A stretch of 32,988 nt of DNA from a virus (Duplodnaviria; Caudoviricetes): the IMG/VR virus record IMGVR_UViG_3300016467_000102, positions 1-32,988 of that record. The stretch is one strand, 5' to 3'. The translations under genes and the position numbers were made by a program. Each line of letters begins with the position of its first letter. Positions within the stretch are counted from its first letter, which is position 1. A model generated the notes under the pieces. That model made no database searches. It saw only the letters and a list, made by a program, of their open reading frames with translations, and was not told where the DNA came from. Positions 1 through 32,988 of this stretch are shown in pieces.

Positions 1-173
1 TACATAGAGGGAAGAGAAATAACTTTTCCCTCTTTTTTTGCTTGATTGATTTCGTCTAATAATTTTTGCTCATAATCATTTTCTGGCGATCTGCCGTTAA
101 TGATTTCCATTAGGATCCTCTCTGAATTAGAAAGGCTTTCTGGTTCAAGGTTTCTATTTACTAAAATTTCCAT
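1..173 (-). CDS. Small 57-aa protein missing from the ORF track; candidate immunity/antitoxin for the Zeta-like kinase
   Basis: Hand translation from ATG at 173: MEILVNRNLEPESLSNSERILMEIINGRSPENDYEQKLLDEINQAKKEGKVISLPSM. The stop TAA is completed only if base 32988 joins base 1. Function is inferred from position. Confidence 0.7.
   Translation of the reverse strand, partial: MEILVNRNLEPESLSNSERILMEIINGRSPENDYEQKLLDEINQAKKEGKVISLPSM
6..39 (+). terminator. Intrinsic terminator for the protease-Zeta transcript (across the circular junction)
   Basis: Stem AGAGGGAAGAG (6-16)/CTTTTCCCTCT (23-33), 11 bp with one G-U, loop AAATAA, then T6. Confidence 0.75.
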
Positions 174-177
174 TATT

Positions 178-208
178 TGAATATATAAAATTAAATAGCA
201 ATTTCAAA
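178..208 (-). promoter_or_regulatory. Putative promoter(s) of the 57-aa ORF
   Basis: Minus strand TTTG-N19-TATATTCA, near the Bacteroidota -33/-7 consensus. It also contains TTGCTATTTAAT (190-201), identical to the motif at 3660-3671. Confidence 0.45.
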
Positions 209-211
209 ATT

Positions 212-778
212 TTAAGCATACCAACTGCAATAAACACCTTCTTCTCCTTTATTGTAAATGCTCATAGATCCATGCTCACTTTTTAGGTAATGGTGAGCAT
301 TTCCTCCGCTTACCCAGGCATTGACTTTCTTTACGATCGGATCCCCACAGAAACTATCTTTTACTGGAGCGATTAAGCCAGCCATGCTACTATATCCTTC
401 GCTTGGAACCATCTTGCCATTGATCTCGCGAAGCACAACGCTTTTGTTCTTAACTTCGATCACCTGGTAAAAGTCGATATTTGTTTGCTCATATCCCCAG
501 CTATCGTAGATAATTTGTCCAACCTGGAACGGATTAACCTCAAGCGCTTTCTTTCTCTCTGCCTTTCTTTCTTCTTGATAGGCTTTGATTGCGAATCGAC
601 GGATCAATTCTTTCTCAAGCCAAGTCATCATCTGCTCAGCGTTTCTAAATCTGTAATTGAAAGCAGGCTTTCCATAAATACTTTTAGCTCTCAAGTTTCT
701 TCCTAAAGCTACGTTTCTTTCTAAATCGATTTCAAGACCGACATTAACACTGGCGAATTTGCTGATTAAATTTTTCAT
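212..778 (-). CDS. Early hypothetical protein with SWGYEQTNIDFYQV motif
   Basis: 188-aa ORF in the leftward early cassette. The VG.I.Y.SWGY(D/E)QTN.DFYQV motif is familiar from phage/plasmid hypothetical proteins; function unknown. Confidence 0.8.
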   Translation of the reverse strand: MKNLISKFASVNVGLEIDLERNVALGRNLRAKSIYGKPAFNYRFRNAEQMMTWLEKELIRRFAIKAYQEERKAERKKALEVNPFQVGQIIYDSWGYEQTNIDFYQVIEVKNKSVVLREINGKMVPSEGYSSMAGLIAPVKDSFCGDPIVKKVNAWVSGGNAHHYLKSEHGSMSIYNKGEEGVYCSWYA

Positions 779-798
779 GGGATTAGATGTTTAAAAGA

Positions 799-885
799 TT
801 AAAGACTGATTCTTCCGTTTCTTTGAACTAGATCATTCAAGATCAACTGGACAACAAGGGCAAGGGCAATTACGAAATAAATCAT
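799..885 (-). CDS. 28-aa membrane micropeptide (not in ORF track)
   Basis: MIYFVIALALVVQLILNDLVQRNGRISL*; first ATG downstream of the promoter box at 926-933; hydrophobic N-terminal helix. Confidence 0.55.
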   Translation of the reverse strand: MIYFVIALALVVQLILNDLVQRNGRISL

Positions 886-913
886 TTTTCAAGGGGTTTA
901 GATTAGTAGCACA

Positions 914-977
914 CTGACTACATATCAAAGGTAATAAAAGATTTCATAAATAAAAATCTTTTTTAAACTTTTTTTCT
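914..977 (-). promoter_or_regulatory. Early host-sigma promoter, copy 1
   Basis: Minus-strand -7 box TACCTTTG (926-933), upstream AGAAAAAAAGTTTAAAAAA tract (959-977), and CTGACTACATATCAAA (914-929) repeated at 1299-1314. Confidence 0.75.
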
Positions 978-981
978 AGGG

Positions 982-1269
982 CTAACAATTAGCTTGCCCT
1001 AGAATTTCTTCAAGTTCTCCAGCTTCAATTAACTGGAATATTTTTTTTAAATTTTCAAGTTGATACATTGTGTAGACAATTTTAAGACTTAGTTTATGAT
1101 TTCCTTTGCTTTTAATCATTGCAGTAGCGTAAGAGTCAGCCATGCTAGGTTCTAACCAGTTTAGGATTTTGATCTGATTTTCATTAAGTCCAGCGCGATC
1201 CATTTTGTGAGCATTAAGGAAAGCATTGTAAGCGGCCCCGTAGGCGATTTCTTTTAATTGAGCATTCAT
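982..1269 (-). CDS. Early hypothetical protein
   Basis: 95-aa ORF directly downstream of promoter copy 2. Confidence 0.7.
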   Translation of the reverse strand: MNAQLKEIAYGAAYNAFLNAHKMDRAGLNENQIKILNWLEPSMADSYATAMIKSKGNHKLSLKIVYTMYQLENLKKIFQLIEAGELEEILGQANC

Positions 1270-1298
1270 GATTTTTATTGTTTAGATGTTCTGTCGTT

Positions 1299-1361
1299 CT
1301 GACTACATATCAAAAATACAAAAGTAATTTATAATAAAAAACTTTTTTAAACTTTTTTTCT
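1299..1361 (-). promoter_or_regulatory. Early host-sigma promoter, copy 2
   Basis: Minus-strand -7 box TATTTTTG (1311-1318), same 19-bp A-tract element (1343-1361) and same 16-bp block as copy 1. Confidence 0.75.
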
Positions 1362-1386
1362 ATAAAGTATAAACTTTTTTTTCTGG

Positions 1387-1396
1387 GGTATTTATA
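1387..1396 (+). promoter_or_regulatory. Putative late promoter motif
   Basis: GGTATTTATA, a variant of GCTATTTATA found before several structural operons; 25 nt before the scaffold ATG. Confidence 0.5.
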
Positions 1397-1421
1397 AGCA
1401 AAGTAAAAAACCAAAATAAAA

Positions 1422-2015
1422 ATGACGGTAAAAGAAGGAATCGAAAAAATCCGCTTGATGCTGGCTTCAGAATTTGAAGTAGATCAGGTAGAGACTAGCG
1501 AACCAGAGGCACCAGTCGCAGAATTAGCTTTTGAAACTTACGATCTTAAAGACGGATCTAAGATTGACTTGAGCGGTTTAGAGATTGGAGCTGAAGCGAG
1601 CTTAGTGGATGAAAGCGGTAATTCATCTCCCGCACCAGATGGCGAGTTTGAATTAGTAGACGGTACTATGATCACGGTCGTAGGAGGTAAGGTAGAAGGC
1701 ATTGAGACACCTCAGGCAGAAGCTGAACCTATTGAAGCACCAGAGGCAGAGATGCCAATGGAATCGGACAAGTTCGAAGAAATGAACGGAAGCATCTCAT
1801 CTCTACAAGCAGAGAATGAAGCTTTAAAAGCGAAGATCGCATCGATCGAGGGTAAATTCTCTCAAGCGATCAATGATCTTTCTGACGTAGTTTTAGGACT
1901 TGCTTCAACTCCAGGCGCTGGTCCTATCCAAGCACCTAAAAATTCTTTTTCTCAAGTAGAAAAAAGAGAGGAAAAAATCGACAGATTTCTTTCAAAAATT
2001 AAAAATTTAAAATAA
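1422..2015 (+). CDS. Capsid scaffolding protein (putative)
   Basis: Very acidic, PDGEFELVDGTMITVVGGKV motif, C-terminal coiled coil, directly upstream of the capsid gene. Confidence 0.7.
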   Translation: MTVKEGIEKIRLMLASEFEVDQVETSEPEAPVAELAFETYDLKDGSKIDLSGLEIGAEASLVDESGNSSPAPDGEFELVDGTMITVVGGKVEGIETPQAEAEPIEAPEAEMPMESDKFEEMNGSISSLQAENEALKAKIASIEGKFSQAINDLSDVVLGLASTPGAGPIQAPKNSFSQVEKREEKIDRFLSKIKNLK

Positions 2016-2035
2016 CAATTTAACAAACAAAAAAG

Positions 2036-2998
2036 ATGGCATTTGTAGTATCTTCATTGGCTAATTATACAGAAGAGAACGCTACCCAATTAGTAGCTTC
2101 ATCTGTATTAGGTGCAAAAACAATCTCTTTGATCAAGGATCAAGGAAACGTAATGCTTGGCGTAAAATCTGCTGAGACGGTTAATATCATGGACACTGAC
2201 GCGTTCTTCCAAGATGGATCATCTTGCGGATTCAACGCTTCAGGTACAACTACTTTTACTCAACGTACTTTAACGGTAGGTAAAATCAAGGTAAACGAGG
2301 CTTTATGTCCAAAAGATTTAGAAGCTAAGTATTTACAGAAGGCATTGCCTGCTGGTTCTTCTTACGATTCAACGGTTTTCGCTGCTGAGTACTCACAACG
2401 TAAGGCTGACAAAATCGCTTCTCAATTAGAGATCGCAGTTTGGCAAGGTGACACAGCATCTGCAAACGGTAACTTAAACAAGTTTGATGGCTTTGCTAAG
2501 TTAATCGCTGCTGCTTCTGCTTCAGTAATCCATGCTAACACGACTACTTACTACGGTACTCCTTTAGCTGCTTCTGCTGGTATCACTACTTCAAACGTGA
2601 TCGCAGTAATCGACGCAGTTTACAAGGCATTACCTGCTGAGATCGTAGCTAAAGATGATGCGACTATCTTCGTAGGAATGGACGTATTCCGTACTTACAC
2701 AATCGCATTGAAGAACGCGAACTTATTCGCTTACAACTTCGACGGAAAGGCAGATTCTGAATTGATGCTTCCAGGAACTACTATCAAAGTGGTAGCGGTA
2801 CAAGGTTTGAACGGAACTTCTAAGATCTACGGTGGTCGCGTTTCTAATATGTTCTATGGAACTGACTTATTAGATGAGCAAGAGCGTTTCGAATTGTTCT
2901 TTGCTAAAGAAGCTGATCAAGTTCGCTTCGTAGCTGAGTTCAAGGCTGGCGTTCAAATCGCTTTCCCTGCTGAGATGGTAGATTTCATCTTAGCTTAA
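2036..2998 (+). CDS. Major capsid protein
   Basis: 320 aa, strongly biased high-expression codon usage, follows the scaffold; CP.DLE..Y and EIAVWQGD...N.NKFDG motifs typical of Bacteroidota phage capsids. Confidence 0.85.
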   Translation: MAFVVSSLANYTEENATQLVASSVLGAKTISLIKDQGNVMLGVKSAETVNIMDTDAFFQDGSSCGFNASGTTTFTQRTLTVGKIKVNEALCPKDLEAKYLQKALPAGSSYDSTVFAAEYSQRKADKIASQLEIAVWQGDTASANGNLNKFDGFAKLIAAASASVIHANTTTYYGTPLAASAGITTSNVIAVIDAVYKALPAEIVAKDDATIFVGMDVFRTYTIALKNANLFAYNFDGKADSELMLPGTTIKVVAVQGLNGTSKIYGGRVSNMFYGTDLLDEQERFELFFAKEADQVRFVAEFKAGVQIAFPAEMVDFILA

Positions 2999-3015
2999 TT
3001 CTTACCAATAAGTTC

Positions 3016-3050
3016 GGGGAGCTTCCTTTGGATAGGACTCCCCTAATTTT
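3016..3050 (+). terminator. Hairpin after capsid gene (partial terminator or stabiliser)
   Basis: GGGGAG..TCCT/AGGA.CTCCCC stem followed by TAATTTT. Confidence 0.55.
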
Positions 3051-3071
3051 AACCTTTTAAATTTAAAAATA

Positions 3072-3584
3072 ATGGCTTGCGCATTAACTCAAGGATATTC
3101 CTTAGATTGCAGAGATTCATTAGGCGGAATCACGGAAGTGTATTTCATTGAAAAAGGGAACGTATCTAGCACGACTGAGGCGAGCGGTGTGATCACTGCA
3201 ATCACTAAGGGAAGCGGTAAGGTTTTTAGAAAATATGAATTAGTTCCAGGAACTTCTTCTTTGACTGAGAACATCAACGCTAACGTACAGAACGGAACCG
3301 TATTCTACGCTCAAGAATTATCAATCATTCTTAACAAATTGCAAGCTAACACAAGAAACGAAATTCTTTTGTTAGCACAGAACACTTTACTTGCGGTTGT
3401 TGGTGACAATAACGGCAAATACTGGTTCTTAGGTAAGGTCCACGGATTGAACCTATCAGGTGGTAATGGTGCAACGGGAACGGCTCAAGGAGATCGCTCT
3501 GGTTATACATTAACATTCTCAGCTTCTGAGTCTTCATTGGCTCCAGAGGTAGCTTCAAACATTATCGCAGGATTAACTGCTTAA
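3072..3584 (+). CDS. Major tail tube protein (putative)
   Basis: 170 aa starting MAC.LT.G..LDC.DS.GGI..VYF, with C-terminal G...GD.SGYTLTF; high-expression codons. Confidence 0.7.
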   Translation: MACALTQGYSLDCRDSLGGITEVYFIEKGNVSSTTEASGVITAITKGSGKVFRKYELVPGTSSLTENINANVQNGTVFYAQELSIILNKLQANTRNEILLLAQNTLLAVVGDNNGKYWFLGKVHGLNLSGGNGATGTAQGDRSGYTLTFSASESSLAPEVASNIIAGLTA

Positions 3585-3609
3585 TTAGATAGTCGTTTGG
3601 TTAGACGGG

Positions 3610-3637
3610 GAGGGGGCGAAAGCCTCCTCTTTTTTTT
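3610..3637 (+). terminator. Intrinsic terminator
   Basis: GAGGGGGC-GAAA-GCCTCCTC followed by T8. Confidence 0.9.
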
Positions 3638-3659
3638 GTTTAATAAAATAATTAATCCT

Positions 3660-3671
3660 TTGCTATTTAAT
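3660..3671 (+). promoter_or_regulatory. Putative late promoter motif
   Basis: TTGCTATTTAAT immediately after a terminator and 4 nt before ATG 3676. Confidence 0.55.
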
Positions 3672-3675
3672 ATCG

Positions 3676-4062
3676 ATGATTCACTTTACTAAAGGACAAA
3701 CACAAAAAGTAATTTTAACCTTGAAGGAAAAACAAACTCTTTCAAGTCCTAATTATTTGTTTTATTTCACGTCCAGAGTGACTGATCTTAGTGTCGCTTT
3801 CGTAGTCCTTGGATCCAGTGATCTATCTGGATTTAAGGACCGTTACAATGAGTTTGACATAGTAGTCAATACACATTTTGCGAACGTGACAAGTGGTGAA
3901 TTTAACTATTCGATCTACGAACAGATTTCGAGCTCGAATCTAGATCCTGCTTTAGCCACTGGGCTAGTGGAATCTGGACAGATGTCCTTAAAGAATTCGA
4001 CTGAATTTGAATATACCACATACAACCAAACGAATAACACTTACAAGGTTCGCGATATATGA
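3676..4062 (+). CDS. Virion-module protein of unknown function
   Basis: 128 aa, beta-rich, translationally coupled to the portal gene (4-nt ATGA overlap). Confidence 0.7.
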   Translation: MIHFTKGQTQKVILTLKEKQTLSSPNYLFYFTSRVTDLSVAFVVLGSSDLSGFKDRYNEFDIVVNTHFANVTSGEFNYSIYEQISSSNLDPALATGLVESGQMSLKNSTEFEYTTYNQTNNTYKVRDI

Positions 4063-6035
4063 GCAATACCAATTTTTTAAATGTCCTAACCTTCGCAGAA
4101 GCAAGGCAGCCAGAATACTCTGAGAAAAAAGGAGAGAATGGTGGATACATTGAATTCGGAAAAAAGAACGATTACCCTAATTACCTGGTCGATCTATTTA
4201 GCAAATCTGCTAAGCACAATGCGATCGTAAAAAGCAAGGTAAATTATATTACTGGAAACGGATTCAAGCCAGTAGATGAGAACGATCAGGTCGCTCAGGA
4301 GTTTATCGATAAGCCTAACCCGTTTGAATCCTTAAATGACATTCTAAAAAAGGTATCGACAGACGTCGAGATCTTTGGAGGTGCTTATCTTCAAGTTATC
4401 TGGAGCCAAACTGGTGGTCAGATTTCGGAGATTTATCACCTGGATTATACTAAGGTCCGCACAAATGAAGATAATACACAATTCTGGTATAGCGAAAACT
4501 GGCAAGACAATAAATATAAGCGCTCTATTTACAACGCTTTTAACGATAAATTGCCAGTAGGAACACAGATTTTGTACCTAAAAGAGTACCGTCCAAACCT
4601 TTCTGCTTATTCATTGCCTGGTTATTTAGGTGCTTTGAACTATATCGAGTCAGACATCGAGGTGTCTAAGCACGTTTTAGGCAATGCACAGACTGGATTC
4701 AGTGCTTCTAAATTGATCACGCTTCCTAATGGTGAGCCACAAGACGAAGAAAAACGCCAGGTAGAGCGTAAATTTACTGATCGTTTCTCTGGATCTGATG
4801 GTAAAAAGTTTATTCTTTCCTTCGTGAATGATGCTTCAAGAAAGCCGATCATTGAGGATCTAGGAGCTTCCGATATTACTAAGGAAGATTTTGCTAATGT
4901 CGATAAGATCATTGAGAAAAACGTGTATGCTGGACACCAGATCACATCTCCTGATTTATTTGGTATTGCTACACCTGGTCAGCTAGGATCACGCCAGCAA
5001 ATGCGCGATTCTTACGAGATCTTCAAAAACACTTACGTCAATGATAAGCAAATATATCAAGAACAAGTATTCAGTCTACTTGCCAAACTACGCGGTGCTA
5101 ATGACGGGCTACAAATAATTCCAGTCGAGCCGATCGGCATGGAGTTCTCTGAAGCTACGATCGCTCAAAACTTGACTAAAGATGAGATCCGCGAGAAACT
5201 TGGAGCTCCTAAGCTAGAAGCGAAAACTTCTGGAACTTCTCAGGATGTGATCGACGCGATTAATAGCTTATCGCCTTTAGTAGCGAATAAAGTTCTTGAG
5301 TCAATGACACCAAATGAGGTCCGCGCTTTGGTTGGCTTAGGTGCTGAGCAAGGTGGATCTGAACTTGATGGTGCACCAGTACAAGCTGGCGCTTTTAAGT
5401 TTAGCGAAGACGATGTAATCTCGATCTTCGATCAGTTTGGAGAGAGCAAATCTAATTACTCCATATTTCGCACAAGAGACGCGTTCTCTGCCATGCCTAA
5501 TGACTTAGAGGAGACGATGAATTTAGACTTTGCTACACAAGAATTAACGCGTCTAGAAGCGAATGTCTTGGACCTGATCCAGAAGGATAAAAGAATCACT
5601 CCAGAGATCATCGCTGGAACCGTTAAGACGGATCTAGGGATCATCAATAAAATTATGGATAGCTTGGAAGAGCGCGGATTGATCAAGTCCACAAATGTAA
5701 AGGGAACCGTCGAGAGAATCTTGACTTCTCCCCTATCTGAGATCACTGACACTAAGCCATCAACTAAGAGCTTCATGGTCCGCTATTCTTACGAGTGGAG
5801 ATCATCGATCCCAGTAGGACAGAGAAATACTAGCGCACATCCTAGCCGTCAATTCTGCGCTCGATTGATGCAATTAGATAAACTTTATACCAGGGCAGAG
5901 ATCGAAGCGATCAGTTTGCGCCTAGGTTATTCAGTGTTTGATCGTAGAGGTGGCTGGTGGACAATGCCAAACGGAGAACATTCTCCTTCTTGCCGTCACG
6001 TCTGGGCTTCTCAGGTAGTAATTAAAAAAGACTAA
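4059..6035 (+). CDS. Portal protein with C-terminal winged-HTH and MuF/head-morphogenesis-like extensions
   Basis: Portal motifs (FG.KNDYP.YL, S.KHNAIV.SK..YI.GNG, GHQITSP.LFGI). wHTH-like segment at ~aa 495-555. C-terminal SR.FC...GG...P.CRH.W segment. Confidence 0.8.
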   Translation: MSNTNFLNVLTFAEARQPEYSEKKGENGGYIEFGKKNDYPNYLVDLFSKSAKHNAIVKSKVNYITGNGFKPVDENDQVAQEFIDKPNPFESLNDILKKVSTDVEIFGGAYLQVIWSQTGGQISEIYHLDYTKVRTNEDNTQFWYSENWQDNKYKRSIYNAFNDKLPVGTQILYLKEYRPNLSAYSLPGYLGALNYIESDIEVSKHVLGNAQTGFSASKLITLPNGEPQDEEKRQVERKFTDRFSGSDGKKFILSFVNDASRKPIIEDLGASDITKEDFANVDKIIEKNVYAGHQITSPDLFGIATPGQLGSRQQMRDSYEIFKNTYVNDKQIYQEQVFSLLAKLRGANDGLQIIPVEPIGMEFSEATIAQNLTKDEIREKLGAPKLEAKTSGTSQDVIDAINSLSPLVANKVLESMTPNEVRALVGLGAEQGGSELDGAPVQAGAFKFSEDDVISIFDQFGESKSNYSIFRTRDAFSAMPNDLEETMNLDFATQELTRLEANVLDLIQKDKRITPEIIAGTVKTDLGIINKIMDSLEERGLIKSTNVKGTVERILTSPLSEITDTKPSTKSFMVRYSYEWRSSIPVGQRNTSAHPSRQFCARLMQLDKLYTRAEIEAISLRLGYSVFDRRGGWWTMPNGEHSPSCRHVWASQVVIKKD

Positions 6036-6038
6036 GGA

Positions 6039-6620
6039 ATGAAAAATATCTGCTTTATAAACGTAAACACGATCAAGGAAAGATCAGCGCTTCATTCGAA
6101 CGTCGATGATAAATTAATCCTTCCAGAGATTTTGACGGCACAAGACATGTATATCTTGCCTGCTTTAGGATCTGCTTTATACGATCGATTGCAGGATGGG
6201 ATTGATAATAATAATCTGACGGCAGACGAGGTGGATTTATTAGATAATTTCATCACAAACGCCTTAGTTTATTACACGCTTTCTGAGCTTCCAGTGGGAT
6301 TGTCTTATCAGTTTTATAACAAAGGATTAATCAGAAAGACAAGCGACAACACAGACACGCCAAACATGCAAGATCTGATAGATGTGGCTAACAGATATCG
6401 CACACGCGCTGAGTTTTACACAGAGAGATTGATCAAGCACCTAAAGCAGGTATCATCTACTTCTGATAAGTTCCAGGAATATGTGAACTACGGATCAGGT
6501 GTGGATATTATCAAGCCAGAACGCGACGCTTACAAAGCTTCGATCTGGTTAGGTGATGACTGCGGATGTGTACCGATGAGCTTCGAGGAAAGATACCAGG
6601 GAGAGAATGGTCTCTGCTAA
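6039..6620 (+). CDS. Head-tail adaptor-like protein (putative)
   Basis: 193 aa, helical, follows the portal; AQD.YI.P.LG..LY..L motif. Confidence 0.55.
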   Translation: MKNICFINVNTIKERSALHSNVDDKLILPEILTAQDMYILPALGSALYDRLQDGIDNNNLTADEVDLLDNFITNALVYYTLSELPVGLSYQFYNKGLIRKTSDNTDTPNMQDLIDVANRYRTRAEFYTERLIKHLKQVSSTSDKFQEYVNYGSGVDIIKPERDAYKASIWLGDDCGCVPMSFEERYQGENGLC

Positions 6621-6631
6621 AAAATAAAAAG

Positions 6632-6745
6632 ATGCCGAAAGCGTATAGCACAAAAAACATAAAAAAACTCCAGGTTTACCTGGCTACCCAAACAAATGGC
6701 AATCAAGCAACTGACATTAAATCAAACAATCAAACTAATAAGTGA
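6632..6745 (+). CDS. Possible 37-aa basic peptide overlapping the next gene
   Basis: MPKAYSTKNIKKLQVYLATQTNGNQATDIKSNNQTNK*; ATG follows an A-rich leader and fills the 6621-6695 gap. Confidence 0.4.
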   Translation: MPKAYSTKNIKKLQVYLATQTNGNQATDIKSNNQTNK

Positions 6746-7151
6746 TTTAGGCTCCGCACACGAGCAGATAAACACGGTTTACTTTGGTGATATTTGGGAG
6801 TTCTTAAAGACTGACAATACCTATCCAGCGATGTTCTATTCATTGACTGGATCGTCGATCTCTGGTAAACAATTAAATTTAGATTTCTCTCTGTTCTTCC
6901 TGGATCGTCAATTACAAGACGAGTCGAATGAAAATGAGGTCCTTTCTGATCAGTTATTGATCGCGCAGGATATCATCTCAATGATGCGCTATCCTAAATT
7001 TGACTGGGAGATTGGCGATCAGGTGACGATGGAATTCTTTACAGAAAAAGAGGAGGACTACCTGGCAGGAGTAAAGGCAGATGTGACCGTTTCCTTCCCG
7101 ATGTTATCAGACAGATGTCAAGTTCCAACAGATTTTAATTATCCTAACTAA
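6696..7151 (+). CDS. Tail terminator/completion-like protein (putative)
   Basis: 151 aa, acidic, YP.M motif, alpha/beta pattern, sits in the neck gene cluster. Confidence 0.5.
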   Translation: MAIKQLTLNQTIKLISDLGSAHEQINTVYFGDIWEFLKTDNTYPAMFYSLTGSSISGKQLNLDFSLFFLDRQLQDESNENEVLSDQLLIAQDIISMMRYPKFDWEIGDQVTMEFFTEKEEDYLAGVKADVTVSFPMLSDRCQVPTDFNYPN

Positions 7152-9655
7152 TGGCAAATAAAAAAGTAAGTCAATTAACCAGTAAGCCCTCAGTCCTTAC
7201 TACTGATTTGTTCCCGATCGCTGATCCTACAACTGGTCAGCTTTATAAAACTACTATATCTGACCTAGGCACTGCCATAGGTTCGGGTGTTAGTTCAGTT
7301 AATAGCTTGGTGGGTGCAGTGGTTTTAGATACTGACGATATACAAGAGCTAGTAAGTCCGACAAATAAATGGTTTACAGATACTAGAGCGAGAGCAGCGC
7401 TTTCTGCTTCCTCTCCTTTGACTTATAATTCTGGGACTGGCGTCTTTGGTATTCAAGTGGCTAACGGTTCACAGAATGGTTATTTATCTTCTGCGGACTG
7501 GACTACTTTTAACGCTAAACAAGCGGCACTCTCTGGAACTGGTTTCGTTAAAATTTCTGGAACTACAATCAGCTACGATAATAGTACTTATGCTTTAGAT
7601 TCTGTGGTAGTTAAATTAACTGGAAATCAGACAATAGCTGGAACTAAAACTTTTTCAGATGGTACTTACCACGATTATGGTTTACTTCTAAAGCACGGAA
7701 CTTCTACAAATGCTTCTGGATATACTGGTATAGCTGGCACTTCAACTGGTTTAAGTATTGGTGTAGGTACTCCTTATTATTCTAATTTGGTATTTAGTAC
7801 TTCTGCAATTTATACTTACACTTTTCCTAACGCAACTGGAACGCTTGCCTTAACTTCCGATTTAAGTTCTTATTTACCTTTAAGTGGTGGCACTTTAACT
7901 GGAGCGTTAAGCGGAACTTCTGTAAGTTTATCTTCTTCAGTTACCGCTACAAACTTTATTCTTAGCGGCGCAACTGGTAATACTGGCCTTTATTACGGAC
8001 ATACCGATAGAGTAGTTTTAGCTAACTACACCGCTGGAGGTATTGACTTTGAAGTAAACGGTGGCTCTATTGTAGCTACTTTATTCCCTAGCGGTAACTT
8101 TGGCTTAGGTATTTCTTTAGATGCAGGCTACAAACTTGATGTAAACGGAACGGCTAGAATATCTGGAGCTTTAAGCGGTACGAGTGCGAGCTTTACAAGT
8201 TCATTATTATTAAATAGAAGCTCAACAACATCTTCAACACCTATAAGATTTGCAACCACTGGCACTAATGATTGGTTTATAGGACAATCTCCATTAGGTA
8301 CTTCAGATTCTAATTTATATTTTTATTCTTATGGAACTTCGAGTTCTGTATTTACTTTAACTAAGGCATCTGGAGCCGCCACGTTTAGCTCTAGTGTTAC
8401 GGCGACAAAATTAGCTTTAAATACTACGGTTTCTTCTAGTACATTAGAGGTTTTAGGCACAAATAGTCAATGGGCTGGAAGTTTTACTGGAAATTCTTCA
8501 GCTAGTAGTTCTTATGGTGTTGTTGTAGCAGCAGGAACTAATTCAAATGATATTGCTTTTAGAGTTAATAATGCCGCTAACTCTTCAACATATTTTAATG
8601 TTAGAGGAGATGGCAACGTCGGCATTGGGACTACTTCGCCAGTAGGAGATGGAACAGCATTAAATGTATATGGTACTACTTATGCTACTTTAAAATTACA
8701 AAATAGTACAACAGGAACACTATTAACAGATGGCAGTGATTTTGTTGTAAGTGGCTCTGATTTAATAATTAAAAATAGAGAAGCTGGAAATATAGCTTTA
8801 TACTCAAATAATACAGAAAGAATTAGATTAACTTCTGCTGGTAATTTAGGAGTAGGTACTACAACTCCAATTTCTGCTGCAGGTTATACTGGATTTACTG
8901 TATATAATGCAACGACTGGAGGTATAATTCAAACTACTAACGGAACGGTAGATTCAAGAATGCAAATATCAGCTTCAGCTGGGTATTCTGGTACATTTTC
9001 TAGCCACGATTATATTTTGACAACGGCCGCTACCGAACGTATGCGAATTACTTCCTCTGGCAACGTCGGCATAGGGACTAGTTCGCCAAATGCAAAGTTA
9101 GAAGTTTTACACGATGGATATGGAGTTACAACTTCTACATATAGTGGAATTCATATTAGAAATAGTAATAGTACGGTAGGGTCAAGTGTTGCAGCTAGAA
9201 TTTCTTTTAGTGCTGATAATAATACATCAATGGCTGGAATTATTGAGCAAAGAAGAGATGGCGGAGATACTTTTTGGATGAGAACTTTGCCTGGATATTC
9301 TGCTAATGGTGCTATTTATATTCAATCTCAAACAAATGGAGTATATTTAGCAAAAGATGGTATTGCTTGGATTGCAAATTCAGATGAATCTATTAAAACA
9401 GATTTAGTTCCTATTGAAGATGCAATAAATAAAGTATCCTCTTTGCGTTCAATGATTGGTAGATATAAAACTGATACAAAAGAAACAAAACGTTCTTTCC
9501 TAATTGCACAAGATGTACTTGAAGTTTTACCAGAAGCAGTAACTAAAGATTCACAAACTGGAATTTTAGGGATAGCATATACTGATGTCATTCCATTACT
9601 TGTAGCTTCAATCAAAGAATTAAAAGCAGAATTAGACACTTTAAAGAATAAATAA
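7151..9655 (+). CDS. Tail fibre / receptor-binding protein with C-terminal peptidase S74 intramolecular chaperone
   Basis: S/T/G-rich, GNVGIGT-type repeats, C-terminal SD..IK...LIAQDV..V.PEAV...Y..VIPLLV.SIKEL. Confidence 0.9.
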   Translation: MANKKVSQLTSKPSVLTTDLFPIADPTTGQLYKTTISDLGTAIGSGVSSVNSLVGAVVLDTDDIQELVSPTNKWFTDTRARAALSASSPLTYNSGTGVFGIQVANGSQNGYLSSADWTTFNAKQAALSGTGFVKISGTTISYDNSTYALDSVVVKLTGNQTIAGTKTFSDGTYHDYGLLLKHGTSTNASGYTGIAGTSTGLSIGVGTPYYSNLVFSTSAIYTYTFPNATGTLALTSDLSSYLPLSGGTLTGALSGTSVSLSSSVTATNFILSGATGNTGLYYGHTDRVVLANYTAGGIDFEVNGGSIVATLFPSGNFGLGISLDAGYKLDVNGTARISGALSGTSASFTSSLLLNRSSTTSSTPIRFATTGTNDWFIGQSPLGTSDSNLYFYSYGTSSSVFTLTKASGAATFSSSVTATKLALNTTVSSSTLEVLGTNSQWAGSFTGNSSASSSYGVVVAAGTNSNDIAFRVNNAANSSTYFNVRGDGNVGIGTTSPVGDGTALNVYGTTYATLKLQNSTTGTLLTDGSDFVVSGSDLIIKNREAGNIALYSNNTERIRLTSAGNLGVGTTTPISAAGYTGFTVYNATTGGIIQTTNGTVDSRMQISASAGYSGTFSSHDYILTTAATERMRITSSGNVGIGTSSPNAKLEVLHDGYGVTTSTYSGIHIRNSNSTVGSSVAARISFSADNNTSMAGIIEQRRDGGDTFWMRTLPGYSANGAIYIQSQTNGVYLAKDGIAWIANSDESIKTDLVPIEDAINKVSSLRSMIGRYKTDTKETKRSFLIAQDVLEVLPEAVTKDSQTGILGIAYTDVIPLLVASIKELKAELDTLKNK

Positions 9656-9656
9656 T

Positions 9657-10022
9657 ATGGCATTTTTATGGGTAATTTCACAGCTTGACTCAATCCCTTC
9701 TATTGACGGAATGGACAAAGTAATTAGCGTAATTCATTACAGAGCGCAAAAGGAATATAAATCCTTAGCAACCGCTAACTTTGGTTCAGAACCAAGTGTT
9801 TTATTTACGGCGGACACTTACGGAGCTTTAAGCGTTCCAGCTCCACACGAAGCGAGCTTCACTCCTTACGATGAGGTCACAAAGGAAATGGTCGAATCTT
9901 GGCTTGAAGATTCCCTAGACTGCGAAGCAATCGAAGCGAATTTAGATGCACAAATAGAGAACTTTTTGAATCCTCCGATAGTGGCTTATCCGCTACCTTG
10001 GTCTGATCCTCAAAAAGTTTAG
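9657..10022 (+). CDS. Tail-fibre-associated protein
   Basis: 121 aa directly after the fibre gene; W.I..LD...VI..IHYR...F.PY..VT...V..WL...LPW pattern. Confidence 0.6.
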   Translation: MAFLWVISQLDSIPSIDGMDKVISVIHYRAQKEYKSLATANFGSEPSVLFTADTYGALSVPAPHEASFTPYDEVTKEMVESWLEDSLDCEAIEANLDAQIENFLNPPIVAYPLPWSDPQKV

Positions 10023-10067
10023 CAGTTTTGCTATATATTATCAGAATTAATTTAAACAAACCAAACG

Positions 10068-10337
10068 ATGAAATTAGATTTTAATTTTGACCTAGTCGGA
10101 TTAGACGGTCAAGCCATTGAAGGCGCGAATGCAGGTAAATTGTTAGCTAATGCTTTAGCTCAGGGATCAAAAGGCGATGCCTTGAAGTTCTGGGATTGGG
10201 CGGTAAGCTTAAACAAGGGAGAGGTTCTTGATTTAGACTCATCTGATCAGGAAACGATCAAAAATTTTATCAAGGATTCTGAAGGTTTCACGATCCTTGC
10301 AAAAGCTCAATTATTAAAGGTAGTAAAGAAGGATTAA
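10068..10337 (+). CDS. Hypothetical protein
   Basis: 89 aa, preceded by the late-like motif TTGCTATATA (10028-10037). Confidence 0.7.
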   Translation: MKLDFNFDLVGLDGQAIEGANAGKLLANALAQGSKGDALKFWDWAVSLNKGEVLDLDSSDQETIKNFIKDSEGFTILAKAQLLKVVKKD

Positions 10338-10341
10338 TTAA

Positions 10342-10662
10342 ATGAATTTGGAAGACATTCTTGGGCAATCTGTCACGGGGGCGATCGCCGCACTGATCGG
10401 ATGGCTAGTAGGTAGAAGAAAAGAGCAGGCTGAGATCACAACCACAGAGCTCGATCAAACCACTAAGGCCATCGAAATCTGGAGACAGATGGCTCAAGAA
10501 ATGTCTGACAAAGTGAAGGAGCTTAGCGATAAGATCGACATCTTAACTGCTGAGGTTCACTCTTTAAAATCTGAGAACTCAAACCTGAAAACCAAACTAG
10601 GGATAATTGATGAAAGTAACCAAAGCAAGCCAAAAGGGACTCGATCTAATAAAAAGATTTGA
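10342..10662 (+). CDS. Holin-like protein (one N-terminal TM helix plus coiled coil)
   Basis: GAIAALIGWLVG hydrophobic helix followed by RRK; lies immediately before the endolysin. Confidence 0.55.
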   Translation: MNLEDILGQSVTGAIAALIGWLVGRRKEQAEITTTELDQTTKAIEIWRQMAQEMSDKVKELSDKIDILTAEVHSLKSENSNLKTKLGIIDESNQSKPKGTRSNKKI

Positions 10663-11065
10663 GGGGCTTGAATTAAAACCTTACAAATGTCCTGCTGGGA
10701 TTCCGACTATCGGATACGGAAACACTTACTATCCTTCTGGAGCCAAAGTAAAGCTCACAGATCCAGCGATCACCAAAGAAAAAGCAGAGGAACTTCTTAA
10801 ATTTCTGCTTGGATCCTACGAAAAGGCGGTAGATTCTTTCTGCCGTGATGACATTAACCAAAATCAGTTCGACTCTCTTGTGTCTTTTGCCTATAATTGC
10901 GGAGTTAATAACCTAAAATCTTCCACACTTCTAAAAAAAGTCAATGCAAACCCGAATGATCCGACGATCAAAGCGGAGTTTTTAAAGTGGAACAAGGCAA
11001 ACGGACGAGTGCTAGCTGGATTAACAAAACGACGTCAAGCAGAAGCTGACCTTTACTTCTCATAA
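10607..11065 (+). CDS. Endolysin, GH24 phage lysozyme
   Basis: IKRFEG...Y.CPAG.PTIGYG, QFD.LVSFAYN.G, GL..RR..E..LY motifs; start may be ATG 10610. Confidence 0.95.
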   Translation: MMKVTKASQKGLDLIKRFEGLELKPYKCPAGIPTIGYGNTYYPSGAKVKLTDPAITKEKAEELLKFLLGSYEKAVDSFCRDDINQNQFDSLVSFAYNCGVNNLKSSTLLKKVNANPNDPTIKAEFLKWNKANGRVLAGLTKRRQAEADLYFS

Positions 11066-11067
11066 TC

Positions 11068-11517
11068 ATGCGATATTTACTTATTCTTTTGGCGTGTGTT
11101 GCATTATCTTCTTGCAAGCATACAAAGACATTAACTGAGTACAAAGAAACGCTTAGAATCGACACAATCAAAAGCGAGAAAATAGTCGAGAAGTTCAGAG
11201 CGGTTCGCGATACTTTAGTGATCACAAATCCATGCGATTCTTCTGGGATCCTATCATCTTTTTATTCGCGCCTGGTACTACCTAATGGATCAGTGACGAT
11301 TAAGTCCGACAAGGGCCAGATCAGAGCCACGATCGACATCGACTCAATGAAAAACGAGATCGAAAATAATTACAGAAACTCCCAGGTAAAATGGATCGAA
11401 TATCGAGACAAGGAAGTGATCAAGTATCAGGTTCCTACCTGGGTGGTAATGCTACTATTTGCGGAGGCGATTATGTTGGTAGCATGGCTTTACGTTAAAT
11501 TTGGTCTTCGTGTATAA
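11068..11517 (+). CDS. Unimolecular spanin (putative)
   Basis: Lipoprotein signal ending LSSC plus a C-terminal TM helix, directly after the endolysin. Confidence 0.7.
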   Translation: MRYLLILLACVALSSCKHTKTLTEYKETLRIDTIKSEKIVEKFRAVRDTLVITNPCDSSGILSSFYSRLVLPNGSVTIKSDKGQIRATIDIDSMKNEIENNYRNSQVKWIEYRDKEVIKYQVPTWVVMLLFAEAIMLVAWLYVKFGLRV

Positions 11518-11704
11518 AATAGATATAGATCCTATCGAAAATCCTAGGAACCTCACCACTGAAACGCTTGATAAAATGCTTGAAGTCATGGAGGCTATCG
11601 AGCACGTCGATGATGCTGGCTTTGTTCTACGAATGAAGCTTTTAAATAACGTCGAGTTTCTTGTCGATCAATTAATGGAAGAATATGAGCAAAGAAATAA
11701 GTAA
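11501..11704 (+). CDS. Hypothetical protein
   Basis: 67-aa acidic helical ORF overlapping both neighbours; start uncertain. Confidence 0.6.
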   Translation: MVFVYKIDIDPIENPRNLTTETLDKMLEVMEAIEHVDDAGFVLRMKLLNNVEFLVDQLMEEYEQRNK

Positions 11705-12680
11705 GAAGGAAGCGATTGAAAAACACTTCTATTCTACTAATATGACACGCGCAGATTTTGAGCGTGAAAACTGGGAGAATTACGGCTATAAAAGCTTTGA
11801 ATTATTTCATCGCCAAATGAGTAGATGGGATATCTCAGTCAAAAAAAGATCAGAGCACTGGAAGAAGACCAGACCAAGCGCGAAGATTGAATCATTCAAC
11901 CTGGACGAGCTCGATAATTTTGGCATAGAGCCAGGGATTGGCAAGGAGTACACCAGTGCTCGCCTTCCTGAGCACTTAAAAAAGATCGGGATCCTATCAG
12001 ACATTCACGTTCCTTTTCATTCCTTAGAAGCGCTTACTTGCGCGATCAAGTATTTAAAAGAGCAAGAGATCGACTGCTTGTATCTAAACGGAGACACCTT
12101 CGATTTTTACTCAATATCCAGACATGAGAAAGAAAAGGATCTCAGAGACTTCCCGCGCGAGATCGAGATGGCTAGAAACTTTCTTCAAAAGCTACGCGAC
12201 ATCTTTCCGCTGATCCCGATCTATTTCAAAGCAGGAAACCACGAGAACAGATTCCAGCGCTACCTATTTAGCCAGGCAGAAGAGTTCGCTGGATTGCATG
12301 AATTGCAATTCGATAAGTTCTTTAGAATGGATCACTTGAAAATCGAGTGGGTAGAAGACTGGCAAGGGATGTTTATGGGGGATTTACTTGTTATTCATGG
12401 ACACGAGGGTTTTGGTGTGGGAGGAATTAATCCTTCGCAGTCCTTATTTAACAAGATGTTTTGTAATACTTTAATGGGGCATGTTCATAGACAGACTACC
12501 ACAACAAAGAAAAACGGATTCGGAGAGTTAATACAGACGCATTCGACTGGATGTCTTACAACAATATCGCCAAAGTATATGCCATATAATCAGCATACTC
12601 AAGGATTTGCACTGGTAGAAATTAACGAGGGTAAATCAAAAGTTAAATTACTTGCTATAAGAGACGGAAAAATTTATTAA
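11685..12680 (+). CDS. Calcineurin-like metallophosphoesterase
   Basis: SDIH, GDTFD, GNHE, HGH and GHVH motifs. Confidence 0.9.
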   Translation: MSKEISKKEAIEKHFYSTNMTRADFERENWENYGYKSFELFHRQMSRWDISVKKRSEHWKKTRPSAKIESFNLDELDNFGIEPGIGKEYTSARLPEHLKKIGILSDIHVPFHSLEALTCAIKYLKEQEIDCLYLNGDTFDFYSISRHEKEKDLRDFPREIEMARNFLQKLRDIFPLIPIYFKAGNHENRFQRYLFSQAEEFAGLHELQFDKFFRMDHLKIEWVEDWQGMFMGDLLVIHGHEGFGVGGINPSQSLFNKMFCNTLMGHVHRQTTTTKKNGFGELIQTHSTGCLTTISPKYMPYNQHTQGFALVEINEGKSKVKLLAIRDGKIY

Positions 12681-12772
12681 CTTTGTTAAAAGCAACTGCA
12701 ACTGCTAACTAACACATTAACGGCCCATTTTATTTATAAGACGTTGCAGACTTATATTTAATTTGGGCCTTT
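12678..12772 (+). ncRNA. Promoter box plus two-hairpin kissing-loop leader RNA of the HNH gene
   Basis: -7 box TAACTTTG (12678-12685); loop CTGCAAC (12696-12702) is complementary to loop GTTGCAG (12743-12749). Confidence 0.55.
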
Positions 12773-12779
12773 ATATTTT

Positions 12780-13271
12780 ATGGAAATTTGGAAAAAAGTA
12801 AATTGCGAATTTGAAAATTACGAAATAAGTAATTTTTCTGAAGTTAGAAATACTTTAACTGGTAAGATTTTAAAACCTAATATAGATAGGTATGGATATC
12901 TTTATATTGCATTAAGCGCTAAAGGAAAAACAAAAAAGTTTAAAATTCATAGGCTTATGGCTTTAACTTTTATACCGAATCCCTTAAATAAAAAAGAGGT
13001 TAATCATAAAGATGGCAATCCTAAAAATAATTTAATTTATAATCTTGAATGGATTACTCATTTTGAGAATCAAGCTCATAAGGTTTTATCATGGAATAGA
13101 TCAAGTAAATTTTTAGGAGTTAGTTATTATAAGACAACAAAAAAATGGAAGGCTCAAATTCAGGTAAACAAAAAGAAAATAGCGCTTGGATATTACAAAA
13201 CAGAAGAGGAGGCGTATCAGGCTAGAGTAAATTTTGAAAAAGAGAACGGTATTATTAATAAATATATTTAA
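12780..13271 (+). CDS. Free-standing homing endonuclease, NUMOD4-HNH-AP2
   Basis: E.WK...YEISN (NUMOD4), HRL.A..FIPN...VNHKDG...NN...NLEW (HNH), GVSY..KW.AQI...LGYY.TEEEA (AP2); markedly AT-rich. Confidence 0.9.
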   Translation: MEIWKKVNCEFENYEISNFSEVRNTLTGKILKPNIDRYGYLYIALSAKGKTKKFKIHRLMALTFIPNPLNKKEVNHKDGNPKNNLIYNLEWITHFENQAHKVLSWNRSSKFLGVSYYKTTKKWKAQIQVNKKKIALGYYKTEEEAYQARVNFEKENGIINKYI

Positions 13272-13361
13272 ATTTGTAAAGTAAATTAATTGTTTTTCAT
13301 AGTGTTTTATAGGTTTAGATGACAATCAGAAAGCCCTTGGATCTTATCCTTGGGCTTTTTT
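13269..13361 (+). ncRNA. Candidate trans-acting antisense sRNA against early-gene leaders
   Basis: -7 box TAAATTTG (13269-13276), ~80-nt non-coding unit ending in a terminator; contains TTTTTCAT and GGTTTAGATG, complementary to ATGAAAAA and CATCTAAACC. Confidence 0.5.
13330..13361 (+). terminator. Intrinsic terminator
   Basis: AAAGCCC-tt-GGAT-ctt-ATCC-tt-GGGC followed by T6. Confidence 0.85.
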
Positions 13362-13382
13362 GTGCTTAAAAAATAATTTAAA

Positions 13383-13431
13383 AAAAAAAGTTTAAAAAAA
13401 TTTTTTATTATCAAAATAAGGCATACCTTTG
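13383..13431 (+). promoter_or_regulatory. Early host-sigma promoter, copy 3
   Basis: AAAAAAAGTTTAAAAAA element and -7 box TACCTTTG (13424-13431), same layout as the two leftward promoters. Confidence 0.75.
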
Positions 13432-13475
13432 TAATATCGAAAGCAACGAAGCTAAGATAAAAACATCTAAATCAA

Positions 13476-13586
13476 ATGAGAGAGCACCTAAAAGAAGTCA
13501 CTGGATCTGAACTAGCTCAGGCCACAATCATCACGCTGATCGTCATCGGCATCCTATCAGTAATCACAATAATTTCAAACCTTTAA
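13476..13586 (+). CDS. 36-aa membrane micropeptide (not in ORF track)
   Basis: MREHLKEVTGSELAQATIITLIVIGILSVITIISNL*; first ORF after promoter 3, preceded by the ACATCTAA leader. Confidence 0.65.
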   Translation: MREHLKEVTGSELAQATIITLIVIGILSVITIISNL

Positions 13587-13596
13587 TTTTATTATC

Positions 13597-14241
13597 ATGT
13601 CAAACCAAACAAAAATTATCGCAACTTCAGCAGGTGGATCTTCTTACGAGCCTATCCCAGCTGGCACCTATGTAGCTAGATGCTACTCAATGATCCACAT
13701 GGGAACCGTTAGAGAATCCTACATGGGAGAAGAAAAAAATGTCAATAAAGTTCGCCTTACTTTTGAGCTACCAACAGAGCTAAAAGTTTTCAAAGAAGAG
13801 AACGGAGAACAACCTCAAGTGATCTCAAAAGAATTCACCTTGTCGCTAGGTGATAAATCAAACCTTCGCGCTTTCTTGAATTCCTGGAGAGGCAAGGCAC
13901 TAACAGAGGAAGAGTGCAAGTCATTTGATATCGCGGTCCTAGCTGGTAAAGCTTGCACCTTATCGATCATCCACAAGACTTCAAAGGTAAGCGGTAAGAC
14001 TTACGCTGAGATCGCTTCGATCGGTGGCGTCATGAAGAATATGGAAGTTCCTGCCTTGATCAATCCTCAAATGGTCTTCTCGGTGAATAACTTTGACCAG
14101 GTAGCTTTTGATTCATTCCCAGATTTTATCAAGGAAAAAATCGCATCGTCTCAGGAATATCAGGCACTGCAAAAGAGCGCACCAGCTCCAGCACCAGAGC
14201 AAGAAGTTCAAATCGTAGAGGAGGATGATTTGCCATGGTAG
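13597..14241 (+). CDS. Phage single-stranded DNA-binding protein-like
   Basis: YEPIPAGTYVARC N-terminus, OB-fold-like core, acidic tail EEDDLPW. Confidence 0.7.
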   Translation: MSNQTKIIATSAGGSSYEPIPAGTYVARCYSMIHMGTVRESYMGEEKNVNKVRLTFELPTELKVFKEENGEQPQVISKEFTLSLGDKSNLRAFLNSWRGKALTEEECKSFDIAVLAGKACTLSIIHKTSKVSGKTYAEIASIGGVMKNMEVPALINPQMVFSVNNFDQVAFDSFPDFIKEKIASSQEYQALQKSAPAPAPEQEVQIVEEDDLPW

Positions 14242-14432
14242 CAGAGACTTATCCTCAGGTCCTGAAGGTGGATCTAAAATCTCCTTCTGGGAATTACTAC
14301 ACCGTGATCGAGCGGTTCGCATCTAGCGAAGAATATGTAAAATATGTGGACTGGCAATTATGGTCAGGATATAAAGTGATCGGAACCCGTCCATACATGA
14401 ATTTAAAAGAGAATCAAGATGACCAGAATTAA
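14235..14432 (+). CDS. Hypothetical protein
   Basis: 65 aa, overlaps both neighbours in a compact operon. Confidence 0.6.
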   Translation: MVAETYPQVLKVDLKSPSGNYYTVIERFASSEEYVKYVDWQLWSGYKVIGTRPYMNLKENQDDQN

Positions 14433-14607
14433 AAAAATGAATGTTTATCAGCAATGTGCTGAGCGCCTAAATGCTAAGGGGATCAAGCCCTTTAGCGCTA
14501 GGGAATGGACCACTGCAATAGTTCAGCAGACCGTCTATGGAAAGGTTAAATACCCAGAGGTTTTAGAAGAAATTAAACTAATCTACAATGAGCACGAAAA
14601 AGCTTAA
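14419..14607 (+). CDS. Small HTH-like DNA-binding protein (putative)
   Basis: AERLNAKGIKP...W...V resembles the HTH-like segment of recombinase DNA-binding domains. Confidence 0.5.
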   Translation: MTRIKKMNVYQQCAERLNAKGIKPFSAREWTTAIVQQTVYGKVKYPEVLEEIKLIYNEHEKA

Positions 14608-14773
14608 CTTTAACGACTGGATGGATCACATAGCTAATCAGCTCCAGGCAGACTATCGGAAACTTTATTATTCATCTAAATATCAAAACGATGCTAACAT
14701 TCGAAGAGTACCACAAGCGCAACCCAAGGATCTACGAAGAGTTCAAACGCTTCGCCTTTTTGCTGATCAATAG
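14588..14773 (+). CDS. Hypothetical protein
   Basis: 61 aa; long overlap with the next ORF, so only the N-terminal half looks constrained. Confidence 0.4.
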   Translation: MSTKKLNFNDWMDHIANQLQADYRKLYYSSKYQNDANIRRVPQAQPKDLRRVQTLRLFADQ

Positions 14774-14957
14774 AGGCCACAAAAAGATCGGAGCTAAGCA
14801 AGTCTTCGAGCGGATCAGATGGGAGTCAATGATCGAAAGGACTGATCGATACAAATGCAATAATTCATATACGACGGATTATGCCTACAAATTCGAATCA
14901 GACTTCCCTTACCTTGAAGGAATCTTCTACCACAGAGCTAGGAGAATAAAAAATTAA
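14691..14957 (+). CDS. Conserved phage hypothetical protein
   Basis: F..YH..NP.IY..F..FA...GAK...ERIRWE...NN.Y...YA pattern; CATCTAAA in its leader. Confidence 0.75.
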   Translation: MLTFEEYHKRNPRIYEEFKRFAFLLINRGHKKIGAKQVFERIRWESMIERTDRYKCNNSYTTDYAYKFESDFPYLEGIFYHRARRIKN

Positions 14958-14958
14958 G

Positions 14959-14996
14959 TATATTTGCAAACAAGGACCAGTCATCTAGGCTGGTCC
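14959..14996 (+). promoter_or_regulatory. Host-sigma -7 box and 5' leader hairpin
   Basis: TATATTTG (14959-14966), then GGACCAGTC-ATCTA-GGCTGGTCC hairpin (14974-14996). Confidence 0.55.
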
Positions 14997-15012
14997 ACAT
15001 CTAACCAAGACA

Positions 15013-15204
15013 ATGACAAGAAAGCAATTTGCAAAGCATCTAGTGAAGCGTTTCCAGGATGCACATCCACAGATCAAGAAAAATAAAGAGGAAGCCATCG
15101 CCTCCGCTATCCTAGGCGCTGAGATCGTCATGGAAGCGATCCACGCTGGAGACTTGGATCTCAGCTACTGGGCTGAATTGAGAGAAGATATAATCGATAT
15201 GTAG
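15013..15204 (+). CDS. Small helical protein (paralog family)
   Basis: K.FAK.LV..F...A.....E....YW.E.RE.I pattern shared with 15207, 19845 and 20263. Confidence 0.7.
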   Translation: MTRKQFAKHLVKRFQDAHPQIKKNKEEAIASAILGAEIVMEAIHAGDLDLSYWAELREDIIDM

Positions 15205-15206
15205 CT

Positions 15207-15407
15207 ATGAGCCCGAAAGAAAAAGCCCAGGATATTATTGACTATATCGCAGGAACTCACCTAAGGCAATACGGTAAGATCCACATGAAAAGCGTCCTAG
15301 AGGAGGCTTCAGTCAATGTACGATTGATTATTAAAAATCGGATCATCGACGGACTGGATACGACGTACTGGAGAGATGTAAGAAAAGATATACTAGCAAG
15401 ACAATGA
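15207..15407 (+). CDS. Small helical protein (paralog family)
   Basis: MSPKEKAQDII...YWRDVRKDI. Confidence 0.7.
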   Translation: MSPKEKAQDIIDYIAGTHLRQYGKIHMKSVLEEASVNVRLIIKNRIIDGLDTTYWRDVRKDILARQ

Positions 15408-15598
15408 CATTAGAAGACAGATGCTTTCTAGCAGTGGTAAATGTCCAGATTGCGCACCTAAAAATCGATCTTAATGAGTATTCTCATATCATGAAATACT
15501 ACAATCCAGATGTCAAAGCTTTTGATTTGATCCTGGAGAAGATGAGCGAAGCGGAGGCGGAGATCATGAGACTAGAAAATCTTTTAAATGATTTGTAG
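15404..15598 (+). CDS. Hypothetical protein
   Basis: 64 aa, ATGA-coupled to the previous gene. Confidence 0.6.
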   Translation: MTLEDRCFLAVVNVQIAHLKIDLNEYSHIMKYYNPDVKAFDLILEKMSEAEAEIMRLENLLNDL

Positions 15599-15629
15599 GA
15601 TGTCACAATTTTAGATATATTTGTGACAT
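15592..15629 (+). promoter_or_regulatory. Replication-operon promoter overlapped by an inverted repeat
   Basis: TTTG (15592-15595)-N20-TATATTTG (15616-15623); ATGTCACAA-N12-TTGTGACAT (15600-15629). Confidence 0.7.
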
Positions 15630-15717
15630 AATCAGCGCAAGGGGTGAGAGTCTTGCGGTGATTAATGGGTTAAAAACCAACTAAGCCAGTCTGATCTCTC
15701 ACTCAGCTGGCTTTTTT
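15629..15717 (+). ncRNA. Two-hairpin kissing-loop leader RNA / attenuator of the replication initiator
   Basis: Loop GTGAGAG (15644-15650) is complementary to loop CTCTCAC (15696-15702); hairpin 2 ends in a T-tract. Confidence 0.65.
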
Positions 15718-15728
15718 ATTTTATCATT

Positions 15729-16457
15729 ATGCAAAAAGACGCCTATTATTTCCCTCATTTTTGTAACGCTCGACACGATCGCAAGATTAAGCGATTAAGA
15801 AAGGAGCTTGGACTGGAAGGATACGGAATTTATTTCATGCTATTAGAGACGCTTAGAGAGCAACAAGATTTGATGTTTCCAATGGATGACATCGATCTGC
15901 TTGCTGAGGAGTTTGGGACCTCTGAGCAAAAGATCAGAGTCACGATCTGCAACTATGAACTTTTCGAGCTCGATCAGGATCAAAAATTCTTTTCTCCTAA
16001 AATGTTGGTTTACCTAGAACCTTACTTTAAGATGCGAGAACAAAGAAAATTAGCTGGAAAAGCATCGGCCGATAAACGGATGCTCAACGACCGTTCAACG
16101 ACCGTTCAACAAAGTAAAGGAAAGGAAAGTAAAGAAGAAGAAAGTAAAGGAAAAGAAAATAAAGAAATCTTTCGTTTGACTTATTCAACGAATCCATTGA
16201 GAAACGATCTGTTTGAAAAGTGGATAAAATACAAGAAAGAAAAAAAATCTACATACACTCCTTCTGGAATCAATCAGTTACTAAAGGATTGGGAAGACGT
16301 ATCTACTGAGGATCTAGCGAAGGCGATCAACTTAAGTATCTCTAATAACTGGCAAGGATTATTCCCACCTAAAAAAAATACTACATCAGGTAGTACAGAT
16401 ATTAGGAATTTTCCTACCTTGCAGAACAAACCTATAATACCAGAAGAATGGCAGTAA
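15729..16457 (+). CDS. Replication initiator (DUF4373/Lin1244-like N-terminus)
   Basis: YYFPH..NAR.D.KI..LR..LG.EGYGIYF.LLE.L, C-terminal SI.NNWQGLF, internal iterons, upstream of DnaB. Confidence 0.75.
   Translation: MQKDAYYFPHFCNARHDRKIKRLRKELGLEGYGIYFMLLETLREQQDLMFPMDDIDLLAEEFGTSEQKIRVTICNYELFELDQDQKFFSPKMLVYLEPYFKMREQRKLAGKASADKRMLNDRSTTVQQSKGKESKEEESKGKENKEIFRLTYSTNPLRNDLFEKWIKYKKEKKSTYTPSGINQLLKDWEDVSTEDLAKAINLSISNNWQGLFPPKKNTTSGSTDIRNFPTLQNKPIIPEEWQ
16084..16168 (+). repeat. Putative replication origin: iterons plus purine-rich tract
   Basis: TCAACGACCGT x2.5 (16084-16110), then ~4 imperfect 15-bp AAAGTAAAG.. units. Confidence 0.65.
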
Positions 16458-17857
16458 AACTCAATCTAAATGATGTACATCTGGAGCGTGACATCATCTC
16501 ACACTTACTAGCTTATCCACACCTATTTAGTGAAGCAAGTAAATTGATCAGTGAAGAATCTTTCACAGACGCTTTATTTAAGGCGTCATTCCTTGGATTT
16601 AAGGAACTTTCTCTAGAAGATAAGAGAATCACTAGGGCTGACCTATTTCGGTGGCTTAAATCGAAAGAATCAGAGAAGGGATATAGCTCTGAACTGGTCT
16701 TGAAACTAATGCCTGATCGAGTGATTAACCTAGAAGAATCCTGCTATGCACTAAAGGAGACAGAAGGAAAGCGCAGATATTACGATCTTGCTTTTAAATT
16801 ACAGACTGCGATTCTAGATAACAAGGAAGTCTCTGACTTGCAGACGATCGTAGACAAGGAGATCGAAAGCCTAGATAAATCGGTGGCCTCCTCTGAGGTG
16901 TTTGATATCGCATCGATCTACGATCAGGTAATTGATAAGCTAGAAGCGAACGCTGGGAAAATAAAATTCTCAGGCATCGACACTGGATCCAGGGATCTTA
17001 ATTACATCCTTGGAGGATTCCAGGAAGGAATGACGGTAATCGCTGGGCGTCCAGGTATGGGAAAAACTATCGCTGGATTACAACACGCTAAGAGCGCTGC
17101 GAAATCTGGTAAACGAGTTTTATTTCTTAGCCTAGAAATGCCTAAAGAGTCGCTCATATTTAGACTTATCAGCTCTGAGAATTTTGACTATAAATACTCT
17201 GATCTAAAAGCGAACCGAGTGAAGCCAGATGATATTCTAAAAATCAGGAATTCAAACGCGTCGATCTTAAAATCCTTACCGATCTTCTTTTACGACTCGG
17301 ATAATCGTGACATAAATTACCTATCTATGATCCTAACATCGGAGGCGAAGCGAAATAAAATCGACATCGTAGTGATCGACTACTTGCAACTGATCAGAGA
17401 CAATCAGCTCAAGGATCAGTCAGACTTTGCTCAGGTTTCATCGGTATCGAATAAAATCCAGAAGCTAACCAGGAAGCTTAAGATTCCGATCATCGCCTTG
17501 TCTCAGCTATCAAGGGGAATCGAGGGAAGATCGTCAAGACTTCCTCAGCTATCGGATATTAGAAGCTCTGGTAACGTAGAACAAGACGCGATCGCAGTGA
17601 TCGGTCTCTATCGTGATGATTACTACAAGTACACCGACGCCAGGGCTAACAATATGCCAAAGAGTCCAGACGATAATATCCTGAACTATGTGATCCTGAA
17701 AAATCGAGACGGAGAAACCTGCACGATCGATCGATACGTCGATGTGACCACAAATCGGATCGCAGATTCTTACGATGAGCTGAGAGCTTACCAGGTATCT
17801 AAGGAGCCTAGCGCGCTTAACCTAATAAAAAATGAGTTTGAAGAAACTAGATTCTAA
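16448..17857 (+). CDS. dnaB: Replicative DNA helicase
   Basis: IAGRPGMGKT, FLSLEM, VIDYLQL, ALSQLSR, P.LSD.R.SG..EQDA and KNRDG motifs. Confidence 0.95.
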   Translation: MAVKLNLNDVHLERDIISHLLAYPHLFSEASKLISEESFTDALFKASFLGFKELSLEDKRITRADLFRWLKSKESEKGYSSELVLKLMPDRVINLEESCYALKETEGKRRYYDLAFKLQTAILDNKEVSDLQTIVDKEIESLDKSVASSEVFDIASIYDQVIDKLEANAGKIKFSGIDTGSRDLNYILGGFQEGMTVIAGRPGMGKTIAGLQHAKSAAKSGKRVLFLSLEMPKESLIFRLISSENFDYKYSDLKANRVKPDDILKIRNSNASILKSLPIFFYDSDNRDINYLSMILTSEAKRNKIDIVVIDYLQLIRDNQLKDQSDFAQVSSVSNKIQKLTRKLKIPIIALSQLSRGIEGRSSRLPQLSDIRSSGNVEQDAIAVIGLYRDDYYKYTDARANNMPKSPDDNILNYVILKNRDGETCTIDRYVDVTTNRIADSYDELRAYQVSKEPSALNLIKNEFEETRF

Positions 17858-18209
17858 TAAAATGATCACAATCAAAGGCCAGGTTCCAAGCAAATCGAAC
17901 GGCTATCGAATCGCAAATAATCGCCTATTTAAATCCATCGAGCTCAAAAGCTATGAGGTTAATTTTGAATGGCAAATTAAGAAGCATCTAAAGGAATCTA
18001 TTGAAGTTCCCTTTCAAATCTGGATCGACGTCTATTTTCAGTCTAATAGATCGGACCTGGACAATGCAGCGAAGGTGATACTTGACTGCTTACAAACGTC
18101 TGGCGTTATTAAAAACGATCGACTCTGCTCGGTGCTTGTCATGAGGAAGCACATTGACAAAGTGAATCCCAGGATTGAGTTTGAAATTAAGAAACTAAAC
18201 GAAAAATAA
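17832..18209 (+). CDS. RusA-like Holliday junction resolvase
   Basis: PSK.N, DLDN..K.ILD.L...G.I.NDR, D..NPRIE motifs; start probably ATG 17862. Confidence 0.85.
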   Translation: MSLKKLDSNKMITIKGQVPSKSNGYRIANNRLFKSIELKSYEVNFEWQIKKHLKESIEVPFQIWIDVYFQSNRSDLDNAAKVILDCLQTSGVIKNDRLCSVLVMRKHIDKVNPRIEFEIKKLNEK

Positions 18210-18210
18210 A

Positions 18211-18477
18211 ATGAAACTATATACAGAAGAACAAGTAAGAGTAGCAATGAGTTTGTCTTTTCTAAAAGATTATGAAATAGCAAGTACCAAGCAAATAATT
18301 GAATCCCTTAAATATATCGAACTACCAAGTGATGATGAGATTTGCGATGAAGCAGAAAGCATTGCTCATAACTATTTTGTTATGCAAAGAAATCATTATG
18401 ATGGATTAGAAGAAGGGGCTAAAAGAATGGCATATTGGTTAATGAAACATTTTGAACAACAAAACATTGGACACTAA
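18211..18477 (+). CDS. Hypothetical protein (AT-rich insert)
   Basis: 88 aa with KLYTEE.V and IELPSDDEI motifs; no GATC seen. Confidence 0.7.
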   Translation: MKLYTEEQVRVAMSLSFLKDYEIASTKQIIESLKYIELPSDDEICDEAESIAHNYFVMQRNHYDGLEEGAKRMAYWLMKHFEQQNIGH

Positions 18478-18697
18478 TAAAAATCTGCCAGCTAATTATC
18501 AGGCTTGCATCGCCTGGATCGAGTCACAATTGACACGAGAGACACGATCAATCGATATGCCTGGTGTTATCATTCACGATCTAAATGGATCGCTTAGAAT
18601 GAATCTATTAAGGATTTTAAATAATCACGGAGCTGAGAGGCGAGCTGCCTTTCTGCGAACTAGAAGAATAAAAGACTACCTATCTAAAAAACCATGA
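18452..18697 (+). CDS. Hypothetical protein
   Basis: 81-aa ORF, start uncertain. Confidence 0.6.
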   Translation: MNNKTLDTNKNLPANYQACIAWIESQLTRETRSIDMPGVIIHDLNGSLRMNLLRILNNHGAERRAAFLRTRRIKDYLSKKP

Positions 18698-19044
18698 AAA
18701 AACTAACTGAAAAACAGACAATCATTATCTACGCGGGACTTCTTAACGCGCTGATCGATCACATCGAGGCTGACTTCAGACCTTCGATCTTTAATCGCCA
18801 GTCGCTGAAGATGAAATCTAAGAGCGTCCTTGATGAGCTTCTAAAAGTGGAGGCTGAGATGTACAAAGGAGATCCAAGCGGTGAAGTAACGGATCAATAC
18901 TTAGACGCTGGACGCTTGATGATCACCTTCTTTAAATTAGGTATCGAGATGGCTGACATGGATCCGATCAGAGCGGAAGGGCTTAACACTCAGCTGAATA
19001 TATTATTTAAAAATTACGGGATTAATTTGGATAATCCGATTTAA
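18694..19044 (+). CDS. Hypothetical protein
   Basis: 116 aa, ATGA-coupled. Confidence 0.7.
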   Translation: MKKLTEKQTIIIYAGLLNALIDHIEADFRPSIFNRQSLKMKSKSVLDELLKVEAEMYKGDPSGEVTDQYLDAGRLMITFFKLGIEMADMDPIRAEGLNTQLNILFKNYGINLDNPI

Positions 19045-19078
19045 TTTTATAAGCTTTGCATAACCAAACGATTTAAAA

Positions 19079-19342
19079 ATGAATAAGAACTCAGACCAGG
19101 TGATCAGACCAGATCACTATCAAGGCAAGGGAGGGCTTCAGGTGATCGATGTCATCGATGCTTTCGGATTAGGTTTCTCTTTAGGCAATGTAATAAAATA
19201 CGTCCTAAGAGCTGGACACAAAGGTGATAAGATCACTGATCTAGAAAAGGCGATCGAATACTTAAAATTCGAGATCGATAATCACAAGAAGATCGTCAAG
19301 GAAGTTGAGACTTATATCGCAAGTTTACCAGAAGATATCTAG
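19079..19342 (+). CDS. DUF3310 (SaV-like) protein
   Basis: P.HY...ID.I.....F.LGN..KY..RAG.K....DL.KA..YL signature. Confidence 0.9.
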   Translation: MNKNSDQVIRPDHYQGKGGLQVIDVIDAFGLGFSLGNVIKYVLRAGHKGDKITDLEKAIEYLKFEIDNHKKIVKEVETYIASLPEDI

Positions 19343-19345
19343 CAA

Positions 19346-19852
19346 GTGCAAAAGACCAGGAATCAAATTATCGAGGAGCTCTACCTATCCAAGGACATAG
19401 CGTCGGCTCTAAGAAAGATGCAACCTGCTAGTCTCCGCGATGATCTAAGGCAAGAGATGTTTATCTCCTTATGCAACCTACCAGAAGAAAAGTTCTGGAA
19501 CCTGCATGAGAATAATGCTCTTAAATTCTACCTGGTCCGCGCGATGCTTAACATGATCAGAAGCACTGGGATGAATCAGCCATTCTTTAAAAACTTTCGG
19601 GCGAAGTTTGAGTCAATCGAAGAGATCGACAATATAGCGGACCAGATCGACGATCGCAAAGACGAGAAAGAAAAGCTATTCGATCTACTAGACGAGAGGC
19701 GCAAAGATCTCTGCTGGTATGAGAATACCTTGCTTGATCAATATGTCGCTTCAAACTTTAATCAAATGGAGTTACACCGAAAGACTCGGATTCCTTATCC
19801 ATCCATAGTCAAGACCATTTCGCTAATTAAGAATAAACTCAAGGATGAATAA
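19346..19852 (+). CDS. Sigma-70/ECF-like transcription factor (candidate late sigma)
   Basis: DDL.QE.F..L region-2-like motif and C-terminal region-4-like HTH; GTG start. Confidence 0.6.
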   Translation: MQKTRNQIIEELYLSKDIASALRKMQPASLRDDLRQEMFISLCNLPEEKFWNLHENNALKFYLVRAMLNMIRSTGMNQPFFKNFRAKFESIEEIDNIADQIDDRKDEKEKLFDLLDERRKDLCWYENTLLDQYVASNFNQMELHRKTRIPYPSIVKTISLIKNKLKDE

Positions 19853-20036
19853 GAAGCCCGAAGAATTTGCGAAGGATCTGTTTAATAACTGCCTTTACTT
19901 TACTGGATCAAAATTGATGGCGCGTGAATGCGCTTTATTTATTACACAAAAATTCCTGGACTACTGCTCCAGAATGGATGACAAATGTTATCACCTGGAG
20001 GTGCAAGAAGCCCTCTATAAAATCGAAATTGCATGA
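19845..20036 (+). CDS. Small helical protein (paralog family)
   Basis: PEEFAKDLF...ARECAL...Y..EV.E.L. Confidence 0.65.
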   Translation: MNKKPEEFAKDLFNNCLYFTGSKLMARECALFITQKFLDYCSRMDDKCYHLEVQEALYKIEIA

Positions 20037-20263
20037 TTCAACTACTTGCATCTGTGGCATTCGTCACGTTCTTCCAGATGAATAATTTACACCTGGATCT
20101 AAAGCTAAACTTCAAGCCCTTCAACTGCGCGCCTTGCCTAGGATTCTGGGTAGCGCTTGGATTAATGTTTGTTCCAGTGGAGCTTTGTGAGGTTATTGCG
20201 ATCACCTTTGGAGCTGGTGTAATTGCTCCCATATTATTTAGAATAATAATGACAAGATTATAA
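20033..20263 (+). CDS. Small membrane protein with CxxC
   Basis: Hydrophobic helices flanking KPFNCAPCLGFW. Confidence 0.7.
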   Translation: MIQLLASVAFVTFFQMNNLHLDLKLNFKPFNCAPCLGFWVALGLMFVPVELCEVIAITFGAGVIAPILFRIIMTRL

Positions 20264-20493
20264 TGGAAGCAAAAGATAAAGCTAAGGAATTAGTAGATAA
20301 GTTCACTGTTGTAGGATTACAACAAAGAAACGAAGGTATTCAATGCGCATTAATTGCAGTAGATGAATTATTAGAATATGAAAAAATGCTTGTTGAACAA
20401 ATAAAAAATCATGTTGAAATTTTTAAAGGAATGAAATTTAAGACTGAAAATTTATTTTGGGAAAGTGTAAAACAAGAAATAATAAAATTATAA
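20263..20493 (+). CDS. Small helical protein (paralog family, AT-rich insert)
   Basis: KDKAKELVDKF...CALIAVDE...FWESVKQEI..L. Confidence 0.7.
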   Translation: MEAKDKAKELVDKFTVVGLQQRNEGIQCALIAVDELLEYEKMLVEQIKNHVEIFKGMKFKTENLFWESVKQEIIKL

Positions 20494-20807
20494 TGACAGA
20501 TCAAGACATCAAATTCATCCAGGACAATATCATCAACTTTGAATCGGTGGCGCTTGGATACACTCGAAACATTGACATCGCGGTGCTCAATGAATACCAC
20601 GAAATATACAAGCGATCACTGGATCCTAGCTACGTCCTAAATGCCTGGTGTGGTGGATGTGTGTTTGACATGCTCAAAAGATTAAAGCACCACTACGAAA
20701 ACGTCATGGCATCCAAGCAAGCGGAGGCGGTGATCCAGACTAACCAAACTAACCAAACAAATGACAAAATCCAAGCTAAGAATCCTCGCGGTAGGAAGTC
20801 AAAATAG
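20457..20807 (+). CDS. Hypothetical protein with CxxC
   Basis: WCGGCV motif, basic tail; real start probably ATG 20493 (TAATG coupling). Confidence 0.65.
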   Translation: MGKCKTRNNKIIMTDQDIKFIQDNIINFESVALGYTRNIDIAVLNEYHEIYKRSLDPSYVLNAWCGGCVFDMLKRLKHHYENVMASKQAEAVIQTNQTNQTNDKIQAKNPRGRKSK

Positions 20808-21783
20808 TGGTGTAACCTACCACAGACTGGCGCTTCCTTTGTCGATCATGGAGAAAGAATACTGTCTCATCACAGACACGATCACAGAGGACCTATTGAA
20901 GGAGAAGAACTTCAACGTCGTAGTGGTGAATCGGTTCCTAGAATCGGTTCCTTTGATTCAGCTCCTGGAGTGGCGAGCTAAGTTTGGATTTAAACTGGTG
21001 ATCGATATCGATGACTACTGGATCCTATTCGACAAACACCTAAGCGCTGGGACCTATCGCAGGCTTGGAATTACTAGGATAATCCGTGACTATATTAAGC
21101 ATGCGGACCTGGTGACCACGACTCACAATCGACTTTATTTAGAGATAATCCAAATAAACAAAAACTGCGAGATCCTTCCTAACGCCTTGCCATTTGATAA
21201 GGACCAGTTTACAGATGTAAAAAAGGAGAATGAGAAAGTCACAATCGCTCACACTGGATCGATCACTCACTATCCAGACATCCAGCAACTAAAGAAACCG
21301 ATCGCAGAGCTGGCGAAGTCCAGGGTATTTAGAGAGAACGCCAGAATGCTTTTGTGTGGCTGGAATAATTACAATGAATGGCACTGGAAGCAAATAGCAA
21401 ATATCTACACGGCAAACGAGAAGCTTGACTACAAGATCATTGAATCCTTGCCAGTGGATCTATACATGAATTTCTACCTGGAGGCTGACATGCTTTTAGT
21501 TCCTTTGCTAGATAATAAATTCAATCGCCTTAAATCAAACCTAAAGGCGCTAGAAGCAGGAGCTAAGAATATCCCGATCCTGACATATAAGCGCGCACCT
21601 TATGACGATATTCCGACGATCTTCGAAGTGGATAATTGGGAGCGAGACATCAAACGAATGGCGTTTAGCAAGCAGATGCGGGAGGACTACGGTAAGGCAA
21701 ACGGAGAATTTGTCCGCAAGCATTACGATATCTTCAAAATTAACGAAAAAAGATTTAGTATATTTACTGACTTAATTAAATAA
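20761..21783 (+). CDS. Glycosyltransferase (GT-B, GT4-like)
   Basis: YHR...P, DIDD.W, AD.VT.T, LPNA, PL....FN..KS.LK..EA motifs. Confidence 0.85.
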   Translation: MTKSKLRILAVGSQNSGVTYHRLALPLSIMEKEYCLITDTITEDLLKEKNFNVVVVNRFLESVPLIQLLEWRAKFGFKLVIDIDDYWILFDKHLSAGTYRRLGITRIIRDYIKHADLVTTTHNRLYLEIIQINKNCEILPNALPFDKDQFTDVKKENEKVTIAHTGSITHYPDIQQLKKPIAELAKSRVFRENARMLLCGWNNYNEWHWKQIANIYTANEKLDYKIIESLPVDLYMNFYLEADMLLVPLLDNKFNRLKSNLKALEAGAKNIPILTYKRAPYDDIPTIFEVDNWERDIKRMAFSKQMREDYGKANGEFVRKHYDIFKINEKRFSIFTDLIK

Positions 21784-21786
21784 TTT

Positions 21787-22308
21787 ATGGAAAACTGGTA
21801 TGATTTAAAAGGATATGAAGGAGAATATGAAATATCAAATTTGTTTAATGTAAGATCATTGGATAGAATTGTAAAAAGACCAGGATCAAAAGGAGACATG
21901 AAAGTCAAAGGTAAAAATTTAAAACAATTTTTAGATAATAATGGATATTTAAGAGTTTCCATAAAAGGAAAATTTCATAGTCTTCATAGATTAATAGCTT
22001 TAAATTTTATACCTAGAATAGAAGGTAAAAACATTGTTAATCATAAAGATGGTAATAAGATTAACAATGATTTAAGCAATTTAGAATGGTGTAATTATTA
22101 TGAAAATAACAATCATAGTATAAAAAGAGAGAATACATCAAGCGGCTTAACTGGTGTGACGCTTCACAAAAGAACTGGACTATGGGTAGCTCAAATTCAC
22201 TTTAATAAAAAGATGAATAATTTAGGTTATTATAAAACTAAAGAAGAAGCACATAATGCTAGAAGAAACTTTGAGCTTCAGAATAACATTCAAAATCGCT
22301 ATTTATAG
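21787..22308 (+). CDS. Free-standing homing endonuclease, NUMOD4-HNH-AP2
   Basis: E.W.D..GYEG.YEISN...VRSLDR, HRL.A..FIP, VNHKDGNK.NN...NLEW, AP2 C-terminus; AT-rich. Confidence 0.9.
   Translation: MENWYDLKGYEGEYEISNLFNVRSLDRIVKRPGSKGDMKVKGKNLKQFLDNNGYLRVSIKGKFHSLHRLIALNFIPRIEGKNIVNHKDGNKINNDLSNLEWCNYYENNNHSIKRENTSSGLTGVTLHKRTGLWVAQIHFNKKMNNLGYYKTKEEAHNARRNFELQNNIQNRYL
22296..22307 (+). promoter_or_regulatory. Putative late promoter motif
   Basis: TCGCTATTTATA, 13 nt before ATG 22321. Confidence 0.55.
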
Positions 22309-22320
22309 TAAACATGAATT

Positions 22321-22752
22321 ATGCCAGTCTTAAAATGCAATAACGGAAAATATCGGATCGGTGAAGGTGCTTGCATCTATGACACTAAGGAGAAAGCGAC
22401 TGAAGTCTACCAGGCTATCCTGGCGGGTGGCAAGTTCGCTGAGGATTCTTACACAGACTATCCACAGAGCGCAGTAGATAACGCTAAGCGGGCTTTAAAG
22501 TGGGCTGAGAAAAATGGCTGGGGATCTTGCGGTACTGCGGTCGGAAAGATCAGAGCTAACCAGCTGGCTAATAAGGAACCGATCTCCAGGGATACGATCG
22601 CCAGAATGGCATCATTCAAGCGTCATCAACAAAATAAAGATGTCGCTTATGGCGAAGGATGCGGTGGCCTAATGTGGGACGCCTGGGGAGGGACAGAAGG
22701 TATTGAGTGGGCGATCAGAAAATTAGACCAGATAGATAATGCAAGCAACTGA
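22321..22752 (+). CDS. Phage protein with SYTDYP...WDAWGG domain, probably head-associated
   Basis: Short Cys-containing N-terminal leader, then KF-AE and a compact domain (NAKRAL, GT.VG..RANQLA, RMASF.RH, LMWDAWGG). Confidence 0.7.
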   Translation: MPVLKCNNGKYRIGEGACIYDTKEKATEVYQAILAGGKFAEDSYTDYPQSAVDNAKRALKWAEKNGWGSCGTAVGKIRANQLANKEPISRDTIARMASFKRHQQNKDVAYGEGCGGLMWDAWGGTEGIEWAIRKLDQIDNASN

Positions 22753-23272
22753 GAAGGAGTTCTTTGATCATGAGATCAGCATAGGCGTAACGCCAGAGAA
22801 TCCAAACTACTGGGCACTCATGGACGGCACTGCTAACATAATAAAAAACTATGCTAGGACGGTGATCGAGATTGGTGCTGGAATGGGAACTCTAGGCGAA
22901 TGCTTGGAGCACAAAGGAATTACCTATCACGGTATCGAGCCTAACAGATATCACAGAGATTTCGCTCGATCTAGAGGGATTAATTTACATGATCTAGGCG
23001 ATTACCCTAGCCACGCTCAGATGATTGTCACAATCGAAGTATTTGAGCACCTAACAGACGAGCAGATTAATGAATATATGGAGAGCATCGAGGCGAAATA
23101 CTTATATTTCTCATCGACTCCTTACACTACAACTCCAGAATTTGACTCCTGGTGGGGCCATATTAACATAAAGCAGGTAGACGAGTGGATCGAATTCTTT
23201 GCTGAGTATGGATACACGCTTGAGAAACGCTTGACAATACCCACAGATTGGACCTTATTATTTAGAAAATGA
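22739..23272 (+). CDS. Class I SAM-dependent methyltransferase
   Basis: VIEIGAGMG, GIEP, EVFEHL and GHIN motifs; no DNA-MTase catalytic motif seen. Confidence 0.85.
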   Translation: MQATEKEFFDHEISIGVTPENPNYWALMDGTANIIKNYARTVIEIGAGMGTLGECLEHKGITYHGIEPNRYHRDFARSRGINLHDLGDYPSHAQMIVTIEVFEHLTDEQINEYMESIEAKYLYFSSTPYTTTPEFDSWWGHINIKQVDEWIEFFAEYGYTLEKRLTIPTDWTLLFRK

Positions 23273-23721
23273 AAGAGAACACGCCAAAGAAAAAAATAGT
23301 AGTCAGAAAACCAGAGAGTTCAATCAAAGAATCTGATCTGATCCTGGAGTGGGCGAATAAATACATTGACTATTGCCTGGAATCTACAAAGGAAGTCGCA
23401 ACTGGTGCGGGTGTTCGTATCATTAAAGAGCGCCACTTGCCTACGATCAGCTACTTTCTATTGATCTGGCTCCCACGCCAGGGCGCTGAATTCTACAAGC
23501 GATCACACTGGTATAATATCATGAAAGATTCTGATCATCCACTTCACAAAGAGGTAAATCAGATTGACGAAATGTTTCGCGCTCTAGCGGCGGATATTGT
23601 AGCCAATGAAGGAAAGGGTATCTTCTACGCTAAGAACCTGCTAGGATGGACGGATCGAGCTAAGAACGAAGAAAAACAAGAAGTAATAATCAGCTTTGCA
23701 AACGAAGATCACACTTCCTAG
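23269..23721 (+). CDS. terS: Terminase small subunit
   Basis: PTI..F and GIFYAKN.LGW.D motifs; directly upstream of the large subunit. Confidence 0.75.
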   Translation: MKENTPKKKIVVRKPESSIKESDLILEWANKYIDYCLESTKEVATGAGVRIIKERHLPTISYFLLIWLPRQGAEFYKRSHWYNIMKDSDHPLHKEVNQIDEMFRALAADIVANEGKGIFYAKNLLGWTDRAKNEEKQEVIISFANEDHTS

Positions 23722-24868
23722 ACCACACACTAACCAAGCGAAGGTCTTAAATTCAAAAGCAAGGTTCAAGGTGTTAATGTCAGGCAGACGATGGGGAAAA
23801 TCCCTGATCTGTCAAGTAATCACTTGCTTGGAATCCATGCAAGGAAAACGCGTCGCGTACATTACACCGACGTATCTACTGGCTAAAGCTTTCTTCGATG
23901 AGCTTGCCTTATTGATGCCTGCAAACGTAGCAATCCCAAACAGATCCGATCTAACCTTTAAGTTAATCACTGGAGGATCGATCAGGTTCTTCACTGGTGA
24001 ACGCCTGGATAATCTCCGCGGTTTAAAGTTTCACTATGTGATCATCGATGAGGCGTCCTTCATACCTAACCTGGAAGATGGCTGGAATAATGCGATCCGT
24101 CCAACGCTTACCGATTACCAAGGAAAAGCGATCTTCTTATCTACACCGAAAGGAAAAAACTTCTTTTATTCGCTTTACTTAAAAGGAATAGATCCATCTC
24201 CAGAGTGGGAGTCATTCAAGTTCAGCTCTTACGATAATCCGCACATCTCAGATGACGAGATCGATAGCGCAAGGCTTGCACTTCCAGAGGTAGTCTTCGA
24301 ACAGGAATACATGGCGAATCCTGCGGAGAATAGCGCGAATCCTTTTGGATCCAAAGAAATTTTAAAATGTGTATCTGCTATTTCGGATCAAAATGTTAAA
24401 TGTTATGGAATAGATTTGGCAAAGTATTCTGACTGGACCGTAATTATCGGACTAGACAATAATGGCAATGTGGCTCATTTTGAGCGATTTCAGAGCGATT
24501 GGGCTAGTACACAGAACAAAATTCGTCAATTGTCAAAAGCGCCAATGTTAATTGATAGCACTGGCGTAGGTGATCCAGTAGTCGAGCAACTCCAGCGCGA
24601 AGGGTTAGCGATCGAGGGCTTCAAGTTTACTTCACAATCGAAGCAAGAGCTAATGCTTGGCTTGCAGGTAGCGATCCATCAAGAGAAAATCCACTACCCT
24701 GCTGGCATGATCCAGGAGGAGCTCGAGATCTTTGAATATCAATACTCGGCTAATGGGGTTAAATACTCAGCGCCTAGCGGATTTCATGATGACTGTGTGA
24801 TGGCTTTGGCGCTTGCCTGGAGAAAGCTAGACTTCAAGGCAGGAACTGGAAAATACAATTTTGTTTAA
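23696..24868 (+). CDS. terL: Terminase large subunit
   Basis: GRRWGKS Walker A, IIDEA Walker B, STPKG, FEQEY.A, GIDLA, HDD.VMALALA; TTG start. Confidence 0.95.
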   Translation: MQTKITLPRPHTNQAKVLNSKARFKVLMSGRRWGKSLICQVITCLESMQGKRVAYITPTYLLAKAFFDELALLMPANVAIPNRSDLTFKLITGGSIRFFTGERLDNLRGLKFHYVIIDEASFIPNLEDGWNNAIRPTLTDYQGKAIFLSTPKGKNFFYSLYLKGIDPSPEWESFKFSSYDNPHISDDEIDSARLALPEVVFEQEYMANPAENSANPFGSKEILKCVSAISDQNVKCYGIDLAKYSDWTVIIGLDNNGNVAHFERFQSDWASTQNKIRQLSKAPMLIDSTGVGDPVVEQLQREGLAIEGFKFTSQSKQELMLGLQVAIHQEKIHYPAGMIQEELEIFEYQYSANGVKYSAPSGFHDDCVMALALAWRKLDFKAGTGKYNFV

Positions 24869-24880
24869 ACGCTATTTATA
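24869..24880 (+). promoter_or_regulatory. Putative late promoter motif
   Basis: ACGCTATTTATA occupies most of the 18-nt gap between terL and the chaperone gene. Confidence 0.6.
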
Positions 24881-24886
24881 ATCAAT

Positions 24887-25534
24887 ATGACTTGGAAAGA
24901 CGTAACCGTATGGCAGTGGATCCAGCTCCAGAATGTGCTTCTTAAAAAAGAAGAATATACAGAGCTTGACATTGCCGTTAAATCCTTGGCTATTCTGACT
25001 AACCAAACAGAAAACCAGATCGATTCTTTAAAAATAAAGGATCTACAAAAGCAATTAGAAGGGATTAAGTTCATCACCGACACGCTCCCAGAACCTAAGC
25101 CAGTGGACTTTATTAAGACACCAGGTAGAAGATATCGGTGTGTGTACGATGTAAAAAATATCCCCTATGCAAGATACTTAGAGACTAAGTTCTTTGGGAC
25201 CGATGTAGGTTTGAACATTCACAAAATCTGCGCGTCTATGGTAATGCCTATGAAGCTCACCTGGCGAGGCTGGAAGGTAGCATCTTATGACTCTGCAAAG
25301 CACGAGGAATACGCTGAAGATCTTTTGGAAGCGCCATTCGAGCAGGTTTACGGATCGATAGTTTTTTTTTGTCAAGTGTTCAGCGACTCGATAAAGAATT
25401 TAGCGGACTATTTCAAGACGGAATCGATGAAGGCGGGGATGACTCAAGAGGAGGCAGAGAAAATGGCTCAGGATTTATGCGACGCTACGGATGGATTTAC
25501 CAAGCTACGCTCATCGCTGAACACGAAAAAATAA
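24887..25534 (+). CDS. Tail assembly chaperone (G-like)
   Basis: W.DVT..Q..., VFF at the slippery site, overlapping -1 ORF. Confidence 0.65.
   Translation: MTWKDVTVWQWIQLQNVLLKKEEYTELDIAVKSLAILTNQTENQIDSLKIKDLQKQLEGIKFITDTLPEPKPVDFIKTPGRRYRCVYDVKNIPYARYLETKFFGTDVGLNIHKICASMVMPMKLTWRGWKVASYDSAKHEEYAEDLLEAPFEQVYGSIVFFCQVFSDSIKNLADYFKTESMKAGMTQEEAEKMAQDLCDATDGFTKLRSSLNTKK
25361..25371 (+). other. Programmed -1 ribosomal frameshift site
   Basis: GTT TTT TTT TG contains T-TTT-TTT in the correct phase; the -1 frame is ORF 25369-25650. Confidence 0.75.
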
Positions 25535-25650
25535 AACTGGATGAGGTTTACAACCTTCCAACGATTCAGGCTCTAAATGACCTGGCATATTTAAAAAGTA
25601 AAACGGCGCACGATCGCGAACAAATAAAAAAAGCGTATGCAAAGCATTAG
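25369..25650 (+). CDS. Tail assembly chaperone frameshift extension (T-like)
   Basis: -1 frame; F...YGW......A and V.NLP..QALN.LAY.K pattern. Confidence 0.7.
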   Translation: MSSVQRLDKEFSGLFQDGIDEGGDDSRGGRENGSGFMRRYGWIYQATLIAEHEKIKLDEVYNLPTIQALNDLAYLKSKTAHDREQIKKAYAKH

Positions 25651-26332
25651 CCAGGCTCAGGCTTCTTTAGGTTCTAGTTTTGATCCAGGCGGAATCGCCA
25701 AAGGTCAAGACTTGCAACTTAATGAAGTCGAGACGATCATGTCTCAGGCAGCGCTTAAATTCATTCAGCTAGCAAAGAAGCGATTAACTCAGCGAGGCAA
25801 GATCGACACTGGGAATCTGTCCGATATCGTAGTTAGCCAATTGACTAAGAAGGGAGGATCCTATTCGATCACAATCGGATACGACAAAAGCAATCCAGCG
25901 TCTGAGTATTATGACTTCAACGACAAAGGTGTTAAGGGCATAGGAGGATTTAAAGGTCAGCTACCTAGAGGATTTAAAGAGCCTACTGGTAGTCCTTATA
26001 GCTTCAAGAATCTTCGCCTATCTAGCGGTTTTATAAACTCCATTATCAGATGGTATTTACGTCATAAAAGCTATATAAGGAATGAAGACCAGCGAGAGAA
26101 TCTTAGTGGCTTACAACGTAAAAGAAAAACGCTAGGAGCGATTGCAAATGAGACGGAGAAGATAAGAGGGCTAGCGATCGCCACGGCTAAAAATATAAAG
26201 CGAAAAGGTATCTCTCGCACTGGATTCTTTGAAGATAATATTGAGCTTGCTTTTGGAGAAGACTTCCAAGCTTCTTTAGCTAAGGCACTCGGACAAGATA
26301 TAGCATTAAGTATTAAACAGACTTTTAAATAA
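25637..26332 (+). CDS. Neck/tail completion protein (HK97 gp10-like, putative)
   Basis: Basic; DTGNL, Y.DF.DKGV.G and I...GI..T.FF motifs. Confidence 0.55.
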   Translation: MQSISQAQASLGSSFDPGGIAKGQDLQLNEVETIMSQAALKFIQLAKKRLTQRGKIDTGNLSDIVVSQLTKKGGSYSITIGYDKSNPASEYYDFNDKGVKGIGGFKGQLPRGFKEPTGSPYSFKNLRLSSGFINSIIRWYLRHKSYIRNEDQRENLSGLQRKRKTLGAIANETEKIRGLAIATAKNIKRKGISRTGFFEDNIELAFGEDFQASLAKALGQDIALSIKQTFK

Positions 26333-27483
26333 TGGCGATCACAATCGAAAGCATCCCTGCTAGTTATTCATCTGCTCATGACTCTCTTTGGTTTGTTGTG
26401 AGCTCGGACAATGTAGGGCTAACAAATTTCAAATATGTATTTGATGTACAAGTTAATTCCGCAACCGTCGCAAGCTTCAAAGTATATCCAGACGCTAACA
26501 ATCTCGGGATCATCGATGTCGGCCCTATTGTCAGAAACTACTTTCAGAGCCAGCTTGTCGATGACGGATCAGGCTTTGTCAGAAATGCTGACGGTTTCTT
26601 GCATGTCGATTACGGCATTCGATACGGGGAAGAATACAACGGTGTAACTTACACGAATTTAACTTCTGGAACTTACAAGGGCTGGAACTTCTCGCTTGAT
26701 CCTTTCCGCACTCCGATGACTACTTATGAGAATAAGTTCTTAACGTCTCGCGATCGGACATCTGCGAAGGTAGTTTCTGGTGAGTCATTCTTGATTACTT
26801 ATTTCAATTCAGACTTAGCTAGTTCGCTAACTGCTACGATCCAGAATCTAAACGAGGACGGATCAAATAACGGAAGCGCGACTACTGGTCCAAACTTCTT
26901 GCCTTCAGCAGTTCACGGGATCATTCTTGATTTATCTCCTACATCGATAAATAGCTACCTGGAGACCACAAAAATCACTGCTTCGACTTATGCCTATCGC
27001 GTGTCGATCGGAGCTGATTCGATTGTAATCACTCAGACTTGCGCTCCTAGATTCACACCTATTCAAATTGTTTTCCAAAATCAGTTTGGTGGATACGATC
27101 AATTTGCATTCAGACTATTATCGCGTCAATCCAGGAAGATGGAACGTAAAACTTACACACGCTCAGGCTATGAAATTAACCCTACCACAAAAACGATGGA
27201 TTTCAAGGATTCGTCGAATGTATTTTATGGCGGTACTAGAAGCTTCTCGACTGGTATCGATTACGATTATTCTGTTATAAGTGATTATTTGACCGTAGAC
27301 GATTACAACCTAGGAGCTCAACTTTTGGCTTCTAACGAGATTTATTTCCAGTTTAATGGTAACTATTATCCAGTGGTATTTACGGGCACTACATGGCAGG
27401 AAAAGAATAACACTTCAGACAAGATCTTTAACTACGAATTGAACTTTAACCTAGGGATAAAACAATATAGCCAGTTCAAATAA
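26332..27483 (+). CDS. Tail structural protein (distal tail-like)
   Basis: 383 aa, beta-rich, F.N..GG.D.F.F motif, TAATG-coupled. Confidence 0.6.
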   Translation: MAITIESIPASYSSAHDSLWFVVSSDNVGLTNFKYVFDVQVNSATVASFKVYPDANNLGIIDVGPIVRNYFQSQLVDDGSGFVRNADGFLHVDYGIRYGEEYNGVTYTNLTSGTYKGWNFSLDPFRTPMTTYENKFLTSRDRTSAKVVSGESFLITYFNSDLASSLTATIQNLNEDGSNNGSATTGPNFLPSAVHGIILDLSPTSINSYLETTKITASTYAYRVSIGADSIVITQTCAPRFTPIQIVFQNQFGGYDQFAFRLLSRQSRKMERKTYTRSGYEINPTTKTMDFKDSSNVFYGGTRSFSTGIDYDYSVISDYLTVDDYNLGAQLLASNEIYFQFNGNYYPVVFTGTTWQEKNNTSDKIFNYELNFNLGIKQYSQFK

Positions 27484-29639
27484 TGATCACAGAGATAATT
27501 TTAGAAAATAGCAGGCTAGATATTTACGAGGACATTGGACTTGAGCTAAATTTGGCGATCGATGATATTAAAGACTTTTCTAGCAGAAACACGACGTATT
27601 CTAAAACGATTACGGTTCCAGGTAATGCTAACAACAATAAAATTTTTGGGCATATTTATAGCCTTACTAGCGCTAATAATTACGGGGTTAATACTGACGC
27701 TCCAAGTGTTGGTTATAATTTCGATCCGACTAAGCAGACAAATGCGAAAATCTTTGTAAACAAAATACAGGTTTTTAAAGGTGTGCTTCGATTGCTTGAG
27801 ATTAAGATCAACAAAGGAGCGATAGAGTACGAGTGCGCGGTGTTTGGTGAGCTTGGAGGATTTGCCTCCGCGATCGCTAATAAAACGCTAGAAGATACAG
27901 AGCTAGCGAATTACTTCCAGCAATATGACCAAACATGGACAGAGACAAACGTCAAGAATTCCTGGGATGCCTCAGGAACTGGTATCGTATTTCCTTTGAT
28001 TGATTACGGCGTGTGCAAGCATGGATCAATAGACTATCATCTAGATGCTTTCCGTCCTGCTTTCTTTGTGCATGAACTATTAGATAAAATCATTGACTTT
28101 TCTGGCTATACTTATACCAGTGATTTCTTCAATACTAGCTTCTTTAGATCCTTAATTATCCCAAATAATTTCGCGAATCTAGAGCAGGTGATCGCAAACC
28201 TTTTGAACGCTCAAGCGGCGAACATTACGATCGATCAGCCTGACGAATTATTGACATTCAACTCTACAAATCTGTATCAGTTCACCGTAGCTTCAAGTAA
28301 TACATTCACCTTTACTGGGACTACTGGAACACTTGGCAAATTTACCTTCCAGGGATACGGGACCGTGATCACACAACGCCAGGTTAATATCAAGCTTTAC
28401 CAGAATTTAACGGTGATCGGATCCTGGACGCTTGCGGATAATGATGATCAAATCACAGAGTTCTATATTAACCAGGAGATCGAAGCATCCTTGACAAATG
28501 GTGACACCTTCTATGTGGAAGTGACCACGAATCCAGGCTCGAATCCTAACTACGAATTTGTCTCTGAGAACTTGATGCTTGACTTTATGTCAGACGCTTT
28601 GGTCCCAGTTCAGGCTACTTATGGCGCTAGCTTATCGATGCCTAACTTATTGCCTAAAGGAATTCTTCAAAAGGATCTATTCATCTCGATCTGTCGAATG
28701 TTTAATCTTTACGTTTACGAAGATAAATCCAAGGACAAGCACATCATGATAGAGCCGTTTATAGACTTTTATCAGATCGGCGGAGGATTTATCAAGATTG
28801 ATGACTTTGGAGATTTACTTTTACATGGGGAGCCAGGTGATACGACTGGCTTAGTCCTATTGGAGGATCCCGTATCTAATGCGATCGACTGGAGCGACAA
28901 GGTAGATTATTCTCAAGAGCTTACGATTAAGCCAATGAGCGAACTAAACGCGCGCTTCTATGACTTTTTGTACACTGAAGACGATGATTTCTATAATGAG
29001 AGGTACAATAAAAAGTATTCTGAGAGCTACGGAGATAGAAAAGAGGACACTGGCTTTCAATTTACTAATGATCGCACAGATATTAAGATAATTTTTAGCC
29101 CTTCTGTGCTAGTAAAAAGAACTGGAGACGTAAAACTTTGCGCTTCAATCTTTGATTTATCGGATGGCGTAGAGGAAAGACGTGATTCTAATATCAGAAT
29201 TATGCAATTTTTGAAGGTTACAGAGGTTCCTAGCTGGAATATTAAGCAACCTTCAGCCCAAGGAAATGGTAATTTAGGATCCTCGATCACATATTACGGC
29301 TATGCTGGACACTTAGATCACCCAACTTTACCAGTAAAGGACATTAATTTTGGCGTTCCAAAGGAATTATTATTTAGTTTATCTGTTCAATATCCAAACG
29401 CGAACTTATTTACTTCGTTCTGGGGAGACTATTTAGCTGAGATCATCGCTAAGGATAGTAAGCTCCTAACTTGCTATTTATATCTAGACTTGCAAGATAT
29501 CTATTCGCTAGACTTTGCGAAACTTATCTTGATCGATGGAGCGCTTTGGAGACTAAATAAAGTCAATGACTTTAATCCTAGCGTTCCAAAGACTACACAA
29601 GTGGAACTATTGAGAGTAATTGAATTAACATACGCATAA
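27483..29639 (+). CDS. Tail tip/hub protein
   Basis: 718 aa; LD......L...I.DI.D...R...YSKT..VPG...NN..F N-terminus; precedes the tape measure gene. Confidence 0.7.
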   Translation: MITEIILENSRLDIYEDIGLELNLAIDDIKDFSSRNTTYSKTITVPGNANNNKIFGHIYSLTSANNYGVNTDAPSVGYNFDPTKQTNAKIFVNKIQVFKGVLRLLEIKINKGAIEYECAVFGELGGFASAIANKTLEDTELANYFQQYDQTWTETNVKNSWDASGTGIVFPLIDYGVCKHGSIDYHLDAFRPAFFVHELLDKIIDFSGYTYTSDFFNTSFFRSLIIPNNFANLEQVIANLLNAQAANITIDQPDELLTFNSTNLYQFTVASSNTFTFTGTTGTLGKFTFQGYGTVITQRQVNIKLYQNLTVIGSWTLADNDDQITEFYINQEIEASLTNGDTFYVEVTTNPGSNPNYEFVSENLMLDFMSDALVPVQATYGASLSMPNLLPKGILQKDLFISICRMFNLYVYEDKSKDKHIMIEPFIDFYQIGGGFIKIDDFGDLLLHGEPGDTTGLVLLEDPVSNAIDWSDKVDYSQELTIKPMSELNARFYDFLYTEDDDFYNERYNKKYSESYGDRKEDTGFQFTNDRTDIKIIFSPSVLVKRTGDVKLCASIFDLSDGVEERRDSNIRIMQFLKVTEVPSWNIKQPSAQGNGNLGSSITYYGYAGHLDHPTLPVKDINFGVPKELLFSLSVQYPNANLFTSFWGDYLAEIIAKDSKLLTCYLYLDLQDIYSLDFAKLILIDGALWRLNKVNDFNPSVPKTTQVELLRVIELTYA

Positions 29640-31513
29640 TGGCAGTAAACGAAACGGTAGGTATTAACCTAGTAGCAGACACCAAGAGTCTCAGGGGGCA
29701 ACTTCGCGAGGCGATGATGGAATTAGTAAAGCTTCAGAATACTGCTGGAGCTTCTGCTTCTGAGATCGCAAACGCTGCCAAAAGAGCGGCGGATCTTAAA
29801 GATAGAATCGGTGACGCTAAAGCGACTATCGAGGCTTTCGATCCAGATGCAAAATTCAAAGCGTTTGGACAATCGATCCAGGGCGTAGCTGGAGCGTTCG
29901 CTGCAACTCAAGGAGCTTTGGCTCTAGTAGGTGTGGAATCTGCTGAGGTAGAGAAGCAACTCTTGAAAGTTCAGGGAGCCCTGGCATTATCAGAAGGACT
30001 TAATACGGTCCTTTCATCGATCGATGGATTTAAAAACTTAGGGCTTGTCATTAAGACAAACGTCTTGAGTGCTTTTGCTTCTATGAAAGCGGCGGCGATC
30101 TCTGCCTTCACTACTATGCGAGGCGCTTTGATTGCCACTGGTGTTGGAGCTTTTGCCGTAGCTTTGGGATTAATTGTCTCTAACTTTGATGCGATTAAGG
30201 AAGCGGTTTTAAAAGCTATTCCTGGTCTAGCTAATGTCGGTAAGATCTTCACTGGTTTAGTAGAAAAAGTTACCGACTTTGTAGGGATCACAAATGAAGC
30301 AGATAGAGCGCTTGAGAAATTCACTAAGACTTCAGCTAAAAGAAAGGAGAGTCTAGAATCTGAATTAAAAATCCTAGAAGCTTCAGGAGCTGGAGAAAAA
30401 GCACTTTCAGAAAAAAGAAAGGAGATCGTAAATACTGATCTTAATATCCTTCGCGAAAAATTAAAAACGACTGGCAAGCTATCAGATGAGGAGGCGAAGA
30501 AATTTCGTGAATTAAAAACGGAGCTAGTCGTAATTGATGCGAAGTACAATAAATCGGTAGTCGATGAAAATGCAAAGCGTCATGAGAAAATAGCTCAGCA
30601 AAATAAAGAGGCTAGAGACAAAGAACTTGCAGCAGAGAAAAAACGCCTGGAAGATCTTCGCAAAGGAGCTGAAGATGCCCGCGCAGAATATGAAAAAAAT
30701 CAAGCTAGGATAAATGCCGAAGATGAGAATCTAGCTAATAGAAATGCAGATAAATTCCTAAGCGATCAAGAGAAAGAGATCGAAGCTACTCAGGCGAAAT
30801 ACGACAAGCTTTATGAAGAGCGTGTCAAGTTTGGTGGTGATCTTGCGGGTGTAGAGGAGGCAAGACAAGAAGAGCTAGCTAAGATCCAGGAGAAGTTTGA
30901 CCAGCAGTCGCTTGAGCAGATGTCTGAAGTGGCAGAAGAAACCGTTCAGACTAACAGAGCTACTCTTCAAATGCAAGTCGCAGATGAGAAGAAAGCAACG
31001 GAAGCAAAAAAGAAATTAGCTCAGGAAGAATCAAAGGCGAAAATGTTAGCAGCTCAAACAACTGCGGACACTTTAGCTAACTTATCCAACTTATTAGGTC
31101 AGGAGACGGCAGCAGGAAAGGCGGCAGCGGTAGCAAGTGCTACGATCTCAGCGATCTTATCAGCTCAGAAAGCTTACGAGTCTACAATCGGAATTCCTTT
31201 TGTAGGACCAGTGTTAGCTCCGATCAATGCTGGACTTGCTTTGGCTTCTGGATATAAGTCAATTCAAAATATCTTAGCGGTCCAAGTACCTGGTCAATCA
31301 GGCGGAGGATCAGCACCTAGCCTGGGATCAGCACCAAGCGCAGGAGCTGGAGCTCCTATTGCACCAAGGGCAGCGGAACCAGTTCCAACTTCATTAGATC
31401 AGAGATCTTTAAACACGATCTCGAATGTAGTGACGCGGGCTTATGTGGTAGAAAGTGACATTACTGGATCTCAGCAACGAATCCAGCGTATAGAGAAAGC
31501 ATCAAGATTTTAA
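29639..31513 (+). CDS. Tape measure protein
   Basis: Ala-rich helices, ALIATGVGA..VALG hydrophobic segment, long charged coiled coil, C-terminal RAYVVESDIT..Q. Confidence 0.8.
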   Translation: MAVNETVGINLVADTKSLRGQLREAMMELVKLQNTAGASASEIANAAKRAADLKDRIGDAKATIEAFDPDAKFKAFGQSIQGVAGAFAATQGALALVGVESAEVEKQLLKVQGALALSEGLNTVLSSIDGFKNLGLVIKTNVLSAFASMKAAAISAFTTMRGALIATGVGAFAVALGLIVSNFDAIKEAVLKAIPGLANVGKIFTGLVEKVTDFVGITNEADRALEKFTKTSAKRKESLESELKILEASGAGEKALSEKRKEIVNTDLNILREKLKTTGKLSDEEAKKFRELKTELVVIDAKYNKSVVDENAKRHEKIAQQNKEARDKELAAEKKRLEDLRKGAEDARAEYEKNQARINAEDENLANRNADKFLSDQEKEIEATQAKYDKLYEERVKFGGDLAGVEEARQEELAKIQEKFDQQSLEQMSEVAEETVQTNRATLQMQVADEKKATEAKKKLAQEESKAKMLAAQTTADTLANLSNLLGQETAAGKAAAVASATISAILSAQKAYESTIGIPFVGPVLAPINAGLALASGYKSIQNILAVQVPGQSGGGSAPSLGSAPSAGAGAPIAPRAAEPVPTSLDQRSLNTISNVVTRAYVVESDITGSQQRIQRIEKASRF

Positions 31514-31523
31514 ATAAAAAAGA

Positions 31524-32987
31524 ATGAATTTACCTATTTACTTGCTCGAAATTAATGAGGATCTATTGGATGGATCAGAAGTAGACTTTGTCGCTTTGGT
31601 AGATAAGCCAGCGATCGAAAGAAACTTTCTTCGCTTCAAAGCAGATCGATTGAATTTCGAGATCCAAGACGAAGAGCGTCGGATCATCTCTGGTCCGATC
31701 ATGCTAGCAGATACGCCGATCTATCGCAATGATAATGGCCAAGAGTACTTTGTATCTTTCCCGAAAGACACGATTTATAAGATCGTTAAAAAGATGTTCC
31801 AGAAGGGATACACTTCAAATGTCAATTTGATGCACGATCCTAACCAGGTGGTAGATGGCGTGACTATGTTTGAATGCTGGATCACAGATGAGTCGAGAGG
31901 AATCAAACCTATGAAAGGATTTGAAGATGCTCCTGACGGCTCAGCTTTTGCCTCTTATTCGATCGATAATGATGAGGTGTGGGGAAAAGTTAAGTCAGGT
32001 GAATTTAAAGGCTTCAGCGTCGAAGGAATGTTTAATTACAAGAAGGAGCCTAAGACGATCAGCGCAGAAGAAAAACTTTGGTCACAAATTGCAGGTATCT
32101 TAGATAAGATTGATTTCGGTGGTCCTGGAAGTGGTAGACGTCCAGAAGGTGGAGCAGATAAGGAAGCGAAAGGAGTAGGAAAATCTGCTGGAGTTAAGGC
32201 ACTTGAAAAATATAAAGATCCTAAAACATTGGATTCTAACATTAAAAAATTAATGTCAGGAGATAGCAATTTTGGAACTGATAAACTTTATTCTGATCCT
32301 AAGACAAATCAATATAACGATGAAAGACATGCATTCCATGAGAATCTAGTTTCTGAATTTGTAAAGGGAGGATCGACAAATACTGGAACGTCCTACTTTA
32401 TGGGAGGAGCTCCTGCTACTGGTAAATCTTCAATCGTAACTTCTGGAGCAGTAGAGCTACCAAAAGGTATTTTAGTTATTGATTCCGATGCGGTAAAAGC
32501 AAAGATCCCAGAATACGAAAAAATGGTTTCGACAAATAATCCTTTAGCTGCTGCAAAAGTGCACGAAGAAAGTTCTAAGCTATCCAAGGATATTTCAAGA
32601 ACGGCAGCGGCTAATAAATGGGATGTAGTAAATGACGGAGTAGGGGACGGAAAATATGAGAGTGTAGCTCAAAAAGTAGCTCAACAAAGGGAAGCAGGGA
32701 AGTCCGTAGTAGCTCATTATGTGACAACAAAAACAGAAACTTCTGTGGAACGTGCTAGGCTTAGAGGAGAAAAATCTGGACGTATAGTTCCAGAATCCTA
32801 TATTAGATCAATGCACAAAGAAATTTCTAACCTGGTGCCAGAGTTTGCTAAAAATAAATTATTTGATGAATTAAAATTGTACGATAATAATGGATCATCC
32901 CCGAAATTGATCTTTTCACAAATAGGTGATAAAATCACGGTACATGATCCAAAGGCATACAAAGACTTTTTAGATCAAGGAAAATAA
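31524..32987 (+). CDS. Fusion: XkdF-like prohead serine protease (aa ~1-197) plus Zeta-toxin-like P-loop kinase (aa ~199-487)
   Basis: Protease: VALVD.PAIE.NF, DEERRII.GP.M..D..IYR, N.MH, W..VKSG..KGFSVEG. Linker F198-GGPGSGRRP. Kinase: GGAPATGKS (aa 294-302), IDSD.VK..IPEY, VHEESS, VVNDG, R...R....GR.VP, LYDN. Confidence 0.85.
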   Translation: MNLPIYLLEINEDLLDGSEVDFVALVDKPAIERNFLRFKADRLNFEIQDEERRIISGPIMLADTPIYRNDNGQEYFVSFPKDTIYKIVKKMFQKGYTSNVNLMHDPNQVVDGVTMFECWITDESRGIKPMKGFEDAPDGSAFASYSIDNDEVWGKVKSGEFKGFSVEGMFNYKKEPKTISAEEKLWSQIAGILDKIDFGGPGSGRRPEGGADKEAKGVGKSAGVKALEKYKDPKTLDSNIKKLMSGDSNFGTDKLYSDPKTNQYNDERHAFHENLVSEFVKGGSTNTGTSYFMGGAPATGKSSIVTSGAVELPKGILVIDSDAVKAKIPEYEKMVSTNNPLAAAKVHEESSKLSKDISRTAAANKWDVVNDGVGDGKYESVAQKVAQQREAGKSVVAHYVTTKTETSVERARLRGEKSGRIVPESYIRSMHKEISNLVPEFAKNKLFDELKLYDNNGSSPKLIFSQIGDKITVHDPKAYKDFLDQGK

Positions 32988-32988
32988 T

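Follow-up and report, generated by a model that had tools for sequence, protein, structure and literature searches.

A predicted antisense small RNA mirrors the start regions of some early genes in a group of tailed phages

Introduction

What is the role of a short segment that carries no plus-strand gene, stands between the late and the early genes of a phage, and reads on its complementary strand like the start of an early gene? We analyzed this question in a 32,988-base virus record (IMGVR_UViG_3300016467_000102), referred to here as the window, which looks like the almost complete genome of a small tailed phage. Its head, tail and lysis genes occupy 1422-11517, with an endolysin (about 10610-11065) upstream of a metallophosphoesterase. 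The early and replication genes begin at 13476 and include a replication initiator (15729), DnaB (16448) and RusA (17832); a terminase lies at 23696, and short minus-strand genes are found at 173, 778, 885 and 1269. A sequence-only reading of the segment at 13269-13361 had proposed a small RNA (sRNA) that shuts off translation of the early regulon by pairing with an address common to its gene starts. Here we examine this proposal in the window and in two sets of related phage loci.

Results

The genome points to a Bacteroidota host

The gene leaders of the window have no Shine-Dalgarno (SD) motif, and intergenic TAnnTTTG boxes, which match the Bacteroidota consensus as given in PMC7366714, lie upstream of the early units; from these two features together we infer that the host belongs to the Bacteroidota. 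Relatives of the phosphoesterase (60-69%) occur on short, possibly mis-binned contigs in metagenome-assembled genomes (MAGs) of Sediminibacterium and other Bacteroidota, which is a weak hint in the same direction; no prophage context was seen for them. We found no relative among cultured phages, only HNH similarity (14 records), and hence no annotated relative.

Several other features of the genome were observed. A sigma-like gene lies at 19346-19852, and a GCTATTTA-like motif stands 10-30 nt upstream of several late genes (3662, 10030, 22298, 24871 and 1388 on the plus strand, 199 on the minus strand); it is a candidate for a late promoter that the sigma-like protein may recognize. The prohead protease is fused to a zeta-toxin domain (PF06414; 31524-32987) and is convergent with a 57-aa ORF (3-173, minus strand) that has a late-type promoter, and in one relative (G015) a 198-aa protease stands alone; the fusion and the ORF are possibly a capsid-borne cargo or a toxin-antitoxin pair. 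A second free-standing HNH gene (21787-22308) lies downstream of a glycosyltransferase and has no structured leader.

The segment has the layout of a small RNA unit

The segment and its upstream neighbors comprise the following features:

11685-12680, plus strand: metallophosphoesterase, the last conserved gene of the late operon and the anchor for finding the element in relatives
12678-13271, plus strand: inserted HNH cassette from the phosphoesterase stop to the element, made up of a structured leader and a NUMOD4-HNH-AP2 gene (12780-13271)
13269-13276, plus strand: putative -7 promoter box TAAATTTG (TAnnTTTG) of Bacteroidota type, overlapping the HNH stop codon
13281-13361, plus strand: predicted small RNA of about 81 nt, its 5' end placed from the box and its body at about 13281-13329
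13293-13300, plus strand: anti-start word TTTTTCAT, complement of AUGAAAAA
13307-13321, plus strand: seed TTATAGGTTTAGATG, complementary to both the CATCTAAAC and the AAACCTATAA tag
13330-13361, plus strand: intrinsic-terminator-like hairpin with a U6 tail, which also terminates the late operon

The element thus runs from a TAnnTTTG box through a U/G-rich body to a plus-strand terminator, and its body is antisense to a tag at early gene starts. Box, U-rich body and terminator are present as the sequence-only reading had it; no plus-strand ORF of at least 40 aa crosses the element, and no -33 TTTG is evident upstream of the TAAATTTG box. This combination of promoter signal, terminator and missing ORF is that of a putative trans-encoded sRNA unit. 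The region 13283-13363 has a predicted fold of -18.9 kcal/mol (z -2.49), and the predicted accessibility of the seed is just 0.35-0.68. A generic terminator scan did not report the hairpin at 13330-13361, and a scan of the window for sigma-70 promoters and terminators gave no excess over shuffled sequences, sigma-70 being the wrong promoter type here. Rfam returned no match at the gathering threshold anywhere in the window; the best hit, to an unrelated family, had E 0.23 and 27 bits against a required 55. Among sequencing runs, none recorded as RNA was found to contain the segment, and contigs of three runs, whose RNA origin is a guess, did not cover 13312-13435.

The same reading had placed the segment at the 3' end of the lysis-region transcript. 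It does end the late operon, but the genes directly upstream are the metallophosphoesterase and the HNH gene, with the endolysin further up. The HNH cassette is present in 10 of 86 related loci (see below), most relatives being without it, and its insertion point is the 5' end of the sRNA unit. A TAnnWTTG box recurs at the HNH end in 8 of the 10 HNH-bearing loci, which fits selection on the box, though insertion may equally have left it as a by-product. The HNH leader (12678-12779) is itself a candidate structured RNA; it is conserved, starts with no Rfam match and has a TAnnTTTG box of its own. It occurs in the window and in L007, L013, L030, L050, L062, L065, L209, L234 and L236, with a two-hairpin form in L013 and L234. 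The loop of its hairpin, GTTGCAG, is the complement of a CTGCAAC further upstream in a pseudoknot-like arrangement, and L007 and L030 carry the compensatory pair GTTGTAG/CTACAAC.

Tags complementary to the seed stand at early gene starts in the window

Sites in the window that are complementary to the element, together with the early promoter that follows it, are listed below; fractions give tagged orthologs in relatives by seed class (A to D, defined in a later section), and all duplexes are predictions.

13381-13431, plus strand: early promoter, an A/T-tract block with a TACCTTTG box (13424-13431)
13464-13478, plus strand: tag and start of the first early gene 13476 (36 aa); A 15/20, B 24/24, C 10/10
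14673-14693, plus strand: tag and start of the operon-internal gene 14691 (88 aa); A 17/18, D 3/3, C 3/14, B 0/3
14998-15015, plus strand: tag and start of gene 15013; at -25.5 kcal/mol the best duplex among 53 starts
16428-16450, plus strand: AAACCTATAA tag and start of 16448, a DnaB-like helicase; duplex -19.3; 13/13 class A orthologs
18682-18696, plus strand: weak tag before gene 18694; duplex -13.6, z -1.0; A 0/4 at 7 nt, B 5/8
1267-1288, minus strand: tag and start of the early cassette gene 1269; duplex -21.2, reached in 0/200 shuffles; 12 kb away
883-903, minus strand: tag and start of the 28-aa ORF 885
776-789, minus strand: tag and start of gene 778

All eight motif strings quoted in the sequence-only reading are present where, and on the strand on which, it had placed them. 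Its target list is thus confirmed as to the tags; it had missed the DnaB start, and the ORF at 885 has only 28 aa. That reading had also staked itself on enrichment of the tag at early starts. With our own gene list and early/late labels, and a motif picked after the sites had been seen, 5 of the 21 early starts and 0 of the 31 other starts have CATCTAA within 25 nt (Fisher p 0.008); for the shorter ATCTAA the counts are 7/21 and 0/31, respectively (p 0.0009). There is no overall enrichment of CATCTAA in the window (10 copies against 7.33 +/- 2.38 in shuffled sequences; 17 of 100 shuffles reach 10).

When the predicted duplexes of the element with all 53 starts of the window are ranked, the top three are the early starts 15013, 1269 and 885, followed by DnaB, and the energies of early and late starts differ modestly (p 0.035). 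A genome-wide duplex scan is dominated by coding interiors, with early starts covered in 3 of the 24 best non-self duplexes, and duplex energy by itself does not single out targets genome-wide. The window alone makes a case that is suggestive and no more.

The promoter block at 13381-13431 is also found upstream of the minus-strand cassettes, at 933 and 1318. Three early cassettes (within 778-1420 on the minus strand and 13381-13475 on the plus strand) share this A/T-tract block and a hairpin leader, and the genes downstream of the first early promoter vary among close relatives, as in a swappable cassette slot. The element lacks the A/T-tract block found at these three cassette promoters.

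The element is conserved downstream of the phosphoesterase

A first set of 174 loci with a phosphoesterase 3' end, 122 of them distinct, gave 87 elements at a phosphoesterase identity of at least 55%, with two further loci cut and two of another layout; removal of L108, whose HNH gene is cut off, left 86 loci. A held-out set was fetched once the motifs had been fixed. It held 162 loci, of which 33 were removed (27 previously seen, 4 without the stop, 2 with a cut HNH gene); 80 distinct loci resulted, and 77 were analyzed with about four mis-parsed elements kept in. In all 86 + 77 distinct loci the element lies downstream of the metallophosphoesterase (or HNH) stop, as a stretch of 70-90 bases, and all listed elements share one orientation.

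The box is strict in 63 of the 86 loci, relaxed in 16 and missing in 7, and it decays to TAAATTAG in one class B subgroup; in the held-out set it is strict in 67/77. Element bodies contain 46% U, 19% G and 5% C, and of the 163 elements 155 carry a TTCAT-like mirrored start word. For the hairpin, the plus strand gives the better fold in 86/86 loci (mean -17.0 vs -11.0 kcal/mol), with a U tract (median 6) that exceeds the A run (median 3). The module occurs across lineages in which capsid identity is 31% (class B) or the capsid proteins give no match (class C). A rearranged group (L072, L235, L352, L423, L426 and L428) has its early genes on the opposite strand and keeps box, U/G-rich body and terminator after the phosphoesterase; its clear target matches are few. 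No such element was seen by eye in 31 distinct loci of more distant phosphoesterase relatives (about 41% identity or less).

Seed and tags change together between lineages

The loci fall into four main seed types, A (GGTTTAGATG, 28 loci including the window), B (GGTTTAGAATTG, 28 loci), C (GTTGTTG, 22 loci) and D (GGTTTAAGT, 4 loci), and five others. With class motifs defined after the first leaders had been seen, and gene starts in relatives called by a simple script, the cognate 7-mer lies within 25 nt of 55/294 early starts in class A, 52/357 in B, 36/280 in C and 4/56 in D, against 0-11 for the tags of the other classes. At late starts it is absent throughout (0/254, 0/228, 0/161 and 0/20; 0/663 in total). 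Of the cognate 7-mers in the early region, 57/74, 56/99, 44/74 and 4/7 are located at starts, although start windows make up about 5% of the bases. A count that makes no use of class motifs agrees: at least 8 nt are shared with the phage's own element at 201/987 early and 7/663 late starts. The seed classes track the phosphoesterase tree (a quick tree), so that the loci are non-independent and only about 4-8 independent seed switches lie behind all these counts, some four of them between classes, with four or five singletons.

The held-out set repeats this pattern. At least 8 nt of the phage's own element match 118/901 early starts, compared with 9-19 when the bodies were base-shuffled (five shuffles), and 2/558 late starts, compared with 5-9 for shuffled bodies. 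Co-variation between seed and leader, which the sequence-only reading had named as a check, is found at several unlinked starts and again in loci that played no part in defining the motifs.

Within single gene families, the tag switches with the seed. In classes A, B and C the 36-aa first gene carries the tag of its own class; among orthologs of a 253-aa gene the cognate tag is found in 15/18 (class B) and 12/13 (class C), and among those of an Erf-like annealing protein in 18/24 and 5/16. Singletons have private seed/tag pairs: TAAACCTTATCA in L029, TTCTAAACCAC in L231 and L365, and AATAAACCT in L422, while L431 has a 14-nt match, TAAACCTAACAAAA, directly upstream of two AUGs. For each of the four classes, first leaders have their lowest predicted duplex energy with the cognate class. 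The distance from seed to CAT in the element agrees with that from tag to ATG in the leader in classes B (11 and 11) and C (2 and 2) and disagrees in class A (15 vs 8). Fine co-variation within class A is poor, the seed-adjacent base matching in 14/27 loci.

Short, imperfect complementarity to several unlinked starts that is kept by co-variation is what would be expected of a trans-acting sRNA, and we regard the relatives as strong evidence for pairing between tag and mirror, with joint change between lineages. The claim that the whole early regulon is shut off is not supported. Only the 201 of 987 called early starts given above share 8 nt with the element, and some ortholog families are untagged (13597, 0/19; replication initiator 15729, 0/14) or nearly so (14419, 1/64).

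Two further observations concern these untagged genes. Gene 14419 (14419-14607) encodes a 62-aa protein that is conserved in 64 loci of all classes and is a candidate regulator; it is weakly similar to stand-alone recombinase DNA-binding domains (0.83, a lead only). Just upstream of the replication initiator lies a multi-hairpin element (15590-15735, z -4.2) with its own TAnnTTTG box at 15616, possibly a second small RNA, an attenuator or an origin; 'CAGCTGGCTTTTTT'-like ends comparable to those of this element precede small genes in relatives.

Alternative readings of the element

An unlikely alternative is that the element acts in cis as a safety catch. A late transcript running past the terminator would fold back on itself, which would let the seed pair with the leader of the first early gene, some 110-140 nt further downstream; only that gene would be silenced, all other tags being copies left by cassette duplication. 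No other site matches as tightly as the first leader, which has the cognate tag in 26/27, 25/26, 16/18 and 4/4 loci of classes A-D, and the three promoter cassettes have upstream sequence in common. Duplication of cassettes does not account for class-matched tags at operon-internal starts that overlap upstream coding DNA, such as the 14691 family, DnaB (13/13), Erf and the 253-aa gene. Moreover, 778, 885 and 1269 belong to cassettes on the opposite strand, and the seed sits upstream of the terminator and downstream of a box of its own.

Quite improbable, in our assessment, is a site that works at the level of DNA, in which a phage DNA-binding protein (candidates are the 62-aa protein 14419 and the class C helix-turn-helix protein) would use the tag as its operator, or the tag would be an inversion repeat, and the element would hold one inverted copy. 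Tags do stand just downstream of early promoters, the weak similarity of 14419 to recombinase-type domains would suit such a role, and start-associated tags with an unknown reader are described in Cluster K mycobacteriophages (PMC3203893). A DNA site leaves unexplained why 155/163 elements mirror a start codon, why the spacing agrees in classes B and C, why tags inside operons are tied to start codons, and why the bodies are low in C. All listed elements have one orientation, and none of five complete relatives has a tyrosine recombinase; promoter inversion was considered and rejected.

The sequence-only reading had itself named a decayed minus-strand gene as a finding that would count against it. 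On the minus strand the segment does read tag, spacer and ATG AAA like a real start, and the AT-rich region upstream could hide a promoter (relaxed box TAnnTTTR in 49/81 loci), so that an early-type leader with a real or decayed mini-gene might be imagined. We consider this very unlikely and have rejected the relic gene: the minus-strand ORF varies from 2 to 48 codons, shifts frame, has no common peptide and is missing in 4/86 loci; the strict box is found in 11/81 on the minus strand vs 62/81 on the plus strand; and the hairpin is better on the plus strand in 86/86. A relic would also not follow tag changes across lineages with capsids 31% identical or unalignable. That the segment is an ordinary late-operon 3' UTR, whose U-richness fits A-rich leaders by composition, is hardly credible and largely refuted, for although a terminator is required here anyway and the 7-mer is not enriched across the whole window, composition cannot yield the diagonal class matrix, the absence from late starts or the drop with shuffled bodies.

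Discussion

The segment downstream of the phosphoesterase is conserved, has plus-strand polarity and is complementary to tags at early starts, with seed and tags changing jointly between lineages; the tagged starts are on both strands and make up only about a fifth of early starts. The recognition of early-gene starts by RNA-RNA pairing has strong comparative support as a real conserved feature. We propose that the segment encodes a trans-acting antisense sRNA and that, in a phage that does not integrate, this RNA masks the start regions of some early genes, a reading to which we assign a probability of about 0.72.

In this proposal, an RNA of about 80 nt would be transcribed from the TAnnTTTG box of the element, or be the 3' end of late mRNA, or arise in both ways. 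Pairing would start at the G-containing seed AGGUUUAGAUG and extend through UUUUCAU over the AUG, with predicted seed/tag duplexes of -14 to -21 kcal/mol. The duplex would cover the A-rich leader that Bacteroidota ribosomes use instead of a Shine-Dalgarno sequence, and the outcome is predicted to be repression and not activation. Since the element lacks the A/T-tract block, its RNA is expected to build up more slowly, and the least certain part of the proposal is that it acts as a delayed brake: the accumulating RNA might lower expression of the genes that come first behind the strong early promoters, and also of some replication and recombination genes (DnaB, Erf). Read-through from late promoters, with the sigma-like gene 19346 as their possible partner, would add RNA late.

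Small phage RNAs that control genes of their own phage by base-pairing are known, and the element resembles P1 c4 and P4 CI RNA in this respect (PMC8201110, PMC4825925). As described there, c4 controls the antirepressor operon of P1 (PMC8201110), CI RNA stops transcription at seqA/seqC within the locus that encodes it (PMC4825925), and both serve lysogeny. Here, by contrast, one seed addresses many unlinked translation starts, no integrase was found, and Rfam gives no match. Nor does the window look like an immunity region of this type: no match to a repressor, HTH_3, antirepressor or integrase was found in it, and the tyrosine integrase domain (PF00589) is absent in 5/5 complete relatives. 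For this reason a role in the early-to-late change or in dosage control is likelier than lysogenic immunity, and immunity as suggested in the sequence-only reading finds no support in its lysogenic form; exclusion of phages of the same type by the RNA is possible. The related idea that the RNA stands in for a repressor in a phage without CI agrees with the gene content of the window but is not supported, since in class C 2/2 tested relatives (G006 and G008) have an HTH_3 regulator alongside the element.

A further likeness is to GibS of Bacteroides thetaiotaomicron, which represses Bacteroidetes mRNAs by pairing at the start codon, with an AT-rich, weakly structured 5' body placed over the start codons of SD-less mRNAs (PMC7366714). 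GibS differs in being a host RNA with metabolic targets and, according to the available text of PMC7366714, with no private tag that co-evolves; any sequence relation was compared through Rfam only. In function, the nearest analogue is T4 RegA, which competes with ribosomes on about 30 mRNAs; like RegA and the RegB nuclease, the predicted RNA would be a phage factor that acts at the initiation regions of many early mRNAs to turn them down and to make the passage from early to late easier (PMC3014915), except that those factors are proteins and the predicted agent here is an RNA.

Phage antisense RNAs that act on phage mRNAs include sar of P22, OOP and aQ of lambda, and STnc6030 of BTP1, each presented with a single phage target in the sections of PMC12197685 available to us, whereas the RNA predicted here is trans-encoded and multi-target. 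It is not a cis-encoded antisense RNA of the sar or OOP kind, for there is no conserved gene on the opposite strand and the targets are elsewhere. Tags at starts have also been described as the SAS of Cluster K mycobacteriophages, a 13-nt SD-like tag whose reader is unknown (PMC3203893). Those phages infect another host phylum, and the available text of PMC3203893 describes no antisense RNA; in the present phages, the mirror copy of the tag has a promoter box, a terminator and co-variation. Our tags, A/C-rich 7-12-mers in Bacteroidota-type phages, do not have the SAS consensus, and the resemblance is one of working only. We predict that the element works like a trans-encoded antisense sRNA outside every Rfam family. 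We found no description of a phage RNA that mirrors a shared early-gene tag in the literature, our coverage of which was incomplete.

A more far-reaching idea, which we hold only tentatively and think more doubtful than the reading above, is that SD-less Bacteroidota phages have an RNA-only regulon in which a private leader address is read by one antisense RNA. Address and RNA would diverge into specificity groups that time the early-to-late switch and might also form exclusion groups, silencing co-infecting phages with the same seed. If the proposed RNA is real, abundant uncultured freshwater phages would switch between gene classes by means of a single short RNA and an address tag that co-evolves with it, and this would give an RNA answer to the question of how small lytic phages lower their early genes. 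It would also suggest a reader for start-associated tags elsewhere, for instance the mycobacteriophage SAS, and the seed types A-D and the singletons would provide natural orthogonal RNA/leader pairs for testing and controlling translation in SD-less Bacteroidota.

Follow-up and report, generated by a model that had tools for sequence, protein, structure and literature searches.

The window analysed here, a stretch of 32,988 nucleotides, encodes a prohead maturation protease fused to a zeta-fold P-loop kinase, and comparison with related phages shows that the kinase occupies a polymorphic slot on a constant protease carrier, with strict pairing between the type of tail and its partner genes. 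We judge it on balance probable that the protease releases the fused kinase in the prohead, that the kinase acts as an injected growth inhibitor through a nucleotide other than UDP-GlcNAc (UNAG), and that early expression of a small partner protein, P57, ends its activity. By its sequence features, the system would be a variant of the MuF-type head-borne polymorphic toxins, and what is new is the maturation protease as carrier.

An intact protease-kinase fusion in a circular phage genome

Positions 31524-32987 of the forward strand form a single intact ORF of 487 aa, and the recomputed frame and motif positions (F198 at 32115, GGPGSG from 32118, GGAPATGKS at 32403, IDSD at 32478 and GRIVP at 32778; Table 1) agree with an earlier note on this DNA, which had described one uninterrupted ORF. 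Residues 45-169 match the Pfam family Peptidase_S78_2/XkdF (PF14550; E 9.6e-12, 45.4 bits against a cut-off of 24) and residues 289-458 match Zeta_toxin (E 1.4e-24); a Pfam scan of the fusion protein found no MuF domain (PF04233) and an NCBIfam search assigned no family. The presumed catalytic residues of the protease, His104 (31833) and Ser165 (32016), are invariant across the protease alignment, and the His and Ser motifs are kept in 39/39 ORFs with a zeta tail and 35/35 ORFs with a RelA-like tail (duplicate loci included). Membership in the XkdF/S78_2 family is further reflected in the Pfam score and in the head-gene context, with scaffold and capsid genes across the circular join. Landmarks of the kinase are K301 (Walker A), D322 (equivalent to the catalytic base), HEESS at 347-351 and DGVGDG at 371-376.

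Table 1. Coordinates, strands and supporting evidence of the fusion gene, the reverse-strand cassette and the adjoining head genes (window positions).
Feature	Position	Strand	Evidence or remark
XkdF/S78_2 prohead protease domain	31524..32066	+	Pfam PF14550
Terminal helix ending in F198 (predicted P1); end point of tail-less alleles	32067..32117	+	
Linker GGPGSGRRPEGG, common to zeta and RelA alleles; left exchange point 32174	32118..32174	+	
Zeta-fold P-loop kinase cargo	32175..32987	+	Pfam, AlphaFold, Foldseek
P57, 57-aa candidate antitoxin	1..173, TAA stop across circular join (32988, 1, 2)	-	Co-occurrence, complex model
188-aa gene; right exchange point 212	212..778	-	PHROG 37844, unknown function
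61-nt repeat copy 1, TAnnTTTG box, upstream of 188-aa gene and P57	914..974	-	
95-aa gene of reverse cassette, variably present	982..1269	-	
61-nt repeat copy 2, 75% identical	1299..1359	-	
Likely scaffold	1422..2015	+	phrog_24921 matches both halves
Likely major capsid protein	2036..2998	+	PHROG virion structural protein (E 9.5e-8), gene order

One contig from run X1, the possible source run, maps window positions 30500-32988 to record positions 3909-6397 and positions 1-3000 to 909-3908; it is continuous across both window ends, so the window represents a circular tailed-phage genome. The fused ORF terminates at the window edge, as it might in an assembly chimera, a possibility that the earlier note had allowed for and that we now regard as negligible. 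Among the best 120 homologs listed, 61 carry both Pfam domains (46-60% identity), giving at least 61 independent fusions, and a further five have the same kinase on MuF. Moreover, a contig of 865 nt from run X2, which belongs to a different study from X1, bridges the protease-kinase junction (31871-32735, 42 differences), and the circular join is contiguous. Together these observations refute a chimera and confirm the fusion as genuine.

The earlier note had also argued from GATC content that the join is not recent. Its observation stands, with 10.3 GATC per kb in linker and kinase, 11.2 in the genome and 22 in the protease, but it says little about the age of the join, because a protease 97% identical to the present one (P0058) bears a different tail; we therefore rejected GATC content as evidence of fusion age. 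Genome-wide, GATC is over-represented about threefold (369 sites against 117 expected from base composition), with its peak within the protease gene.

By protease, the nearest isolates are the Nonlabens phages P12024L and P12024S (34-35%), from which we infer a Bacteroidota host for this phage, one of a family of freshwater phages. Across the circular join, reverse-strand genes of 57, 188 and 95 aa are followed by the scaffold and capsid genes. No integrase or repressor was matched in 54 ORF scans, covering 50 distinct ORFs of the window, and Pfam identifies a lysozyme of the phage's own. The window further holds two NUMOD4-HNH-AP2 homing-endonuclease-like genes (12780-13271 and 21787-22308) and, upstream of the terminase, a glycosyltransferase-like gene (20761-21783) and a methyltransferase-like gene (22739-23272).

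The tail is an exchangeable slot on a constant carrier

Viral loci whose protease is close to this one number 34. In 26 of them there is no tail: the protease stops past the terminal helix and the scaffold comes next. Seven have a RelA-like tail joined via GGPGSG, and one is ended by the contig edge. The helix is therefore a natural end of the protease, as had been proposed from its appearance. Where there is no tail, the gene right behind the protease is the likely scaffold; in Nonlabens phage P12024L the two are fused. The RelA-like tail is also the one carried by P0058, and contigs from runs X3 and X19 depart from the window at 32174 into the RelA allele; in runs X3 and X4, loose contig ends at 212 mark the right exchange point. 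Given the departure at 32174 and the return at 212, the exchanged unit comprises the kinase and the 57-aa gene.

The label RelA/SpoT-like is weak by Pfam (E 0.036; PF04607 on P0290) and otherwise leans on motifs typical of such domains and on the linked HD hydrolase (Pfam E 2.6e-6). A rarer tail, in P0095 and L122, gave no match in a Pfam search and is presumably ADP-ribosyltransferase-like, judging from its motifs; another rare tail, in L077, is short and helical. The cargo labels interleave on a quick tree built from 55 protease rows, with 11 changes for zeta and 10 for RelA, and its strong branches force at least four and at least five of these, respectively. Near-identical proteases thus carry zeta, RelA-like or other tails, or none, which supports both the tail swapping after F-GGPGSG that the earlier note had asked about and the carrier role that it had proposed for the protease; an unchanging carrier whose C-terminal domain is swapped is the general layout of a polymorphic toxin system. 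As most close relatives are tail-less, the tail is dispensable.

Each tail travels with its own partner genes

P57 is convergent with the kinase gene and lies across the circular join, which is why it had been missed earlier; the join through its stop codon was observed on one X1 contig. We counted co-occurrence over 149 loci with duplicates collapsed and found P57 in 31/32 kinase contigs, 0/38 RelA contigs and 0/31 others. The exception, L045, is the only MuF-borne kinase contig examined and has no P57 nearby; likewise, a P57 profile had no match at the PSS2 or DAC19 loci. In the reverse search, all 31 viral contigs found with P57 also held the kinase, and all were already in the kinase set. 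The RelA tail is instead accompanied by a 74-aa gene and an HD hydrolase in 37/38 contigs, the exception being truncated; in L001 (4001-6059), the protease with its RelA-like tail shares a strand with the 74-aa gene, and the HD hydrolase is encoded on the opposite one. The 188-aa gene, which matches only unnamed viral clusters, is found with both tails (32/32 zeta and 37/38 RelA contigs, 0/31 others), and the entire reverse cassette is missing from tail-less phages. Genetically, the partners thus behave as immunity genes do, and binding of P57 to the kinase is a prediction from modelling.

The modelled complex of kinase and P57 scored 0.75 against 0.01 for the best control and so supports binding; among solved pairs 116 of 157 attain the mark, among mismatched ones 2 of 215. 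The runs share at least 84% of contacts, and the pLDDT of the partner is at least 81. The predicted interface comprises D322, H347, E348, K355, D375 and the lid around R420 (model numbering plus 231), so that P57 is predicted to sit over the acceptor cleft of the kinase and, as an antidote, to block it. Kinase and P57 co-diverge (Mantel rho 0.9), which we rejected as evidence of co-evolution, since linked genes are expected to co-diverge and the correlation is not independent. Neither Pfam nor PHROGs holds a family for P57, and the ESM Atlas returned unnamed clusters only, at 0.82.

Both 61-nt repeats of the cassette carry a TAnnTTTG box, which we take to be the Bacteroidota promoter consensus; the pattern alone is not above chance, being reached by 22 of 100 shuffles. 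The repeats are likely host-type promoters of the reverse cassette, and P57 would accordingly be expressed early. No RNA data set was listed among the runs that contain this sequence.

The GGPGSG linker as a predicted cut site

The linker pattern was found by scanning in 83 viral stretches. Several of these (L073, L075, L083, L087, L130, L141 and L147) are polyproteins of unrelated phages with up to nine copies of GGPGSG per locus. Within seven such multi-copy contigs, all from other phages, the residue before GGPGSG was identical in 59/59 pairs and was A, K, F or E depending on the phage (shuffle mean 26/59, p about 1e-4). Agreement at positions -2 to -6 was seen in 14, 14, 8, 5 and 2 of the 59 pairs; this test is confined to seven unrelated contigs, and K dominates in it. 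A residue that is fixed in each phage and varies between phages is what one would expect of a maturation-protease cut site. Prohead proteases are known to cut after E (T4) or K (HK97). Of 161 protease-bearing proteins of at least 280 aa, 128 have a GGPGSG linker, eight an ERDxxGRF-type linker and 25 neither; the residue before GGPGSG was L (58), F (51) or M (19) in all 128, and the ERDxxGRF-type linkers follow F, Y or M. L041 and L044 encode the kinase apart from the protease, behind a 15-aa leader that looks, by eye, like scaffold N-termini and places F directly before GGPGSG. These patterns lend indirect support to a predicted cut between F198 and G199, and GGPGSG, preceded in the polyproteins by a residue that depends on the phage (A, K, F or E), is a candidate general cargo tag.

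The same data bear on whether the tail is cargo at all. A toxin-antitoxin module might simply hitch-hike on the protease and act within the infected host, co-infecting phages being one conceivable target, with the tail freed or degraded rather than injected; tails that are mobile and dispensable, and tail-less phages that also lack the whole reverse cassette, would suit such a module. Hitch-hiking does not readily explain why the kinase recurs on head proteins (protease and MuF) or behind a scaffold-like leader, nor why a lineage-matched residue is kept before the linker, and we consider it improbable.

The kinase appears to lack the acceptor contacts of zeta toxins

An AlphaFold model of the kinase (pLDDT 90) found its best Foldseek matches in zeta (1gvn; TM 0.70, E 6e-11), AvrRxo1 (0.68) and PezT (0.64), with polynucleotide kinases as weaker neighbours. 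Together with the Pfam match, this upholds the earlier reading of the C-terminal domain as zeta-like, and the fold, the Walker A lysine (K301) and the catalytic aspartate (D322, equivalent to zeta D67) place it among zeta-like P-loop kinases. Its acceptor site is another matter. In zeta, UNAG is contacted by E100, T118, R120 and T128, and exchanging the threonine corresponding to T118 for valine makes PezT nontoxic (Mutschler 2011, PMC3062530). In our sequence alignment, E100, T118 and R120 correspond to K355, V373 and D375, which are invariant in 22 sequences, and T128 aligns with a non-threonine residue; all four contacts thus appear to be replaced. With the ATP machinery kept and the UNAG contacts replaced, the acceptor is probably not UNAG. 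Alternatively, given what the same exchange does to PezT, the kinase could be nontoxic.

These replacements weigh against a classical zeta kinase that phosphorylates UDP-GlcNAc and blocks MurA in aid of entry or lysis, as the earlier note had suggested. S. pyogenes zeta is the top match of the kinase in sequence and in fold, the D67 equivalent and the Walker A lysine are retained, and weakening of the cell wall has been proposed for MuF-zeta fusions (Iyer 2017, PMC5512222). Still, AvrRxo1, in which the UNAG residues are likewise missing, uses NAD and adenine nucleotides as phosphate acceptors and gave only traces of UNAG-3P (PMC5087710), and a role in lysis finds no support in a phage with its own lysozyme. 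We regard this explanation as very unlikely.

Loss of the UNAG contacts would also suit a kinase that is injected not as a poison but as a counter-defence or takeover enzyme, acting on a defence nucleotide or an RNA end, with P57 as its off-switch. Polynucleotide kinases are among the weaker fold neighbours, head-packaged Nudix and 2H enzymes have been proposed to act against defence signals (Iyer 2022, PMC9503650), and with no integrase in the 50 distinct ORFs scanned, poisoning a permissive host would be costly. However, a tight, dedicated partner and, for the RelA tail, a pair resembling IapK and Aph1 are hallmarks of self-toxic enzymes, so that we hold a counter-defence role to be conceivable but rather unlikely.

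Homologs of P57 without a kinase in bacterial DNA

A search with a 62-aa subgroup of P57 retrieved 30 metagenome and four genome loci, with Chitinophagaceae, Sediminibacterium and Lentimicrobiaceae MAGs among the taxa. An intact kinase was absent from 33 of these 34 loci, some of which lie on short contigs: L209 is a phage with the full fusion, L217 retains upstream a broken piece from the C-terminal part of the kinase, and the other 32 are kinase-free. An HD gene is present in 14/34 loci and a homolog of the 74-aa gene of the RelA allele in 2/34. Of 11 large flanking ORFs picked by hand, eight were of restriction-modification type, and L215 has an integrase. In L198 (1479-3109), L201 and L184-L216, the kinase-less homologs lie in island-like Bacteroidota DNA, often after an HD gene. 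The start of the homolog in L198 looks frameshifted within an A run; the 72-aa protein of this locus had no BLASTP match to the 74-aa protein of L001 and matches another subgroup of the 74-aa partner (67-74%). In L216 (3554-4147), a Chitinophagaceae MAG, a P57-like domain forms the C-terminus of a 197-aa protein. The P57 family is therefore not limited to companions of the kinase. Judged by gene content, the kinase-less homologs would fit orphan immunity arrays, a concept introduced for polymorphic toxins (Zhang 2012, PMC3482391); since most lack a kinase, P57 may also have another role.

Proposed mechanism

In the mechanism that we favour, the role of the protease in head assembly would load the tail into the prohead, where the protease, with F/L/M specificity, would cut ahead of GGPGSG and free the kinase after Phe198. 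The folded 30-kDa kinase would remain in the head and be ejected with the DNA. Its packaging, injection and toxicity are all things that we infer from the comparisons above. In the cell, it would phosphorylate a nucleotide-like acceptor, probably not UDP-GlcNAc; by analogy with AvrRxo1, the candidates are NAD and other adenine nucleotides. P57, made early from the reverse-strand host-type promoters, would stop this activity when expression of the phage genome sets in, and late P57 would protect the producing cell. As P57 would come only from expressed phage DNA, the kinase would act briefly in a productive infection and go unchecked in a cell where the genome stays silent.

A more far-reaching version, which we consider unlikely and offer tentatively, is a virion-borne poison-antidote trap in which cells that restrict the phage or target it by CRISPR are poisoned, Bacteroidota keep orphan antidotes and GGPGSG is a pan-phage cargo tag. 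If so, an apparently lytic phage would inject a kinase freed by its maturation protease and supply the antidote only through its own genome, orphan antidotes near restriction genes would answer both cargo types in freshwater Bacteroidota, and GGPGSG would mark cargo starts behind each lineage's protease-specific residue.

Relation to known systems

Enzymes on phage head proteins are already known (Iyer 2017, Iyer 2022), and whether head-fused phage toxins are virion-carried and injected, and why, was stated as open in the Aph1 paper (Ahmad 2023). The system described here supplies a named, predicted cut site and, in P57, a small protein of a new family that is predicted to inhibit the kinase; near-identical phages that lack the tail or bear another one serve as natural controls. 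Two further leads come from it: a zeta-fold kinase that may act on a substrate not described before, and candidate orphan antidotes among the likely host bacteria. A maturation protease is probably present in more copies than MuF, and so is probably the more abundant carrier. For MuF itself, two to three copies are given (Paulet 2025). The kinase recurs on MuF, both in the five fusions noted among the homologs listed and in cyanophage PSS2. This cultured phage (L181, 3792-8291) has a MuF minor head protein with a related kinase (38%) and the HEESS motif, followed by a small convergent gene, and offers a culturable test case.

We found no account of a protease-zeta slot in the open literature searched; the supplementary architectures of Iyer 2017 and 2022 could list such fusions. 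A protease-borne tail slot is likewise not described in the available portions of Jamet 2017, Paulet 2025, Ahmad 2023 and Iyer 2021. Phage polyvalent proteins come close, as they include zeta-like kinases fused to MuF (Iyer 2017, PMC5512222) and Nudix fused to a capsid-processing peptidase (Iyer 2022, PMC9503650); these sources, as far as available, place assemblin-like peptidases at the C-terminus and make no mention of a protease-zeta slot, a partner gene or a cut site at GGPGSG. Like Zeta/PezT with epsilon/PezA (1gvn, 3q8x, 2p5t; PMC3062530), the phage pair combines the zeta fold, Walker A and catalytic Asp with a small predicted inhibitor; yet the UNAG contacts appear replaced, and P57 is predicted over the acceptor cleft, whereas epsilon occludes the site for ATP but not that for UNAG (PMC3062530). 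The AvrRxo1/AvrRxo2 3'-NAD kinase pair (4z8v; PMC5087710) shares with it a zeta fold without the UNAG motif and, if our reading is right, a delivered enzyme with a small inhibitor, although the likeness is one of fold only, the sequences giving no match up to E 0.1, and AvrRxo1 is a plant-directed type III effector.

A precedent for injected cargo processed by a prohead protease is found in T4, where the internal proteins and Alt are trimmed by gp21; here, by contrast, cargo and protease form a single protein, and a predicted antidote gene accompanies the cargo. The closest parallel is with the MuF polymorphic toxins (Zhang 2012, PMC3482391; Jamet 2017, PMC5576092), which likewise have a head-associated carrier, a variable C-terminal enzyme and a small adjacent partner, and the RelA allele shares the three-gene layout of Apk2-IapK-Aph1 (PMC10083569, PMC12226406). 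Unlike in MuF toxins, which are described in temperate phages, the carrier is a maturation protease without a MuF domain, no integrase was found in the 50 distinct ORFs scanned, and the kinase partner, of a family without Pfam or PHROG match, lies on the opposite strand with its own likely promoters.
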